A DNA stretch of 64,000 bases from Promethearchaeota archaeon (GTDB taxonomy: Archaea > Asgardarchaeota > Lokiarchaeia > Sigyniarchaeales > SOKP01). Shown here piece after piece: positions 1 through 64,000 of the stretch (the first letter of the stretch is position 1; each line of letters opens with the position of its first letter). A program made the position numbers and the translations under genes. The stretch lies in the NCBI GenBank assembly GCA_030599585.1, contig JAUVNS010000014.1, positions 42,028-106,027 of the forward strand. Direction: 5' to 3'. Below the pieces are notes generated by a model. That model worked only from the letters and a program-made list of their open reading frames with translations, was not told the origin of the DNA and did not search any database.

Positions 1-472
1 AAGCTTCCATTCCAATTAATGTAATAGCATTAGCCCCTGCTCTTCCTGCCGAAATTGCATGTCTTAGTAAAGCACATTTATGAAACCAGAAACACCCTGC
101 TTCTTTTATTCTTTTTCCAAGATGCGTTGCTTGATACGCTGAGGTAGTAAAAACTTTTATTCCTTCGTCAATAGCAATTTCCAGATACTTTAAGTAATCT
201 TCTTTGGAAACATGACTAAGAGGATCAAATGTTCTTACTCCGGGTGGTAAGACAGTCAAATTAACGCCAAAAGGCTTATCCGTCAATTCTCTCATTTTTA
301 TAAGCTCTGATTTAAAATTGCTGATTTTATAATTTAAACCAGTAATAATCCCTAATCCTCCAGCGTTTGAAAAAGAAGCTGCAAATTCGGTTCGTCCTAA
401 ACCTGCAAATGCCGCCATAATTAAAGGGTATTTAGTACCCATCATTTTATTTATAGATGTGCTCCAAATCAA
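1..472 (-). CDS. Nitronate monooxygenase / FabK-like flavoprotein (5' part; runs off the window start)
   Basis: Manual translation: MIWSTSINKMMGTKYPLIMAAFAGLGRTEFAASFSNAGGLGIIT...TDKPFGVNL...AGANAITLIGMEA, the typical NMO N-terminus. TTG start at 472 assumed. Confidence 0.85.
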   Translation of the reverse strand, partial: MIWSTSINKMMGTKYPLIMAAFAGLGRTEFAASFSNAGGLGIITGLNYKISNFKSELIKMRELTDKPFGVNLTVLPPGVRTFDPLSHVSKEDYLKYLEIAIDEGIKVFTTSAYQATHLGKRIKEAGCFWFHKCALLRHAISAGRAGANAITLIGMEA

Positions 473-478
473 TCCAAA

Positions 479-1348
479 TCACTCTTTAATTCCTAATATC
501 GTAGAAGCATTTTGTCCCATAATCCTCTTTTTAAATCCTTCTGAAATGGGTAAATTTTTTGCAGCGGGTACTATTTTATTCCAATGAACTAAGGGATGAT
601 CAGATCCAAAAAGGATCTTATGTTCAATATTATATTTTACATAAGCATCCCAAGGAAAATATTGATAAAGATCAGGATTGGCAGAAATATCTGCATACAC
701 ATTTGGATGCCTCAATAATACAGAATATGTGTCCCAGAACCAAGGAACTCCCATGTGCCCAATTATAATAGTTAAATCTTCGTTTCGCATTGCCATTTCA
801 TCTATGAGCAGAGGATGACCGTATTTTGCTATAGCTCCTCCAGTGCTTACTTGATGTCCACCGTGCGTCCATAATGGTAAATTATTATCAACCATTTTCC
901 GCCATAGCGGATCGTATTTTTTATCTGAGATATCAAATTTCTGAGCTGGTGGGACAAGTTTAATGCCCTTTAAATTCAAGGAAGAGATTGCATATTCTAG
1001 TTGTTCCATAGCGTCCGAAGCAGGGGGATCAATGCCTGCAAATCCAATTAGCCTATTAGGGTGTAATTTAACAAGATTTGCTACATCGTCGTTCGTAACA
1101 AGAGTTATGCCATACGCAGTCTTGATATTAAAACTTACAATAACAGATTTATCAATACCGAATTTATCCATTAAAACGATGTAATTATCAATTGAGATAT
1201 TTTCTTTCAAGTATTTAAAAGCTCTGTACATGTATTTTTCTTTTTGAGCGTCCAACCCATACATAGCTTTACAGATTTTTTTCGGATCATCCCAACTAAC
1301 TTCCTTACATAGAGGATGTACATGCATATCTATAATCAATCTTTTCAC
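479..1348 (-). CDS. Amidohydrolase family 2 metallohydrolase
   Basis: IIDMHVH (HxH), GIKL, HGGH, GHMG, LFGSDHP motifs. Confidence 0.9.
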   Translation of the reverse strand: MKRLIIDMHVHPLCKEVSWDDPKKICKAMYGLDAQKEKYMYRAFKYLKENISIDNYIVLMDKFGIDKSVIVSFNIKTAYGITLVTNDDVANLVKLHPNRLIGFAGIDPPASDAMEQLEYAISSLNLKGIKLVPPAQKFDISDKKYDPLWRKMVDNNLPLWTHGGHQVSTGGAIAKYGHPLLIDEMAMRNEDLTIIIGHMGVPWFWDTYSVLLRHPNVYADISANPDLYQYFPWDAYVKYNIEHKILFGSDHPLVHWNKIVPAAKNLPISEGFKKRIMGQNASTILGIKE

Positions 1349-1473
1349 TCCACTCGATTAATCTCAAACTATTAGGTTAATTAAATTAAAATTTTTACAT
1401 AAAGAAATAATCTATAGTTTTTTAAACTTTGATATAATATTTTTTTTATATTATTTGTAAGTTTGGGATTTTT

Positions 1474-1911
1474 ATGAACGATCTTGAAGCTCAAAAATTA
1501 GAAATTATGCGAGCATTAGCTACTTATCGAAATGGGAAGAATTACGACGTTTATATGATTCATTTTAAATGTGACAATGTGTTTAGATTTACGGGTAATA
1601 AACCAACCTTTTATAAGGTGTTGGATTTACTTGTAAAGGAAGATTTAGTCCGAATTATCCCTTATGATGTTGAAACATGTCAGAGGGATGTTTATGAGTT
1701 GACAGAAAAAGCTAAAACAAAATATGGAATAGACGTATCTGATCGATCGTATCATATCCCACGGGAAAGAGAGCCAGAAAAATATGTTAATTCTGCTGGA
1801 CAAATAGTAGGAACAAAAAAAGCTATGACTAAGGGAGAACTTTACGCAGTATTAGTAGGAATTTGCATAGTTACCATGATGGCAATACCTGTGTTGATAT
1901 TTCTCGCATGA
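1474..1911 (+). CDS. Winged-helix (PadR-like) protein with C-terminal transmembrane helix
   Basis: TFYKVLDLLVKEDLVR...RDVYELTEKAK winged-helix pattern; hydrophobic C-terminus LYAVLVGICIVTMMAIPVLIFLA. Confidence 0.6.
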   Translation: MNDLEAQKLEIMRALATYRNGKNYDVYMIHFKCDNVFRFTGNKPTFYKVLDLLVKEDLVRIIPYDVETCQRDVYELTEKAKTKYGIDVSDRSYHIPREREPEKYVNSAGQIVGTKKAMTKGELYAVLVGICIVTMMAIPVLIFLA

Positions 1912-2134
1912 TAGATAATTTTTACTAAATTCAAATTATAAGAGCTCATATGCTTCATTTTTAAGTGTTTAACCTTCGATTGTTCTGAAATATATATAAG
2001 TTTCGCTCATTCAATTGTTATTTGAACGGTACCATTCAATTGAAGATTGATGTATGAGAAAAAAAAATGAAATATGAACACCGACTATCATAGTAATAAC
2101 CTTTAATTTTAGTTGAATTGATAAGTTAGAAAAT

Positions 2135-3466
2135 TTATAAAAAATTATCCATCGTTCTCTGATTTTTAACGAAATTAATAAGTTTACTACTTTGTTTCCA
2201 GTATTTGTAGCTTACCATGAACCCCTCTGCCATTTTTTTTGTTGAATCGTTAAAATTGTCAAGGATTAGAGGATTTCCTTTCGCCATAGCATCTTTAATA
2301 GACTCTCTGATAACCCATACACCTAAGGGTACGATATAACCACCTTGTACTTCGCGAAAGATTAGAACTCTAGCTTGTCTACCAATTTTATATAAATACT
2401 CGCAAACCTCTTTTCGAGCCGCATAATAAGCACCAGTGATATTGCTCGCGTAATTCTTTCTGCCTTTGTAGAACTCAAAATCGGTCATTATCTGAGGTTT
2501 TAAGCTACGATTATCTCCATCAAGAGAGATGTTCCATAAAGTATTAGGAGCCCATACCTCGTTCATCTCGTAAGTAAACTTGCCGGGAAAAAGTAGTATT
2601 TTAAAGTGATTATCTAGGTAAGTACTTTCAAATATACGATAATCGTTAATCTCAGGAAATTTTTTTATTTCTTTAATCAATGCTTTAGAGATAATATCAT
2701 CGACTGCAGTTATACTCCATCGTGTGGGAACAATTCTACGCTTTGTTTTTTTACCCAATAACCCAGCTGAAAAAACTCTCTTAATTGTTGATTCTGGAAC
2801 ATGTCCTTTAAAGTAGAGATATTCTGACACCGCTTCAGTTGCATTTAAATCTGTATCGGAAACGACATAATCTACTTTTGGGTGGATTTTAGTATTTTCT
2901 GTAATTCTTATCTTCTCAGTCGTTCCGGTAGGTCCCATAGGCAACGAGTGATTATCCATCATCATTCTAAGACTCATTTTCTCCAACTTTGTTTCAGTAT
3001 CTACAGGACGGGCTGCCATCGATAACTCCTGTGAGGTCTCCAGTAATCTTTGAATTTTTAAAGAAGGTGTGTTTTTACGACTCTTTTTTCCAATATTAAC
3101 GTCGATTTTAAAATTATTACGCACTAAACTACTTCTATATTTGACGATTTCAAGTAAACTTTTGCCAAACCACAATTCGGGAGCATCTAAAATGTGATAA
3201 TCTGAAATGTTTAAGTCTATTTCGAATTCTTGAAAGGGAACTAGCGGACCGAGATATACTTTTGGATAATTAAAATGTCCAACGAAAAATCCAGGAGGGC
3301 TTGGTCCAGACAGTTCAACATTCCGAAGAGTTTTATCAAGCTCAAACGGAACTAAAGATTTCATAACAGACTTTTTTAATAAGATTGGGCATGTTTTTTT
3401 ACCACATAGCAAACGTGAACCTTTACATCGCAAGCAGATATTTTTTTCTGTGGGAGGTCGAACCAA
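2135..3466 (-). CDS. nreA: Archaeal DNA repair protein NreA (PCNA-interacting)
   Basis: CLRCKGSRLLCGKKTCP N-terminus, RRIVPTRWSITAVDD, GAYYAAR, PLGVWVIRE; C-terminal PIP box QRTMDNFL. Confidence 0.92.
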   Translation of the reverse strand: MVRPPTEKNICLRCKGSRLLCGKKTCPILLKKSVMKSLVPFELDKTLRNVELSGPSPPGFFVGHFNYPKVYLGPLVPFQEFEIDLNISDYHILDAPELWFGKSLLEIVKYRSSLVRNNFKIDVNIGKKSRKNTPSLKIQRLLETSQELSMAARPVDTETKLEKMSLRMMMDNHSLPMGPTGTTEKIRITENTKIHPKVDYVVSDTDLNATEAVSEYLYFKGHVPESTIKRVFSAGLLGKKTKRRIVPTRWSITAVDDIISKALIKEIKKFPEINDYRIFESTYLDNHFKILLFPGKFTYEMNEVWAPNTLWNISLDGDNRSLKPQIMTDFEFYKGRKNYASNITGAYYAARKEVCEYLYKIGRQARVLIFREVQGGYIVPLGVWVIRESIKDAMAKGNPLILDNFNDSTKKMAEGFMVSYKYWKQSSKLINFVKNQRTMDNFL

Positions 3467-3769
3467 TCTCGTGTCTCTTTAAAAATTATTATCTTTATTA
3501 GAAAATATCCTATTTATTATTAAAAAGGTAGACGAGTATAAATTTTTAATATTTATAAAAGAATTAGTATAAATTTTTTATTGAGTGTACGTGTTGTTGA
3601 TGTTCCATTTAAGATTTTTGGATGATTACTCAGTAAATATTCGAAGCGATAAAGCATAATTGGACGATGTATGCTGAGCATCAATTTATATAGAATGCAA
3701 TCTAATAAGAATAATATAGAATGCTGTCTAATTAGAGTTAGGTTTTGCAAAACTATTGGAGGAATACTT

Positions 3770-4741
3770 ATGAAAGCGATTGTATGGACAAAATACGGAG
3801 CTCCGGATGTTCTTCAGCTCCAAGAGATAGAAAAACCTACTCCCAAGGACAACGAAGTACTGATAAAAGTATTAGCGGCAACTGTAACCGCTGGGGATTG
3901 TGAAGTTCGAAGTTCCAAATTCCCTCTCTGGTTATGGATCATCATGCGATTATATATTGGTCTCAGAAAACCAAAAAGAATAACTATACTAGGGCAGGAG
4001 CTAGCCGGTAAAATTGAATCAGTAGGTAAAGATGTAACACTATTTAAGAAAGGTGACCAAATTTTTGCATCACCATTTTTTGGTTCTTATGCTGAGTATA
4101 TGTGTTTGCCTGAAGACGGGGTGTTGGCAATAAAACCGGCTAATATGACCTATGAGGAAGCCGCCACCGTTCCTACCGGGGGGTTTACTTCATTGCATTT
4201 TCTTAGAAAAGGAAATATCCAGAGCGGACAAAGGGTTTTGATTAACGGTGCAGGTGGAAGCATAGGTACTATTGGTGTACAGCTTGCCAAGTACTTTGGG
4301 GGTGAAGTGACTGCCGTGGATAGCACGATGAAATTGGACATGTTGCGCTCCATTGGTGCAGACAAGGTCATAGATTACACTCAAGAAGATTTCACCAAAA
4401 ACGGTGAGACCTATGATGTTATTTTTGACATAGTAGGTAAGAGTTCGTTTTCAGGTAGTATAAAATCACTAAAGAAAAAAGGATTTTATCTTATAGCTAA
4501 CCCTACGCTGTCAAAGATGGTTCGAGGGAAATGGACTTCAATGATTAGCAGCAAGAAAGTAATAACTAAGATGGCAAAAGATAATATTGAAGATCTAAAC
4601 TTTTTTAGAGAGCTTATTGAGGCGGGGAACCTAAAAACAGTCATAGATAGACGCTATCCGTTGGAACAAATTATCGAGGCTCACAGCTATGTTGACACAG
4701 GGCAGAAAACGGGAAATGTAGTAATAACTTTTGGACTATAA
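3770..4741 (+). CDS. NAD(P)-dependent MDR-family (quinone/enoyl reductase-like) oxidoreductase, copy 1
   Basis: [15 protein letters not shown] start after GGAGG RBS (true start 3770, not 3671); [11 protein letters not shown] dinucleotide-binding motif. Confidence 0.9.
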
Positions 4742-4809
4742 TAACAAAATCTAACATTTTGGGACAATTTTTAAAAATTTGTATCAATCAAAAAAGGAAG
4801 GATAAATAA

Positions 4810-5787
4810 ATGAAAGCGATTGTATACACAAAATACGGATCACCGGATGTTCTTCAGCTCAAAGAGGTAGAAAAACCTACTCCGAAGGATAATGAAGTAC
4901 TGGTAAAAATTCATGTAGCATCCTTAAATGCAGCTGACTTAGATTACATGAGAGGTAACGCCTTAATCCGCTTCGGAGGGCTTCGAAAGCCAAAATACAA
5001 GATACTCGGATCGGATGTAGCTGGACGGATTGAAGCAGTTGGCAAAAACGTAAAGCAATTTCAGCCGGGTGATGAGATATTTGGGGACTCATTCGGTTGT
5101 GGTTTTGGCGCTTTTGCTGAGTGGGTATGTGTTCCTGAAAATAAATTAGCGCTGAAACCGGCCAGTATGACTTTCGAGGAAGTAGCGACATTACCCCAAG
5201 CAGGGTTACTCGCCCTGCAGGGTCTTCGCGATAAAAGACAGATTCAGCCGGGGCAAAAAGTTTTGATTAATGGTGCGGGTGGTGGTACGGGTTCTTTTGC
5301 TGTGCAGATTGCCAAATCATTCGGGGCTGAAGTGACTGGCGTGGACAGCAAGGCGAAATTGGATATGATGCGCTCAATAGGTGCTGACCATGTCATTGAT
5401 TACACTCAAGAAGATTTCACTAAAAGTGGGCTGCGTTATGATCTGATTCTTGATGTTGTGGTATCTCGTTCGATTTCTGATTATAAGCATGTTTTAAGTC
5501 CCAAGGGAATTCTTCGCATGGTCGGAGGTTCCATGGCTCGAGTTTTCAAAGCTGTGTTACTAGGACCGTTGATTTCAAGGAGTAAGAAAATGAGTATTGT
5601 GGTGTGGAAATCAATGAAAAAAGAAGATTTGGTTTTTATGAAAGAGCTTTTTGAAGCCGGCAAAGTAGTACCTGTTATCGATAGGCGTTACCCGTTAAGT
5701 AAGGTTGCTGAAGCTCTCCGGTATCTTGAAGAAGGACACGTCCAAGGAAAAGTAGTCATAACTGTGGAAAATAATAACATAGCCTAA
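4810..5787 (+). CDS. MDR-family oxidoreductase, copy 2
   Basis: [26 protein letters not shown]; paralogue of the flanking copies. Confidence 0.9.
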   Translation: MKAIVYTKYGSPDVLQLKEVEKPTPKDNEVLVKIHVASLNAADLDYMRGNALIRFGGLRKPKYKILGSDVAGRIEAVGKNVKQFQPGDEIFGDSFGCGFGAFAEWVCVPENKLALKPASMTFEEVATLPQAGLLALQGLRDKRQIQPGQKVLINGAGGGTGSFAVQIAKSFGAEVTGVDSKAKLDMMRSIGADHVIDYTQEDFTKSGLRYDLILDVVVSRSISDYKHVLSPKGILRMVGGSMARVFKAVLLGPLISRSKKMSIVVWKSMKKEDLVFMKELFEAGKVVPVIDRRYPLSKVAEALRYLEEGHVQGKVVITVENNNIA

Positions 5788-5921
5788 CAAAGTAACTTTC
5801 CAGGACAATTTAAATAATAAAAAGAAATGGAAGAAAAAATGAAGACCATCGCATTAAGTTCTGAAGAGCAATATAATGAATAATATTATTACCAAAAATA
5901 ATTAATTATCATAGAAGTATT

Positions 5922-6806
5922 ATGGATGAAATTGACTTTATTATTCTTAAAAAACTAATAGAAAATTGTCGCGTGACATATAGAGAATTAGCGGAAATAA
6001 TCGATATGTCCATAACAACAATTCATAAACGAATGAAAAGTCTTGTAGACGGTGGGATTATCAATGCTTTTACTGCACGACCAAGCATAATAGCATTAAA
6101 AAGTCTGGTAGTTGTGATATTTGGCACTTCTAAAGCAAAATCATTGGAAGCTGTTAGTCAAGAGTTAGGGCAACATGAGAGCATTATGGGTATTGGCATA
6201 GCGGGAGGAAAATTTCTCAGTATAGCTGCTTATTTAAGGAATATATCAGAACTTCAAGAATTTAGTAGTTATGTCTCAAATACGGGTCAGATCAGTGAGC
6301 CAATAATAGGAATAGTTAATGTACCTTACATGACAACACCAGAACCACTAACAACTATTGATTATAAAATTCTAAAGAGTTTGAATAGAGATGCAAGGAA
6401 AACGATAATAGATATTGCTGAAGATGTAGGAGTCTCTGCTAAAACTATTAGAAAACGATTAGGTCGAATGATTGAGAATAATCTAGCTGAATTTAGCATT
6501 GAATGGACACCTTTGTATAAAAATTGTTTTATAACAATTTTTCATCTATTTTTAAACGAAGGAACTAATATTAATTCTACAATTCAGCATCTTAACGAGA
6601 AATACTCTCAGAATATTTCTTATTGCACTAGCTATAGTAATATTCCACACTTTATTTCAATGGACACATGGGGAAAAAATCCTCAAGACTTCCAGAAAAT
6701 TCATGAAGAGCTGCAAACCGAAGGATTCAAAGATATCATTCCATATATAGTTCACTCAGTAAAGTATTTTGATTGTTGGGTAGATCAATTACTTAGAACT
6801 AAATGA
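5922..6806 (+). CDS. Lrp/AsnC-family regulator with two HTH-RAM repeats
   Basis: MDEIDFIILKKLIENCRVTYRELA and IDYKILKSLNRDARKTIIDIA AsnC-type HTHs. Confidence 0.88.
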   Translation: MDEIDFIILKKLIENCRVTYRELAEIIDMSITTIHKRMKSLVDGGIINAFTARPSIIALKSLVVVIFGTSKAKSLEAVSQELGQHESIMGIGIAGGKFLSIAAYLRNISELQEFSSYVSNTGQISEPIIGIVNVPYMTTPEPLTTIDYKILKSLNRDARKTIIDIAEDVGVSAKTIRKRLGRMIENNLAEFSIEWTPLYKNCFITIFHLFLNEGTNINSTIQHLNEKYSQNISYCTSYSNIPHFISMDTWGKNPQDFQKIHEELQTEGFKDIIPYIVHSVKYFDCWVDQLLRTK

Positions 6807-7083
6807 AAGAATAGTTTTTTATATTCCAAAATTTAACCTAAATCACTAAAATTTTGATACTTTTAGTTCCCAAATTTTACCTTAGAATAGAAAAATTTAG
6901 AGTTTTTTGAGATTTTAGATTGTTTTTAATCTTAAGATTTTATGATAAAATACCTTTTCCTTCAATTTAATGACTATAAGCTTCCATAGTTAATTTTTTT
7001 AATTATTTAGTAAACATGGTTTTATTAGAGTTTTAATCGGTATTAAATTTAATAATAAAAAATATTTAAAAAGGTGATAAAAA

Positions 7084-8019
7084 GTGAAAGCAATGGTATA
7101 TACAAAATACGGGGGTCCGGAGGTTTTTCATCTCAAGGAGGTAGAAAAACCTACTCCCAAGGAAAATGAAATACTGGTAAAAGTATATGCGACAACAGTA
7201 AATGCAGCGGTGAAGAATAGTCGAAGAGGTATACACCCAGATTCCAAATTTTTTACTCTCGCGTTGCGATTAATGATGGGTCTCAGAAAGCCAAGAAAAC
7301 CTATACTAGGGTATGAGCTAGCCGGGGAAATTGAAGCAGTAGGCAAAGATGTAAAACTATTTAAGAAAGGGGACCAAGTTTTTGGTAGTACCACCGGGTT
7401 GAAGAATGGTGCTTATGCTGAGTACGTATGTCTGCCAGAAGAATGGAAGCAAGGGATGGTGGCAATAAAACCGGTCAATATGACCTTTGAGGAGGCCGCT
7501 GCTGTTAGTACTGGAGCAACTACAGCGTTGTGCTTTCTTAGAAAAGGAAATATCCAGAGCGGACAAAAAGTTCTTATCTATGGAGCTTCTGGAAGTAATG
7601 GTACTTTTGCGGTACAGCTTGCCAAGTACTTTGGGGCAGAAGTTACCGGAGTATGCAGTACCACAAATTTAGAATTAGTTAAATCTTTGGGAGCCGATAA
7701 TGTAATTGACTACACCAAAGAGGATTTTGCAGAAAGAGGAGAGCTTTATGATCTCATTTTTGATGCCGTTGGAAAAAGCTCAGCTTCACATTGTAAGAAG
7801 GCATTAGCTCCGAACGGGAAATTCGTAACAGTTAAAAAAGGATACTTTAAGGAAACGAATGAGCTTTTAATTTTTCTAAGAGAGCTTATTGAGGAGGGAA
7901 AGCTAAAATCGGCCATAGATAGGAGCTATCCCTTGGAACAAATGGTCGAAGCTCATACCTACGTTGATAAAGGGCACAAAAAGGGAAATGTAGTAATTAC
8001 AATAGAGGGCGTGGTATAA
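7084..8019 (+). CDS. MDR-family oxidoreductase, copy 3
   Basis: GTG start 6 nt after GGTGA; [11 protein letters not shown]; [10 protein letters not shown]. Confidence 0.9.
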
Positions 8020-8021
8020 GT

Positions 8022-8381
8022 ATGGACGATGTGAAGGTAATACTTTCATTCATATGGGTAGCTTTAATGTTATGTTTTTTGTTAGGTGATGTGATGCGAA
8101 TATTTGCTGGAGATTTTGAACCAGGAAAATTAGAAGGTAAACCAATGTCTCAGAAAGTGTACTTGGGATTATCAATAATGATGGTGATTCCGATTCTTAT
8201 GGTTGTCCTGACCCTGACATTGGATTATCCTATTAATAGCTGGGTAAACATCATCGTAGCCATTATCTTTTTTGGTTTTAATCTCATTGGAATGAGGGGT
8301 ATGAAGATTTATGATAAATTTTTGATCATTGTAAGTCTTGGGTTTAATGTACTGACTGTTTGGTATGCATTTACTTGGTGA
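8022..8381 (+). CDS. Small four-TM membrane protein (DUF6326-like)
   Basis: DVKVILSFIWVALMLCFLLGDV pattern and four hydrophobic segments; starts 2 nt after the MDR gene. Confidence 0.65.
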   Translation: MDDVKVILSFIWVALMLCFLLGDVMRIFAGDFEPGKLEGKPMSQKVYLGLSIMMVIPILMVVLTLTLDYPINSWVNIIVAIIFFGFNLIGMRGMKIYDKFLIIVSLGFNVLTVWYAFTW

Positions 8382-8500
8382 AAAAAATGGAAAAAAAAAG
8401 GTTATGATATCAACGACATCGCTCGAGTGCTAATGGTGCTCTGAAATTGTATGATAGGTAAATTCTATCATTTTTTTTACTATGAAAAAGGTGAATAAAA

Positions 8501-9001
8501 ATAAAACTATGGATAATATATAAGAACGGAATAGGATTCTCGAAGATTATTGCTGAAATGCTCCAGGATCTCTTGGAAGATTACCTTGATGTAGATGTAG
8601 GAAGGGTAAAAAAGATTGATCCTGCTTATTTGGTTGAAGAAAGGGTAGATTTTTTGATAATTGGAGATATTATCAGTAAAGAAATCTCGAACTTGGAAAT
8701 TCAAAATTGGTTGCTTAAATATGGGGAAATTACAAATATCAATAATTTCATTGTTAAAGCTATGTCAGGTTTTTATATTGCTCCTTCCGATATTAAAATC
8801 GAACCCCTCTGGGTTGAATCTCTTCAAGAGAATATAAACGCTGAAACGATTTATCCACCAATACTTCGTTTAAAGCTAAATAAAGCAGGTTTAGCATTAG
8901 AAAATAGAGCTCTTGATATAGTTAAAGAATATTCAAACGATTTTCTTGAATTTCTTATTAATAACAAAAAAAGAATAATAAAGAAGTTTATTGATGTATG
9001 A
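8501..9001 (+). CDS. Degenerate flavodoxin-fold protein, probably ATA-initiated
   Basis: Frame open upstream of ATG 8558 (IKLWIIYKNGIGFSKIIAEMLQDLL, a flavodoxin beta1-loop-alpha1 pattern) back to in-frame TGA 8492; GGTGA RBS 6 nt before ATA 8501. Confidence 0.6.
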   Translation: MKLWIIYKNGIGFSKIIAEMLQDLLEDYLDVDVGRVKKIDPAYLVEERVDFLIIGDIISKEISNLEIQNWLLKYGEITNINNFIVKAMSGFYIAPSDIKIEPLWVESLQENINAETIYPPILRLKLNKAGLALENRALDIVKEYSNDFLEFLINNKKRIIKKFIDV

Positions 9002-9073
9002 TGGGCATAACCAAGAAATTTTTAATATTTTATATTAAATAAGCACCATTCTATGAAAAGGCGATGATTAATA

Positions 9074-9445
9074 ATGAGTGATTATAATAAATATTCGATT
9101 GATCTTGAGGTAAAATTTAAGCCCTTAGAGATTATTGACATCTCAACTTTAGTAGCAAGCTGTTCAAAAAAATGGCAAAACTTATCTCTATGTAATGTTA
9201 ACGATTCTGTTTTAAGACTTGCCGTCATCGAGGGAGAATTTCATTGGCACAAACACGAAAAGGAAGACGAGTTCTTTTTCGTTATAGAAGGAGAGCTTTT
9301 AATTGATTTAGAGGATAAAACAGTAAGGTTAAAGCCCAATCAAGGTTTTACAGTACCAAAGGGATTAACCCACCGTACAAGAGCTCCAACCCGCACATCG
9401 GTTTTATTGATAGAAAAAAAAACTATCATACCAACTGGAGATTAA
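9074..9445 (+). CDS. Cupin domain protein
   Basis: EGEFHWHKHEKEDEFFFVIEG and VPKGLTHRT cupin motifs. Confidence 0.9.
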   Translation: MSDYNKYSIDLEVKFKPLEIIDISTLVASCSKKWQNLSLCNVNDSVLRLAVIEGEFHWHKHEKEDEFFFVIEGELLIDLEDKTVRLKPNQGFTVPKGLTHRTRAPTRTSVLLIEKKTIIPTGD

Positions 9446-9673
9446 TTTTTTTCATAATTTCTATACAAGTTTACAAAAAGGATTAAATAGGAAAGATTGA
9501 AGAAATCGAGGGTTTTTCTTACTAATTTTATATTTTATAATTTTAATACTGAATTTACTTAATCCTTAATCGTTGAGCGCTTAATCCTCTTAAGAATATT
9601 CATCGAGACATATAAATTTTCTAATTTTTATCTACTGATAATAATCCTTAGTTCCAAATAGAGGTAAAATAAT

Positions 9674-10027
9674 ATGACTGAAAGTTTAGATAAAGAAAAA
9701 CCTAAGGAAATAGAAAAAGAAGAAAGCAAACCCTCGAAATTAATAGCCTACCCCCAGATATGTGCTGTTGAAAACGATGATAGTACTGGATTTGATATAG
9801 AAGTTTTTTTACCAGGGGTTGATAAAGACACAGTTAAGCTGAAAATGGATAGTGAATACATCCAAGTTTCAGGTGAAACAGATACAGTAAAATACACAGG
9901 TTTTTATAGTTTATGTTGTCCTGTTGAACCAAAAAAAGCTAAAACGACATACAAAGAAGGGTTGCTTAAAATCCATGTTCCTTATAGGGAAATAGAAATG
10001 CATACTATAGATATTAAAATAGATTAA
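9674..10027 (+). CDS. hsp20: Small heat-shock protein (Hsp20/alpha-crystallin)
   Basis: EVFLPGVDKDTVKL, AKTTYKEGLLKIHVP, C-terminal IDIKID (IxI motif). Confidence 0.88.
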   Translation: MTESLDKEKPKEIEKEESKPSKLIAYPQICAVENDDSTGFDIEVFLPGVDKDTVKLKMDSEYIQVSGETDTVKYTGFYSLCCPVEPKKAKTTYKEGLLKIHVPYREIEMHTIDIKID

Positions 10028-10028
10028 T

Positions 10029-10046
10029 TTTTTTTTTTATTTTTTT
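10029..10046 (+). terminator. Oligo-T tract, probable archaeal intrinsic terminator
   Basis: Long T run immediately after the hsp20 stop. Confidence 0.5.
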
Positions 10047-10077
10047 AAAGTTTAACTCAATTGAGAAGGTGATACCT

Positions 10078-10242
10078 ATATCTCGCAAGTTGGAAGAATG
10101 TATAGAAAATATTGAGAAAAAGAAGGTTATGCCTCATAAAACTAGTAATCTCCTGAAAGATATCGAGTACGATTCTAGAGTCTTAAAAGAAGAAATATGT
10201 GAGAATTTAGATGTAGAAAATGATAAAGAGGTAAATGATTAG
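10078..10242 (+). CDS. Small acidic hypothetical protein (about 54 aa)
   Basis: AGGTGA RBS, then open frame ISRKLEECIENIEKKKVMPHK...KEVND*; start ATA 10078 or GTG 10069. Confidence 0.45.
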   Translation: MSRKLEECIENIEKKKVMPHKTSNLLKDIEYDSRVLKEEICENLDVENDKEVND

Positions 10243-10285
10243 CATCATTGTATCATTTCTAATCAAAATTATTTTTAATTTTTTT

Positions 10286-10873
10286 TTAGGTTAAAATTTT
10301 AAGTTTCTCAAGACGGATAGAATCCGGTAATGGATTGCCAGTAAGTTTTAATGTCTCTAAGTTTTTAAAGTTAGCTAAGTTATCTATTTTTCGGATTTGA
10401 TTATTTGATAAATTTAAGTGCTTGAGGTTAGGTAATCTCTCTAACCCTTCAATATTTGTAATCTGATTATTGCTCAAATCTAAACGTTGCAGGTTTTCTA
10501 AATGTTCCAGATTTTCAACTTTTCGAATTTTGTTATTATTTAGTAATAGCTCCTTCAAATTTTTTTGATGATCTAAGTGTTCAATTCTAGAAATTTGATT
10601 ACCACCTAAGTCCAATTCTTCTAACTTATTAAGGGCATCTAATCCATTAATTTCTTGTAGCAAATTAGATTCTAAATGGAGTTTTCTTAAATTCACAAGA
10701 GAGTTCAATCTTTCCATCACAGCAATATTGTTCCCCTCTAAAAAAAGGCCCTTCAGATTGGAGTATTTACGTAATTTTTTTATTTCGCTAAAGGTATTAA
10801 TATCCATGTTATTTAAATAGAGATTATTGTTATTAACAAAAACTTTTTTCTTTTTTATCGTGATATATTCCAT
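10286..10873 (-). CDS. Leucine-rich repeat protein (SDS22-like)
   Basis: Tandem 22-aa LxxLxLxxNxIxxIExL repeats ending in GNP. Confidence 0.92.
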   Translation of the reverse strand: MEYITIKKKKVFVNNNNLYLNNMDINTFSEIKKLRKYSNLKGLFLEGNNIAVMERLNSLVNLRKLHLESNLLQEINGLDALNKLEELDLGGNQISRIEHLDHQKNLKELLLNNNKIRKVENLEHLENLQRLDLSNNQITNIEGLERLPNLKHLNLSNNQIRKIDNLANFKNLETLKLTGNPLPDSIRLEKLKILT

Positions 10874-11000
10874 GGAATGTAGCTAGAAACACCTACTTAT
10901 TAGTAAATCGAATAAAAATTATAACTAAAACGAATTATCAGTTTATAATTGAAAAGTGACATATAAAAAGTTAGATGACTCCTTCTCTAAAATGGAGTAA

Positions 11001-11591
11001 TCAAATTTTTCTGCATAATAATTCGCCTTTTCCAATAGGAACTATTAAAGCATCGACGCGTTTATCTGATAGGGCTTTGTCAATCATGGGTTTTAAGACA
11101 TCATAATGATTAATTGCATTATCAGCTACTAATATGCCTCCTTTTACCATATTTGGAATAATTAAATCGTAACACTCATCATAAACTTCTTTTTCAGCGT
11201 CTAAAAAGCAAAAAGATATGTTTTTTTCTTCTTTTAAAAAATCCCGAGCATCCCCTTCTACTAGTTCAACAAAATTTGCCATTTTACTCTCTCGAAATGT
11301 CTCTTTTGCAAGTTTTATCTTTTCTTCTAAAATTTCAAAAGTTTTTATTTTGATACCTCTCTCTATACATGCGAGCGCTATCCACATAGTAGAATAGCCT
11401 CCACTAGTACCAATTTCTAAAAATTCTCCATTAGGAGCACCAGCAGCTAAGATTGATAGGAATTTACCCGTTTCCGGAGGAATTTGACGAAGTCTTTTCA
11501 TTCGAGGTGTTCTATCTACCCTATCTTTCGCGTCGATATTTTCTAAATATTTCATTCGATTTTTTACTGGTTCTGGGATGTTATGTAGCAT
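11001..11591 (-). CDS. Class I SAM-dependent O-methyltransferase (COMT/YrrM-like)
   Basis: [25 protein letters not shown]. Confidence 0.9.
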
Positions 11592-11773
11592 TTGATTTCA
11601 ACTTCCTATTGTATTAACAATAGTATATTTAAGAAAAAATATAATGATTATCAATGCATCATAAGTTACTTCAAATGGGTTAATATTAGACAGAGCAGAC
11701 CATTTTTTTCATTGAAAAATTCTTTTTAAACGAAGAAACTTATTCTAGCTTATATAAAAACAAAATTTTCAAG

Positions 11774-12970
11774 TTGAGTAAATTGAGCTTTAAAATAAAA
11801 AACAATGTATATTGGGTAGGGAAAATAGATTGGGAACTCAGAAAATTCCATGGAGATGAATATTCTACTCATCGTGGTTCCACCTACAATTCTTACCTAA
11901 TTAGAGAAGAGAAAAATGTCCTGATTGACACGGTATGGATGCCTTTTTCAAAAGAATTTGTTAAAAATCTCTCAAAAGAAATTGACTTAGAAAAAATTGA
12001 CTATATTATAGCTAATCATGCAGAAATAGATCATAGCGGTTCACTTCCTGAGCTTATGGAGCGCATACCAAACACTCCAATTTACTGTACAGCAAATGGT
12101 GTTAAGTCGTTAAAAGGCCACTATCATAAAGATTGGAATTTTAAAGTAGTAAAAACGGGGGATACATTAGATTTAGGAAACGGTAAGCAGTTGATCTTTG
12201 TAGAAATGAGAATGCTTCATTGGCCTGATAGTATGGCGTGTTATCTAACTGGAGACAATATCTTGTTTAGTAACGATGCGTTTGGCCAACACTACGCCTC
12301 GGAATATATGTATAACGATCTCGTTGATCAAGATGAGCTATTTATGGAATGTATCAAATACTACGCTAACATTTTAACGCCTTTTAGTGCTCTCGTGGAT
12401 AAAAAAATCAAAGAAGTTTTAGCTCTAAACATTCCAATAGATATTATTGCAACAAGTCATGGAGTTATCTGGAGAGACAATCCAACTCAAATTGTAGAAA
12501 AATATTTATCTTGGGCTAACGATTACCAAGAAAACCAAATTACAATATTGTACGATACAATGTGGGATGGAACAAAAAGAATGGCGGAAGCAATTACAAA
12601 AGGAATTCGTGAAATTGATACGAATGTTAATGTTAAATTGTATCATATCGCAAAAACCGATAAAAACGATTTAATTACAGAAATCTTTAAATCTAGGATT
12701 ATTCTTGTAGGATCACCTACTATTGGTGGAGGAATTCTATCTGGTGTTGCCGAAATTTTGGAGATGATTAAAGGAATGCGGTTTAAAAACAAAAAAGCGG
12801 CGTCATTCGGTTGCTATGGATGGAGTGGAGAATCAATAAAGGTTATAAAGGAACATTTAGAAAAGAGCGGTTTTTCTGTAATTAATGACGGTGTTCGCGC
12901 TTTGTGGAACCCTGACGATGAAAGTTTGGAAAAATGCGTAGCATTCGGCAGAGAAATAGCCAATAGTTAA
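11774..12970 (+). CDS. fprA: Flavodiiron protein (O2/NO reductase), class A
   Basis: HAEIDH, LHWPDSM, SNDAFG, SHG metallo-beta-lactamase ligands plus flavodoxin domain YDTMWDGT. Confidence 0.93.
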
Positions 12971-13113
12971 AAAATTTTTTTTAAATTCATTTCTACTTTT
13001 TTAATTGGATTAAGCTTTTAATATCCTTTGATCGTTCAATAGACCCGTACATGCTATATTTGTGATATACATAAATACAAATTCTAATATTATATCTTTA
13101 CTTAAGGTGATCG

Positions 13114-13479
13114 ATTATCTCTAAAATTCTGGTTGTTGACGACGACCGTACTATGCTAAAGCTCTATAAGTTATTATTAGCAGGAATGGGGGATTATTCA
13201 GTTGAATTCTTTATCAATGGCAAAGATGTCGTTGAAAATTATAGAAAGCATTCAGAAAAACCTAAAGTAATTATTATGGACTATCGAATGCCTGTTATGA
13301 ATGGACTTGATGCAATGAACGAGATATTGGAGATTGACAGAAACACTAAAATAATTTTTGCAAGTGCTGATACTTCCATGAAAGAGCTTTCTATTTCAAA
13401 GGGGGCTACAGCTTTTCTTAGTAAGCCTTTTAAAATTGAAGAACTAATAGATTTAATCAATAAAACAATAAAAGAGTAA
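13114..13479 (+). CDS. Stand-alone response regulator receiver (CheY-like), ATT/ATC-initiated
   Basis: KILVVDDD acidic pocket lies upstream of ATG 13153; MDYRMP phospho-Asp, SKPF; in-frame TGA at 13108. Confidence 0.88.
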   Translation: MISKILVVDDDRTMLKLYKLLLAGMGDYSVEFFINGKDVVENYRKHSEKPKVIIMDYRMPVMNGLDAMNEILEIDRNTKIIFASADTSMKELSISKGATAFLSKPFKIEELIDLINKTIKE

Positions 13480-13488
13480 TTAACAAAG

Positions 13489-15399
13489 GTGTATGAAATA
13501 TTGGAAAACACTCGTGATAATATTCTAAAGTTAAGAGAGTTAAAAAAAAGATACAAGTTATTTTATGAATATGCCCCACTCCCTTATCAATCTTTGGATG
13601 AAAATGCTAACATTATAGATATTAATCAAGCGTGGCTTGATTTTTTTGGATATGATAAAGAAGAAGTGATCGGGAAGTGTTTTGGCGAATTTTTAGTTCT
13701 TAAAAGTAGAGAGATGCTAAATTCAAGATTTTCGCATTTTAAAGAAGTAGGAGTAATTCAGGATGTAGAATACGAAATTGTAAAAAAGGATGGCATTCAT
13801 AGAAATATTTGGTTAGATGGAAGAATAGAATATGATAAAAACGGGAATTTTACACAAGCACATTGTTTTTTCAAGGATATTACCGATCGTAAGCGCATTG
13901 AAAATCAGCTTAGGAGTAGTAAAACTTTTCTTTCTAATGTATTTACAAGTATTCAAGACGGGATTAGCATTCTTGACAAAGACTTGAACATCATCCAAGT
14001 CAATCCAATAATGGAGCTTTGGTATTCGCATTCGATGCCAATGCTTGGTAAAAAATGTTACGAAGTATATCACGAGAGAAATAAACCTTGTGAAATTTGC
14101 CCTTCCCTTCAAGCTCTTAGATCAGGTCAACCAGCTTACGAAATTGTTCCTAAAACAGGACCTAAGCAAAAAATTACTGGCTGGTTGGATCTCTATTCAT
14201 TCCCTCTACTTGACGAAGAAGGAGGGCAGATTATTGGAGTAATTGAATACGTGAGAGATATATCTGAACGTATGAAGGCAGAACAAAGATTAAGAGATTC
14301 TGAGGTAAAATATAAATATCTCTTTGAAAACGCTCAAGTAGGATTATATTGGTCCAGAATTAGCGATGGAAAATTTATAGAATGTAATGAGATTTTTGCT
14401 AAATTGCTTGGATATGGAACACGAGAAGAATTATTAGAAGATTATATTGCTACTGAACATTACGTTTATCCAACCAAGCGCAACGAGATGCTAGATGCGA
14501 TCCGGAAAAACAAAGAAATTAGAGATAGTGAAATTCTAGTCACTAAAAGAGACGGTACTCCTATTTGGTTAAGTATTTCTGCTCGAATGTTTGAAAAAGA
14601 AAATAGAATTGAAGGTGCTGTCATTGATATCACCAGACGAAAGAAGACTGAACAAGAATTAAAAGAATCTGAACTACTGTATAAAAAAGCATATGACAAA
14701 GCAGACTTCTATAAAGATTTATTAGCACATGATGTGAGCAACATTTTTAATAACATAAATGCCTCGATTCAACTAATAGAATTATGGAAAGAAGATTCTG
14801 AAGTATTAAACAATGATGGAGATATGATTGATATCATTAAACAACAATTAGAAAAAGGTGCTTCTTTAGTTTCAAATGTGCGTAAGCACTCAGAAATAGA
14901 GGAAGGAGAGAATCTAGTAAAATCGGTTGATGTGATAGATGTAATCAATGAATCAATTAAAGATGTTCTTTCTCGATTTCATTATAGAGAAATAGAGATA
15001 AATGTTAAAAAGACTAATGAAATTCCTAATGTTAAGGGAGGGGATTTACTGATTGACGCCATTGAAAATATATTAATAAACGGTGCTCTCCATAACGAAA
15101 GCGATACGATAAGAATGTGGGTTAATGTGTCCGAAGTTTATAAAGACGCCGAAAAATTCGTAAAGCTCGAATTTAAAGATAACGGCATTGGGATTATTGA
15201 TGAGAGAAAAAAAGCAATCTTTGAAAGAAATTATAATAAAGATAAGAGTACGGGTGGAATGGGTATAGGGTTATCGCTCGTTAAGACAATAATTAATAGT
15301 TATGATGGTCAAGTTAAGGTCGATAATAGAGTATTGGGAGATCACACAAAAGGGAGCATTTTTGTTGTCTTGTTAAAGCAATGGCAACTAATGGATTAA
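13489..15399 (+). CDS. Cytoplasmic PAS-domain sensor histidine kinase
   Basis: Three PAS/PAC domains, H-box LAHDVSN, N box, DNGIGI and GMGIGL boxes. Confidence 0.92.
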   Translation: MYEILENTRDNILKLRELKKRYKLFYEYAPLPYQSLDENANIIDINQAWLDFFGYDKEEVIGKCFGEFLVLKSREMLNSRFSHFKEVGVIQDVEYEIVKKDGIHRNIWLDGRIEYDKNGNFTQAHCFFKDITDRKRIENQLRSSKTFLSNVFTSIQDGISILDKDLNIIQVNPIMELWYSHSMPMLGKKCYEVYHERNKPCEICPSLQALRSGQPAYEIVPKTGPKQKITGWLDLYSFPLLDEEGGQIIGVIEYVRDISERMKAEQRLRDSEVKYKYLFENAQVGLYWSRISDGKFIECNEIFAKLLGYGTREELLEDYIATEHYVYPTKRNEMLDAIRKNKEIRDSEILVTKRDGTPIWLSISARMFEKENRIEGAVIDITRRKKTEQELKESELLYKKAYDKADFYKDLLAHDVSNIFNNINASIQLIELWKEDSEVLNNDGDMIDIIKQQLEKGASLVSNVRKHSEIEEGENLVKSVDVIDVINESIKDVLSRFHYREIEINVKKTNEIPNVKGGDLLIDAIENILINGALHNESDTIRMWVNVSEVYKDAEKFVKLEFKDNGIGIIDERKKAIFERNYNKDKSTGGMGIGLSLVKTIINSYDGQVKVDNRVLGDHTKGSIFVVLLKQWQLMD

Positions 15400-15506
15400 A
15401 CCTTATTGGTTTCAAATAGCTTTTTTAATTACATTTAAGCCAAAATAGAAAGAAGCAAAATTCCTTTACTGGTAAAGTTTTATTGAATAGAATATTTTCT
15501 TTATGT

Positions 15507-16148
15507 ATGTCTCAAGATATCGTACAAATTAAGCTTAGCATAGAAATACCTGAAGATAAATGGCTAGCAACTTTCAACAAAAAATATCCAGAATTGAATT
15601 TTCATATTCTATCAAACTTTCCAATCGGAGAAAACTCAGGGATCACTTCGTTCCAAATAAGGGGTTCCTCCATAAAGCGTTTTATTTCCGATTTTAAAGA
15701 AAAATCAGCTGAACAAACTGCTCAAATTTTGTACGAAGATGAAGATCTTGTAATATTGAACGTAAAGGAAGGCGACCCATGGATATTAAATACTTTAGTG
15801 AAAACTGAGCTATTGATATCTTATCCTGTGCTAGTAAAAGGTGGTAAAATTAGAATAGAAGCTATCACAGACCGTTCAAAAGTAGATAGATTTTTAACAC
15901 AGCTAAAAAAGAAAGACATAAAAGCGAAAATCGAGCGCATAGGGTATTATTATAAATCGACTCTCCTCACTCAAAGACAAAATGAAATATTAAATTTTGC
16001 ATATCAAAAAGGATATTTTAACATTCCAAGAAGTGTTTCATTAAGCGAATTCGCTAAAGATTTAAGCATTTCAAAATCGGCTCTTTCTGAAACATTGAGG
16101 AGGATTTTTAAGAAATTAGCTAATAATCACATTAATTCTAGCAATTAA
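15507..16148 (+). CDS. Bacterio-opsin activator (HTH-10) family regulator
   Basis: LTQRQNEILNFAYQKGYFNIPRSVSLSEFAKDLSISKSALSETLRR C-terminal HTH. Confidence 0.88.
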   Translation: MSQDIVQIKLSIEIPEDKWLATFNKKYPELNFHILSNFPIGENSGITSFQIRGSSIKRFISDFKEKSAEQTAQILYEDEDLVILNVKEGDPWILNTLVKTELLISYPVLVKGGKIRIEAITDRSKVDRFLTQLKKKDIKAKIERIGYYYKSTLLTQRQNEILNFAYQKGYFNIPRSVSLSEFAKDLSISKSALSETLRRIFKKLANNHINSSN

Positions 16149-17254
16149 ATCTGCGATAAGAGTTCTATTAAAGCCCGAGGAATCTCTTTATAGTTGTTTA
16201 CAGCAAAAAATTTACCTTGTCCAACTCGAGCTATTTCTCGACAGGTATCGATCCCTCTTTCAGCATCGTTCTCAGCGGGTATTCCGATGACGTGCAGCTT
16301 AGGGTATTTCTTAGCTAAATCAAAAGGGTTTTTCCCTCTATTATAGTTTCCATCGGTGATTAAAATCCCCGATTTATGTCTTGTTTTTTCCTTAATCTTA
16401 TTTAATTCTTTTAATCCTTTTTCTAAACCAATATGAATATTAGTAAAGCCAACTGCCTCCGAATCAAGAATTTCATCTATGATTTTTATAACCGGCTTCT
16501 TCTTATCTATTTTTTTAAGAACCATAGCTGTGGAATTGAAAAGAACTATTCCATAACTTTCTTTTTCCATATTATAAGCCAAAACGGATGTAGTTAGAGC
16601 TGCGTTAAGTAGAAGCTTCCCATACATACTCCCACTAGTGTCTAAAATCATTACAATTTTTCTCTTTTGCTTTTTTCTTTGTATTCCAAAGATATCTTTG
16701 TAAGTTAGGCTATTTTTATATATATTTAATGGGTTATGTTGAATTGTTTCATCTAAGTCAAACTCTGGAGTCCCTATCTGATAAGAAGGAGTTATTTTTT
16801 TAAAATTTCCTCTAATTCCTTTACTAGTTATTTTTAACGAGGTTTTTACTATACTTTGTCTTGCTAGTCGTCTAAAAACATGCTTGTATTTTTCTGAAAT
16901 CGGTCGTCTAATAAAAAAGTAAACTTCCGCCATTGAAATTTCAGAATTTTTTGCTTTTTCTGAAAAGAATTGTACACCTTCATCACAATCTAAAGCGTCA
17001 GTTGCGGCGTATACATTAGATTTAAGTAAACCTAGGATGGCTTCAAGATTTTTATGGGTTATTGATAAGTAAGTTAATTCCTTAATTTGTTTATAATCTA
17101 ATGTATTTGCTAAATGATGATAATAATCTGGTTTTTTCTTTTGTTTTCTGATTATTTCATACCTAAGAATTTTTTCATCTGGGATTCTTTCTGTATGTCT
17201 TATGTGGAGCCTCTTATTCTCAATCTTCTCAATCTCTTCGAAATCATCGATTAT
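16145..17254 (-). CDS. vWA (MIDAS) domain protein, MoxR partner (CoxE-like); N-terminus extends 107 codons beyond the first ATG
   Basis: LDTSGSM, GFTNI, ITDG MIDAS motifs; frame open from 16933 up to the MoxR stop with no ATG/GTG/TTG. Confidence 0.85.
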   Translation of the reverse strand: MIDDFEEIEKIENKRLHIRHTERIPDEKILRYEIIRKQKKKPDYYHHLANTLDYKQIKELTYLSITHKNLEAILGLLKSNVYAATDALDCDEGVQFFSEKAKNSEISMAEVYFFIRRPISEKYKHVFRRLARQSIVKTSLKITSKGIRGNFKKITPSYQIGTPEFDLDETIQHNPLNIYKNSLTYKDIFGIQRKKQKRKIVMILDTSGSMYGKLLLNAALTTSVLAYNMEKESYGIVLFNSTAMVLKKIDKKKPVIKIIDEILDSEAVGFTNIHIGLEKGLKELNKIKEKTRHKSGILITDGNYNRGKNPFDLAKKYPKLHVIGIPAENDAERGIDTCREIARVGQGKFFAVNNYKEIPRALIELLSQI

Positions 17255-18144
17255 TGAAAATCTGATTTATTTAGAGCCGATAATACGATGTCAGCTATTA
17301 TCTCTTCTTTTGAGCTAGTAACGCCATCTTCGAGTTCGACCTTATTATATAAAGCCATTATTGCAGTATTAACCCAATTCTTTGAACTATTTATTTCTTC
17401 AGTTTTAGAAATTAGTTGTGCTAGATCAATTGCTCCTCTTATTGAACTTCCTCTCTGTATTGATCGGTTATTTCTTGAATGATGTATTATTTGTTGAGAG
17501 AGTTGTGCAATTTTTTCTCCATCTAGATTATCTAGATTAGCCTCTTGTTTAATGATAAGAACTTCTTCTTCAGAGGGTTGAAAATCCAACTTTATCCAGA
17601 TAAATCTATCTTTTAAAGCTTCTCCAATGACAGTTACACCCACATGGGCGGCTGGGTTTTGAGTAGCGATCGTAAAGAATTTGCTATGAGCCTTAATTGT
17701 TTTCAATTTAGGAATTTCTAAAATACCCTCATCTAGTGCCGTTAAAAGTGAATTTTGCGTGCTTTCAGGCATCCTATTGATTTCATTTATAAAAAGACAG
17801 CCTCCTTTTAGCATAGATGAGGCCAGCGGACCGTAGATATATGAATCTTCTTGATAACCTTTTGATATCACTAAGGGGGGATCAAAATAACCGACTAAAT
17901 TATGAGGTAGAGTCTCTTCAGAACAGTCTATTCGAGCAAAATCAGTATCGTAAAATGAAGAAATTGCTTTTGCTATCCTCGTTTTACCTGTTCCTACTTG
18001 GCCCTCAATGATTAAATTTTTATCTACTGACCTTGCTAGAATAATTTTTTTTAATTCCTCAGTTCTCCCAATGATTTTATATTTACTTTGTATCTCTTTC
18101 ACAATCTGAGATGCATTTAACATGTTTTTAATAATATTAAGCAA
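17251..18144 (-). CDS. MoxR-family AAA+ ATPase
   Basis: Walker A GQVGTGKT, Walker B LFINEINR, ATQNP, EALKDRF, GSSIRGAI. Confidence 0.92.
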   Translation of the reverse strand: MLNIIKNMLNASQIVKEIQSKYKIIGRTEELKKIILARSVDKNLIIEGQVGTGKTRIAKAISSFYDTDFARIDCSEETLPHNLVGYFDPPLVISKGYQEDSYIYGPLASSMLKGGCLFINEINRMPESTQNSLLTALDEGILEIPKLKTIKAHSKFFTIATQNPAAHVGVTVIGEALKDRFIWIKLDFQPSEEEVLIIKQEANLDNLDGEKIAQLSQQIIHHSRNNRSIQRGSSIRGAIDLAQLISKTEEINSSKNWVNTAIMALYNKVELEDGVTSSKEEIIADIVLSALNKSDFQ

Positions 18145-18209
18145 GTAATAGAGTTTATTAAAGATTAGAAGAATTTGTTAATAACGAAGGATTTCAATTT
18201 ACCTTAATA

Positions 18210-20243
18210 ATGGCGTTAAAAGTTATCTTCAAAAAGAATAAAAAGAATAGCATTTTCCTTGGATTTATCGCCGCAATTTCGATTCTACTTATTCCAATAA
18301 TGTTAGATGCTTTAGCACCCTTCAATAACGAAGATTCCTCTGTAGTCTCTGTATCTGCTAATGGAGATAATTTTAATATCTTAGATTTTTGGGTAAATGA
18401 AATTGAAAGAGTAAATAATACTCAGTTAAATATTGTTTATGGTGATAATCACACCATAGAACACACCATCTCATTTTCAAATAAAAATTATGAATTGAAA
18501 GCTCGAGATATTTATTTTAATTCGCCTAATTGGGTTGGAGCACAACCACAAAATCTTACATTATATGGTGTATTACTTTATCCAGAAATTATCAAGAGTA
18601 GTAATCCGGGAGCTTTAATTATGCATGGATTAAATGGAGAAATAGATGAAGCGTTTGATCTAGCTATACCATATTTAGAGAAAGGTTTTGTAGTCTTATG
18701 CCATGCTCATCCAGGTCACGGTAAATCAGAGGGAACAGAACCAGAACCTGGAAATTTATATTATGAGGGAGCATATAACGAATCAGCTCATTTTTACTTA
18801 ACATTATGTGGGGCGATTCAAGGATTAAGAGTTCTTGAAACGCTTACATTTGTTAATAATTCTCAAATAATGGTTGCAGGTAAATCATATGGAGGATTAA
18901 ATGCTATGTGGTTAGCAGGTATTTTAGGAGAGAGGATTGCTGGAGTTACAGCGTATATAGCTATAGGAGATATCGCTAAGAATTTAATCCATCCCGATAA
19001 ATTATTTTTCTGGATATTAGGGAAAAATGTCAGGGAAATTCCTGATTCTTATGTAACGAACCAACTCTTACGATTTGATCCAATTCATTATTTAAATTCC
19101 TCTAAACTACCCCCAATACTGTGGCAAATAGGAACTAATGACGATTTTTTCCATTATAGCTCAATAAAAGGAACTTTTGACTCAGTTCAACACAATAATA
19201 AATTTATGCAGATTTTCCCTAACGATCATCATGGTTTTCCTGGATTTGAGGGGTCGTCTAAATTTTTTATTGATTATGTTTTAAACAATGGTTCCATTCC
19301 ACCTCAAATTAACATTACTAGTATATCTAAGACCCAAGATCTTCGTGGGGATAATCTGCATATCGCTCTACGAGTAAACTCAACTGAGGAAATCGATTCA
19401 ATACAGATGGTATATAAATTTACTGATGTTCTTGGTTCTACATGGGAATATATTAACCTTGATAGTATTGATGGGGTGAATTGGGAAGGAGAACTAAGTC
19501 CGACAATCTTCAATTCTAATCTTGATTATTATATTATCGTCAATTTAAAAAATATGACTAATGTTTGGTTTTCGTCTAATATATACTCAGCGGGAGAAAT
19601 AAGAAGTAACCTAGCACTTCCTTTCATTATTATTATTTCTGTTATTATACTAATTCCCCTTGCATTATCAATAAGGAAAAAGTTTCTTGAAATACCAGTA
19701 ATGGAATTAGATGAAAAAAGTAAGTTGAAACGTCATTTTTTAAATGAAATTATTATAATATTAGTATTAGACGCTGTTTATTATCTTTCACTCATCTTGC
19801 CATGGATAGTTTACGAGAGTGGGGGTGTAATTTTTAACCACATATATATATTTAATAATTTATATACCTGGAAGATATATTTTGGCGAGTTTGCTTCTTC
19901 TTTAACCACTATCTTCTTTATCGCAAGTATTGTTAACTCACAACTAAACTTCATCAGCTTAAGATTATCAGCAATATTAAAACTACTATATCCAACAATT
20001 ATGCTAGGCTTCATCAGCGCTACGCCATTTCTTTCTGGTGTCTTAGATCCTACCAGTTTGACTTCTAACTTCGGATTAATTTTCCCCGGAATTGGACCAA
20101 TGCTTATGATTATTTGTTCAATATTATTGTTTTTAATAGGTCGAAGAGAAAGAAAAACTAAGATTTCTTTAGGTTTAGTTAGGAAAAATAATTTGAGGTC
20201 TTTTTTCTTTAAAACCTATTCTAGAGTTTTTAAGAAGGTTTAA
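18210..20243 (+). CDS. Membrane-anchored alpha/beta hydrolase (esterase-like) with C-terminal TM helices
   Basis: N-terminal hydrophobic segment, HG, GHGKS, GKSYGG nucleophile elbow, putative Asp (NDDFF) and His (DHHG); several C-terminal TM segments. Confidence 0.8.
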   Translation: MALKVIFKKNKKNSIFLGFIAAISILLIPIMLDALAPFNNEDSSVVSVSANGDNFNILDFWVNEIERVNNTQLNIVYGDNHTIEHTISFSNKNYELKARDIYFNSPNWVGAQPQNLTLYGVLLYPEIIKSSNPGALIMHGLNGEIDEAFDLAIPYLEKGFVVLCHAHPGHGKSEGTEPEPGNLYYEGAYNESAHFYLTLCGAIQGLRVLETLTFVNNSQIMVAGKSYGGLNAMWLAGILGERIAGVTAYIAIGDIAKNLIHPDKLFFWILGKNVREIPDSYVTNQLLRFDPIHYLNSSKLPPILWQIGTNDDFFHYSSIKGTFDSVQHNNKFMQIFPNDHHGFPGFEGSSKFFIDYVLNNGSIPPQINITSISKTQDLRGDNLHIALRVNSTEEIDSIQMVYKFTDVLGSTWEYINLDSIDGVNWEGELSPTIFNSNLDYYIIVNLKNMTNVWFSSNIYSAGEIRSNLALPFIIIISVIILIPLALSIRKKFLEIPVMELDEKSKLKRHFLNEIIIILVLDAVYYLSLILPWIVYESGGVIFNHIYIFNNLYTWKIYFGEFASSLTTIFFIASIVNSQLNFISLRLSAILKLLYPTIMLGFISATPFLSGVLDPTSLTSNFGLIFPGIGPMLMIICSILLFLIGRRERKTKISLGLVRKNNLRSFFFKTYSRVFKKV

Positions 20244-20302
20244 ATAACAAAAAAAGATACATAGAAAAAAATAAATGTCAAATAACATTTGTTGCATTAC
20301 CA

Positions 20303-20758
20303 ATGAAATCTCTACTAGTTTTGTTTTCATATCATCACAAAAATACTGAGAAAATCGCTAAGGTCTTCGCAAAAGTTCTTGATGCACAGATAAAATCGCC
20401 ACAGCAAGTAATTCCTGAAGAGCTTCAAGATTATAGTCTAATTGGCTTTGGATCAGGGATCTATGATGATAAACACCATAAACTTCTGCTTGACCTTGCC
20501 GATAAACTACCACAAGTCAACAACAGGAAAGCATTTATTTTTTCAACAAGTGCAATGCAAGAAAAAGCCAAAGTCGCTAAAGATCACTCGCAGCTTAGGG
20601 AAAAACTGCAATCGAAAGGTTACACGATTGTTGATGAATTTAGTTGTAAAGGTTTTAACACCAATAGTTTCCTGAAATATTTTGGGGGAATGAATAAGGG
20701 TAGACCTAATGCTGAAGATCTCAAACATGCAGAACAATTTGCTCAGAACCTGAAGTAG
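20303..20758 (+). CDS. Flavodoxin family protein
   Basis: SYHHKNTEKIA, GFGSGIY, FIFSTS, GRPNAEDL. Confidence 0.88.
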   Translation: MKSLLVLFSYHHKNTEKIAKVFAKVLDAQIKSPQQVIPEELQDYSLIGFGSGIYDDKHHKLLLDLADKLPQVNNRKAFIFSTSAMQEKAKVAKDHSQLREKLQSKGYTIVDEFSCKGFNTNSFLKYFGGMNKGRPNAEDLKHAEQFAQNLK

Positions 20759-20859
20759 AACTTAATTTAGCGTTTTAGTATATGAATTATATAAAAGCCT
20801 AAGACTTTTATTGAAAAAAATAAACATATGTCACTATCTAATGGAACTTAGGTAAGAAT

Positions 20860-22113
20860 TTAAGGATGCAAATAAACCGACACTTTTTCTCCTTTTTTCA
20901 ATCCTTCCCTATTTTCAGAAATTTCTACAATCCCATCAGATTGAGTTAATGAGCTTATAATTCCTGAGCCTTTTAATTTAACTGGGAGAGCAAGAAGCTG
21001 ATTTTCTCTCTTTTCTAGTCTAACTCTTAAGTAATGTTTATATCCCATTCGCGAGACTGGTACATCTTTACTAATTGTGGCTATGATTTCTACCCTTGGA
21101 TCTGTGGTAAGACATCCTAACATCTTCTTGATGGTGGTTCCAACAATTAATAAAAAACAAATATACGCTGCTACAGGAGTACCTGGTAGACAGAAAACTA
21201 ACGATTGATCTTTTAAGCCAATTAATACCGGTGAACCGGGTCGCATCGCAATTCCATGAACCAACACCTTACCGTTTTCATGTATTGTTTCGGGTAAGAA
21301 ATCTTTAGTTCCCACTGATGTACCACCTGTAAATATAATAATTTGAGAGTCGATAGAAGATTTAATTAAATTATTTCTAATTTCATCTTTATTGTCCTTA
21401 ATGTTTAATTCTCTTACTACGCTTCCTCCATATGTTTCTACGAGGCTTGATACCATCGGACTATTTGAATTATAGATTTTATTTATTGGAAGGGGACTTC
21501 CTACTTCAACTAATTCGTCTCCTACAGCAAAAACGCTCACTTTTGGTTTTTTTTTTACTTTGATATGTTTAATCCCTAATGAAGACAAAAGAGCGATATG
21601 AGAAGCTTTAATGGTAATACCTGCTCTTAAAATATCTGTTCCTAGAGGAATATCTTCGCCTTTTTTAGAAACATTTTTTCCCGGAACTATTGAAGTATAA
21701 ATAGAAACAATCTCGCCATCAATATCAGTATCTTCTATTTTTATAACTGAATCAGCGCCTTGTGGTATTACCGCTCCAGTGGATATTCTAATAGCCTCTC
21801 CAGACTTAAGAACAAGATCAGTTTCTTCTCCAATCTCAACTGTACCAATTTTTTTTATTACTTTTGGATTGCTAGGAGATGCTCCAAATGTATCTTCCGC
21901 TTTAACCGCGTATCCATCCATTGCAGACCTATCAAAGGGGGGAATATCGAGTTCACTGATAATACCAGTCGCTAATACTCGATTTAATGCTTTAGATGTT
22001 TCTACTTCATCAAGAGCTGCTGGTGTGATATGAGCTTGTATCTTTTTTAGAGCATCATCTAATAGTGTTAATTTCGAAAAACCAATTTTGTTTAAACTTT
22101 TCAGAATGCTCAC
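20860..22113 (-). CDS. moeA: Molybdopterin molybdo/tungstotransferase MoeA
   Basis: FDRSAMDGYAV, ISTGA, GGTSVG, RPGSP, LPGTP. Confidence 0.93.
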   Translation of the reverse strand: MSILKSLNKIGFSKLTLLDDALKKIQAHITPAALDEVETSKALNRVLATGIISELDIPPFDRSAMDGYAVKAEDTFGASPSNPKVIKKIGTVEIGEETDLVLKSGEAIRISTGAVIPQGADSVIKIEDTDIDGEIVSIYTSIVPGKNVSKKGEDIPLGTDILRAGITIKASHIALLSSLGIKHIKVKKKPKVSVFAVGDELVEVGSPLPINKIYNSNSPMVSSLVETYGGSVVRELNIKDNKDEIRNNLIKSSIDSQIIIFTGGTSVGTKDFLPETIHENGKVLVHGIAMRPGSPVLIGLKDQSLVFCLPGTPVAAYICFLLIVGTTIKKMLGCLTTDPRVEIIATISKDVPVSRMGYKHYLRVRLEKRENQLLALPVKLKGSGIISSLTQSDGIVEISENREGLKKGEKVSVYLHP

Positions 22114-22646
22114 TCTTTTTTATTTATCATATAAACCATATGCTTGATTTCGGGCAAGATTAATTCAGTTAAAGCTAATTTTACGGCATTAGGAGATCCT
22201 GGAAGTAAAAATATTGCTTTATTTTTGATTTTACCGGCTAATGCTCGTGAAAACATCGAAGACGGACCAATTTCTTTGTATGAGAGATATCGGAATAATT
22301 CTCCGAAACCATCTATGGTTTTTTCTAAGAGAGGTTTAATTGCTTCGTACGTTACATCTTTAGGTGTTAATCCTGTTCCCCCACTAAACACGATGACATG
22401 TAGGGAAGAATCTATCAATAATCTTTCTAATAGTTCTACGATTTGGATTTGGTTATCGGACACAATTTCTGAAAATGTTAGGAATATACTAGGATTTTGC
22501 TCTAAAATTTGCTCTACCATAGGAATCGTCTTATCTGAGCTACTATCTTTTTCTTGTAATTCATTGAATTTGGAAGTGCTTACGATAACTAAAGCAAGGT
22601 TAATAGTGTCAGGTCCTTTTTTCTTATGTTGTTCATGAACTTTCAT
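22110..22646 (-). CDS. moaB: Molybdopterin adenylyltransferase MoaB/MogA
   Basis: SGGTGLTPKDVT, GFGELFR, SRALAG, LPGSP. Confidence 0.92.
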   Translation of the reverse strand: MKVHEQHKKKGPDTINLALVIVSTSKFNELQEKDSSSDKTIPMVEQILEQNPSIFLTFSEIVSDNQIQIVELLERLLIDSSLHVIVFSGGTGLTPKDVTYEAIKPLLEKTIDGFGELFRYLSYKEIGPSSMFSRALAGKIKNKAIFLLPGSPNAVKLALTELILPEIKHMVYMINKKE

Positions 22647-23872
22647 TTAAAAAAATACACCCGTTTTTTTTCTCCTTTTTCAATTATTGACACTAATTCA
22701 TCGATTTCAACATAACCATCGGCATAAAACATAGTGCTAATAGCTTCAGAACCTGTTTTTATGGGAAAAATCTTTTTAACGCTATCGGTATCTTGAATTT
22801 TTACGGTTTTGAATTCGTGACGGCCAATTGTGCTGTATATTCTTTCTCCAACTTCGAAGAGCCTAGAATAAGTTTCCTTTAAAGGATACCCAGAATTCTT
22901 TCTAAGAAAATTATCAATAAAAACATAGAAACAGCTTAATGCTGAAGTTGGATATCCTGGTAATATAAAAATCATCTTGCTTCCAAACTTGGTAAAAATT
23001 ATTGGCTTACCAGGTTTAATTCTTACACCATGCACAAGAATTTCTTTATCGTTGTATTGTTCTAAAACTTTAGGTCCTAAATCTCCTTCGCCTTTAGAAG
23101 TTCCACCAGAGAGAATAATAATATCGCTGAATTTCAATGCATCGTCAATAACACACTTCAATTCGTTAAAATCGTCCTTTAGAATTCCAAAGAATTCAAC
23201 TAACGCTCCGGTGTTTTCAATTGCTTTTTTCAAAATTATAGAATTTACATCGTAAATTTTCCCAATATCTAATTCTTTAACATTATCGCTCACGAGCTCG
23301 TTTCCAGTACTTATAAGCCCTACCTTTAATTTCCTGTAAATAGGCACTTCCCTAATTCCACATGAAGCTAGAATTCCAAGAGTTGCTAAGTCAATTAATC
23401 GATCTTTTTTAACTATTATTTGTTCTTTTTGAATATCATGCCCAATTTCTATTATATGTGTTCCAGGAGTTATAGCTTTTGAAATTATAATCTTTTCTTC
23501 AATTTTTTCAGTAAATTCAACCATTACTACACCATCAGCGTTTTCTGGAATTGCTGCGCCCGTTGCAACGTAAGAACATTGACCTTTTTTTAATTTTTTT
23601 TGAGGTTTTTCTCCCGCGGGAATTGTTTCGATTAATTCAAATTCGATGAAGTTATCTTCTTCAGCAAGAAATGTATCTTCGGCAATAACAGCATAACCGT
23701 CCATCCTCGATTTACGGAAATGAGGGACGTCGATAGGACTTATAATGTCTCTGAACAATACTCGATTATAAGCATCTTCAAGGGATATAATTTCTTCTTT
23801 AATTTCTATCTTTGGTATAGCTTCTAATATTTCTTTAAATTCTTCTACTTTAATGGTTTGTAAAAATTTCAT
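22643..23872 (-). CDS. moeA: Second MoeA paralogue
   Basis: FRKSRMDGYAV, STGNEL, SGGTSKG, KPGKP, LPGYP. Confidence 0.92.
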   Translation of the reverse strand: MKFLQTIKVEEFKEILEAIPKIEIKEEIISLEDAYNRVLFRDIISPIDVPHFRKSRMDGYAVIAEDTFLAEEDNFIEFELIETIPAGEKPQKKLKKGQCSYVATGAAIPENADGVVMVEFTEKIEEKIIISKAITPGTHIIEIGHDIQKEQIIVKKDRLIDLATLGILASCGIREVPIYRKLKVGLISTGNELVSDNVKELDIGKIYDVNSIILKKAIENTGALVEFFGILKDDFNELKCVIDDALKFSDIIILSGGTSKGEGDLGPKVLEQYNDKEILVHGVRIKPGKPIIFTKFGSKMIFILPGYPTSALSCFYVFIDNFLRKNSGYPLKETYSRLFEVGERIYSTIGRHEFKTVKIQDTDSVKKIFPIKTGSEAISTMFYADGYVEIDELVSIIEKGEKKRVYFFK

Positions 23873-23904
23873 TTGAGGTTATCCAAATAATGATTTTTTT
23901 TAAT

Positions 23905-24354
23905 TTAATGAACCCATTCTGAATTACCATCTAAAAAAACTTCTTTCTTCCAGACGGCTATTTCTTTTTTATAATTTTCTACAGCAAGCCTCAGAGCTTT
24001 AAAGCCTTCTTCTCTATGAGAAGATGCAACTATAACATGAACTAATTCATCATTTATGTCAAAAACTCCTTTGAAATGAACTATGATGATATCAACTATT
24101 CCGGGTATTTCTTTTATTTCTTTACATATTTTGTTAATGCTTCTATTTGCAAGCTCCTCATAGGCATCAATTTCTAAGCTACGAATTAATTTACCTTCCT
24201 TGGAAGTATTTCTTACAATTCCTGTGAAGGTTAGAATCGAGCCAGCATCTTTAATTTTAGGATGATTTTTTAGTGATAATAGGATATTGCTTAAGTTGAT
24301 TTCGTCTTTTTTATAGATACCAGATTTAACTTGAGTAAAGTTATTATTATTCAC
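23905..24354 (-). CDS. moaE: Molybdopterin synthase catalytic subunit
   Basis: FTGIVR, HREEGF, VWKKE, WV motifs. Confidence 0.92.
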   Translation of the reverse strand: MNNNNFTQVKSGIYKKDEINLSNILLSLKNHPKIKDAGSILTFTGIVRNTSKEGKLIRSLEIDAYEELANRSINKICKEIKEIPGIVDIIIVHFKGVFDINDELVHVIVASSHREEGFKALRLAVENYKKEIAVWKKEVFLDGNSEWVH

Positions 24355-24359
24355 TTTGG

Positions 24360-24641
24360 CTAACCTCCCGCAAAAGGTAATAGAAAAGCTACTTTATCTC
24401 CATCTATCAACTTCATATTTCCTTTGTTTTTACCTGTGATAATTTTATCGTTTATAACGATTGAGATATTGTCCTTTAAATTTTTTATTTCGTCGTCCCA
24501 TATTAGATTTTTTAGAGGATCATACTTGCTAAAAATCTTTGAAGTAAGCCCTTTTACAGTGTTTTCCTTTAACTCAAAAAACTCCCGATCTTTTCCTGTT
24601 ATATCCTTAAAATCAGCAAAGTAAAGTACTTCTACGTTCAT
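24360..24641 (-). CDS. moaD: Ubiquitin-like sulfur carrier (MoaD/SAMP1)
   Basis: YFADF N-terminus, DGDKVAFLLPFAGG C-terminal di-glycine. Confidence 0.93.
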   Translation of the reverse strand: MNVEVLYFADFKDITGKDREFFELKENTVKGLTSKIFSKYDPLKNLIWDDEIKNLKDNISIVINDKIITGKNKGNMKLIDGDKVAFLLPFAGG

Positions 24642-24663
24642 TTTCGTGACATTTAAATTTTTA

Positions 24664-25584
24664 TTAATAATAAGGTTCTCTTGTATCTACAACTTGTTTA
24701 ACTATTTTTTCATATATAGATAATGAGTGATTATTCTTCAAGGCTTCTTTGATATTTGTACCTAAATCAGACCGAAAGAGACAACCAAATAGATTTCCAT
24801 CGCAGCCAACCCTCAGTTTTGTGCATCCCATACAAAATTCATGCCCAGGAGTAATGGTTTCAACTTTTGCTGAGTTTGGTAGTGTAAACACCTTTCGGTT
24901 TTGCATATTACCTCTTACTTGGATGTCTATTGCTTTTCTTTCAAATTCTTCAATTAAAGGTGTCACATCGAAATAATACTTATCATAGAAACCATTATCT
25001 TGACTAATTGACCGAGACACCTTATGTAATTCAATTAGTTGCAGAATAAATTCATTTTCAGCACAAAAATTAACCAAATCATTTACTTCTTGATCATTTA
25101 TGCCTTTAAGAACCACATAATTCAATTTAATAGGAGTAAGTCCGATGTCTTTTGCTAGCATTAATCCTTTTAACACAGCCTCTAAGGAATCAGAACCGTA
25201 TATCTTCTTATAAATCTCTGGTTTAAGTGTCCCCAACGACACATTGATACGGTTTAAACCAGCATCATAGAGGTCTTGGGCTTTTTCTATTAGATAAACG
25301 CCGTTTGTCGTCATAGATATGTCTTTGTAAAGTTGCAGATCAGAAACACTTCTAATAATTTCGACTATTTCTTCTCTGAGTAAAGGCTCTCCGCCTGTAA
25401 ATTTAATTTTGGTTACTTTTAATACCTGTGCTAATATCCTACAAAGTTGAGTAATTTCATCAACGCTTAGTTCCGTTGTTTTGGGAATGAATCCTTCTCG
25501 ATCGCAGTAAATGCAATTATAATTACAATTAGAGGTTACTGAAAATCTAATGTGCTTTATTTCTCTATTACAGTTGTCTTTCAT
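24664..25584 (-). CDS. moaA: GTP 3',8-cyclase (radical SAM)
   Basis: CNYNCIYC, GGEPLLR, C-terminal CMGC-x13-C; archaeal type without the terminal GG. Confidence 0.93.
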   Translation of the reverse strand: MKDNCNREIKHIRFSVTSNCNYNCIYCDREGFIPKTTELSVDEITQLCRILAQVLKVTKIKFTGGEPLLREEIVEIIRSVSDLQLYKDISMTTNGVYLIEKAQDLYDAGLNRINVSLGTLKPEIYKKIYGSDSLEAVLKGLMLAKDIGLTPIKLNYVVLKGINDQEVNDLVNFCAENEFILQLIELHKVSRSISQDNGFYDKYYFDVTPLIEEFERKAIDIQVRGNMQNRKVFTLPNSAKVETITPGHEFCMGCTKLRVGCDGNLFGCLFRSDLGTNIKEALKNNHSLSIYEKIVKQVVDTREPYY

Positions 25585-25593
25585 GTTATTATC

Positions 25594-26025
25594 TTATAAT
25601 TTTTTTATTTTTTCATCGACTTTTACTTCAGTTATAACCGTTATCGGATATTGTCCATTACTATCTTTCTCATACATCTTTACAACATCCCAAATATTTA
25701 ATAATGCGATATTAACGCCCATAAGAGCCTCCATTTCTACTCCCGTTTTTGAAATGCTTTTAACGGTACATTTTACTTTAATAATATTATCACCCTCGTA
25801 ATTAAAATCAATAGCAACATTACTTATAGGAATTGGGTGACATAATGGAATCAAATCAGGAACTTTTTTAACGGCATTAATCGCTGCGATTTTTGCAATA
25901 GTAAAAACATCCCCTTTTTTAAGGTTTTTATTTTTAATTCGCTCTATCGTCTCTTTCTTTAAGTAGATTTTCCCAGACGACTTTGCTATTCTTAATATAG
26001 AATCTTTTTCAGATATGTCAATCAT
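25594..26025 (-). CDS. moaC: Cyclic pyranopterin monophosphate synthase
   Basis: MIDISEK, KKGDV, LIPLCHP, TGVEMEAL. Confidence 0.95.
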   Translation of the reverse strand: MIDISEKDSILRIAKSSGKIYLKKETIERIKNKNLKKGDVFTIAKIAAINAVKKVPDLIPLCHPIPISNVAIDFNYEGDNIIKVKCTVKSISKTGVEMEALMGVNIALLNIWDVVKMYEKDSNGQYPITVITEVKVDEKIKKL

Positions 26026-26102
26026 TTTTTCACTAGGAACCTTTTTTTACGTTTTCATTTCTCATACATATCGATATTTTTGCATTATTAAAAAATTTGT
26101 GA

Positions 26103-27194
26103 TTATAGGATTTTAACATCAGTCGCCTTGAAATTGATATAAACTTCTGTTCCATATTTAATTCCTAATTTTTGCTGAGATACTTTTGTAATGCTTACTA
26201 AAAATCTTTCTGAATTAGTTTTAATAATGACATGGATTAAATTACCAAGATCTCGAATTTCATCAACTAAACCCTTAAATAAATTCAATGAGCTAACATT
26301 TTGAGGGGGATTTTTAGCGAGAATAATACTCTCAGGGTGGATACAAACTTTTACTTTACCTTCTTTTTGATCCGATGCAGTGATAACAAGATCATTTATT
26401 TTTATTTGATTAAGATTTGACGTTGGATCTACACGAGCGTTTCCTGAAAAGATATTTTCGTAGCCAACAAAATATGCTGTGAATTCATCTTTAGGAGCTT
26501 GAAATATTACATTTGGAGAATTAATTTGATTTATTTTACCTTCATTTAAAACGGCTATTCGATCTGCTAATCTTATTGCTTCGTATCGATCGTGAGTGCT
26601 CAATATGATTGTTTTTTCTTTATCTTTTTTGATTTTAGTAATAAAACGATCTAGAATCTTAACATTCATTGGATCCAAATTTGCTGAAACCTCATCAAGG
26701 AGGTAAATTTCAGGAGTAAAAATAAAATTCATCGCAATTACTACCCTCTGCATTTCTCCTCCTGATAAAGCTCTAGCGTTTTTGTTTTCCATGCCAGAGA
26801 GTCCTACGGATTCAATCATTTCTGAAACTGGATGCTTGTATTGATTATATTTCAATCCTCTAACTTTCAGTCCATAAGCAATATTTTCAAAAACCGAAGC
26901 ATCTCTAACTAAGGGTTTTTGCCTTACGAATGATAGTTTTCTTCGATATTGTGTTTTTTCTTTTCGTGATAAATTGGTTATATCTTTTCCCAAATATCTT
27001 ATTTCCCCTTGCGTTGGAGATTCAAGTAATCCTAAAATTCTCAATAAAGTAGTCTTCCCACTTCCATTTGGACCGATTATGGCAAAAGATTCTCCTTTAT
27101 TAATTGAAAGGTTAATCCCGGAAAGTACTGAGATTACATTACCATCTTTTTTATAAAAATCTTTTGACAGGTTTTTAACCTCAAGCAGGCTCAC
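26103..27194 (-). CDS. tupC: Tungstate/molybdate ABC transporter ATPase with TOBE domain
   Basis: GPNGSGKT, LSGGEMQR, LLDE; C-terminal TOBE (FKATDVKIL); start placed at GTG 27194 after GGTGA. Confidence 0.88.
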   Translation of the reverse strand: MSLLEVKNLSKDFYKKDGNVISVLSGINLSINKGESFAIIGPNGSGKTTLLRILGLLESPTQGEIRYLGKDITNLSRKEKTQYRRKLSFVRQKPLVRDASVFENIAYGLKVRGLKYNQYKHPVSEMIESVGLSGMENKNARALSGGEMQRVVIAMNFIFTPEIYLLDEVSANLDPMNVKILDRFITKIKKDKEKTIILSTHDRYEAIRLADRIAVLNEGKINQINSPNVIFQAPKDEFTAYFVGYENIFSGNARVDPTSNLNQIKINDLVITASDQKEGKVKVCIHPESIILAKNPPQNVSSLNLFKGLVDEIRDLGNLIHVIIKTNSERFLVSITKVSQQKLGIKYGTEVYINFKATDVKIL

Positions 27195-27195
27195 T

Positions 27196-27891
27196 CTACT
27201 TATCACCCCCTTGTAATCGAGTTAAACCGTAATTTAAAATGAAAGCTATTGATATCAAAATAATACCTAACGCTATAGCCATTCCAAATTCACCCATACG
27301 TGTTTGTAATACAATCGAGGTGGTAAACGTTCTCGTCGCCCAGCGAATGTTACCGCCTACGATCATTACTGCCCCAACTTCAGATATTGCTTGACCAAAA
27401 GCTACGAGAAATCCCGCAATAATTGATTTTTTTGAATGCTTGATTAATTCCCACCATAATTGCCTCTCATTAGCCCCTAAGGAAAGAACTGTTTCTTTCA
27501 AAGCGGGAGCTACGCTTTCTATTGCTGCTTTTCCTGTCCCAATTATAATTGGTACCGCTAAAAGGAATTGCGCAATAATCATAGCAGTTGTTGAATATAA
27601 TAACCCTAACGATCCGAATATTCCTCCCGCAGATAGGAGTAAAAATACAATTAGCCCCATTACCACTGGCGGAAATCCCATAAAAGTATTTATCAAATTG
27701 CTAAGGAATCTTTTTCCTCGGAATTCTCTCAAACCAATGAAAGAGCCAATTGGTAAAGAAACTAAGGCAGCAAGAAATGTAGAGATCAACGATACGCGAA
27801 ATGACACTTCTATTACGCCCCAAACTTCTGGATCTAAAGTAAATATTAATTGAATCGCTTCCAAAATTCCTTCTATAATTTCGTTCGACAT
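27196..27891 (-). CDS. tupB: Tungstate ABC transporter permease
   Basis: MGFPPVVMGL, SEVGAVMIVGGNIRWATRTFTT. Confidence 0.92.
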   Translation of the reverse strand: MSNEIIEGILEAIQLIFTLDPEVWGVIEVSFRVSLISTFLAALVSLPIGSFIGLREFRGKRFLSNLINTFMGFPPVVMGLIVFLLLSAGGIFGSLGLLYSTTAMIIAQFLLAVPIIIGTGKAAIESVAPALKETVLSLGANERQLWWELIKHSKKSIIAGFLVAFGQAISEVGAVMIVGGNIRWATRTFTTSIVLQTRMGEFGMAIALGIILISIAFILNYGLTRLQGGDK

Positions 27892-27909
27892 TATTCTTAT
27901 CTTATTTTT

Positions 27910-28920
27910 TTATGCAAATTCTTGTTGAAAACCGGCCCAAAAATAAACTTCTTCTTCAGTAGTTGGGCAGTAATGAGTGGTATTACACATTCCAAAGGCA
28001 GCATGGAATAATTTTTCTCCGTTTTTTGTATAAGAATTAATTAAGTTTTGCCCATAGTTAGACGTAAGAAATCCTACAAACCTCAATACGCTACTATATT
28101 TAACATGTGAATGTAAGTCAGGATTTACGGGGATTACACCATAAGGATTAAGTAAATTATCCTCCCCTACAACTGATTCAGCTAAAATTTTTAGAATTGT
28201 ATAGGTATTATTAAAAGAGAGCCAAGTACCTCGATCTATTAAAGTATAACCCTGGTTATTTGCATCTTGAAAAGTCATTTGCAAAGTTGTTGCCATTCCC
28301 TGTCCAGTCTCAGTGTATTTATCAGGTTGTGCAAACCAGTCCGCATCTGGAATAACACTAATATTTGCCCATAATGATAATTCTTTGGAATAAGTACCTG
28401 AACCATCTCCTCGAGAATAGAACGTTGAATTGCCTGCGTCTATACCTTCCTTTAATTTTGTCATGATGATGGTAATGGTGTCATTTGGTAATAATTCTGC
28501 AGGATTGTTTTCATGACCAACAATAATAAAATCATTGTACATGACACATGCTCTATGTATCCCGTAAGGAGTTTGTCCATCGCTATCGTTCACAAAAGTA
28601 TCTTCTCTAGATCTGGAATGTACGAGTATTACATCTACATCACCACTCTCTCCATACACTAGTGCTTGTCCCGTTCCAACTGATAGAACTGAGACTTCGA
28701 TACCTGTTTTTCGAGTAAATTCTGGTAATAAATAATCTAACAATCCAGAATCATATGTAGAAGTTGTAGTGGCAAGCGTAATTCGAGTTGGATTTCGAGC
28801 GGATAATAAATCAAATATAAAAAAAGTTCCAAACGAACCTCCAATTATGAGAAGAAAAATAATTAAAAATACTATTTTATGCTCGCTAATTATGGTTTTT
28901 ATTGTTCTTCTCTTACTCAT
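27910..28920 (-). CDS. tupA: Tungstate-binding protein with N-terminal membrane anchor
   Basis: ATTTSTYDSGLL (TTTS tungstate motif), GTGQAL, SRGDGSGT, NPYGVI. Confidence 0.92.
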   Translation of the reverse strand: MSKRRTIKTIISEHKIVFLIIFLLIIGGSFGTFFIFDLLSARNPTRITLATTTSTYDSGLLDYLLPEFTRKTGIEVSVLSVGTGQALVYGESGDVDVILVHSRSREDTFVNDSDGQTPYGIHRACVMYNDFIIVGHENNPAELLPNDTITIIMTKLKEGIDAGNSTFYSRGDGSGTYSKELSLWANISVIPDADWFAQPDKYTETGQGMATTLQMTFQDANNQGYTLIDRGTWLSFNNTYTILKILAESVVGEDNLLNPYGVIPVNPDLHSHVKYSSVLRFVGFLTSNYGQNLINSYTKNGEKLFHAAFGMCNTTHYCPTTEEEVYFWAGFQQEFA

Positions 28921-29210
28921 TTTTTTCACAAATTTAGTTCTAATTTTTTGACATAATTTTTTAATTTCTAGTTTCCACTTCTCTCAAGTGAAAATTTTAC
29001 GAGCTATCTGAGTGTACATAACGATCTTTTGTTTAAAAATTTTATTTCTCAATTTCTAAATTCTTAGAAATTGCTAGTAAATCCGGATTTATTGTGCAAG
29101 AATAAATCTAAAAAAAAGTTAAGGCATTGTTATAACATTAGTGACTATTTAGTTTGATCATTCATGTCTGATTCTCATAAATAAAAAATGATTTTGCAAA
29201 ATAGCACAAA

Positions 29211-30140
29211 TTACATGAAATTAAACAATTTTTTTGTTTTATCTACTGTACTGGAATCAAATTTCCTAAATAAGGCATAAGCAGCAATTGGCACGACACA
29301 TCCACAATTATCACATAATAGTGGTGAATTTCCCATGACACAAAACTTTTGTTTTCCATCAGGAAAGAAACTTTTTACTTGACCAGTTTTAAATACGCAA
29401 TGTGGTACAAATTCTTTTGATAGGTATACTTCTAACATTTTTTTGGAATAAAAAATAAAATTACCATATTCACTCATTACTTTTAAAATGTCTTTTATTG
29501 TCTTTTTTAATATATTGCCTTTTAATAAAAGTGGACTGTCAGGATAGTCGGTATATAATAGAAAGACCAATCCAGAAGCACCATTATCGTGAGTAATCTT
29601 AGCAATGTCTTCAATTTCTTTATAATTTAATGTCATGATGGTTGAAGTAACGACCGGATTGTTCTCCCGAATATTTTGTATGACTCTATCAAAAATGTTT
29701 TCGCCTCTTATCTTATTATGAGTTTCCTTGGTGCCATCTATACTTACCCAGTATTTCGGTTGTTTATATCCATTAAATCGAGGTAATTTTATAACTCCAT
29801 TTGATACAACCTGAACTGAGGGAAAAATTTTAATCGCTTCTTTTATAACATCCATTCTTAAAGTAGGTTCTCCACCGGTTAAAATAGCTGTTTTTGTTCC
29901 TAAATTTCTATGGTATTTAAAAACCTTAATCCATTCTTCGTCCGATAATTCCGTCCTTTTATTTTTTAATTCCGCTGCTGATGAGAAAAAATAACAATGC
30001 TTACATTTTAAGTTACATTGCCAAGTTAAATCATAATTCACATATAACGGTACATTTCTTATTATTGACTGAAAAAACGATGGACCCATTGAAACTAAAC
30101 TTCTTACATTTTTTGCAGTAAATAATGCCATAATCAACAT
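29211..30140 (-). CDS. Radical SAM protein with C-terminal Cys-rich auxiliary domain
   Basis: CNLKCKHC, TGGEP, VSIDG; C-terminal C...C...CDNCGC. Confidence 0.88.
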   Translation of the reverse strand: MLIMALFTAKNVRSLVSMGPSFFQSIIRNVPLYVNYDLTWQCNLKCKHCYFFSSAAELKNKRTELSDEEWIKVFKYHRNLGTKTAILTGGEPTLRMDVIKEAIKIFPSVQVVSNGVIKLPRFNGYKQPKYWVSIDGTKETHNKIRGENIFDRVIQNIRENNPVVTSTIMTLNYKEIEDIAKITHDNGASGLVFLLYTDYPDSPLLLKGNILKKTIKDILKVMSEYGNFIFYSKKMLEVYLSKEFVPHCVFKTGQVKSFFPDGKQKFCVMGNSPLLCDNCGCVVPIAAYALFRKFDSSTVDKTKKLFNFM

Positions 30141-30404
30141 AAAAGATACGCTGCCTTAAAAATAAGTCTCAAATAAATTAAAAAAACTTACGCGTTCTTG
30201 ACGGTATTGAAAAGTAGGAGTAGGAGAAGTTAAGCTTTCTTCCATTATCATTAGAAAAAAATTAATAACTCCTAAAAATCCTTTCGTTTAATTAGCGATG
30301 TTAAATTAGCGCATCAACTTTTTAATAAATAGTGAGAGTTTTTCACCTGTATTGCTCCAAAATAAATAGAAATATCTTACTCTTAAAAAATTAATAAAAA
30401 AAAG

Positions 30405-31142
30405 TTAAGGCATAGTTATTATATTAGTGTCCTCATCGAGATTTATAATTCCTTTAACTGCGAGTTGTTTAATGGTTCGCACTGCCATAATAGGCGGGAC
30501 AGAAAGAAGTTTCTTTAACTCGTTAAGGTTACAGCTTCCCTGAGCCATAATCGTTGCTAATATATCAACTTCTGATATTTCTTCTTCAGAGTTCTCTATT
30601 ATAAACGATGTAAAGTAGTTATTCCTCTTCAAATGATTTAGTTTTAAGTCTAAATCCTTCATCTTTTCTTCAGAATATTCTGTTCTTAAATGCCTTTCAC
30701 GGTTTTCATTATCGATCTTTTTTTGATCTAATAAATTGTTATCATTTTCCTTCGTAACAATTTTGTCGTTAACAATTCTTAGTTTCGATTGAAGATCTTC
30801 AAGTTCTAACTTTGGTCCTTTGAGTTCGTCACTGATTTGTTCAATAGATTTTTGTAGTTCTGAAGTTTTTGCTTGTAGGCCATTTTTAGACGACTTTAAT
30901 ACTTCTATTTTTTTTGCTAGGTCATCCGATTTTGTGTTGAGTTCTGTTATCTCATTATTTTGGACTTCAATAGCCTCTTCTAGCTTTTTAACATCTTCAA
31001 GTTCAAGCTGCATCTTTTTCCAAGTTAAGCTCAAATTCTGAATAATGTTTTCGCTGTTTTTTTGAATTGCTTGTACGTATTCGTCGAAGTACTTCTCGAG
31101 CATTTCAATTGTTCCTAAAATGTCGTTTAAGTTCGAACTCAT
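30405..31142 (-). CDS. Coiled-coil protein with C-terminal winged-helix domain (subunit B of a pair)
   Basis: Long heptad region followed by ILATIMAQGSCNLNELKKLLSVPPIMAVRTIKQLAVKGIINLDEDTNIIT. Confidence 0.7.
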   Translation of the reverse strand: MSSNLNDILGTIEMLEKYFDEYVQAIQKNSENIIQNLSLTWKKMQLELEDVKKLEEAIEVQNNEITELNTKSDDLAKKIEVLKSSKNGLQAKTSELQKSIEQISDELKGPKLELEDLQSKLRIVNDKIVTKENDNNLLDQKKIDNENRERHLRTEYSEEKMKDLDLKLNHLKRNNYFTSFIIENSEEEISEVDILATIMAQGSCNLNELKKLLSVPPIMAVRTIKQLAVKGIINLDEDTNIITMP

Positions 31143-31894
31143 AAGAAATCGACCTCCTCTTTTAAAGTGATTGTACCAGAAGATTGGTCGTATTCAATAG
31201 GAGCATCATCTTCAAGCATTTTAGTAATTATCTTGCGTGCTTGTTCTTCTTTCATATCAATGGCAACTAGAATATTTTTAAGATCTAAAGAACTTCCCAC
31301 TTGTAAAGCTTTAATAAATTGGTAAAGAAGGGAATTTATATATTTTCTCTTTATCAAAGCCTTCATAGCAGCAACTCTAAGTTCATAGGATTCAACGAAT
31401 TTTTCTTTTTTAATGAAAGTTTCGTTAAGTTCTACTTCAAGATTTTTCAATTTTTCCTCAAATTTTTCAACTTCTTTATTTAATGTAAATAAGCGATCTT
31501 CAAGTTCTTTTAAACGAAGTTCCCGATTCTTTAATTCTTCTCTTTTAATGTTGATTGTTTCTTTAACTTCCTTGAATTCATTTCGACTTTCTTGAATTTT
31601 GGTTTCCAATTCTTGGCGATTTCGCACAAGTTCTACATTTTCTTCCTCGAACTTTACGATGTCTCGTTGACTCTGGGATATCTTGTTTTTAAAGGTGTTT
31701 ATTTCTTCATAATTGGATTTTAATGCATTGATTAAGACATTTTTTCCATCTCCATATTTTTCTAGCTCTTCGAGTATCTTTTCAGGTTGTATTCGAAGTT
31801 TTGGGATGTAGTCGCTATTCAAACCACTTAAATTTACAATTATCGAAGCCATTTTCTTTAACGATGTTTTAGCATCTACTAAGGATTCACTCAA
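31139..31894 (-). CDS. Coiled-coil protein with C-terminal winged-helix domain (subunit A of a pair)
   Basis: Long heptad region followed by FIKALQVGSSLDLKNILVAIDMKEEQARKIITKMLEDDAPIEYDQSSGTITL; ATGA overlap with the next gene. Confidence 0.7.
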   Translation of the reverse strand: MSESLVDAKTSLKKMASIIVNLSGLNSDYIPKLRIQPEKILEELEKYGDGKNVLINALKSNYEEINTFKNKISQSQRDIVKFEEENVELVRNRQELETKIQESRNEFKEVKETINIKREELKNRELRLKELEDRLFTLNKEVEKFEEKLKNLEVELNETFIKKEKFVESYELRVAAMKALIKRKYINSLLYQFIKALQVGSSLDLKNILVAIDMKEEQARKIITKMLEDDAPIEYDQSSGTITLKEEVDFL

Positions 31895-32007
31895 GTTAAA
31901 TTCACCATAATATTATATATACGTAATATATTACGCATTATTAAATGTGTATTTTTCAAAATAACGATACATTAGTGATTTTATTAGCCATAAAAAAATA
32001 AGATAGA

Positions 32008-32844
32008 TTACATATCTCTTGATATTTCTTTGAGAAAAAAATCTTTTTTTAAAACCATGTAAATGCCCCTTCGATTCATAACCGTATTTAGATTCTCTAT
32101 TAACTTTTCAGTAAAATACTTAAAATCAAAATAAGTCTCAGGATTAATACGATAATAGCTTTTCAAAAAGAGGTTAATAAGTTCAATTTTAACTAAAGGA
32201 ACGGTTTTTTCAAAAATTCCAGGATTCGTATCAAGCAACGAACAGCATATCCAAGCTATATCATCTATGTGATGTCCCTCATAAGAATCTTCAAAATCTA
32301 ATCCAAATATTTTGTTATCTGAGGGATTATATATAAAATCCCTTAACCGGGTATCACCCTTATTTAACACTTTCAGATGCGAATGATCTTTATCCTCTTT
32401 TATATTATTTGTATGGAGCTTACTTAGCCAATTAGCTAATTGCTCTATACACATCACAAGTTCTTGCTTAGTAATGATATCCAAGCTGTCAAAATCAGCA
32501 ACTTCCAATAATTTATCGTTAATGAAGTCGCATAAATTAATTCCTTCTATTTTTTCAAGTATCAGAAACGGTTTTTTATAAAATAAAATCTTAGGAACTA
32601 GAATTTCTTGTTCATAAAGTTGCTTTAGTGTATCATTCTCATTATCAGCATTGTCATTCGTGAAGACTTTAATTACTACTTCTTTTGGTAGAGACTCTGT
32701 TTTCCTATTGAAAGTTAGATGTACAACTGTATTTTTTTTACTCTGGAATTGAGTTAATATGAAATGGTTAAATTTATCGACTAACTCTGGAAAGTCTTCC
32801 CTGAGATGAATTATTAAATCTTGCCGTATTTTTAAAAGCTCCAT
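32008..32844 (-). CDS. Protein kinase-like (APH/Bud32/RIO-like) phosphotransferase
   Basis: VVIKVF, VPKIL, LEKIEG, KGDTRLRDF catalytic loop, LDFE metal-binding motif. Confidence 0.8.
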   Translation of the reverse strand: MELLKIRQDLIIHLREDFPELVDKFNHFILTQFQSKKNTVVHLTFNRKTESLPKEVVIKVFTNDNADNENDTLKQLYEQEILVPKILFYKKPFLILEKIEGINLCDFINDKLLEVADFDSLDIITKQELVMCIEQLANWLSKLHTNNIKEDKDHSHLKVLNKGDTRLRDFIYNPSDNKIFGLDFEDSYEGHHIDDIAWICCSLLDTNPGIFEKTVPLVKIELINLFLKSYYRINPETYFDFKYFTEKLIENLNTVMNRRGIYMVLKKDFFLKEISRDM

Positions 32845-33056
32845 CTTTAACTGTTAGGATATGCAATGAGTATACAATAATGCTTAATGGAAATCTGTAA
32901 ATTAAGTTATAAATAGTAAATATAAAAGATAAATTTCTCTATTTCCAGACTCAAAAATCTAAATCGTAGGTGTGAAGATGTTCGGGGTAATGATTATATG
33001 GTTTTTATAATTTATCAGAGATATAAATAAAAAAAATACATTTTATAGATACTATA

Positions 33057-33944
33057 ATGAGCTCTCAACAAAAACAATACAAACTTGGAGTCTTTTATGG
33101 TACTGAAGCAGACACAAAAATGCTCGCTGAAAAATTTGTGGGTAATCTGATAAACGACGATGAATTTTGTAAGGCGTGTGAATTACTCGAAAAAGATGTC
33201 AAATGCGATAAATGCCGAGAACATTTAGGCAACTTTTCTAGTTCGATCTACTTTTACGATATGATAGGAGAAAATGTGCCCGATTTTATCGAAGACCCTG
33301 AAGATTATTTACCGAAAAACTTGCCTCAAGTAGATTTTTTGTTAGTGGTTGGGATTCACCAAGATTTACTCTCCGGTTTTCCAGAATACTTGAAGGATAA
33401 GAATATTAAAGCGATAATTGTTCCGATTGAAAACCCAAAGTGGGTCCAACCGGGATTGCAGGTGCAGGTGTTAGAAGAATTTGAAAAATTTGGAATACAA
33501 GCTGCGTTTCCAAAACCCTTTTGCGCATTAAGCAAAGAATTAAACGAGTACAATAAAGTAGGGTTTAACATCACGAAAGAAAGGAACAATATAATAGAAT
33601 TTATTGAACACTATAAAATAGGAGAACCGATTGTATCGTTCTTACTATCCGATGACGGTAAATCAATTCAAGACACGTGCGTTCTTCAATGTGCGCCGTG
33701 TGGATCGACATATTATATACTACAACAACTTCAAGCTAAATACATTGAAGATGAAGAGATAAGTTTAAACGAAAGAATTAGTAAAGCTCATCATTCTTAT
33801 CCTTGTAATGCTTCAATGGATCAAGATTCAATACTGAAAGACTCTTGTCTTCATGTCGGAGGGTATTTGGTAAGAAACGCTGTTAGGAGAGAATTAGATC
33901 TTGAAGAACAAGAAGGCCAAAAATTAGTTTATATTGTTAAATAA
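33057..33944 (+). CDS. DUF166 family protein
   Basis: FIEDPEDYLP, HQDL, FPKPFCAL, APCGST, HHSYPCNASM. Confidence 0.8.
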   Translation: MSSQQKQYKLGVFYGTEADTKMLAEKFVGNLINDDEFCKACELLEKDVKCDKCREHLGNFSSSIYFYDMIGENVPDFIEDPEDYLPKNLPQVDFLLVVGIHQDLLSGFPEYLKDKNIKAIIVPIENPKWVQPGLQVQVLEEFEKFGIQAAFPKPFCALSKELNEYNKVGFNITKERNNIIEFIEHYKIGEPIVSFLLSDDGKSIQDTCVLQCAPCGSTYYILQQLQAKYIEDEEISLNERISKAHHSYPCNASMDQDSILKDSCLHVGGYLVRNAVRRELDLEEQEGQKLVYIVK

Positions 33945-34161
33945 TCTAATTTAGCTTAGAAATTAAAAATAAGGTTCTAATTTATATTTAATAATAAGAT
34001 TAAGAGCTTGAATTTAAACTCTGATCATTATACGATAAACAAAATTCTTACGATTCGTATAGGAATAATAGGTAAAACACTCAATTTAGCACTTTTAATT
34101 GATATTAGTCTCTTTTTATTATATAATATAAAGCTTTTTAGATACATCGCTTTTACATTAC

Positions 34162-36324
34162 TTGGTGATTGATATCGTTACTCAGTGTACAAATACCCTA
34201 TGTTTAGACGAAGAAATAGAGGAAGAAGAAGAATCATTTTTCGAGGAAAAATTTTGGTTTTTCATTATACCTTCCGTGATATTACTTGGAATTTCAATGT
34301 TTTTAGAGTTTTTTACTGATGCAGTATTATTAAGCCAAATCTTAGCAATAGCGTCAGTGTTACTTTCGTGTTATGGAATCGTAACGGAAGCTATAGAAGA
34401 TGTTTTAGCTAAGAGAATAACTGCGAATATTCTAATGTTAGTTGCTGGTGTCGCCTCTTTTTTTATTTTACACGGTCAGGAAGGAGCCATGGCAATATTG
34501 TTATATGCAATTGCAGAATATTTAGAAGAAGTAACTACAGATAAATCAAAAAATGCTATTAAGGAACTACTTGAGTTAGCTCCTGACGAAGCTTTACTAA
34601 AATCTAACGGAGAGTATCGGTTGGTTCCAACCAAAGAAATTAAGGTTGGTGACATCGTTGGAATTAGACCTGCGATGAAAGCCCCTATCGACGGGAAGAT
34701 AATAAAAGGCGAATCGTACTTCAACGAAAGCGCAATTACTGGGGAATCTCTTCCTGTTTTTAAGAATGTCGGTGATGAAATATACGCAGCAAGCATCAAT
34801 AGCGATAGTTTCGTTGATATAGAGGTTATCAGAGAAAGTTCAAACACGGTAGTCGCAAAAATTGCTCAAAGTATTAAACAAGCTCAACAAAATAAAAGTG
34901 ATAACGAACGATTTATAGAAAAATTTGCAAGGTATTATACCCCAATTATATTAATTAGCTCGCTTCTCGTTATGTTTATACCAACTTTATTGTTTGGTTT
35001 AGATTTTAATCAATGGTTCTATCGAGGATTAATTCTATTAGTCGTATCTTGTCCGTGTGCTCTCACATTATCTACTCCTCTAGCGAATATAGCCGCTCTT
35101 ACGAAGTTAGCAAAAGAAGGTATTCTTGTCAAAGGTAATAAGTTTATTGAAAAAGCTAAAAGTATCGAAATAATCGCTTTTGATAAAACTGGGACCCTCA
35201 CCGAGGGTAATCTAAAAGTCTTTGAAATATTAGAGTATGCTTTAGATAAAGAGGAGATTTTAAAAATAGCTGCCAGTTTAGAAGTACTCTCAGAGCATCC
35301 TATTGGAAAGGCCATAGTATCCCAAGCAAAGCAAATGAATTTATCTTTATATCCGGTAGAATCATTTAAGATTGTAAAAGGAAAAGGTATCAAGGGAGAA
35401 ATTCAAGGAAAAGTGTATTATGTTGGTAGTAAGAAATTTTTTGAAGACCTAAAATTTAACTTCCCAGAAGAAACATTAAACGAAGTTGAATCGTCTGGAA
35501 CAATTCCGATATTACTCGGTCAGAATTTAACCATCTTAGGAGCTATCACCATTAGAGATGTCTTAAGAGTATCTGCTCCCCTCTTAGTAGACGGGTTAAA
35601 AAAAAGGGGTTTTAAGTCAGCGATGATTTCTGGGGATAATCAGCAAGTATGCAATACAATCGGGGCTTGCTTAGATATTGATTCTACTTATGGTGAACTG
35701 CTACCTGATCAAAAATTAGAGGAAATTAAAAGTTTAAAGAAAAAGTATAAAGGAGTTGCCATGGTAGGAGATGGAATAAATGACGCTCCAGCTCTTGCCT
35801 TATCGGATCTTGGAATTGCAATAGGTGCTTCAGCAACAGATTTAACTCTCGAAACTGCAGATATAATCATTATGAGCGATGATTTGAAGAAAATACTGAC
35901 TTTTTTTGATATTGCAAAGAAGACCAATAGAATCATAAGGCAGAACATTTGGACCTCAATTATTGTCAAAGTAACTTTTGCGATTTTAACTGTTGTTGGC
36001 TTAATGACTCTGTGGCTTGCTGTTGGAATAGGCGATATGGGTGTTTCTCTACTAGTCTTAATAAATGGAATGACAATATTTAGATACAGAACGAAATTTA
36101 AAGATTCTTCATTAGAAATTCTAGAAAGTGATGCAAAATTGATTATCTGTCAATTATGTGAAACTAAGAATATTATTCCCCAACATCACGGGCGAGATAT
36201 GATAGAAAAAGAAGGAAAATTAATATGTTGGAGAAACTTAATCAAAAGTGATGAGTTAGAACCGTGTGAAGAAGAATTGCCTTTATTCTGTCCAAAATGC
36301 GAAAACGAACTGGAAGTTCATTAA
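34162..36324 (+). CDS. cadA: Heavy-metal P1B-type ATPase (Zn/Cd, P1B-2-like) with C-terminal Cys/His domain
   Basis: TGES, SCPCAL, DKTGTLT, SEHP, GDGINDAP; K and DxG in the last TM helices; exact start uncertain. Confidence 0.9.
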   Translation: MVIDIVTQCTNTLCLDEEIEEEEESFFEEKFWFFIIPSVILLGISMFLEFFTDAVLLSQILAIASVLLSCYGIVTEAIEDVLAKRITANILMLVAGVASFFILHGQEGAMAILLYAIAEYLEEVTTDKSKNAIKELLELAPDEALLKSNGEYRLVPTKEIKVGDIVGIRPAMKAPIDGKIIKGESYFNESAITGESLPVFKNVGDEIYAASINSDSFVDIEVIRESSNTVVAKIAQSIKQAQQNKSDNERFIEKFARYYTPIILISSLLVMFIPTLLFGLDFNQWFYRGLILLVVSCPCALTLSTPLANIAALTKLAKEGILVKGNKFIEKAKSIEIIAFDKTGTLTEGNLKVFEILEYALDKEEILKIAASLEVLSEHPIGKAIVSQAKQMNLSLYPVESFKIVKGKGIKGEIQGKVYYVGSKKFFEDLKFNFPEETLNEVESSGTIPILLGQNLTILGAITIRDVLRVSAPLLVDGLKKRGFKSAMISGDNQQVCNTIGACLDIDSTYGELLPDQKLEEIKSLKKKYKGVAMVGDGINDAPALALSDLGIAIGASATDLTLETADIIIMSDDLKKILTFFDIAKKTNRIIRQNIWTSIIVKVTFAILTVVGLMTLWLAVGIGDMGVSLLVLINGMTIFRYRTKFKDSSLEILESDAKLIICQLCETKNIIPQHHGRDMIEKEGKLICWRNLIKSDELEPCEEELPLFCPKCENELEVH

Positions 36325-36376
36325 TATAATAAAAATTGATCTAATATTTAAATAAATAGGGTACATTGAAAAATTG

Positions 36377-36544
36377 TTAGGGTAGTGGCCAAGGATTGTA
36401 AGGACGCCAGAGTTTTCTTTCATATTTTTCTTGTTCTTGTGGTTCTGGATTACTTTTTTTTATTAATTTCTCTTTTATTTTTTTCCTATAAGATTTTTTA
36501 CTACAAGAGATTGATGGAGCCGACTTTTTTATAATTATTATCAA
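36377..36544 (-). CDS. Possible small basic protein ending WRPYNPWPLP
   Basis: Open frame LIIIIKKSAPSISCSKKSYRKKIKEKLIKKSNPEPQEQEKYERKLWRPYNPWPLP* just downstream of GGTG. Confidence 0.35.
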   Translation of the reverse strand: MIIIIKKSAPSISCSKKSYRKKIKEKLIKKSNPEPQEQEKYERKLWRPYNPWPLP

Positions 36545-36650
36545 ACACCGTATTTTTTTAAGCCAATGAAATAAGAATTATATTGCGAAATAAAAATATT
36601 AAGTCTCAAGCAATTTTCTATTATTTAAGACATCATAATAGAGCTTTAAA

Positions 36651-36735
36651 TGCGGAAAGGGGGATTCGAACCCCCGTACTCCTACGAGACTGGATTCTGA
36701 GTCCAGCACCTTTGACCAGACTTGGCGATTCCCGC
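36651..36735 (-). tRNA. tRNA-Leu(CAG), intronless, CCA not encoded
   Basis: GCGGGAA/TTTCCGC acceptor stem, CTGGA-CT-CAG-AA-TCCAG anticodon arm, long variable arm, GGGGG-TTCGAAT-CCCCC T arm, discriminator A. Confidence 0.96.
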
Positions 36736-36909
36736 ACTCAAACAATGATAAAATCTTATAAGTATACTTAAAATTAAAGATTAAAAAATATAATTGTATG
36801 AAATTTTTATATCTTGTGAACTTTTTACCTTCCTTTAGCCTATTATTGCTATTTTAAATTGCGAAAAATCCTAAGGTTCATATATAATTTTATTGAGAGA
36901 TTAAATCAG

Positions 36910-38865
36910 CTATACTACTCGTTCAATAAACACTTCATTAACTAAATGATCAAGAGAAGGCACATCAGTTTCTTGAATAAATCTATGGGCTTTATGATAG
37001 TTGTGAATTATTTCCCAAATTTTTTTATCGTTTTGGAGGGTATCGATGAATCGTTTCATTCTCTGTTGTGCTAAATAGGATTGTCCTTTAAATAAGTAAC
37101 AGATGATAAATGGAGAAACAGAATTCATTAGAATGGTATATTCTCCAAAAATAGCTCGATCTAATCCTTGAGAGAACATCTCACCACTAAAAGAGTTAAT
37201 AGCCGAGAGGAAACCGCCAAATAAATGGTCCTGGAATGCCCATCCTTCTGCAAAAGATTGAGAGAAGATAGGGGTTCCCCCAGCAGATATAATTAGAATT
37301 ACGACAGATTCCTCGTCTTTTATCTCTTTTGGTTCAGTTACACGTTTTCGAAGCATATTATCCATTTGTTCGTTTAACCGAGCAAATTCCATACGTTCTT
37401 TTAATGATGAAGTTGATTCTTTTAAATTCTCCCACATATGTAATTGTTTAAGAAGTTCATCATGTTCGTTAGAAATTTTGATAGCTAACAAATTAAGTCC
37501 ATATCTTTCAGCAATCCGCTGGCCTTTGGTCAATAATCGTCGAGTCTTTTTCAAATTCAACGATAATAAAGCCAATTTGGCTTGTAAAAGGTAAGTTTCT
37601 CCCATAATCCAGTACGAACGTGATTTTTCAACAGTTTCTAACAGTTGTGTGATAAGAGATTCTAATTCGTCTATTACTTCTACTTCATTAGTCATCTGAA
37701 ATTCAATTATGAGTAGTTCACATAAAGTAAGTAGAGCTCTTTCCTTAAGTTCCCATAAAATATCTTCGTCTTCAAGGATTTGTTTTAAAATTTCTTCAGC
37801 TTTACCCCTATTACTGATTCGCGGGCTCTCTTTTAATATTAAAGCCCTATTATAAAGACACGCCAAATTAATAGTTTTATCTTTCAATTGGTTATTCAAT
37901 TGTTCTAGGTGGTTAAAATATTGCTGTGCTTGCTCAAGATCGCCCTTTTCAATTAAAATTTGAATTAAAAAATCGTGAATCATAGCTATACTCTTTAAAG
38001 AACCAATTTTAGATATAAGTGCCAAACTTTGTTCTGAACACTCTAAAGCACGATCTAAATCTCCAATCATTCTATAAGCATCAGCCATATTATTAAGATT
38101 CGAAGAAATAAGTATATTATGGTTTAGTTCTTTAGCTATTGCCAAGCTTTGTTCAAAAAGGGGTATACTTCGAGTAACCTCCCCTTTAGTATGATAGAAA
38201 CTCGCTTTTCGAAGAAAACCATATGAAATAAAGACTTTATAATTAGCTTCTTTAGCAAAAGCTAAAGTTCTCTCAACATATTCTAGAGCATTATCAATTT
38301 CGCCTTTCTGCGTACCTAAACCCCAAGCAATGCTGAGAAGACTAGAACCAATTAATAGTTCATCACCAAGAGATTCTCCCAATGCTAGACTATGGTTGTA
38401 ATACTTTAATGCTAAATCTATATCGCCTTTAGGAGTAAAAAGAGGATCTGAAGTCTTACCTTTTAGAAAACTTATGTAGGCTACTCTTCGATTCTTGTTA
38501 ATAACTAACTCTTCTGTTAGAGTTGCTAGCAATTCTTCTCCTTGTTTAATTATCTTAATTACTGGTTTTACATTAAAACTATTAATTAAACCTCTAGCCA
38601 TAAAAATTAAAGCATCAACAGACAAGATACTTTTCTCTAAACCTAAACTCTCTTTATATGTTTGTTCGGCAAATTTAACAAGTTTTTTAGATAAACCTTG
38701 GTGTAAAAAGAGATTACACTTAATAAGATGACAGGATACGATATCATGCAGCGAGTTGTTTCTCCTTTCTTCGAAATCCTTTAATAATTGAAGAGATTCT
38801 TCAAATTTCCCTTCTATAATAAATTGCCTTGCTTGAGCTAATTCTTTATAGTCTGAATGAGACAT
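36910..38865 (-). CDS. TPR-repeat protein with C-terminal longin-like domain
   Basis: TPR helices (ALKYYNHSLAL, NNMADAYRMIGDLDRALE); C-terminal ILIISAGGTPIFSQSF...LFGGFLSAINSFSGEMF. Confidence 0.82.
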   Translation of the reverse strand: MSHSDYKELAQARQFIIEGKFEESLQLLKDFEERRNNSLHDIVSCHLIKCNLFLHQGLSKKLVKFAEQTYKESLGLEKSILSVDALIFMARGLINSFNVKPVIKIIKQGEELLATLTEELVINKNRRVAYISFLKGKTSDPLFTPKGDIDLALKYYNHSLALGESLGDELLIGSSLLSIAWGLGTQKGEIDNALEYVERTLAFAKEANYKVFISYGFLRKASFYHTKGEVTRSIPLFEQSLAIAKELNHNILISSNLNNMADAYRMIGDLDRALECSEQSLALISKIGSLKSIAMIHDFLIQILIEKGDLEQAQQYFNHLEQLNNQLKDKTINLACLYNRALILKESPRISNRGKAEEILKQILEDEDILWELKERALLTLCELLIIEFQMTNEVEVIDELESLITQLLETVEKSRSYWIMGETYLLQAKLALLSLNLKKTRRLLTKGQRIAERYGLNLLAIKISNEHDELLKQLHMWENLKESTSSLKERMEFARLNEQMDNMLRKRVTEPKEIKDEESVVILIISAGGTPIFSQSFAEGWAFQDHLFGGFLSAINSFSGEMFSQGLDRAIFGEYTILMNSVSPFIICYLFKGQSYLAQQRMKRFIDTLQNDKKIWEIIHNYHKAHRFIQETDVPSLDHLVNEVFIERVV

Positions 38866-39031
38866 ATAACCACTTTTACTTAATATGTTTGAAAGATTTG
38901 GATTAATCCTTTAAAAATACAATTAATATATTAAGTAATTAAGGCAATTACAATTTTAAATATAATTTATTTTGTTTACTTCAGTTATTTATCATATTTT
39001 CAGAAATTATAAATTGTAAGATTTAGCGATT

Positions 39032-39826
39032 ATGCCGAAAGTTAAAGTAAATACCATGAATATTTATTATGAGATTTATGGTACAGGTCCTCCTTTATTG
39101 ATGATCCTTGGTTTAGGAGCTAATATCACATGGTGGGGAAATTATTTTATAAAAGGATTAGCAGATTATTTCAAAGTGATTATGTTTGATAATAGAGGAA
39201 CGGGGCAATCTAGCAATCCTAAATCGCAATATACCGTCAGAACATTAGCAGATGATGCATATGGATTATTAAAAGCTTTAAACATTGAAAAACCTTTTAT
39301 TTTTGGGCATTCAATGGGAGGAGGTATTGCTCAGGAATTAATACTTCAGTATAATGGAATGTCTAGACTGATTTTATGTAGTTCTTCTTGCGGGGGATCC
39401 AAATCTATTTTAGCGTCTCCTGAAGTTTTACAAATAATTAATAAAGAGAGATCGGGGAGAGTTCCATTTGAAATTGCCAAGGAAAGCCTAAATTTATTTT
39501 ATTCACCTGAATTTATGAAAAATAACCCTAAGATCATTGATTACGCTGTTCAGAACATGGCGAAAAGTCAAATGCTTCCAAAAAATTACGAATGGCAAAG
39601 GGACGCAATTAGATCGTTTAAGACCTGCGACAGATTAAAAAATATGAAAATTCCAACTTTAATCATGCACGGTGCGAAAGATATTTTGGTCCCCCCACAA
39701 AACGCCGAAATTCTTGCTGACTTAATTTCTAACGCCCATATAAAGATGTTTGCTGAAAGTGCTCATGCTCCTTATGTGGAAGAACCGGATGCAGTTATTC
39801 ACGAAATAGTCGAATTCCTCCAATAA
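39032..39826 (+). CDS. Alpha/beta hydrolase
   Basis: DNRGTGQS, GHSMGG, HGAKD, SAH. Confidence 0.92.
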   Translation: MPKVKVNTMNIYYEIYGTGPPLLMILGLGANITWWGNYFIKGLADYFKVIMFDNRGTGQSSNPKSQYTVRTLADDAYGLLKALNIEKPFIFGHSMGGGIAQELILQYNGMSRLILCSSSCGGSKSILASPEVLQIINKERSGRVPFEIAKESLNLFYSPEFMKNNPKIIDYAVQNMAKSQMLPKNYEWQRDAIRSFKTCDRLKNMKIPTLIMHGAKDILVPPQNAEILADLISNAHIKMFAESAHAPYVEEPDAVIHEIVEFLQ

Positions 39827-39929
39827 TATCTCTATTAAATAGTATACTACTAATTTTTATACAAGAAATAATAATATTATATTAAGCTTAATTTGATGTA
39901 AATTAAAAAAGCGTTTTCAAGGTAGAAAA

Positions 39930-40682
39930 ATGTCAAATGACAAAGAAAAAGAAAAAGACAAAGAAAAAGACAAAGAGGAAATTCCTCGAAGAAAGGTTCA
40001 GACAATTACCGTTTATCAATTTAATGATGAAATAGGAGATTTTGAAGAACTTATCTTGGATCCTGATATTAAGCTTAAAGATTTATTGGATGATGATTTT
40101 ATCCTCATGTTTGTTGATCCCAAGCATTTCAGAGTTTGGTTGTGGCATGGATTTAACACGACAACTCGAATGAAATTTATAGCAGCTAAAATGTCTCCAC
40201 CCATTAGAGATAATCATGGATTCGCCTTTAAAATTACCGCTGTCGACCAAGATAACGAAACACATGGCTTCTTAGTTATGATAGGGTTAGAAGAAGAAAT
40301 AGATTACGATCAAGTCCAAACTGGACCCGAATATGAAGGTACAGAAGAAGATCTTGAATTTCTGAAAACCATGTCTCGAGAAAAGATACTTTTACGCCTC
40401 GAAAAAGTCGGAGTTCCGGAAGGATTCGAACGAAAAATTGTTATCGTTAAAAATCAAATCTATGGATATCGGGAATACGATCGAAATTACTTAGGCTCAG
40501 TAATTAAAGAAAGGCAACTCTTCCCTCTAAAAGAAGAGATTGAGGACGGAACTTATTTGGCTGATAATTATATACCTAGGATGCATTTTTCGTTCAACAA
40601 TGTAGTCTTAACAGAGTTATTAGAACCATTAGAAATAGATGATAGTATAAAAAAGAAATCATTGAAAGATTTAGAGGCTTGA
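39930..40682 (+). CDS. Single-domain gelsolin with C-terminal extension (1DGelX-like actin regulator)
   Basis: LDDDFILMFVD...VWLWHG...KFIAAK...VDQDNETHGF matches the gelsolin-domain pattern, followed by about 120 further residues. Confidence 0.75.
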   Translation: MSNDKEKEKDKEKDKEEIPRRKVQTITVYQFNDEIGDFEELILDPDIKLKDLLDDDFILMFVDPKHFRVWLWHGFNTTTRMKFIAAKMSPPIRDNHGFAFKITAVDQDNETHGFLVMIGLEEEIDYDQVQTGPEYEGTEEDLEFLKTMSREKILLRLEKVGVPEGFERKIVIVKNQIYGYREYDRNYLGSVIKERQLFPLKEEIEDGTYLADNYIPRMHFSFNNVVLTELLEPLEIDDSIKKKSLKDLEA

Positions 40683-40684
40683 AA

Positions 40685-40822
40685 ATGAGTACAAACATTA
40701 AACGCAGAACCTACGTAAAAAAAAGGCAGAAAAGGCTTACAAGAAATTCATTAATATTAATTTCTATACTTTTTCTTAGTGTTATAATAAGTATTGTCGT
40801 AACACTTATCGCATTACCTTAA
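40685..40822 (+). CDS. 45-aa tail-anchored membrane microprotein
   Basis: MSTNIKRRTYVKKRQKRLTRNSLILISILFLSVIISIVVTLIALP*; ATG 2 nt after the gelsolin stop. Confidence 0.65.
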   Translation: MSTNIKRRTYVKKRQKRLTRNSLILISILFLSVIISIVVTLIALP

Positions 40823-40891
40823 TTTTTGTTAGGAATTGTTACCTTCATTCGTAGATTAATTAAAGCACTCTAAATTATTTTTTCTTGAAGA

Positions 40892-41617
40892 ATGAAAATA
40901 AAACGAATGGATATAATTTTCTTTATTATTTTAGGGACAATTACAGTAATCTCTATAGATTTTATACTAAATGAATCTCATCGAGCTATTATTGAAAACA
41001 TAGGAAGTATACCCCCATTTCAAGACCTCGCTTCTGGGTTATTAATAACATTTTTAGTATGTTTGATAGGAAATCTATTACCCATACCAACGCCTTATAC
41101 ATTTGTGGTATGTTTTAGTTCCTTACCCTTTTTACAACTGAATCTTTTCATTCCTATTGTTGTCGCTTTTATTGCTAGTTTAGGATGCATGATTGGAGAA
41201 ATTGGGGGATATATTGTAGGTAGAGGGGCTTCTTCATTTATATCTGAAGACCGTAGTCAGAATCTGAAGAAATACCAACTATTCTTAATAGAGCATCCAA
41301 GGACCGCACCCCTTTTAATTTTTATATTTGGTCTTACACCCTTAAATGATGATTTCATAACAATACCTCTTGGAATCATTAAATATAGTTTTCTAAAGAC
41401 AATTTTTTGGGTTTGGTTGGGCAAATTGGGTTTGATGCTGATTTTTTCCTATAATTTATTAAGTATTTGTAGCCTCTTAGGAGGAGATAGCTGGTTTATT
41501 TCAATTGTTTCAATGTATTTGATTACTATTCTACTGTATTTAATGATAAAAATAGACTTATTAGATTTTTATAACAAACTCGTAGAGAAGGTTCATAAAA
41601 TAAAGGAGAAAAGCTAA
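40892..41617 (+). CDS. DedA/VTT (SNARE-associated) membrane protein
   Basis: PIPTPY, GCMIGEIGGYIVGRG, FGLTPLNDD, LGK motifs. Confidence 0.82.
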   Translation: MKIKRMDIIFFIILGTITVISIDFILNESHRAIIENIGSIPPFQDLASGLLITFLVCLIGNLLPIPTPYTFVVCFSSLPFLQLNLFIPIVVAFIASLGCMIGEIGGYIVGRGASSFISEDRSQNLKKYQLFLIEHPRTAPLLIFIFGLTPLNDDFITIPLGIIKYSFLKTIFWVWLGKLGLMLIFSYNLLSICSLLGGDSWFISIVSMYLITILLYLMIKIDLLDFYNKLVEKVHKIKEKS

Positions 41618-41646
41618 TTTCTCCGTATACTAATAATTTGAACGAT

Positions 41647-41754
41647 TTATTTTTCTTCTCTAATTTCTATACCGTCAGGCAAAGTAACACTATCAACCAT
41701 TAATCCTTCTGCTTTCCGATAATCGTCAAAAGTTCTGGCTTCAACTTTTTTCAA
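41647..41754 (-). pseudogene. Orphan C-terminal fragment of a second MttB-like paralogue
   Basis: LKKVEARTFDDYRKAEGLMVDSVTLPDGIEIREEK* aligns with the MttB tail IKEIEARPLKLYMDAEGISGGSVNITGTEISLEKS but lies in a different frame. Confidence 0.7.
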
Positions 41755-43267
41755 GTGAAATCTCGGTACCAGTAATATTCACAGAACCGCCACTAATGCC
41801 TTCAGCATCCATATATAGTTTAAGGGGGCGTGCTTCAATTTCTTTTATTAGAGCCAATAATTGAGTATCTACATCCTTAGCAAGTTCATAGGGTTGATAA
41901 TCCGCTAACACTTGATCAACTTTCGTCCTAGCTCGCTCAATAATGTCTTTCGAACCTTTTTTTTTCCAAGTAGATCGTCTACCTCGGTCAATCAATTTAG
42001 GGAAATAAAGTTCTTTATGCATATACTTTCTTGTGTGAGATTCTGCAAGGAAATTTTTCCCTTTTTGTTCGCTAGTTGCTACATTTTTGATTATATCAAT
42101 CGCTATTGTATCTTCATTAACATTAATACCTTCCATTGCTCGTTTTACTAAGCCAGCAAGTTCATCGTCAATTACTAATAGTTCTAACGCTTCTGCTAAA
42201 GATGATTCATAAGTACCCGCACAGGTTATATAATTAATTCCAGCTTGTGCTGCTAGTGACATAGTGGAAAAACGCTCAAAACCATTTTGTACATCAAAAC
42301 ATTTTGATTCAGTAACTCCACCAGGACCACGTGAAGGAATGTTAAAATAACGCGCAATTTGAGCTATAGCAATGGTTATTAAGCTTGATTCTATAGCCCC
42401 TAAGGCAGAATTTCCAGAGCGCATATCAGTGGCACATGAAACTGTACCAAAGAATACTGGACTTATTGGACTGAAAACTTGAGCTAGAATTATACCACCA
42501 ATTATCTCGGCACATGTCTGAGCTAATAAACCGGCTAATGTAACTGGGGCAGTTGTGCCTGCAAGAGCTTCTGGAGCTACAATTACAGGTTGCTTATATT
42601 TTGCAAAGACTTCTAAACCATTTGTCATAAGTTTTGGTAATTGTAAAGGACTTGTAGGATTCATAAAGCCAACTAATCGCGGTCGTTTAATTAAGTCTTC
42701 TTCACTCCCAACTATAAGAGATGTAATATTCATCATATCTTGGCTTGCTAACTTCCCAAGGCAGCCCAGTCCATAAGGTTTCTTAGTATTCTTCGCCCAT
42801 TGATACAAACAATGTGCATGAACCGCTGTAAACTTAACATCACTGGGCCAAACATCAATATGAGAGCAGTTTATGTTCTTAAGGCTATCCACTACACGGA
42901 TTTGCTGTATTGTATCGGCTAAAACTGATTTCTTTAATTTATTTTTTCCTAAAGGATCATAGATTCTAACTGGAGTTCCGATCGTGGCAAATTGAGTCGT
43001 TTTAGTATTGACTTCAAAATTAAATGATCCATCGGGACCATGTAATTTAAATGATTCTGGTACTAATTTTAGCAAGTCTTTGGTAACATTCTCGGGAAAT
43101 TTTACAAAAGATGATAAATTATCAAGAATAGCTCCTTTTTCTTCACATCTCTTACGAGATTTCTCATCATCTATTTTAATTCCGATTATTTCGAGGATTC
43201 TTAGAGCTGAGCTAGTAATTGCTTCGATTTCTTCTTTGGAAAGAACTTCCAACTTTTTTAACTTCAT
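41741..43267 (-). CDS. mttB: Non-pyrrolysine MttB-superfamily (trimethylamine methyltransferase-like) corrinoid methyltransferase
   Basis: SPLQL, AGTTAPVTLAG, DMRSG, GGVTESKCFDVQNGFE, LVIDDE; no in-frame TAG. Confidence 0.9.
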   Translation of the reverse strand: MKLKKLEVLSKEEIEAITSSALRILEIIGIKIDDEKSRKRCEEKGAILDNLSSFVKFPENVTKDLLKLVPESFKLHGPDGSFNFEVNTKTTQFATIGTPVRIYDPLGKNKLKKSVLADTIQQIRVVDSLKNINCSHIDVWPSDVKFTAVHAHCLYQWAKNTKKPYGLGCLGKLASQDMMNITSLIVGSEEDLIKRPRLVGFMNPTSPLQLPKLMTNGLEVFAKYKQPVIVAPEALAGTTAPVTLAGLLAQTCAEIIGGIILAQVFSPISPVFFGTVSCATDMRSGNSALGAIESSLITIAIAQIARYFNIPSRGPGGVTESKCFDVQNGFERFSTMSLAAQAGINYITCAGTYESSLAEALELLVIDDELAGLVKRAMEGINVNEDTIAIDIIKNVATSEQKGKNFLAESHTRKYMHKELYFPKLIDRGRRSTWKKKGSKDIIERARTKVDQVLADYQPYELAKDVDTQLLALIKEIEARPLKLYMDAEGISGGSVNITGTEISLEKS

Positions 43268-43286
43268 ATTATTCTCTTCTCTTAGT

Positions 43287-43937
43287 TTATTCTGATATAT
43301 TTAATAATTTCTTTACTAAAGCAATCGTTTCAATTGCATCATCGGCCCATCCATCAGCGCCAATATTTTCAGCCCAATCATCTGAAGTAGGAGATCCCCC
43401 AACGATCACTTTATATTTATCTCTCAACCCTCTCTTCTCAAGCGCCTCTATAACTTGCTTCTGAAAGACCATCGACATTGTTAGAAGAGAGGATAATCCT
43501 ATGATATCAGCACCTATTTCTTCTGCTTTTGAAATGAATTGATCTGCTGTTACCTCAACTCCGAGGTTATACACTTCAAATCCATTCGAAAATAAAAATG
43601 AGCCGACTAAATCCTTCCCAATACTATGTACATCACTTTCTACCGTCCCTATAACGATTTTTCCCATAGATTTCTTTTCTTCTCCACTAGCTCTAATAGC
43701 AGGATCTAGAATCTCATCAATTACTGCTTTTACAGTTTCAGCAGAGCCTATGAGTTCTGGAAGAAATATTTCTTCCTCTTCGAACTGATCTCCTACAAAT
43801 TTCATAATATCACCTATGATTTTCAACAACCCAGAAGCCGTTGCTTCGTTACTTTTTAGGAGAGTTTGACAATATTCTTTCAAGTCCTCTGTCTCCCATT
43901 CAACAACGAATTTTTTTATTTTATCTTTAATAGACAC
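43287..43937 (-). CDS. Cognate corrinoid (B12-binding) protein, MttC-like
   Basis: IFLPEL, GTVESDVHSIGK (DxHxxG), SSLLT, VGG. Confidence 0.93.
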   Translation of the reverse strand: MSIKDKIKKFVVEWETEDLKEYCQTLLKSNEATASGLLKIIGDIMKFVGDQFEEEEIFLPELIGSAETVKAVIDEILDPAIRASGEEKKSMGKIVIGTVESDVHSIGKDLVGSFLFSNGFEVYNLGVEVTADQFISKAEEIGADIIGLSSLLTMSMVFQKQVIEALEKRGLRDKYKVIVGGSPTSDDWAENIGADGWADDAIETIALVKKLLNISE

Positions 43938-44066
43938 TTTCTTTACAACTTGTAAATTATATTTTTTGTATTATGATATAATCATTGGGAAAAAAAGTTT
44001 TTCATAAATCATAGTTTTATTATAATAAAAATATCCACCATCTTTAATTTCGAGAAGGAATGAATA

Positions 44067-45350
44067 ATGAATGACGAGAACAGACCAAAAACAATGGATC
44101 AAAAAAATAAAGAACTACGAGAAAAATGGGATAAATTACATTTTGATTCGCAACAAGGAAGAGCCGGTGAAGACCCATACCCTACAACGTCTGATAGCTT
44201 AAGAATCCCACTATATGCAACAAAATCATATGCATATTCTTCCTTAACAGAATTATTAAAAAGCCATTATTTTTACTCGAGAACAGAAAATCCAACATTA
44301 TATGCTTTAGATCAGAAGCTTGCCACGCTTCACGGTGGCGAATCAGCTGTTTCTGTAGCTTCTGGAATGGCTGCAGTACATTTAGCGTGCTCGAGCGTAC
44401 TACAGCAACGCGTAGATAGAGCTAGACCAAAAAAATTAAAAGTATTACTACCTCAAACCAATCCCGATTATATTCCAAATGTCATTATCCATAATAATCA
44501 ATACACAGGGGTGTATCGATTGTTGACAAAAATCTATTCACAAATCGGAGTAATGACTAAAATCGTTGATCTAACAAATCTGTCAGAATTAAAAAACGCT
44601 ATCGATGAAAGCACAAAATTGGTTTTTGTGGAAACTCCATCTAACCCAAATTTAGACATATTAGATATTCAAGGATGCGCTGATCTAATTCACGAAGTAA
44701 ATGGAAAATGTATCGTTGATAATACATTTGCTTCCCCAGCACTACAAAAACCTTTGAAGTTCGGAGCTGATTTAGTAGTAGAAAGTTTAACGAAATATGT
44801 CAATGGACATGGCGATACATTAGGTGGTGTGATAATTGGTCCAAAAATAGAATTGCAAAACATTAGATATTTTTGGTTAGAAACGCAAGGAGCCGTGATG
44901 AATCCCTTTAGTGCTTGGCTTATTCTGAGGGGTTGTAGAACGCTTAGTTTAAGGATGGAGCGCCATTGTTCAAACGCATTGAAAATAGCTGACTATTTAG
45001 AATCGCATCCAAAAGTAGTAAAAGTGATATATCCGGGTTTAAAATCTCACCCGAACCATGAATTAGCTAAGAAGCAAATGAAAGCATTCGGAGGTATGAT
45101 TGGATTTGAATTAGAGACAGTAGAGAAATGTTACAAGTTTATAGATTTATTAAAACTAATTAAAGTTGGTGTTTCCCTCGGAGATACTACGTCTTTAATT
45201 GAATATACATCAGTTATGACGGGAATCGATCTCGCATCGTGGGAAAAACGAAGAATGAACATGTCAAACACGCACTTCCGATTTTCAATAGGTTTAGAAG
45301 ATTCTAACGACTTAATTAATGATTTAGAACAAGCATTAAAAAAAATATAA
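44067..45350 (+). CDS. PLP-dependent trans-sulfuration enzyme (methionine gamma-lyase / cystathionine gamma-lyase family)
   Basis: YSRTENPT, SGMAA, ETPSNP, DNTFASP, SLTKYVNGHGD (PLP Lys), VSLGD, RFSIGLE. Confidence 0.9.
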   Translation: MNDENRPKTMDQKNKELREKWDKLHFDSQQGRAGEDPYPTTSDSLRIPLYATKSYAYSSLTELLKSHYFYSRTENPTLYALDQKLATLHGGESAVSVASGMAAVHLACSSVLQQRVDRARPKKLKVLLPQTNPDYIPNVIIHNNQYTGVYRLLTKIYSQIGVMTKIVDLTNLSELKNAIDESTKLVFVETPSNPNLDILDIQGCADLIHEVNGKCIVDNTFASPALQKPLKFGADLVVESLTKYVNGHGDTLGGVIIGPKIELQNIRYFWLETQGAVMNPFSAWLILRGCRTLSLRMERHCSNALKIADYLESHPKVVKVIYPGLKSHPNHELAKKQMKAFGGMIGFELETVEKCYKFIDLLKLIKVGVSLGDTTSLIEYTSVMTGIDLASWEKRRMNMSNTHFRFSIGLEDSNDLINDLEQALKKI

Positions 45351-45366
45351 AAAAAAAAGAGATAAA

Positions 45367-46743
45367 TTAAGAAGATCTTACTTTCTCGAGTTTATCTTTA
45401 TGTAATTCGGCGAGTTTTTCTTTCATCCCTAATACTTTCGTCTTTGAAAAAGGGTAGAAATATAGACAAACTAAGGAAAGTCCTAAAGCAATAGCAGGCA
45501 CAATTACAAATAAAAAGCGTAATCCAGTGATTACATCAACTCCAGGATTTGGAACATATACTTCCCAATCTGTTTCGGTAAAGACAAGACTAATTACTGT
45601 GATTGATAAAACCATTGAAAGTCGCATAAAGAAATTAGCAATACCAAAATAGCTTCCTTCTCTTCTAACACCTGTTTTTAACTCGTCGTCGTCAATAACA
45701 TCTGCAATAATATACCAAATGAAGTATAACATTCCTCCGAACCCCACTCCCATAAATATTGCTGTTATAAGTGCAGGTATATATGAATCGATAAAAAGCA
45801 TAGGGATAGATGCAATCACATAGGCGATCATCGAGAGTCCGTATCCAACTTTTCCTCCTAATTTCACGTCGAGTTTTTTCCAAAGAAACATCGACACAAT
45901 CCCAATAATATACAACGCTCCCATGAGGATCGAAGTTTCGAATGCTGAAGTAGTTCCAAGGACCTCTACAGCGAAAATTGGAAGGATAGAGCCGAGCAAT
46001 AATAGGATAAACTCATACAAGAAGAACATTCCTACGTAGAGCAGAAATCCTTTATTCTTAAAGGTGTGTTTTAACGATTGAAAATAACTAAACTCTTGTT
46101 TGTAGTCTAATTTAAATTCTTCTCGTTCTACTGCCCCCCATTTAAGAAAGATTACCATTGCTATTCCGACAATTATGACAGTGACAATTCCGTTCGTCAA
46201 ATATCCATCGACTGTGGCTTGATCTCCAATAAAAATCCCTGGAACGAGTGCTGCTAAAATTAAACCGATGGCTGCGAGGATTTGACGCATTGTGTTAACT
46301 TGGGTTCTTTCTTCTACTGTTGTATACAATTCGGGAAACAAAGAATCTGTAGGAAGTGCAATAAGCGTATAAGCAGTATCGTATAATATTAACATAATCA
46401 GTAAATAAAAGAATTGCGCCATTGCACCACTCATAGGTGGTAACCAGATTAAAATTTCTAAGACTAATACTGGAATCACACCTATCATGATATATAATCT
46501 TCTTCTGCCAAATCTGCTATGTGTTTTGTCGGAAAGGTATCCTATCAACGGATCATTAATTGCATTCCAAATTGTCCAAATAATGAATGCTGTTCTTATC
46601 AAACCAACATCCAAGCCTACAGCAACGAAATAAAAAGTAAATACCCACAGGTTAAAAGCTGCATTTATGAACCATTCTACGCCATTACCTATAGAAAAAC
46701 TCCATTTCTGACCTTTACTAAATTCTGAACTCATATGAATCAA
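45367..46743 (-). CDS. MFS transporter, GPH/MelB (MFS_2) family
   Basis: WNAINDPLIGYLSDKTHSRFGRRR, ADVIDDDELKTGVRREGSYFG. Confidence 0.92.
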   Translation of the reverse strand: MIHMSSEFSKGQKWSFSIGNGVEWFINAAFNLWVFTFYFVAVGLDVGLIRTAFIIWTIWNAINDPLIGYLSDKTHSRFGRRRLYIMIGVIPVLVLEILIWLPPMSGAMAQFFYLLIMLILYDTAYTLIALPTDSLFPELYTTVEERTQVNTMRQILAAIGLILAALVPGIFIGDQATVDGYLTNGIVTVIIVGIAMVIFLKWGAVEREEFKLDYKQEFSYFQSLKHTFKNKGFLLYVGMFFLYEFILLLLGSILPIFAVEVLGTTSAFETSILMGALYIIGIVSMFLWKKLDVKLGGKVGYGLSMIAYVIASIPMLFIDSYIPALITAIFMGVGFGGMLYFIWYIIADVIDDDELKTGVRREGSYFGIANFFMRLSMVLSITVISLVFTETDWEVYVPNPGVDVITGLRFLFVIVPAIALGLSLVCLYFYPFSKTKVLGMKEKLAELHKDKLEKVRSS

Positions 46744-46859
46744 CTTTATTTAAAATAAAATTAATAGTGAATCTAATTTTCAGTACTATTTTAAATTGAT
46801 TATAATACTGACTAAAAAGAGTTATTTGATGATCGGCAAAACTCAATATGGTTAAAGAA

Positions 46860-47072
46860 TTACGCTCGAGAATATTTTTCTACGATGTAATTTTGTAAAG
46901 ACCACGCATATTTTTCAAGATTTAAGAGTAACACTTTCTGTTGAATTTCTCTTAAATACGGTACATCTAAATCCCCAAATAAATGTTCTAAATGTTCAAT
47001 CGTATCAAAAATATTTACGATAGTTTTCCAATCTCTTTCCCAATCCTTATCTTGTAGTTCTAATTGATTCAT
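46860..47072 (-). CDS. Small helical hypothetical protein (70 aa)
   Basis: Clean ATG-initiated ORF with amphipathic helices, co-oriented downstream of the 7TM-longin genes. Confidence 0.7.
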   Translation of the reverse strand: MNQLELQDKDWERDWKTIVNIFDTIEHLEHLFGDLDVPYLREIQQKVLLLNLEKYAWSLQNYIVEKYSRA

Positions 47073-47187
47073 TATATGAGATAATATATTTTTAATTGTT
47101 TTTATTGGTTCTATATCAATTCAATAAGAACTTAGATATAAAAATGTTTAGATATCTCGGATTTAGTAATTTAAATGTAGATATTGA

Positions 47188-48336
47188 TTATTTATACAAA
47201 TGAAAATGTTTCTCGACTAATTCTTTGATATCGATAAATTCAGAAATATTGATTAACCGGTTTAAATCTTGAATATCTAACAGTTTATTTTTATATTTAC
47301 TATTGAAGTCTTTTGAGAAACCTAACATAAGGTTTTCTACAATTTCATTTTTTTGATTAGTATTAACCACCAAAGCATACCCGTAATCATTTTCGTACCT
47401 AACAACAATATCAGATTTCTTTGTTTGGATCACATCGATTTTATCAGTTTTATCGATAAACTCATTAAGAATATGGTTTAAACCAATAAGAATGGTGCCC
47501 CATCTTGCTGATTCAATTTTGTTATCTGTTGTATCACCGAAATTATATGAATAAAGCACGATCCCAGATTTATGGTAAATATTTACTGAGTATATTCTGT
47601 TTGGTAATATAAAAAACATCTCTGGTTTCTTAATAAGCATAATATAAAAAGCAAATGATGAGACCCACAAGATTACGATGTATATTTCTCTATAAATGGT
47701 TTCTTTAACTGTTATGTAAAGCAACAGCATAATCACAGAAATTGAATAAACCAGTGTATTCAACAAAAGGGTTGAACCTTCTTGTTTATTTTTTGTTTTG
47801 TTGTATATTATGGCCGCGCTATAGAGAAAATTAATCGTAATGAACAATTCGAAGAGAATGAATACAATACTGGTGGCTATATTAAATTCAAAATATATGT
47901 TAGAAGGATCCATTACTGAAAACATGGGTGGAAGTGGACCATTGAAAATTAGAGTCATTGAATCAGGAGTCGCCAAAGCGCCAACCAATAGCCCAAAAAG
48001 AAGAGTAAAATAAATGAAGGGAAATGGTTTAATTTTTTTGTATTGATTAAAAAAAGAATAAATTATGGATGTAAATAATAAGGTTATAAAACCAGTTACT
48101 AATGATATTTTCCACAGTAAGATATTAATATCATAAGATATAAAAATAACTACTGAAAATATAAATAATGTAGAGTATAGAAGTCCCGCTATAAGTGTAT
48201 TTGTTATATTTAAGGACGCTATTAAAATTGTACTATATTCATTACGATGTCGAAAAATATGAATTACTGTATAAGAGCTTAAGATTAAGATGAGGATATA
48301 ACCAACTATTAAAGAAGTTGAGAGCGTGTAATTCAT
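47188..48336 (-). CDS. Seven-TM membrane protein with C-terminal longin-like domain (copy 1)
   Basis: Seven hydrophobic segments, then KKPEMF...IYHKSGIVLYSYNF...GTILIGLNHILNEF. Confidence 0.75.
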   Translation of the reverse strand: MNYTLSTSLIVGYILILILSSYTVIHIFRHRNEYSTILIASLNITNTLIAGLLYSTLFIFSVVIFISYDINILLWKISLVTGFITLLFTSIIYSFFNQYKKIKPFPFIYFTLLFGLLVGALATPDSMTLIFNGPLPPMFSVMDPSNIYFEFNIATSIVFILFELFITINFLYSAAIIYNKTKNKQEGSTLLLNTLVYSISVIMLLLYITVKETIYREIYIVILWVSSFAFYIMLIKKPEMFFILPNRIYSVNIYHKSGIVLYSYNFGDTTDNKIESARWGTILIGLNHILNEFIDKTDKIDVIQTKKSDIVVRYENDYGYALVVNTNQKNEIVENLMLGFSKDFNSKYKNKLLDIQDLNRLINISEFIDIKELVEKHFHLYK

Positions 48337-48529
48337 AATTTAATGTATAAAAAATTATCTTCCTATTAACTTATTAAATACGAAAACCGGTGAGATTTCG
48401 TAGAGGCATAGAATAATAATATACCTATTTAAATAAAGAAGAAACACTCATTTTTAAGAATTACTCAACAACATTCAAAGTATTATCCCGATATATTTAA
48501 TCTACTCTGCTATATTTAATTTATATTAC

Positions 48530-49630
48530 TTAAGTCTCTGTTAAATAGTGGCTAAAATTTTTGATGACAAGTTTATAAGCATTTTTAAACTTAGAAACAT
48601 CAATTAAACGGTTTAAATTTTGTAAGTTTTCTTCATTAATTTTGGAAAAATCTTGCATAAATTTCTCTACAGCAGATTCGAGAATGTCATTTTTGTGTTT
48701 GGCAATTAATAAGGCAGCATAACCTAATTCTGTATTAAAATTAAAAACTACCGCACGGTCTTTCAATTTTATATGAGTTATCTGAGCTTCTACATTAGAT
48801 AGGTTAGCTAAGATATGACTGATCCCAATTAGAATGCTTCCTTTTAATAGACTCTCATCAACTTCTTCTCTTGTCTGAAAATTAAAAGAATAAAGTAAAA
48901 TCCCTGACTTATGGAATATAATTAAATCATATATTTTATTTGTTATTACCGCAAATAAATTAGGCTTTTTAATGATAACAACGAGAAAAAATCCAATACT
49001 AATAAGATACACTATAGAATGAAATAACTTAAAGTAGGGATTTAAAGAAATTAGATACAAACTGTAAAGAAAAATGTTTAAGCTAAAAAGAAACAGTAAG
49101 ATATAATTAAATTTACCTAATTTCTTGTCAGCAAAATTATGATATCCCTTTATTTGGATAACCCAAGAAAACAATATGGTACAAAAATTGAATAGAATAA
49201 TTGATGTCAGCAATCCTATGTTATTAAATAAGTAGAAATATTCAAAACCTCTCTGGATAACAGTAAAAGAATCAGGAACTAAGAGTAAACTTAGAATAAT
49301 TCCTCCTATAAAAATATAAATCAACGAAGGTAGATATCTTACTTTACTGTCTTTGTTTAACTCGAAGTTATGCATTGAGGCAAACATTCCTATTGAAAAA
49401 TTTCTTGTAATAATTGAAATATACCATATTATCAATGCAAAGGGGGTATCGAAAAAATTTTCTGCTGATAAATTAAATGAAATAAAGTAGGTGATTTCGC
49501 TTATGAAGTATATAATAATTACAGCAAAAAATCCAACTCTAGTTTCATATTTCCCTCTATTTAATAATACATAAATGACACCAAATACGAAGATTATAAC
49601 AATAATACTAATAAATATGCTTGCAATCAT
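48530..49630 (-). CDS. Seven-TM membrane protein with C-terminal longin-like domain (copy 2)
   Basis: Seven hydrophobic segments, then KKPNLF...IFHKSGILLYSFNF...GSILIGISHILANL. Confidence 0.75.
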   Translation of the reverse strand: MIASIFISIIVIIFVFGVIYVLLNRGKYETRVGFFAVIIIYFISEITYFISFNLSAENFFDTPFALIIWYISIITRNFSIGMFASMHNFELNKDSKVRYLPSLIYIFIGGIILSLLLVPDSFTVIQRGFEYFYLFNNIGLLTSIILFNFCTILFSWVIQIKGYHNFADKKLGKFNYILLFLFSLNIFLYSLYLISLNPYFKLFHSIVYLISIGFFLVVIIKKPNLFAVITNKIYDLIIFHKSGILLYSFNFQTREEVDESLLKGSILIGISHILANLSNVEAQITHIKLKDRAVVFNFNTELGYAALLIAKHKNDILESAVEKFMQDFSKINEENLQNLNRLIDVSKFKNAYKLVIKNFSHYLTET

Positions 49631-49893
49631 CTATTCTATCAGAAATCTTAGGAATGAATTTCGGTTACATTTTTGTTAAAATATATTAACAAAATATGAT
49701 ATAAACATATATTGGGCTAGCACCTTATAAGAAGTTTTACATGATAAGTAATATAAAATTGATCACTTAATTCTCTCCTATTGAATTGAGTATTCTTGAA
49801 GAACTCGTAATTAAATATAAAACTTTATTCTGGTTAATTAGAAATATAAACTGAAAAAATTTATTTGATTTATAGTATCTAATACCCAATTTT

Positions 49894-51834
49894 ATGAGCG
49901 ATTTTCAACAATTCCTATCAGATAAGAGAATAATTACAAACCTAATAAAACATTATAGAATCGATTTAAAAGATAAAGAAATAAACGATTTTATCCATAA
50001 TTCGATCGAACATTTAACTAAGATTGATTCAAAAGAAAGTAAACATGAAAAAGAAAAGGATGATCTTAAAAATGAACTGGATTCCATAGCACAGTTCTAC
50101 GAAAAAACGGTCCCTCATAGCCAAAGAAAAACAACGGGCGAATTTTTTACTCCGATTCAAATAGTAGATTACATATTAAAAAGTGTAGGATATACAGTCC
50201 GGCACGATATTGAATATAAGAAATTAATAGATTTAAGTTGTGGATCAGGGAGTTTTATAATTCGAGCAATTAACATTTTAACAAAAAAACTAATAACACT
50301 CACCAATTCAAAAGAAACTGCAGAGTTGTCTGCTAAACAGGCGGAACAAATCATTAACAGCGTTAAAGATAATATATTCGGTATTGACATAAATCCAATT
50401 GCTTGTATTTTATGCCAAATCAACATCTACTTTACCCTCTTTAACCTCATTAAAATCATTATAAAAAATAACAAAGATTACGATGTACCCATTTTTAATA
50501 TTGTCAACAATGATGCGCTCCAACTTAATTTTAATAATGAATACGACTATGTAGTAGGAAACCCTCCTTATATATTCATTCGAGCCATTCCGCAAGAGCG
50601 TAGAAATTTCATTGAAAAACTACCCTTGGAGACAAACAAGGGCCAGTATGACTATTATCAGATCTTTATTGAATTAGGAATAAAATCATTAAAAAAAAAC
50701 GGGGTACTCGGATACATTATCCCGGATTCTCTACTCGCGTTATCAAATCGCAAGATTCTAAGAAAATATATTTATGACTCGACTAAGATAATCGAAATTT
50801 ATTATAGCGGCCCTCAATTCGATAAACCTGTCGTTTCAAATATCATTCTTACTTTGGAAAAAGAATCAGATGAAATAAAAAGAAAAAATAATCAAATTAA
50901 AATTAAATTTCCATTAAACCAATCTCAAGCGGATAAGATAATCTTTCAAAATTTAATAAAAACCTGGGATTACGAATTTTTAATAAATTTAAACGAAACA
51001 GATATCAGAATTCTTGATCATCTCAATACTAATTTCCCCCGGCTAGAAGAGTTAATAGAAAGCTCTGAGTTTGATATTAGATTGAGCAGAGGTGTTGAAT
51101 TAGGAAAAGAGGGTAAGGTCATTTTTTGTGATAACTGTAATAAATATTATCCCCTTCCAAGTAAAGATTTAAAATGCCCGGAGTGTATGTCAATTCTCAA
51201 AAATAATTCTCTAGAAAAGATAGTATTAGATGAGATTCCAGATGGACTTGAATCCGATTTCAGGCCGTTTATTTATTCAATGAATAGATACATCGTAAAT
51301 GAATTAAAATATATAAATATGACCAAACAGGGCATTAACTACAAGGACCTGGAGATATACAAAAATCGAATCGTAATCCGGCAGTTAAGCCAAGATAATC
51401 TGATTTGCGCAAGTTATGATGATAATTCCGTAACTTCTCAATCGTTCTACAATCTAAAAATTAAGAGTTCTTCAGTTCCAGAATTTAATAATTTATATGT
51501 CTTGGGTCTTTTAAATTCAAGGCTTTTATCTTATTTCTTTGTTAAATCGTTTGGTTCTTACAAAAAATTGTTTCCACGAATTCTTATAGAAAAACTAAGG
51601 AAATTGCCATTAAAAGTGCCTAACACTACCGTTGAAAAGAAATTAGCTCAAAATTTAACTGATAACATAAAGAAAATTCTTAAAAGTATAAAGTCTAATA
51701 AAAACTCAATACCAAATCTTCAAAGAGTTTCAGATTCACTCGTATTTGAGTTATATCACATAAATGATACCGATCGTAATTACATCATTAACTTTATAGA
51801 AATTTTAAGAAATAATTTAAAAAAAAGTTATTAA
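49894..51834 (+). CDS. N6-adenine DNA methyltransferase, gamma class (Eco57I/TaqI-like), no adjacent endonuclease
   Basis: GEFFTP (motif X), DLSCGSGSF (I), VGNPPY (IV); TaqI-C-like tail YVLGLLNSRLLSYFF. Confidence 0.9.
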   Translation: MSDFQQFLSDKRIITNLIKHYRIDLKDKEINDFIHNSIEHLTKIDSKESKHEKEKDDLKNELDSIAQFYEKTVPHSQRKTTGEFFTPIQIVDYILKSVGYTVRHDIEYKKLIDLSCGSGSFIIRAINILTKKLITLTNSKETAELSAKQAEQIINSVKDNIFGIDINPIACILCQINIYFTLFNLIKIIIKNNKDYDVPIFNIVNNDALQLNFNNEYDYVVGNPPYIFIRAIPQERRNFIEKLPLETNKGQYDYYQIFIELGIKSLKKNGVLGYIIPDSLLALSNRKILRKYIYDSTKIIEIYYSGPQFDKPVVSNIILTLEKESDEIKRKNNQIKIKFPLNQSQADKIIFQNLIKTWDYEFLINLNETDIRILDHLNTNFPRLEELIESSEFDIRLSRGVELGKEGKVIFCDNCNKYYPLPSKDLKCPECMSILKNNSLEKIVLDEIPDGLESDFRPFIYSMNRYIVNELKYINMTKQGINYKDLEIYKNRIVIRQLSQDNLICASYDDNSVTSQSFYNLKIKSSSVPEFNNLYVLGLLNSRLLSYFFVKSFGSYKKLFPRILIEKLRKLPLKVPNTTVEKKLAQNLTDNIKKILKSIKSNKNSIPNLQRVSDSLVFELYHINDTDRNYIINFIEILRNNLKKSY

Positions 51835-51848
51835 AATTATTTGATAAG

Positions 51849-54800
51849 TTAGGTTAAAGCATCCTTTACTTTTCCAATAACTTTGGCATAATAGCTTATT
51901 GCGCTTTTTAAATTGCCATCGTCCCATAGCTCTTGAGCCTTATCAAAATAAACTAAAGCTTTATCGAGATGTCTATTACTTTCCCCTAATAGTAATGATT
52001 CAGCTTCAAGTATTTTCAGATATGTAACATCATCAATATTGCTCATGAGCGATTCAATTATACTTGAAGTGGAAAGGCCATTATCTTCAGCATCTAACAA
52101 ATTTACGACAACTTCAATAAGTTTATAAAATGAGCTTGCAAGTAGACTTTTGTTTGCTTGATCAATAGCGAGTAATAACATTTGTTCGGCTTGTTCTAAA
52201 TCAAATAAAGCCTGGTCTGGAATTGGATATGACATTAAATCTTGAATTTCAGCTAGGCGATCATAAAGATCACTAACAAACGATTCAACAATTAATTTAG
52301 TTCTCGCTTTCATTATATTTCTGAGCGAATTTTTGAAATACTTCACTGCTTCATCATATTCCTCCGATTCAATCATCAAAAGTGCTGTATTGTAATCATC
52401 TATAGCTCGCAAAATAAACTTATTATCTTCACCAACGATATCAATTGTCCTTTCCATGACAAATTCAACAATATATCGAGTTAGAAAAACTATAGAATCA
52501 GTGATTTCTTGAGTTTTGGCACCCAATTCTTCAGCATCCATCAAGAATCCAACTGCGTCTTTCACTTTGTCGTATGCTTCATAGATCATTCCAGATTCAA
52601 ACTTCTCTTTTGCTTGAGTCAAAGAGAGAATTGCTTGCTCAATTAAATGCTGAGAACTTTCTGGAACACCAAGAGTGATTAAAATATCAATGATTATTTC
52701 AAGATAATCACTTGGTAGAAAGAAATCTTGACCATCGTCCCATATAGGATAATTATCTATACTACCTGCTAAACCCATGATATTATATGGCGTATCTCCA
52801 ATACCATCGTCATTGGCATCCACACCAGTGTAGTCGTCCCAGTAATTACCAAGCGTCCCGTTATCCCAGAAAATGTTCATGCCGTCATCAATTGCATTAA
52901 AATCAGTATTTCCAATAAAAACATTATTATAAATATAATATTCATTATAAGATGGTGTATTAACATGAATTCCCAGTGTATTATTGATAATCAGATTCTC
53001 AGTTATTATATTATATCTGGAGTTATCGCTACAGATCCATATTCCAGTGTGTTGTGAACTTATAATATTCTCCCGTATTATATTGTAACTACTATTTCTT
53101 TCAATATAAAACCCATAAAAACCGTAATGGTCATCTGGAACGGTAATTATGTTTCCAGAAATGAAGTTATAATGGCTACCAGTCAAATCAATCCCTTCTC
53201 CTTCTATCAAAATGTTTGATAAGATAGTATTATTATCACTCTCCGCTAATACAATACCGGTTCCCCACCATGAATGATTAAGATAATTCCCACTTATTAA
53301 AACGTTATTCGAATGAGATAGTATGATTCCCCCTGAAGCAAATTGATGGATTGTATTATTTAATATTGAGATTTTACTATAGCAATATCTTATAATTATA
53401 CCATAATCATCATTTGTACGGATTTCATTATCTGAAACCTCAGTATCAAAACATTCATGCAAGTAAATGCCTACTTTACGATGTTCTTCCATAAAATTCC
53501 CTGTTATAAGAGATTCTCCACAAGAATAAATTGCGATTCCATTAAAATTGTCAGATAAGCAATTATTGGAGATAGTGTTGTTGATTCCATTTTCTATGTA
53601 AATCCCATCTCCATTATTATTGCTAATGTAGTTTCCAGTAATGATATTATTATCACTCCATTCTAAATAGATCCCTGAGTTTATGTTGTTAGATATGATA
53701 TTATTTGAAATAATATTATAATGACAATAATGCATGAATATTCCCTCTATTTGGTTATTCTCAATAGTATTTCCCAATATTTCAGTACCATTAACAACTT
53801 CTAGAATAATTCCCTCGCCATTATTACATATGGTATTATTGGATACTAAACTGTAAGAAAAAATGTCGTGAAGTACTAAACTTCCGTATTCATTATTACA
53901 AATATTATTACCAATAATGAAATAATAATCTCCTTCACTTGCTACAGTTGCTTCGAAATTACCAGTAATAATATTTTCTATGATGTGAATATCGAAACAC
54001 CATTCAAATTGAAGTGTTGCTCCATAGTAATTGTCAGTCACATTGTTTCCTTTAAATATTATATGTTGACAATATTCTATGTTTACACCACTATCATTAT
54101 TAGTTATTGTATTATTTAAGATTTGGATATTCTCGCAATGATACATTTCTATTCCGTATTCATTATAAGAAAGATAATTATTGATCAAAATATCATTCCA
54201 AGAATTGTCTATATATATCGCTATTCTATTATTAGATATAACATTATTTGTTAGATTACTATCCTTAGAGTTTTCTACATAGATACCAATGTCATTTTTC
54301 GTTATTGTGTTATCTAAGATTGTAATTATACTACTATTAACCAAATACAATCCAACTGGGTCAGCGTATGGCAAGTAATCATAGTTGTTTATTATATTAT
54401 CCCTAATAATAATATCATGACATTTTTGAACAGATATGCTTCTAACATCACAATTATTTATACTATTCAGCATGATAACAGTGCTATTAGTATCTTCCAG
54501 TACTATCGAGTAATCGTTTCGTTTCAAATCGTTATTTGAAATTTTGATAAGAGTACAATCTTCCAAATATATTCCTATACCATGATTGGTATAAGCAAAA
54601 ATATGATATCCAACCATATTATCTTCAATTGTGATATCGCTACAGTTCTTCAGATAAATTCCAGCTTTATGATTGCTACTTATTGCATTTTTTTTAATCT
54701 CAAAGTTTTGACAATGCTCTAAGTATATACCGCTTAATCCATTAGCAAAGAAACTATTTTCTGTTAAAATGTTTCCTTGGGATTCTTGACTGAAATAGAA

Positions 54801-57800
54801 TCCGTTTCCGTTGTTAAAATAGACATTATTTCTAGACAATATATTGTAATTGCATTCAATTAATAAAATCCCTCCTTTATTGTTAGATAATTCATTGTCG
54901 TGAATATTATTATAATCACAATTTTCAAGGATAAATCCAGCAGAGTATCTATTATGTTCTATTATATTACCAGACACATTGTTATTATGAGAACTATAAA
55001 AGTAAAAGCCATCATACCAATTATAGATCGCTTTATTATTCACAACAGTATTATCATTTGAATAATCAAACCGTAAACCACCATTCCAATTATAATTAAA
55101 CTCGTTTCCTATAATCGAATTATTTTCGCAGTATGTAAGCCGCATTCCTCTTGTAGTTTCAAAACAAATGTTATCTATTATCTTGGCATTTTTCACATAA
55201 TTTAAATAAATTCCGATTGAAGCAGAATAATGACCGGAATGTGTGTAAAATGTGCAATTTCTTATTATGAAGTACGCTTCTGAATTGAAAATCTGGATGC
55301 AACGGGGACCTCCTAGTCCTGATCTGACAACAATATTTTCAATAATGTAAGGATCATTCCATGTGCCTGAACCACTAGCCCACCCATCACTTACAGCATC
55401 ACTCCACAACATTCCAGGAGATAATTCATCAATTTTAAGTTGAGTATATACAATATTAATCGATAAAATACTAAAATTCTCTAGATTACCCGCTTTATCT
55501 ATTGATCTGTAGTGTATTGTAATTTTCCCATTATACGGAATATTAAATGGATTAGTATAAGTATACCAATTAATTCCATCATAGCTATATTCAGAATAGG
55601 CAATGTTTGAGATATTGTCAACAGCTAAGAGGGAAATCAACACATCTGTTCGATACCAGTTATAAATACATGGATTCTGACTTACACTGTATTCAGTCTC
55701 AGGAAAAGTTTTATCAATCTTTACGATTTCACTCTTAATTATTTCGGTATTCCCAGCTTCGTCATAAGATTTATATGCAAAAGTAAATTCACCCTCAAAA
55801 TCGATATAAAATGGTCCGATATAAGCGATCCAATCACTTCCATTAATATTATAATGCGTGAATATAGTTTCTGAGTAAATGTCTGAAGCATCTAAAGAAA
55901 CATAAACATCCGATGTGTACCATTCATTTTGTCCCATCGTACCGATTAAGTTGATTGTCGTGGTCGGAGTTGATTTGTCGATTTTGATAATTTCGACTTT
56001 TGTGAACTCTTCATTACCAGTTAAATCAAATGATCTATAGTAAAAGTCTGTTATTCCTTGATCACCTATGCTTAATGGTGTGGAATATAAATTCCAATTA
56101 ACTCCATCATAGCTATATTCACTGTAATTTAAACCAGATATAGAATCTGTTGCAGAAAGTGATACCAAAACATCTGAAACATACCAGTTATTTGATCCAA
56201 GTGTTCCACTTAAATTAATCGTTGTATTTGGAGGTGTTTTATCAATTTTAAAGGATTCTATTAAGATTTCCTCAGATATTCCGGCATTATCAATAGAATA
56301 GAAGTGTAAGGTGATTAATCCTTCTGTAAGTATGTCAAATGGTTCCGTATATAGATTCCAATTAAGTCCATTCAAACTATAATAAGTATTGAATACTTCT
56401 GAGTAGATATCAACCGATTCAAGTGTGACCTGAACATCTGATACATACCAGTTGTCATTACCAATTATTCCTTCTAAACTTATAGTAGTTGTTGGTGCTG
56501 TTGTATCAATTTTGATTAACTTAATCTTTGCTTCTTCCTCATTACCAGCAATATCAAACGATCTATAGTAAAATTCTGTAATTCCTTGTTCATCTATATT
56601 TATCGATATAGTATACAAATTCCAATAAACTCCATCATAACTATATTCGCTGAAATTTAGCCCTGATGTAATATCTAGTGCTGAAAGAGTTATTGATATA
56701 TCTGAAGTATACCACTCCGCATTTCCTGGTGTTCCACTCACGTTTATAGTCGTCGTGGGACTGGTTCTATCTATTTTCAATGAAACTACAGAATATTGTT
56801 CGATTTTTCCCATGTTATCCACTGATCTGTAATAAAGTGTTGCGCTCCCATCCTCAGTAAGGTGTATTACACCAGTATAGGTAAACCATGTATCTCCATC
56901 ATAACTATAATTCGTATAGGCGACTCCAGATGCATCATCTATTGCGGTTAATATAATATTTACAGTTGAAGTATACCATCCATTTTGACCTTGAACGCCC
57001 TCGATACTAATTGTTGTAATTGGTGGGAGAAAATCATCTTGACCATCATCCCAAGTAGGAAAGTTATCTATACTCCCAGCTGTACCTGGAATATTATATG
57101 GAATATCTCCAAACCCATCGTCGTTCAGGTCAACTCCACTATAGTCGTCCCAATAATTACCGAAAATTCCATTGTCCCAGTTATTGTTAGTTCCATCATC
57201 AACTGCATTGCTTGTTCCACTACCTCTGACATCATTCTTGTATATTAGTGTATTTTCACTTATCCAAATATTAATGCCGAACTGTTCGTTATTGTAAACA
57301 ATATTATCCGTAATAATATTATCAGAACTATGATATAAAATCAAAATTCCTGTGTAGATGTTATAAGAGGCTGTATTATTAATGATTGTATTGTGTTCTC
57401 CTAAGTACATTCGTATTCCAACATAATTAAAATTCGCAATATTTCCAGAAATGAAACTATAATCACCCACAACTATTCCATATTCAGAATTGTGATTTGC
57501 GATGTTATCCAAAACATAACTATTAATCGTTTCACCTAATTGTATCCCGTAGCCGTTATAGACTGCTATATTTCCAGAAATATTAATATTATTTGAATAT
57601 AGTGCTACAATTCCTCTAAAATTGTAAGAAACATTGTTCATCATAACTTTATTAATTCCGCAATTTTGAATATAAATTCCTTCACTGTTATAATTCGCTA
57701 TATTTCCGACGATTAGATTATTATTACTATTCATGTACAATTTAATTCCAGCGTAGCTATTGTTTGAGCAGTTGTTATTGATAATAACACCATTATTCGT

Positions 57801-60800
57801 ATTGACCAATTTAATACCGGCATTCCAATCAGGATAACTCCCCATACTACTATTGAAAATTGTACAATTTCTGATAATAAAATATGCATTTGAATTTCGA
57901 ATTTCTATCCCGCTTCCTAAGTTTTGAGCATCAATTACCATATTTTCGATAATGTAGGGATTATTTAGCGTACCGACTCCAGTACACAAACCTTCATTAA
58001 CAGCTTCGTACCAAGTATAATCACCACCTCCATAATTGTCGATGATAAAAGAAGGATATAAAACTTTTATTGTGATTGAGTTTTGCAATTCAATGTTTCC
58101 CGCAAAATCAGCTGAGCGATAGTAGATAGAGACAATTCCACTTGTCGGTGCATTAAATGGAGTTTCGTAAATAGTCCAATGTATGCCATCAAAACTATAT
58201 TCAATACGAGAAATACCAGAGTATGTGTCAGTAGCAGAAAGAACTATAAGCGTATCCCAATCGTGCCAACTTCCGAATGTCTTCCCTCCAATAAGTTCAA
58301 TTGTAGTTTCACCGTAAGATTTATCAATCTTGACTAATTCTATTAATGTATTTTCAATATTTCCTGCATTATCGATTGATCTATAATATATCGTAGAAAT
58401 TCCTTCGTATAAGATCGTGAAAGGTCCAGTATAAGTTATCCAGTTTATACTATCATTGCTATATTCGATAATACTTACTCCAGAAATATCATCAGTTGCG
58501 GTAAGAGTTATAAAAACTTCCGATACATACCAGCCATTATCTCCTAAGATTCCCTCCAAAATAATATTTGTGGTTGGAGGATTACTATCTGGTGCTCCAG
58601 GTCCATCATCCCAGATTGGAAAATTATCTATGCCTCCTGGATACCCCTCAATCAAATGGGGAACATCCCCGATTCCATCATCGTCATAATCTACACCATC
58701 GTAATTATCCCAGTAATTTCCAATAGTTCCGTTATCCCAATTATTATTAGTCCCATAATCCATTGCCTGTTCAATGTTTTGTATAAAACTATTGAAATAA
58801 ATTAGATAATGAGATGACTGTAGATTGATACCTAACTGGTTATTGGCAATTCTGTTTTCTGTTATTACTCCATTGCTCCCACCGTAACTAGTAATTCCAG
58901 TGTAATTATTATACTCAATATTGTTATTAATTATTGAAGTAAAATCACACCCTTCTAAGTTGATACCTTGCATGTTATTAGTTATGTTATTTTCGGAAAT
59001 AATTCCGTTGCTACTACCGTAAATAGAAATTGCATTGTAATTATTATTATCAAAATTATTATTATTTATTGAAGTAAAATTACACCGATCCATGAAAATT
59101 CCGCCGTTTAATTGAAGCGTTATATCGTTTGAATTAATTACGATGTAATTGCTTTGTATTAGGTAAACGCCGATAATTCCATTAGAAATCAAGTTATTTT
59201 GAATAACATTATTATAACAACTTACCATGTAAACACCTATTGCAGCGCTAATTAAATCCAAATTAGAAATCGATGAATCGTTGCAATTGTATAAAAGAAT
59301 TTGTCCAGCGTTAATAAAATCGTCTGAACTTAAACCAACTTCATTGGAATAAAAATATATAGGTTTATCATCGAATAAATTTGTAGTGTCAACGTCTTCG
59401 GTCGTATAGTATTCCATCGAATCTGGAAAAATAAGAAAACCGGTTCCATACATTAGATTGTTTGAAAAAGTATTAAATTGTCCGTGAATATAAAGACCAA
59501 CCATAAAGTTATCTTTTAATGTGTTTCCAATATATTGAGTATAATTGCTATTGGATGAACTTATACCCATAAAACCATTCTCATTTATACTATTATTTAT
59601 AATTGAGATATTAGATGACATCGTAAGGCTTATTCCTGAACCAGAATTAAAAGAACAATTATTATCGAGTAATACTCCATTCGTAACAAATTCCAATCTA
59701 ATACCATCTCCATAATAATAATAATAATCATTTCCGGCATTGTAAACTGTGCAGTTTCTTAAAATAAAATACACATCGGAATTTCTTATGTAAATACCTG
59801 TTTCAGAGCCGTTACAATCAATAATAACATTTTCGATAATGTAAGGATCAACCAGCATTCCAGAGCCTCGACACCACTCTTCGTTGACAACTTCTAACCA
59901 AGTATAATCACCATACCCGTCATCATCAATAACAAATGGAGATAAAAGCCAAATTTGAGGACTAGGAGTTTCAGGACCGTCATCCCAGATTGGATAATTA
60001 TCTTGACTTCCCGCATCACCTTCAATATAATAAGGAGTATCACCAATTCCGTCATCATCATAGTCAACACCGGAATAATCGTCCCAATAGTTACCGATAA
60101 TTCCATTATCCCAGTAATTTCCAATAGTCCCATATTCAAATGCATGTAAGAAATTTTGCTCAAATTGATTCAAATATATCAAATTATTAGGCGAATCGTA
60201 AACTGAAATACCATACTCTGCACAGTTATTAATGGAATTGTTTTTAATTACATTATATTCACTATTCCATTGAATTGTTATACCATTATAATTGTAGGAA
60301 ATAGTATTATCCATTATAGTGTTGTTAGTACTGCCACTAATAGTAATTCCGTTGTTAGTACTATTCTCAATATTGTTATCTATGATAGAAGTGAAATTAG
60401 AATGATCTACATAGATTCCACCATACTGTTGAATAACTATATTGTTTTTATTCATTACAATATAATTGCAATATACTAGAGCAATACCATAAATTCCATC
60501 AGATATCAAATTATTTTCAATAAGATTGTTATTACAACTAACCATGTAAATGCCAGTTGTGGCATTTGTTAATAGTAAGCCTGATACTAATGATTCGTTA
60601 CAATTATAAAGGATTATTTGACTTGCATTAACGAAATCCCCCGAGCCCAATCCTATCATGTCTCTATAAAAATAAATTGGCTTTCCATCCAATAAATTAT
60701 CACTGGGAATATTTACCATTGAATAAGAATTCAAAGAATCCGGCATGATCATAAAACCAGTGCCATACATAAGGTTTCTGGAGAATTGATTAGCATTTCC

Positions 60801-63800
60801 GTGAATAAAAATGCCAAACATAGCATTATATTTAAGAACATTATCTAGAAATATGTTATCGTTGCTTGCATATGAATATACACCTACTTGAAAGTTCCTA
60901 CTGATTGAGTTATCTGAAAAGACTGAATTATTTGTATTATAAAGATTAATACCGTAATAACTATTCATCTGAATTACATTATCGATGATTGATATCAAAG
61001 CACAACCAAAAAGATTGATTCCAGAATTCAAATTATTCGAATAATTCCCATCCTGTAATGTCCCAAAAACTACTATGTTTAAATCAACACCGTTATTTGC
61101 GTTGATAAACGTACAATTTTTTAAAATGAAATAGACAAAGGAATTTCTAATAGAAATACAATAATCCATACCTCCTCCGTCGATGAATATATTTTCAACG
61201 ATATAAGGATCCGCTTGAGTTCCAGAGCCTCGACACCACTCTTCGTTGACAACTTCTAACCAAGTATAATCACCATACCCGTAATCATCAATGATAAATG
61301 GTGAAAGTATCCAGTATTGAGGTATAGGTAAATCAGGACCATCTTCCCAGATTGGATAGTTATCCACACTTCCAGCAGAACCATTAATATTATAAGGAGT
61401 ATCTCCTATGCCATCATCATTCACATCTGCACCGGTATAATCGTCCCAATAATTTCCTATGGTCCCATTATACCATTGATTATTAGTCGCATTATCGAGA
61501 GCATTTTCAATTAAATTGCTAATGAAGTAATTGCAATAAATTAAATTTAATTCGCTAATAATTGTATCAATAAATAGACCGTATTCATAATTATCTTCAA
61601 TAATATTATCTGTAATAGTATTATAACTGCCCTCAAATATAAAAACACCTACATTATTAGAAATTAATGTGTTTTCATAAATTCGATTATTATAACTTCT
61701 TAAGAGAATTACGCCTACGCCAGAAGGGGTTCTAAGAGGGGGGTCAGTAATCTGATATTGATTAGGGGTAAGATCAGCATTACTATTGGATATGTCATTC
61801 TGAAATATAAAATTAGAGTTGCTTTCATATAAATAGATACCGCTATCATAGTTATTATCAAGTATAGTTCTGAAAAAATAATTATTGTCACTAAATTGTA
61901 AGCTGATACCATGGTAATTATCAGAAAAATTGCATTCTATAATATTAATGTTATTACAATAAAACAAATTTAGAGCTGTTGAAGTAAAGGAAATCTCGAT
62001 GTTTGATATAGTTGAATCATTGCAATTAACTAAAATTATTTGTCCTGGATTAATGAAGTCTGCATTATCTAAATTATTTCTACCAAGATAATAGTAAACC
62101 GGTTTCTTATTTACCAAATTGCTTGTATCTATCGAGTAAGTTGAGAGAGTGGAATAACTTCCAGAAATTGAGATTCCACAGGAAATCATTAAATTCTTGG
62201 TAAAATTCATGTTAATATCATTAGATCCACCAATACCATAATAAATACAATCTCTAACATGATTATTTATCACAAGGCTATTATTCGTTAGGAGCGACAA
62301 TACTCCGACAAGTGATTTACTAATGTTGTTTTTTGAAACATAGCTATTACTAGTTTTTAGGAGGATAATTCCATTACGTTCATTGTTATGTATATTATTT
62401 TCCACAATGCTAATATTGATAGACAACTCCCACTCAAAGAAAGGAATGAAAATTCCCCTCACGTATATTCCAACACTGTTGGAATTTAAAGTGTTATTGA
62501 ATACAGATATTTCTTCACAACGCTCCATAAAAATTCCATTAACATCGTTGTTGATTACTCTGTTTTGGTAAATCGTAATATTGGAACAGTGAGATAAATA
62601 CATTCCATCGCCTTGGTTGAAAGTACATGTGTTACTGATCATTAATCCATTATGTGTATTAACTAACTTGATTGCTGCTTCACCTTCGCTAGCGTTGTAA
62701 ACCGTACAGTTTTCTATCCGGAAAAATACGCTTGAGTTTTCAATTGTTATACCACTCCCTAACCCTTTACAGTCAATTATTAAATTTTTTAATACATAAG
62801 GATTTTCAAATGATCCTGAACCACTGCACCACTCTTGATTTGAAACTTCTTCCCAAGTATAATCACCATATCCATCTTCATCAATAACGAATGGTGAAAG
62901 TATCCAGTATTGAGGTATAGGGAAATCAGGGCCGTCATCCCAGATTGGGTAGTTATCTATACTTATTGCACTTCCAGAAATAGAATAAGGTGTGTCTCCT
63001 ATACCATTATCATCAACGTCCACACCGGGATAATCGTCCCAATAATTACCAATTGATCCATTATCCCAATTATTATTAGTGCCATAATCTAAAGCATGAT
63101 CGGAGTTTTGTATAAAAATATTGAGATATATTGAAAAGTTAGTTGACAACTGCAGATCAATACCTATCATGTTAAAAGCTATTGTATTTTCAGAGATAAC
63201 GCCATCACTACTACCATAAAGAGTAATTCCATTGTACAAATTTTTCTCAATATTGTTATCTATGATAGAAGTAAAATTGGAGCGATCTATGTATATCCCC
63301 ATCTGCAAATTATCGGTAATATTATTATGGTTAATGGTTATATAATTAGACTGAACTAAATAAATCGCTGCCATAGATTTAGAAATGAAATTATCTTGAA
63401 TTAAGTTATTATAACATTTAACCATATAGACTCCAACAGAACCATTTACTAAAGATAAATTTGTTATTAACGAATCATTGCAATTATAGAGCAGAATTTG
63501 TGCAGCATTTATGAAATCTTCCGAACCTAATCCCACCATGTCTTTGTAAAAATAAACAGGTTTGCCATCTAATAAATTATTGCTTGGTATGTTTTCTATC
63601 GAATAAAAAGCAAAGGAATCCGGCAATAAAATAAATCCCGTGCCGTACATAAGGTTTTCTGAGAATTGATTAGATTTTCCAAGAGCATATATGCCAAACA
63701 ATCCATTATATCTGAGAATGTTTCTTAAGAAATTATTATCGTTGCCATCAACTGATATTCCTAGCTGAAAATTTCTGTCAATTGAGTTATCTGTAAAGAA

Positions 63801-64000
63801 GGAATTATTCGTATTATAAATATTAAGTCCGGAAAAACCATTTTCATTCAAAATATTGTTTGAAATGGTGATATTAATACAGTTAGTTGAGGAAATACCG
63901 CTGAGATAGTTATTTGAGAAATTTCCGTCTTCGATGAAACCATATAATAAATTTTCTAGTTTTAGTCCAGTATAGGAGTTGTAAAAAGTACAATTTTTCA
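51849..64000 (-). CDS. Giant (>4000 aa, 5' end outside window) NosD/CASH right-handed beta-helix repeat protein with OmpL47-type Ig-like repeats
   Basis: Frame stays open from 63851 to 64000; six GNYWD(D/N)YxGxDxxDxGxGDxP motifs, eight PxT...WY...RSxDxAGNxE-type Ig-like units, helical C-terminus. Confidence 0.9.
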   Translation of the reverse strand, partial: KNCTFYNSYTGLKLENLLYGFIEDGNFSNNYLSGISSTNCINITISNNILNENGFSGLNIYNTNNSFFTDNSIDRNFQLGISVDGNDNNFLRNILRYNGLFGIYALGKSNQFSENLMYGTGFILLPDSFAFYSIENIPSNNLLDGKPVYFYKDMVGLGSEDFINAAQILLYNCNDSLITNLSLVNGSVGVYMVKCYNNLIQDNFISKSMAAIYLVQSNYITINHNNITDNLQMGIYIDRSNFTSIIDNNIEKNLYNGITLYGSSDGVISENTIAFNMIGIDLQLSTNFSIYLNIFIQNSDHALDYGTNNNWDNGSIGNYWDDYPGVDVDDNGIGDTPYSISGSAISIDNYPIWDDGPDFPIPQYWILSPFVIDEDGYGDYTWEEVSNQEWCSGSGSFENPYVLKNLIIDCKGLGSGITIENSSVFFRIENCTVYNASEGEAAIKLVNTHNGLMISNTCTFNQGDGMYLSHCSNITIYQNRVINNDVNGIFMERCEEISVFNNTLNSNSVGIYVRGIFIPFFEWELSINISIVENNIHNNERNGIILLKTSNSYVSKNNISKSLVGVLSLLTNNSLVINNHVRDCIYYGIGGSNDINMNFTKNLMISCGISISGSYSTLSTYSIDTSNLVNKKPVYYYLGRNNLDNADFINPGQIILVNCNDSTISNIEISFTSTALNLFYCNNINIIECNFSDNYHGISLQFSDNNYFFRTILDNNYDSGIYLYESNSNFIFQNDISNSNADLTPNQYQITDPPLRTPSGVGVILLRSYNNRIYENTLISNNVGVFIFEGSYNTITDNIIEDNYEYGLFIDTIISELNLIYCNYFISNLIENALDNATNNQWYNGTIGNYWDDYTGADVNDDGIGDTPYNINGSAGSVDNYPIWEDGPDLPIPQYWILSPFIIDDYGYGDYTWLEVVNEEWCRGSGTQADPYIVENIFIDGGGMDYCISIRNSFVYFILKNCTFINANNGVDLNIVVFGTLQDGNYSNNLNSGINLFGCALISIIDNVIQMNSYYGINLYNTNNSVFSDNSISRNFQVGVYSYASNDNIFLDNVLKYNAMFGIFIHGNANQFSRNLMYGTGFMIMPDSLNSYSMVNIPSDNLLDGKPIYFYRDMIGLGSGDFVNASQIILYNCNESLVSGLLLTNATTGIYMVSCNNNLIENNLISDGIYGIALVYCNYIVMNKNNIVIQQYGGIYVDHSNFTSIIDNNIENSTNNGITISGSTNNTIMDNTISYNYNGITIQWNSEYNVIKNNSINNCAEYGISVYDSPNNLIYLNQFEQNFLHAFEYGTIGNYWDNGIIGNYWDDYSGVDYDDDGIGDTPYYIEGDAGSQDNYPIWDDGPETPSPQIWLLSPFVIDDDGYGDYTWLEVVNEEWCRGSGMLVDPYIIENVIIDCNGSETGIYIRNSDVYFILRNCTVYNAGNDYYYYYGDGIRLEFVTNGVLLDNNCSFNSGSGISLTMSSNISIINNSINENGFMGISSSNSNYTQYIGNTLKDNFMVGLYIHGQFNTFSNNLMYGTGFLIFPDSMEYYTTEDVDTTNLFDDKPIYFYSNEVGLSSDDFINAGQILLYNCNDSSISNLDLISAAIGVYMVSCYNNVIQNNLISNGIIGVYLIQSNYIVINSNDITLQLNGGIFMDRCNFTSINNNNFDNNNYNAISIYGSSNGIISENNITNNMQGINLEGCDFTSIINNNIEYNNYTGITSYGGSNGVITENRIANNQLGINLQSSHYLIYFNSFIQNIEQAMDYGTNNNWDNGTIGNYWDNYDGVDYDDDGIGDVPHLIEGYPGGIDNFPIWDDGPGAPDSNPPTTNIILEGILGDNGWYVSEVFITLTATDDISGVSIIEYSNDSINWITYTGPFTILYEGISTIYYRSIDNAGNIENTLIELVKIDKSYGETTIELIGGKTFGSWHDWDTLIVLSATDTYSGISRIEYSFDGIHWTIYETPFNAPTSGIVSIYYRSADFAGNIELQNSITIKVLYPSFIIDNYGGGDYTWYEAVNEGLCTGVGTLNNPYIIENMVIDAQNLGSGIEIRNSNAYFIIRNCTIFNSSMGSYPDWNAGIKLVNTNNGVIINNNCSNNSYAGIKLYMNSNNNLIVGNIANYNSEGIYIQNCGINKVMMNNVSYNFRGIVALYSNNINISGNIAVYNGYGIQLGETINSYVLDNIANHNSEYGIVVGDYSFISGNIANFNYVGIRMYLGEHNTIINNTASYNIYTGILILYHSSDNIITDNIVYNNEQFGINIWISENTLIYKNDVRGSGTSNAVDDGTNNNWDNGIFGNYWDDYSGVDLNDDGFGDIPYNIPGTAGSIDNFPTWDDGQDDFLPPITTISIEGVQGQNGWYTSTVNIILTAIDDASGVAYTNYSYDGDTWFTYTGVIHLTEDGSATLYYRSVDNMGKIEQYSVVSLKIDRTSPTTTINVSGTPGNAEWYTSDISITLSALDITSGLNFSEYSYDGVYWNLYTISINIDEQGITEFYYRSFDIAGNEEEAKIKLIKIDTTAPTTTISLEGIIGNDNWYVSDVQVTLESVDIYSEVFNTYYSLNGLNWNLYTEPFDILTEGLITLHFYSIDNAGISEEILIESFKIDKTPPNTTINLSGTLGSNNWYVSDVLVSLSATDSISGLNYSEYSYDGVNWNLYSTPLSIGDQGITDFYYRSFDLTGNEEFTKVEIIKIDKSTPTTTINLIGTMGQNEWYTSDVYVSLDASDIYSETIFTHYNINGSDWIAYIGPFYIDFEGEFTFAYKSYDEAGNTEIIKSEIVKIDKTFPETEYSVSQNPCIYNWYRTDVLISLLAVDNISNIAYSEYSYDGINWYTYTNPFNIPYNGKITIHYRSIDKAGNLENFSILSINIVYTQLKIDELSPGMLWSDAVSDGWASGSGTWNDPYIIENIVVRSGLGGPRCIQIFNSEAYFIIRNCTFYTHSGHYSASIGIYLNYVKNAKIIDNICFETTRGMRLTYCENNSIIGNEFNYNWNGGLRFDYSNDNTVVNNKAIYNWYDGFYFYSSHNNNVSGNIIEHNRYSAGFILENCDYNNIHDNELSNNKGGILLIECNYNILSRNNVYFNNGNGFYFSQESQGNILTENSFFANGLSGIYLEHCQNFEIKKNAISSNHKAGIYLKNCSDITIEDNMVGYHIFAYTNHGIGIYLEDCTLIKISNNDLKRNDYSIVLEDTNSTVIMLNSINNCDVRSISVQKCHDIIIRDNIINNYDYLPYADPVGLYLVNSSIITILDNTITKNDIGIYVENSKDSNLTNNVISNNRIAIYIDNSWNDILINNYLSYNEYGIEMYHCENIQILNNTITNNDSGVNIEYCQHIIFKGNNVTDNYYGATLQFEWCFDIHIIENIITGNFEATVASEGDYYFIIGNNICNNEYGSLVLHDIFSYSLVSNNTICNNGEGIILEVVNGTEILGNTIENNQIEGIFMHYCHYNIISNNIISNNINSGIYLEWSDNNIITGNYISNNNGDGIYIENGINNTISNNCLSDNFNGIAIYSCGESLITGNFMEEHRKVGIYLHECFDTEVSDNEIRTNDDYGIIIRYCYSKISILNNTIHQFASGGIILSHSNNVLISGNYLNHSWWGTGIVLAESDNNTILSNILIEGEGIDLTGSHYNFISGNIITVPDDHYGFYGFYIERNSSYNIIRENIISSQHTGIWICSDNSRYNIITENLIINNTLGIHVNTPSYNEYYIYNNVFIGNTDFNAIDDGMNIFWDNGTLGNYWDDYTGVDANDDGIGDTPYNIMGLAGSIDNYPIWDDGQDFFLPSDYLEIIIDILITLGVPESSQHLIEQAILSLTQAKEKFESGMIYEAYDKVKDAVGFLMDAEELGAKTQEITDSIVFLTRYIVEFVMERTIDIVGEDNKFILRAIDDYNTALLMIESEEYDEAVKYFKNSLRNIMKARTKLIVESFVSDLYDRLAEIQDLMSYPIPDQALFDLEQAEQMLLLAIDQANKSLLASSFYKLIEVVVNLLDAEDNGLSTSSIIESLMSNIDDVTYLKILEAESLLLGESNRHLDKALVYFDKAQELWDDGNLKSAISYYAKVIGKVKDALT
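59858..61282. repeat. 63-bp identical direct repeat inside the giant gene (59858-59920 and 61220-61282)
   Basis: ttccagagcctcgacaccactcttcgttgacaacttctaaccaagtataatcaccatacccgt occurs at both positions. Confidence 0.9.

Follow-up and report, generated by a model that had tools for sequence, protein, structure and literature searches.

MarR proteins dimerise via short N- and C-terminal helices that flank the winged helix-turn-helix (wHTH) domain, and a basic wing contacts the DNA. Hop2-Mnd1, a eukaryotic recombination accessory heterodimer, is described as a parallel coiled-coil rod with juxtaposed winged helices (PMC4402518). In the arCOG09748 proteins of Thermococci and in CdvB, a coiled coil is followed by a C-terminal winged helix, and proteins of this kind have been proposed as ESCRT building blocks with a role in protein-protein docking (PMC10936438). 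Here we describe two adjacent genes, A and B, found in the window (the whole 64,000-nt stretch of Promethearchaeota DNA that was analysed, from a Lokiarchaeial, hence Asgard, genome). Their products share the order of a coiled coil and a C-terminal winged helix with the latter proteins and, as judged by sequence comparison, match no named family.

The gene pair and its distribution in Asgard archaea

Genes A and B lie on the minus strand, with A upstream of B. The features of the locus are as follows.

31139-31894, minus strand: gene A (upstream), ORF of 251 aa with a TTG start
31340-31894, minus strand: rod of A, residues 1-185
31142-31339, minus strand: winged-helix head of A, residues 186-251
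31139-31142, minus strand: ATGA, overlap of the A stop codon (TGA) and the B start codon (ATG), read from the sequence
30405-31142, minus strand: gene B (downstream), ORF of 245 aa with an ATG start
30585-31142, minus strand: rod of B, residues 1-186
30408-30584, minus strand: winged-helix head of B, residues 187-245
31902-31906, minus strand: GGTGA, Shine-Dalgarno-like motif 7 nt before the TTG of A
31152-31157, minus strand: GGAGGT, Shine-Dalgarno-like motif 9 nt before the ATG of B, within the last codons of A
31911-31945, minus strand: AT-rich stretch before A that contains TATA-like elements (TATATATAATA at 31911-31921 and TTTAATAAT at 31937-31945), putative promoter on sequence grounds only
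30396-30403, minus strand: T8 run right behind the stop codon of B, part of a 35-nt repeat

The two ORFs of 251 and 245 aa and their ATGA overlap, as reported in the initial annotation, were confirmed at these coordinates. A 4-nt gene overlap by itself is ordinary. The TTG start of A was accepted because GGTGA lies 7 nt upstream of it and because orthologues start with MSE. The AT-rich upstream region is a putative promoter of a two-gene A-B operon, and the T8 run behind B is probably an archaeal terminator that closes it.

An ordered A-B pair was present in every Asgard lineage opened, about 12 GTDB families, with A directly upstream of B in families f1, f3, f9, f11, f13, f15, f16, f18, f19, f26 and f27. 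In the other lineages the two genes are coupled by a 1- or 4-nt overlap or by a gap of at most 12 nt. The pair was found in Promethearchaeum syntrophicum MK-D1 (DSAG12_03038 for B, with A as the ORF directly before it) and in Baldrarchaeia; a Hodarchaeales member of the family also exists. The expected linkage of the genes across Asgard classes is thus kept in the roughly 12 families opened, and since the pair is ordered and tightly coupled in all of the distant genomes opened, the pairing goes beyond chance. Convincing copies occurred in roughly half of 400 sampled genomes, representing at least 12 GTDB families. Neither G138, a closed genome of 6.0 Mb from the same order, nor G234, which belongs to the same genus and is 100% complete, contains the pair, which is therefore dispensable in some lineages.

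Orthologues of A share 42-96% identity in Lokiarchaeia and 13-19% in other classes. A search of representatives with the B profile was dominated by giant coiled-coil proteins, and the family consisted of ~40 one-stretch matches of 237-289 aa, in which true members measure 237-257 aa and a paralog 283-289 aa. No fused domains were seen in the full-length family members among the 150 best-scoring representatives. The paralogous pair A'B' carries matching insertions of 32-33 residues, both within the C-terminal third of the rod. A and B had been said to share little primary similarity, which holds for BLASTP but not for profiles: the A-family and B-family alignments matched end to end in hhalign (99.6%, E 6.7e-24, 248 columns). 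This full-length profile-profile alignment marks A and B as old paralogs.

The genes around the pair differ between the loci opened and name no pathway. In these loci, no RadA gene and no conserved DNA-metabolism gene neighbours the pair, and no ESCRT, actin or GTPase gene lies beside it. The upstream RIO/APH-like kinase gene (32008-32844) was considered as part of the unit and rejected, as it neighbours the pair only within family f1 and is missing in MK-D1 and in the other classes. Between this gene and A lie a T7 run and an AT-rich spacer of 113 nt, and in Pfam it matches RIO1 alone, with a sub-threshold 19.6 bits. The radical-SAM gene downstream was rejected as a partner; it is flanked by a 35-nt repeat and looks inserted.

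Predicted fold, family tests and conservation

AlphaFold2 models of A and B, built on 19-row alignments, bore out the shared architecture of a long coiled coil and a compact C-terminal domain. A was modelled as one helix spanning residues 3-182 followed by a winged helix (mean pLDDT 86.6), and B as one helix (residues 2-174, then 176-184) and a winged helix (mean pLDDT 85.8). In both, the head has the topology H1-b1-H2-H3-b2-b3. This predicted topology is canonical for a winged helix, and solved winged helices matched the B head with Z scores of 8-9.2 and rmsd values of 1.5-2.1 Å (58-66 residues), in agreement with the original assignment of the heads to this fold. The uninterrupted heptads of the initial annotation held in part: the phase is constant over residues 46-125 but drifts over residues 1-45 in both A and B, and Lokiarchaeial B carries a 3-residue insertion around residue 133. 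As also stated there, neither protein has an ATPase motif or a TM helix. A search for Walker A (G....GK[ST]) found no such motif in A or B, and a TM helix was dismissed because the highest 19-residue hydropathy is only ~1.05.

The top Foldseek matches of the heads were MarR, SarZ and BpsR, and CRP chains were present in the fold-match list of the head. In fold searches, the winged helices of MarR, ArsR, MCM, Rpa2, Z-alpha, cullin WHB, Hop2 and PCI proteins all tied at Z 8-9. The fold check therefore upheld winged helices but singled out no specific kind, with DNA-binding and protein-binding ones tied. As modelled, the heads are generic MarR-like winged helices.

At the sequence level, residues 190-234 of B scored 24.4 bits against Pfam MarR (PF01047; cut-off 24.6), and 10 of 19 B-family members matched this family at E ≤ 0.01. 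For A-family members, neither MarR nor any other winged-helix family was among the 25 most-matched Pfam families. With hits taken up to E = 1, neither A nor B matched the Hop2/TBPIP, Mnd1 or EAP30/ESCRT-II families of Pfam, and PDB sequence searches with single sequences and profiles of both proteins returned nothing beyond coiled-coil noise. Matches to SMC, Rad50, myosin, tropomyosin, JetC, LmuB and tape-measure proteins (from Pfam, NCBIfam, PADLOC, PHROGs and PDB) were attributed to coiled-coil composition. Homology to SMC/Rad50/myosin-type proteins was rejected because the scores were far under the cut-offs and the rod alone was covered; the NCBIfam SMC/Rad50 matches, for example, reached 17-28 bits against cut-offs of 450-1087 and covered the coiled coil only. 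The label "chromosome segregation ATPase", attached to some JGI records of these proteins, was ruled out by the missing Walker A motif. No Pfam or NCBIfam family fits A or B, and literature searches found no publication describing the family. Together with the PDB searches, this agrees with the earlier view that the family is not a described one.

Conservation is unevenly spread along both proteins. Within Lokiarchaeia, the mean column entropy (A/B) is 0.55/0.45 for residues 1-45, 0.97/0.83 for residues 46-125, 0.63/0.60 for residues 126-180 and 0.48/0.26 for the head. A two-ended adaptor would fit this pattern of conserved ends and a variable mid-rod. Only the head of B is strongly conserved. 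In 21 sequences, its E191 is invariant and I194, K210 (in helix 2) and P217 are nearly so; in helix 3, R222 is nearly invariant (19 sequences) and K225 is usually basic. Helix 3 of A shows no conservation. The Lokiarchaeial heads are acidic (pI 4.3-5.7; in this genome pI 4.4-4.6 with a net charge of -3 to -5), and so are their wing tips, whose consensus (Y/F)(D/N)E.(T/S)G is acidic or polar and lacks a conserved basic residue. Some non-Loki heads are basic, with a pI of up to 9.6.

Probable pairing of A and B and the candidate roles of the pair

Counted from residue 1, the heptad phase is identical in A and B, which would also be expected from paralogy alone. The mean e-g' ionic score over 28 Lokiarchaeial pairs, which represent few independent events since the compared genomes are relatives, was +5.4 for A:B, -1.5 for A:A and +0.07 for B:B. 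Other registers scored between -2.8 and +1.4 for parallel shifts and between -1.0 and +1.7 for antiparallel ones, and the observed A:B value was reached by only 3 of 1000 heptad shuffles. The homologous register was the best of 7 shifts in 13 of 17 pairs from ~12 families, and was not top in the other 4. In addition, A has charged or polar residues at core positions (K51, N86, R93, K117 and R124), which lie opposite the nearly all-Leu d-strip of B. On these sequence patterns a parallel, in-register A:B dimer is favoured and A:A is mostly disfavoured. In some lineages the B:B score equals or exceeds that of A:B (for example 8 versus 7 in L037), and B homodimers may form there.

Prediction of the A:B complex gave a score of 0.58, compared with 0.00 for the best of 3 controls, which were unrelated natural proteins of unstated type, not picked as coiled coils; any two long helices might score similarly. 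In calibration, 58 of the 80 solved complexes came up to the mark reached here, as did 2 of the 110 mismatched pairs; among those that passed, scores of 0.60 or less belonged to 7 of the 80 solved complexes and to both mismatches. At least 96% of contacts agreed between the A:B runs, with a partner pLDDT of at least 84. This prediction lends weak support to a heterodimer. The rod-shaped heterodimer of the initial annotation is thereby partly upheld, through e-g' complementarity, which is best in the homologous register for 13 of 17 pairs, and through the complex prediction.

From these results we infer that A and B form a heterodimer with an adaptor role. The full explanation that we prefer, and hold with moderate confidence, is that the paralogs pair as a parallel heterodimeric rod that serves as a two-ended adaptor, with the B head as its main ligand element. 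A and B would be made from one two-gene operon and would pair along their entire length as a parallel, in-register heterodimeric coiled coil of ~26 nm. At the C-terminal end of the rod, a conserved neck would lead into two winged-helix heads lying side by side, residues 1-45 would form a second conserved tip, and the middle 80 residues would be a spacer of variable sequence and fixed length. Such a complex could act as a two-ended adaptor or tether, in which the B head, invariant in Lokiarchaeia and with R222 and K225 on its MarR-like helix 3, would be the main ligand-binding element and the variable head of A its structural partner.

Several features of the heads would suit a DNA-organising factor, in which the twin heads clamp DNA as MarR and CRP dimers do, with the rod tethering or bridging the chromosome for segregation, recombination or nucleoid structure. 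The B head and 10 of 19 B-family members resemble Pfam MarR, the best fold matches are DNA-binding ArsR and MarR proteins, and CRP has the same geometry, a parallel coiled coil that leads directly into a C-terminal wHTH. The lysine of B helix 2 and the basic residues of its helix 3 point the same way, as do the basic heads outside Lokiarchaeia. However, the Lokiarchaeial heads and wing tips are acidic, helix 3 of A is not conserved, the fold ties extend to protein-binding cullin WHB, MCM and Rpa2 winged helices and to PCI, and the pair has no conserved DNA-metabolism neighbour. We consider this explanation doubtful. Both the DNA binding and the role in recombination, segregation or division suggested in the initial annotation are unsupported, given the generic, fold-tied heads, their acidity in Lokiarchaeia, the strong conservation of the B head only and the varying neighbours. 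Acidic heads, and conserved ends around a variable spacer, would fit a protein-protein adaptor, whose heads dock a peptide or protein as in ESCRT-II, CdvB and cullins and whose N-terminal tip takes a second partner, giving a cytoskeletal or membrane-remodelling link. Such a role would be in keeping with the proposal of coiled-coil proteins with a C-terminal winged helix, such as arCOG09748, as archaeal ESCRT building blocks (PMC10936438), and with a family that lies, as far as sampled, in Asgard archaea, whose cytoskeletal and trafficking genes are expanded. Nevertheless, none of the opened loci has ESCRT, actin or GTPase genes next to the pair, the ESCRT-II Pfam families are unmatched and the B head resembles a MarR-type DNA binder by sequence, and we rate this explanation, too, as possible but rather unlikely.

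Two further explanations have much less in their favour. Helix-dimerised wHTH regulators are common in archaea and B:B pairing is neutral to favourable in some lineages, so A and B could be independent transcription regulators with only the operon in common, each self-dimerising by its coiled coil. This is very improbable given that A:A is disfavoured by its negative mean score and charged core positions, that order and tight coupling are kept over about 12 families, that rod lengths co-vary in A'B' and that a 26-nm rod is much longer than dimerisation needs. A filament-forming cytoskeletal element built of A:B dimers, like intermediate filaments or crescentin, would account for the long coiled coils and could use the conserved ends for head-to-tail assembly. 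We give it little credence. The weak matches to rod models of crescentin and intermediate filaments are noise from coiled-coil composition. Conservation is lowest on the surface of the mid-rod, which lateral packing in filaments usually constrains, and the rod is short and of fixed length.

For the preferred two-ended heterodimeric rod, our guess is that the ligand has close to an even chance of being a nucleic acid, with DNA anchoring or bridging as the function; a protein or peptide is only slightly less likely, and something else would be rather surprising. It is a long shot that the pair is an Asgard linker, coupling the chromosome through the B winged helix to a cytoskeletal or membrane partner at the N-terminal tip. 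If true, the rod would be a prokaryotic forerunner of the coiled-coil/globular-head heterodimers at eukaryotic kinetochores and in recombination. Among known prokaryotes, Asgard archaea are the nearest relatives of eukaryotes, and their conserved proteins without an assigned role are candidates for poorly understood Asgard cell biology. Because the pair is widespread, constant in length, conserved at both ends and present in cultured MK-D1, the predicted 1:1 rod is directly testable. A rod that ties DNA to another structure would bear on Asgard chromosome organisation or movement; if A and B are merely a regulator or scaffold, they are still a new family to name.

Comparison with related and analogous proteins

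A third Asgard coiled-coil/winged-helix family, C, is encoded by a single gene of 170-245 aa. It shares the architecture and the L(V/I).YDE.T wing motif with the pair, and it matches the B profile weakly over the full length (E 1e-8 to 6e-10). In contrast to A and B, family C is unpaired and shorter. It is also the more common of the two (319 of 400 genomes) and occurs in the pair-less G138 and G234. Its copy in this genome lies away from the pair (G000:C40:156314-156865).

The heads of A and B have the fold of MarR proteins, and the helix 3 pattern of B (..VRTIK.L..KG.I) resembles the usual recognition helix. Unlike in MarR, the wHTH is terminal and stands behind a single helix of 175-180 residues, the wing has no conserved basic residue and the A head has no MarR match. 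The order of a coiled coil followed by a C-terminal winged helix is that of arCOG09748 and CdvB. Compared by description only, arCOG09748-type proteins differ in having an additional globular domain in the centre and in their location in Vps4/ESCRT-III loci, two features that A and B lack. The ESCRT-II proteins Vps22, Vps25 and Vps36 carry tandem winged helices, whereas A and B each carry only one.

Hop2-Mnd1 resembles the rod proposed for A/B in that two related chains of 200-250 aa form a parallel coiled coil with paired winged helices at one end; its opposite end bears a distinct helical cap, and A/B likewise would have a distinct second end. With Z 8.2 and an rmsd of 1.5 Å over 57 residues, the Hop2 winged helix (2mh2) was one of many equally good matches of the B head. 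In Hop2-Mnd1, however, the winged helix is N-terminal and is followed by leucine zippers, whereas in A/B it is C-terminal and follows the rod. Hop2-Mnd1 has three kinked zippers, compared with one straight helix predicted for the A/B rod. Furthermore, the Lokiarchaeial A/B heads are acidic, and the loci opened showed no link to a recombinase. By this comparison, Hop2-Mnd1 is an architectural analogue only of the A/B pair.

The A/B gene pair and its surroundings

Genes A and B lie on the minus strand of the window, A upstream of B. The two ORFs with an ATGA overlap reported in the initial annotation were confirmed.

Features of the pair and its flanks
31139-31894, minus strand: gene A, ORF of 251 aa with a TTG start
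30405-31142, minus strand: gene B, ORF of 245 aa
31139-31142, minus strand: ATGA overlap, comprising the TGA of A and the ATG of B
32008-32844, minus strand: kinase-fold gene (RIO/APH-like), directly upstream of the pair
29211-30140: radical-SAM gene, downstream of B

GGAGGT is found within the last codons of A, 9 nt 5' of the ATG of B, and GGTGA is located 7 nt 5' of the TTG of A. This TTG start is supported by the orthologues of A, which share the beginning MSE.... The DNA before the TTG is AT-rich and contains TATA-like elements, a T8 run immediately follows the stop of B, and a T7 run after the stop of the kinase-like gene separates that gene from A. From these signals, A and B look like a self-contained bicistronic operon. 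The sole Pfam match of the kinase-fold gene was RIO1, below threshold (19.6 bits against a cut-off of 22), and the gene adjoins the pair only within GTDB family f1. A 35-nt direct repeat (29109-29143 and 30395-30429, 91% identical) flanks the radical-SAM gene, and this gene appears to have been inserted after B together with a second copy of the 3' end of B, since each copy contains the final codons, stop and T8 run of B.

The pair is a real, conserved feature. It is single-copy in its own Lokiarchaeial (Promethearchaeota) genome, and B alone had matches in 172 of 400 Asgard genomes. The A profile matched 277 of the 400 at E <= 1e-5; the rod alone accounts for matches with E near 1e-6 to 1e-9, which are noise, and convincing copies are thus present in roughly half. 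Linkage across Asgard classes, a check on the initial proposal, held: A directly precedes B, in the same orientation, in every genome with both matches listed and at every distant locus opened, with an overlap or a gap of at most 12 nt. This order holds for GTDB families f1, f3, f9, f11, f13, f15, f16, f18, f19, f26 and f27, and named members include Promethearchaeum syntrophicum MK-D1 (B is DSAG12_03038), Baldrarchaeia and Hodarchaeales. Two complete pairs per genome occur in f9 and f15 (loci L063:3427-4954, L064:3442-4951, L050 and L051). The pair can be lost, as it is missing from G138, closed at 6.0 Mb and belonging to the same order, and from the 100% complete G234 of the same genus, which yielded only rod-only coiled-coil matches; both retain a third, single-gene coiled-coil/winged-helix family. 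Full-length members within the 150 top-scoring 50%-identity representatives are 237-257 aa, or 283-289 aa for the paralog, and none carries a fused extra domain. Copies 79-89% identical to the pair were also found in a MAG labelled 'Candidatus Nanopelagicaceae bacterium' (VMV43_08690 and VMV43_08695; proteins P0058 and P0166), most likely a mis-binned Asgard contig.

Predicted fold and family relationships

Sequence searches of Pfam, NCBIfam, PADLOC, PHROGs and PDB with A and B returned coiled-coil noise, except for one near-threshold match of B residues 190-234 to Pfam MarR (24.4 bits against a cut-off of 24.6), common to 10 of 19 B-family members and to none of the A family. NCBI records name the proteins hypothetical. 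Some JGI records carry the label 'chromosome segregation ATPase', which is contradicted by the missing ATPase motif: neither A nor B has a Walker A motif or a hydrophobic segment, in line with the initial annotation. No named Pfam or NCBIfam family fits and a literature search found no description, so the earlier view of an undescribed family stands; the pair belongs to no named family. The little primary similarity first noted between A and B was true of BLASTP, which detected none, but the family profiles align end to end, heads included (99.6%, E 6.7e-24, 248 columns), which makes A and B old paralogs.

AlphaFold2, run on 19-row alignments, predicted a single helix for residues 3-182 of A (mean pLDDT 86.6) and a helix for residues 2-174 of B, continued at 176-184 (mean pLDDT 85.8). 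After the rod, both have the order H1-b1-H2-H3-b2-b3 of a canonical winged helix, consistent with the shared architecture originally proposed. The nearest Foldseek matches of both heads were the MarR, SarZ and BpsR regulators (E 2e-3 to 1e-2), followed by TrmBL2, cullin WHB, Z-alpha, PCI and AspA. Exhaustive structural alignment of B gave tied matches (Z 8-9.2, rmsd 1.5-2.1 A over 58-66 residues) to ArsR, MarR, the MCM C-terminal winged helix, SelB, Z-alpha, Rpa2, cullin and Hop2 (2mh2, Z 8.2). The heads are thus predicted winged helices, as first suggested, but match no single class, and fold alone cannot say of which kind.

Two related families were observed. The paralogous A'B' pair (284 and 289 aa) occurs in two Lokiarchaeial genera (L056-L062; e.g. 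L061:669-9763 and L062:2978-11016) in a conserved cluster of a SIR2_2-plus-TPR protein, an ORC-CDC6-like ATPase (PF24389), A', B', a 160-aa coiled-coil protein, an OsmC-like 455-aa protein and a second 160-aa coiled-coil protein. The SIR2 part matches pAgo-associated SIR2 models (PADLOC), so the cluster resembles a system for conflict or defence. The third family (170-245 aa, wing motif L(V/I).YDE.T; loci L067:301-3206, L068:277-3177, L076 and L080) was found in 319 of 400 Asgard genomes, also where the pair is missing; its copy in the genome that holds the window lies outside the window (G000:C40:156314-156865). In GTDB family f31 it sits between a Top6A/Spo11-like gene (TP6A_N plus Toprim) and the gene for a 333-363-aa protein, and elsewhere it has different neighbours.

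Predicted pairing of A and B

The initial annotation proposed an A:B rod heterodimer. In the family alignments, the heptad phase numbered from residue 1 is identical in A and B, drifting over residues 1-45 and constant over 46-125; paralogy alone explains this. We scored g-to-e' ionic contacts on residues 46-125 of 28 Lokiarchaeial pairs (identity down to 42%). In these genomes, which are relatives, the mean score in parallel register was +5.4 for A:B compared to -1.5 for A:A and +0.07 for B:B. A:B scores were -2.8 to +1.4 at other parallel shifts and -1.0 to +1.7 in antiparallel registers, and only 3 of 1000 heptad shuffles attained the observed value. With register-free scoring, the homologous shift came first among seven in 13 of 17 pairs from ~12 families (~2.4 expected by chance). 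Core positions of A are charged or polar (K51, N86, R93, K117, R124) opposite the almost pure Leu/Ile d-strip of B, which argues that A cannot self-pair. In A'B', each chain has a 32-33-residue insertion within its C-terminal third, exactly as a parallel dimer requires.

Complex prediction lent A:B weak support, scoring it at 0.58 against 0.00 for the best of three controls (unrelated natural proteins, not picked as coiled coils), with contact agreement of at least 96% between runs and partner pLDDT of at least 84. In calibration, 58 of 80 solved complexes attained the mark, as did 2 of 110 mismatched pairs, and passing cases at or below 0.60 comprised only 7 of the 80 together with both mismatches. 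Collectively, charge pairing favours a parallel, in-register A:B dimer, although B:B homodimers may form in some lineages. The pair is a predicted heterodimeric coiled-coil/winged-helix rod.

Conserved ends, ligand and known systems

Within Lokiarchaeia, both ends of the rod proteins are conserved and the middle is variable. Mean column entropies (A/B) were 0.55/0.45 for residues 1-45, 0.97/0.83 for 46-125, 0.63/0.60 for 126-180 and 0.48/0.26 for the head. This pattern suggests that the A:B rod may act as an adaptor with two working ends held apart by a spacer of constant length; a protein binding along its side does not match it. Helix 3 of B (PPIMAVRTIKQLAVKG) is invariant in 117 sequences and helix 3 of A is variable. 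Across classes, E191 of B is invariant and I194, K210 and P217 are nearly so, as is R222 in a 19-sequence alignment. The neck motifs are A176 and L180 in A and N..(F/Y)(L/I)(L/I).E in B. Judged by conservation, the head of B appears to be the working head.

A nucleic acid ligand has close to an even chance. The MarR-like signature of the B head, its basic face (R222/K225/K210) and the CRP-like geometry of the pair, a parallel coiled coil leading into a C-terminal wHTH, speak for DNA. Against it, the heads in the pair's own genome have a net charge of -3 to -5 (pI 4.4-4.6), the whole proteins have a pI near 5, and the wing-tip consensus (Y/F)(D/N)E.(T/S)G holds no conserved basic residue; heads are neutral to basic in some other classes. 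A protein or peptide is almost as likely as nucleic acid, and any other ligand is unlikely. Neighbouring genes, which in other lineages encode a DNA methylase, a GvpD/KaiC-like ATPase, Hsp20, a PIN protein or transporters, do not help to choose between DNA and protein. The pair is clearly delimited and open to experiment in a cultured strain.

Coiled-coil proteins with C-terminal winged helices in Thermococci have been proposed as ESCRT components (PMC10936438), but the A/B pair is not located in ESCRT loci. MarR regulators share the head fold and differ in their dimerisation mode. Hop2-Mnd1, with which the pair was first compared, is described as two related chains forming a parallel rod that bears winged helices side by side at one end and is capped by helices at the opposite end (PMC4402518). 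It is the closest architectural counterpart of the pair. In A and B the domain order is reversed, and neither has sequence membership in these families.

Follow-up and report, generated by a model that had tools for sequence, protein, structure and literature searches.

Genes A and B, two adjacent genes of a Promethearchaeota archaeon, encode paralogous proteins in which a seven-helix membrane domain with a GPCR-like fold is joined to a cytoplasmic tail that is predicted to fold as a longin domain. Both are placed in a pan-Asgard family that may be receptor-like, with the helical bundle as its input and the longin tail as an output that would engage a small GTPase; this is the preferred reading of the data, and it is held tentatively. 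The seven-helix bundle would be the variable input and may sense a ligand or the state of the membrane. The tail would be the constant output, a dimerising platform that holds a Ras-, Arf- or Rag-type GTPase, or the regulator of one, at the membrane, and a change in the bundle would alter where, or whether, the GTPase is engaged. To our knowledge, every characterised longin is a dimerising platform for a small GTPase or for its regulator.

Layout of the locus

The window is the whole stretch of 64,000 nucleotides that was analysed. Three co-oriented open reading frames lie within it, all on the minus strand and at the positions where the first-pass annotation had placed them; the features of the locus are as follows.

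48530-49630, minus strand: gene A, 7TM and longin protein of 366 aa, upstream member of the pair (ORF; A-clade in the tree)
48971-49630, minus strand: residues 1-220 of A, seven-helix membrane domain, predicted N-out (hydropathy and loop charges)
48533-48970, minus strand: residues 221-366 of A, predicted cytoplasmic longin-fold tail from KKP (tail-only AlphaFold model)
48337-48529, minus strand: A-B spacer, 193 bp (ORF coordinates)
47188-48336, minus strand: gene B, 7TM and longin protein of 382 aa, downstream member of the pair (ORF; B-clade in the tree)
47632-48336, minus strand: residues 1-235 of B, GPCR-like seven-helix domain (full-length AlphaFold model)
47191-47631, minus strand: residues 236-382 of B, predicted cytoplasmic longin-fold tail (AlphaFold model, Foldseek)
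46860-47072, minus strand: gene C, acidic small ORF 3' of B, 70 aa
49894-51834, plus strand: Eco57I/N6_Mtase-type methyltransferase, divergent from A (Pfam)

The motifs quoted earlier for the two proteins (KKP, HKSGI.LYS.NF, G.ILIG..HIL, GYA and F..DF) are present in both, and KKP follows directly on the final hydrophobic segment of each. A soluble tail is likewise present in both; its length, first put at about 130 aa, is slightly greater, at 146-147 aa counted from KKP. An NCBIfam search of the locus gave no meaningful match. A sigma-70 promoter scan, which applies a bacterial consensus to an archaeal host, returned 21 sites where 26.2 were expected; no terminator came up either.

The seven-helix membrane domain

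Seven membrane segments are evident from hydropathy in A and in B. The full-length AlphaFold model of B (pLDDT 87.3, pTM 0.82) contains seven long helices, at residues 4-29, 37-62, 68-97, 104-121, 153-180, 184-210 and 213-236, with a beta hairpin between helices 4 and 5, and the membrane domain of A matches the transmembrane profile of the family with an E of 7e-55. The arrangement proposed in the first-pass annotation, seven transmembrane segments followed by a cytoplasmic C-terminus, agrees with the charges of the loops: lysine plus arginine averages 7.3 in the inner loops against 1.2 in the outer ones, and the inner loops carry more of these residues in 63/63 family members, for a predicted N-out/C-in topology.

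Comparison of the membrane part with GPCR folds, a check that had been suggested along with the 7TM assignment, brought out GPCR-like packing. VIA compared the membrane domain of B with 48161 chains, and every one of the best 50 is a GPCR or a designed GPCR-like fold; Z runs from 14.2 to 18.4, and the alignments take in 199-227 residues within model residues 1-242, covering helices 1-7. A GPCR-like fold for the membrane domain is well supported by the model. Helical bundles have high default scores, so the GPCR-type matches indicate likeness of fold and not homology, and a GPCR-like fold does not by itself imply a sensing function. DRY, NPxxY and CWxP are class motifs of GPCRs; among the 63 members, NPxxY and CWxP each occur in 0/63 and a DRY-like triplet, anywhere in the protein, in 3/63. 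No GPCR Pfam family is found in these members at E<=0.1, and the best PDB sequence match to a receptor is an adrenergic-receptor fusion construct with an E of 0.046, which leaves homology to GPCRs unsupported. The Pfam G-alpha model has 10 weak matches genome-wide, all on small-GTPase-like genes, and 0 of them exceed the cut-off.

Other seven-helix identities were tried and rejected. The HisKA_7TM model matches nothing genome-wide at E<=10 and none of the 63 members at E<=0.1. The first-pass annotation had argued for a design with no histidine-kinase output, and there is indeed no HisKA or HATPase match in A, in B or in the 63 members. A microbial rhodopsin was discounted because the retinal-binding lysine of helix 7 is not conserved, a lysine anywhere in the core of that helix being found in 11/63 members; microbial rhodopsins are absent from the best 50 VIA matches of the B membrane domain, which by itself carries little weight. 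The 7TMIC proteins (insect chemoreceptor type) are described with the N-terminus inside and the C-terminus outside (10.1101/2023.08.30.555482), a topology opposite to that predicted in 63/63 members. The Pfam membrane-domain families that appear at E<=0.1 are CBP_BcsF, TM_PetC and MscS_TM, in one member each of the 63.

Two smaller observations concern this domain. The nearest Atlas cluster bears the automatic name 'Histidine kinase N-terminal 7TM region'. Elsewhere in the genome, contig C22 holds twin stand-alone 7TM genes (224379-225959), one of which matches the membrane-domain profile of the family at E 7e-9.

The longin-fold tail

The tail-only AlphaFold model of A (pLDDT 82.1) runs strand-strand-helix-strand-strand-strand-helices. 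In the model of B, strands at 248-255, 260-265, 302-304, 309-315 and 320-326 and helices at 272-291, 331-347, 349-354 and further on follow the same order, and both tails fit the beta-beta-alpha-beta-beta-beta-alpha-alpha order of a longin. Foldseek returned 14 matches to the A tail at E<=0.001, all of them longin-type proteins. AP-1/AP-2 sigma and COPI zeta score best, with SNARE longins next; the B tail has matches to AP-2 sigma, Bet5, Mon1-Ccz1 and SR-alpha. In the VIA comparison, longin-type domains occupy ranks 1-35, with Z 9.1-13.7 and an rmsd of 2.7-4.6 over 112-133 aligned residues, and include CPLANE Fuzzy, SR-alpha SRX, Bet5, Mon1-Ccz1, AP sigma and mu, and 8yqg; roadblock/LC7 chains enter only from rank 36, with Z 7.7-9.0, below the longins. 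For each matched PDB entry, the chain that we take to bear the longin was assigned from the entry title and from general knowledge. Longin-type matches lead both searches, and the longin fold that had been claimed for the tails is the fold of the models.

Curated sequence families place the tail less readily. The Pfam longin threshold is not reached by B, which scores 19.2 bits (E 0.0015) against Intu_longin_1 with its cut-off of 23.7, and A has no Pfam longin family at E<=1. Among the 63 members, matches at E<=0.1 are to Intu_longin_1 in 8, Sybindin in 3, and Fuz_longin_1 and SRP-alpha_N in 1 each. As modelled, the tail is a longin by fold that lies outside every curated longin sequence family. 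The best PDB sequence match to the profiles is Trs23, a marginal one (E 0.029 and 0.21).

Conserved positions of the tail are G, F and P together with hydrophobic residues, and almost all are hydrophobic. Neither among 63 nor among 51 sequences does the tail have an invariant or near-invariant arginine, and hence there is no counterpart of the catalytic GAP arginine of the NPRL2/FLCN type, nor does any invariant charged residue mark a GAP or GEF site in the aligned tails. Since a conserved catalytic residue is lacking, a role in scaffolding or recruitment would be more likely for the tail than direct GAP chemistry.

Such properties might also be expected of a membrane-anchored longin scaffold, in which the helices would only anchor or sort the protein, nothing would be sensed and there would be no GTPase partner. 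The partner recruited by the tail would then be of coat, SNARE, ESCRT or cytoskeleton type, in the manner of the longins of Sec22, VAMP7 and Ykt6 and those of the AP and COPI small subunits. This explanation, which we consider unlikely, draws on the best Foldseek matches being AP-1/AP-2 sigma, COPI zeta and then SNARE longins, and on the largely hydrophobic conservation, as in a binding scaffold. However, the longins of AP and COPI are themselves part of Arf-driven complexes, and a mere anchor needs neither a conserved GPCR-type bundle nor a fast-diversifying, multi-copy family.

The same tail is found fused to TPR repeats and, in P0231, to an MFS_1 transporter domain (E 1.9e-9), and its use is therefore not confined to 7TM sensors. 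The MFS_1 fusion is one reason to consider a link to transport, in which the seven-helix domain would be a channel or carrier, or the regulator of one, and the longin an added regulatory part, on the lines of nutrient 'transceptors'. An MFS_2 transporter gene also follows gene C in the window and in 5/20 related loci; in the remaining 15/20 the MFS neighbour is missing. With no transporter or channel among the best 50 VIA matches of the membrane domain, and no transporter family in the 63 members at E<=0.1, a transport function seems very improbable, and the preferred reading remains that of a receptor-like bundle with a longin output.

Family spread and pairing of A with B

Family matches number 237 at 90% clustering and are reduced to 117 representatives at 50% clustering, which speaks against a pattern due to chance; the source names of the matches support an Asgard origin. 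The family is present in 61/61 genomes of the class and 133/151 of the phylum and is multi-copy, with 3 to 32 matches per genome; its expansion by lineage-specific duplication is well supported. A and B align from end to end with 29% identity (E 1e-35), as expected of the paralogues they had been taken to be, and the first-pass view that their membrane parts have diverged further than their tails is borne out by identities of 19% and 38%, respectively. The tail is the better-conserved half in 433/435 pairs of the A-clade, in 325/325 pairs of the B-clade and in 1921/1953 pairs when all 63 aligned members are compared. These alignments give good support to a rapidly evolving membrane bundle and a conserved longin tail.

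In the tree, the A and B clades are sisters with a support of 98, and their outgroup is single-copy. Synteny across related Asgard loci, which had been listed among the checks to be made, shows the adjacent order A then B kept in 19/19 loci that hold both, across several genera, with A-B spacers of 30-205 bp. The pair probably goes back to an old tandem duplication, earlier than those genera, and its members have since stayed adjacent and in the same order. Two further tandem pairs, on contig C21 of this genome and in G010, are independent, and such pairs have arisen at least 3 times. Each clade has invariant tail residues of its own, e.g., W279 in B versus a conserved lysine in A.

Whether the longin domains of A and B join the two into a working heteromer, as the first-pass annotation proposed, is close to a coin toss on this evidence. 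A stronger form of the proposal makes them an obligate heteromeric receptor, in which a change in the bundle would lead the longin heterodimer to load or unload, or to capture or release, a Ras/Arf/Rag-type GTPase; this we regard as improbable. A serious alternative, given somewhat less than an even chance, is that A and B are tandem duplicates that remain neighbours by descent, form no heteromer and function independently, each probably as a homodimer with an input of its own. It contests the pairing alone and is compatible with the rest of the preferred explanation, in which single-copy and unpaired relatives would act as homodimers. Most members of the family, among them the single-copy lineage g4, the copy on C52 in this genome and most of the distant loci, have no tandem partner, so the fold works without a paralogous partner; moreover, the 193-bp spacer leaves room for separate promoters, and 8yqg is, by its entry title, a dimer of one Lokiarchaeota protein. 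Separate action must nevertheless be reconciled with the adjacency and constant order of both copies in all 19 loci since a duplication older than the genera, with spacers as short as 30 bp, with the clade-specific tail residues and with the repeated origin of tandem pairs.

Small-GTPase genes in the neighbourhood

The genome has 86 small-GTPase ORFs. None is at or adjoining the A/B/C locus, which is separated by about 61 kb from the closest one on its contig. A gene for a roadblock-Ras GTPase fusion lies about 2.5-3 kb away in 15/20 related loci, all of one taxonomic family; in those loci it is transcribed divergently from A, and the methyltransferase gene stands between. The orthologue of the fusion gene in this genome is on another contig (C41 35133-36119). 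Two genomes of the same genus lack close orthologues of A and B yet still have that of the roadblock-Ras gene, so no signal of joint loss is seen, and contig breaks may explain the missing genes; in G011 the roadblock-Ras orthologue is 2.2 kb from the start of its contig, and the absence of A/B there may be an assembly gap.

Elsewhere in the family the neighbours are closer. A Ras gene (its protein encoded at C21 102221-102772) is 28 bp from the C21 tandem pair, and 3/17 tail-bearing ORFs of this genome have a GTPase gene no more than 500 bp away, compared with 4.1% of 2837 background ORFs. Of the more distant family genes, 19/86 (22%) have a GTPase gene within 2 kb, against a background of 9.2% that was taken from ORFs of this genome only; many of the cases are orthologous and so are not independent. 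Adjacent GTPase genes are mostly on the opposite strand, convergent and not co-transcribed. One of the neighbourhood counts covered 42 ORFs that match both the tail and the transmembrane profiles and left out 7 tail-only ORFs. Five of the latter are full-length-sized (343-367 aa), and one of these five, L083 4989-6062, is 41 bp from a GTPase gene; the others are of 555 aa in L054 and 247 aa in L087. A second count covered 44 tail matches of at least 300 aa.

The association of the family with GTPase genes is loose, a roughly two-fold excess within 2 kb. The excess counts against a scaffold with no GTPase partner; the bare A/B/C locus, together with the 67/86 distant family genes that have no GTPase gene within 2 kb, counts in favour of one.

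Relation to known systems

The preferred reading, a membrane bundle with a longin output toward a small GTPase, has partial parallels in several characterised assemblies. Mon1-Ccz1 (the Rab7 GEF), CPLANE Fuzzy-Inturned (Rab23) and TRAPP Bet5/Trs23 (Rab1) share the fold of the tail (VIA Z 11-13.7 over 125-133 residues), and the weak Pfam matches of the family are to exactly the families of these platforms, Intu_longin_1, Fuz_longin_1 and Sybindin. As a paralogous pair, known here from genes and predicted fold, A and B resemble heterodimers of the Mon1-Ccz1 type. Those proteins, however, are soluble, multi-longin and recruited to membranes, whereas A and B each have a single longin fused to a seven-helix domain. 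The SRP receptor shares the logic of a longin held at the membrane with a small GTPase (SR-alpha SRX with the Arf-like SR-beta), and SRX is among the best matches of the tail (2go5_1, Z 12.1; 5ck3_A, Z 11.4). There the GTPase SR-beta carries the anchor and the longin is soluble, whereas in A and B the longin is anchored and there is no NG domain.

The 7TM domains of class C GPCRs (GABA-B, GPR156, mGlu) have the same helix arrangement as B (Z 15-16, 218-227 residues). Eukaryotic GPCRs share with A and B the predicted N-out/C-in seven-helix bundle, but their output is a heterotrimeric G protein rather than a covalently attached longin. HisKA_7TM and 7TMR-DISM modules also combine a seven-helix input with a cytoplasmic output; A and B differ from such prokaryotic 7TM sensors in having no kinase, cyclase or HD output domain. 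In LYCHOS (GPR155), a GPCR-like membrane domain reportedly signals through the longin-containing NPRL2/NPRL3 of GATOR1, regulators of Rag GTPases; its longin proteins are said to be separate subunits bound via a loop, the membrane protein having in addition a transporter-like domain and a DEP domain. By analogy of logic, LYCHOS-GATOR1 is the nearest eukaryotic analogue of A and B.

Closer in lineage is the Roadblock-Longin protein of Lokiarchaeota, 8yqg, from the same organism group and with the fold of the tail (8yqg_B, Z 10.2). Known Asgard roadblock and longin proteins (8yqg, MK-D1, Thorarchaeota roadblocks) are soluble or GTPase-fused, in contrast to the membrane-fused A and B. The expansion of longin and roadblock proteins and of small GTPases in Asgard archaea is reported in two sources (10.1101/2020.10.19.343400; PMC10933270). 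In the literature searched (Asgard, longin, 7TM, GPCR), no described 7TM-longin fusion was found. The main text of PMC10933270 uses none of the words 'transmembrane', 'membrane-spanning' and '7TM' (0 occurrences), and in the preprint of Liu et al. (10.1101/2020.10.19.343400) '7TM' and 'transmembrane' likewise have 0 occurrences. When expressed in human cells, Asgard proteins did not reach membranes (PMC10933270). Among Asgard-eukaryote structural clusters, a 2026 preprint (PMC13734099) names '7TM proteins' and clusters of G-protein-coupled receptors, with no details in the text.

The 7TM-longin family is a concrete candidate for a membrane input to the small GTPases and the longin/roadblock proteins of Asgard archaea, and it offers matched pairs, A with B and the C21 pair with its adjoining Ras gene. 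If the coupling is real, a receptor-to-GTPase signalling logic without heterotrimeric G proteins would be older than eukaryotes. Should the heteromeric-receptor proposal also hold, archaea would have built a 'receptor to G protein' switch from a longin and a small GTPase, possibly a forerunner of the eukaryotic link between a GPCR-like protein, a longin complex and a Rag or Rab GTPase. If the coupling is false, the family is still a widespread and unannotated membrane-anchored longin that is worth a name.

Gene C and the flanking genes

Gene C is a real, conserved gene: homologues fall into 402 clusters at E<=0.001, every one unnamed, and one lies 3' of B in 15/20 related loci with 64-79% identity. 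It belongs to no Pfam or NCBIfam family, an Atlas search gave no usable match, and its tie to A and B is by position only. An RDD-family gene is sometimes inserted ahead of the gene C homologue in the related loci. On the other side of the pair, an orthologue of the methyltransferase gene is divergent from A in 18/20 of them.

Layout of the tandem genes

Two genes, designated A and B, encode proteins with a seven-helix membrane half and a soluble tail, and are accompanied by a small open reading frame, C:

48530-49630, minus strand, gene A, open reading frame of 366 aa
47188-48336, minus strand, gene B, open reading frame of 382 aa
46860-47072, minus strand, gene C, open reading frame of 70 aa

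The spacers are 193 bp (A-B) and 115 bp (B-C), in a window of about 31% G+C. A and B align over their full lengths with 29% identity (E 1e-35), and the nearest database relatives of B, from sources with names such as Promethearchaeota or Lokiarchaeota archaeon, are 86-91% identical to it. The first-pass annotation had described two co-oriented paralogues with common motifs, followed by a 70-residue ORF; strand, end-to-end alignment and the position of C all bear this out, and each quoted motif is found in A as well as B.

The membrane domain

Hydropathy gives seven hydrophobic segments apiece for A and B, as had been noted from the sequence, and the AlphaFold2 model of B (input alignment of 63 sequences; mean pLDDT 87.3, pTM 0.82) has seven long helices and, in the loop joining the fourth to the fifth, a small beta hairpin. 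Across the 63 aligned family members the predicted cytoplasmic loops carry a mean of 7.3 Lys+Arg; for the N-terminus plus outer loops, a set of twice as many columns, the mean is 1.2. Because the inner excess holds in 63/63 members, the tail is predicted to be cytoplasmic, in agreement with the earlier proposal.

That proposal had also named GPCRs and HisKA_7TM as comparisons for the membrane part. A structural search with the B model, run over 48161 representative chains of solved structure, put nothing but GPCRs (classes A, C, adhesion and Frizzled) and designed GPCR-like folds among its 50 highest-scoring matches (Z 14.2-18.4); the alignments take in 199-227 residues within positions 1-242 of the model. 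Since helical bundles score high by default, the match is taken as likeness of fold and not as homology: the membrane domain of B is read from its model as having the same fold as GPCRs, homology being unproven. NPxxY and CWxP are each absent from all 63 members, a DRY-like triplet is present in 3, and no Pfam receptor family is found among the 63 at E<=0.1; at the level of sequence, GPCR homology is without support. Nor does any of 10 weak Pfam matches to G-alpha in the source genome lie above cut-off. The HisKA_7TM comparison, prompted also by an automatic Atlas name, fails, for the model matches nothing in the source genome at E<=10; the accompanying proposal that there is no histidine kinase output is supported. 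Two other candidates were set aside. The helix 7 lysine is unconserved (11/63 members), which counts against a rhodopsin, and the predicted topology of the family is the reverse of that of a 7TM ion channel.

The longin tail

The tail runs from a KKP motif to the C-terminus (146-147 aa), and in the models of both proteins its elements follow the order strand-strand-helix-strand-strand-strand-helix-helix. With a tail-only model of A (pLDDT 82.1), Foldseek returned 14 matches at E<=0.001, every one longin-type (AP-1/2 sigma and mu, COPI zeta, and CPLANE Fuzzy/Inturned), with SR-alpha, TRAPP Bet5/Trs23/sedlin, Mon1-Ccz1, Ykt6 and Sec22b next in order. In a structural search independent of Foldseek, ranks 1-35 (Z 9.1-13.7) are occupied by chains that we take, partly from their entry titles, to be longin-type. 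They are led by 7q3d_C (Z 13.7, rmsd 2.7 over 126 residues); the solved Lokiarchaeota longin dimer 8yqg_B is also among the matches (Z 10.2), and roadblock domains first appear at rank 36 (Z 7.7-9.0). The proposed longin identity of the tails thus stands on both searches.

Sequence signals are weak but agree in direction. Intu_longin_1 is matched in B at E 0.0015, under the Pfam cut-off; at E<=0.1 it is found in 8 of the 63 members, Sybindin in 3, and Fuz_longin_1 and SRP-alpha_N in 1 each, while the best PDB sequence match is Trs23 (E 0.029 and 0.21). By its modelled fold, then, the tail is a longin domain, and it is a member of no curated sequence family. The alignments contain no invariant charged residue in the tail; what is conserved there is Gly, Phe, Pro and hydrophobic residues.

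Divergence and distribution of the family

The membrane parts were described at the outset as far more diverged than the tails, and the difference extends throughout the family.

Sequence identity of membrane half and tail
Window A versus window B: membrane half 19%, tail 38%
Within the A clade (mean): 24.4%, 46.8%; tail higher in 433/435 pairs
Within the B clade (mean): 40.7%, 61.1%; tail higher in 325/325 pairs
All 63 members (mean): 19.0%, 34.1%; tail higher in 1921/1953 pairs

Clustering of the family at 90% identity gives 237 clusters, and at 50% there are 117 representatives. Profile searches detected it in every one of the 61 genomes sampled from the class (E<=1e-10), each of which has 2 to 32 matches, and in 133 of the 151 sampled from the phylum (E<=1e-8), many of the latter matches being full length and in other taxonomic families. 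The source genome has 17 ORFs with the tail domain and five fused copies, namely the window pair, a tandem pair on contig C21 (22-bp spacer) and one on C52.

The tail also occurs C-terminal to TPR repeats, and in the database protein P0231 (633 aa) a region matching gene A residues 181-343, which comprise helices 6 and 7 and the longin tail, comes after an MFS_1 transporter domain (E 1.9e-9). The tail is therefore found on membrane proteins of more than one type. A transport-linked role for the family is a rival reading to which this fusion is pertinent; the membrane domain of B itself gave GPCR-type chains in all 50 of its best structural matches.

Contig C22 carries twin stand-alone 7TM genes (241 and 236 aa; 224379-225959, minus strand) that lack a longin tail, one of which matches the family membrane-domain profile (E 7e-9). 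Directly upstream is a soluble ORF of 197 aa that matches no Pfam family, and no small GTPase on C22 is among the matches listed.

The A-B pair

In a tree of 149 family members, the A-type (49 rows) and B-type (35 rows) sequences form sister clades, with support of 98 for their union, and genus g4, which has a single copy, falls in the outgroup; the pair is thus an old tandem duplication. Among 20 orthologous loci taken from the class profile-search listing, all of one taxonomic family, both genes are present in 19, and in 19/19 they are adjacent, A preceding B, and separated by 30-205 bp. Two same-genus genomes, G011 and G020, yielded best family-profile matches of E 1e-16 to 1e-19 and no close A/B orthologues, probably through an assembly gap and not loss.

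Such maintained adjacency is compatible with a heteromer of A and B, as first proposed, and is no proof of one; the chances that they work in this way are about even. The rival is that each forms a homodimer independently. Most family members are unpaired; the C21 pair and that of genome G010 are, by the tree, independent tandem duplications, and more tandem pairs are found in other Asgard families.

Association with small GTPases

There is no small-GTPase gene in the 64-kb window, the nearest on the contig being about 61 kb from the pair. In 15/20 orthologous loci, at 2.5-3 kb from A and past a divergently transcribed methyltransferase gene, there is a gene encoding about 325 aa that joins a weak roadblock-like N-terminus (MAPKK1_Int, sub-threshold) to a Ras-family GTPase domain. 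Its orthologue in the source genome is on contig C41, with 74% identity to the query locus and up to 85% to another. G011 and G020 also keep this gene, which in G011 lies 2.2 kb from the contig start.

The source genome has 86 GTPase ORFs, and 3 of its 17 tail-domain ORFs have one of them no more than 500 bp away, the corresponding background over 2837 ORFs being 4.1%. These cases include the C21 pair, whose neighboring GTPase gene is 28 bp away and convergent, and a TPR protein with a longin-type tail that has a Ras-family gene 170 bp off on the same strand (locus C21 107154-109713, minus strand). At C24 97425-100423 (minus strand) a 760-aa tail protein is 168 bp from another Ras gene; these last two loci are better candidates for longin-GTPase operons than the window locus. 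For two sets of more distant family genes in other genomes, a GTPase gene, mostly on the opposite strand, lies within 500 bp of 4/42 and 2/44, within 1 kb of 5/42 and 5/44 (source-genome background 6.0%), and within 2 kb of 9/42 and 10/44 (9.2%). Proximity is roughly two-fold over background, with orthologous repeats included and the background drawn from one genome. The association is loose, compatible with coupling, and an operon is not in evidence.

A possible mode of action

The initial observation is confirmed and its interpretation supported in part: the two structural outcomes that had been named as refuting it, tails lacking a longin fold and an extracellular C-terminus, did not come about in the models and loop charges. 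What is secure is the architecture, in which a membrane domain of GPCR fold, N-out/C-in, is fused to a cytoplasmic longin domain. Because it evolves rapidly and has many paralogues, the seven-helix bundle may serve as a variable input. By analogy with all characterized longins, the tail would be a constant, dimerizing output platform whose partner is most likely a small GTPase or a regulator of one; with no catalytic residue conserved, recruitment or scaffolding is favored over GAP chemistry. This reading in full is tentative, and somewhat more apt to fail than to hold. A rival is a membrane-anchored longin scaffold with a partner other than a GTPase; the absence of a GTPase gene from the window speaks for it, and the roughly two-fold proximity across the family against it.

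A preprint by Liu et al. (10.1101/2020.10.19.343400) lists 130 Roadblock/longin asCOGs and NPRL2-like longins fused with two-component domains; "7TM" and "transmembrane" do not occur in its main text. PMC10933270 describes Asgard GTPase-longin-roadblock fusions, and it reports that membrane targeting was not seen in HeLa cells. A 2026 preprint (PMC13734099) includes "7TM proteins" among families already reported by Eme et al. 2023 or Liu et al. 2021, and mentions, with no detail, four G-protein-coupled-receptor clusters, one of class C. No description of a 7TM-longin fusion was found in the literature, and the supplements of 10.1101/2020.10.19.343400 and PMC13734099 may list the family. What is new is the widespread fusion, the component folds being known.

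Gene C and other neighbors

Gene C has no known family in Pfam, NCBIfam or Atlas, and none of its 402 homologous clusters is annotated. It lies downstream of B in 15/20 loci, in some with an RDD-family gene between, and its identity across genera (64-79%) exceeds that of A (34-61%) and B (35-52%). Its tie to A and B is one of position alone. Flanking and related features are as follows:

49894-51834, plus strand, Eco57I/N6_Mtase/TaqI_C-type methyltransferase, divergent from A
51849-63851, minus strand, giant ORF of 4000 aa with many repeated units, after the methyltransferase and to the end of the contig (C1)
C41 36886-44089, plus strand, second giant ORF, at least 2401 aa, with a signal-peptide-like start, running past the contig end

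A methyltransferase orthologue occupies the same site, divergent from A, in 18/20 loci (48-56% identity), and behaves like a core gene, not a mobile restriction-modification element. In relatives it directly adjoins the roadblock-Ras gene, and in genus g3 an ORF of 1004-1078 aa lies between; the C41 giant ORF adjoins the source-genome orthologue of that gene. From the g3 insert and the giant ORFs on C1 and C41, it looks as if genes for giant surface proteins have entered the methyltransferase-GTPase gap repeatedly, and our guess is that C1 and C41 may be neighboring contigs.

At 41741-45350 the window also encodes an MttB-family methyltransferase (508 aa, uninterrupted), a B12-binding corrinoid protein and a Cys/Met PLP enzyme, a block that suggests methylated-amine or betaine-type methyl transfer; several relatives show it in synteny with A-B-C.
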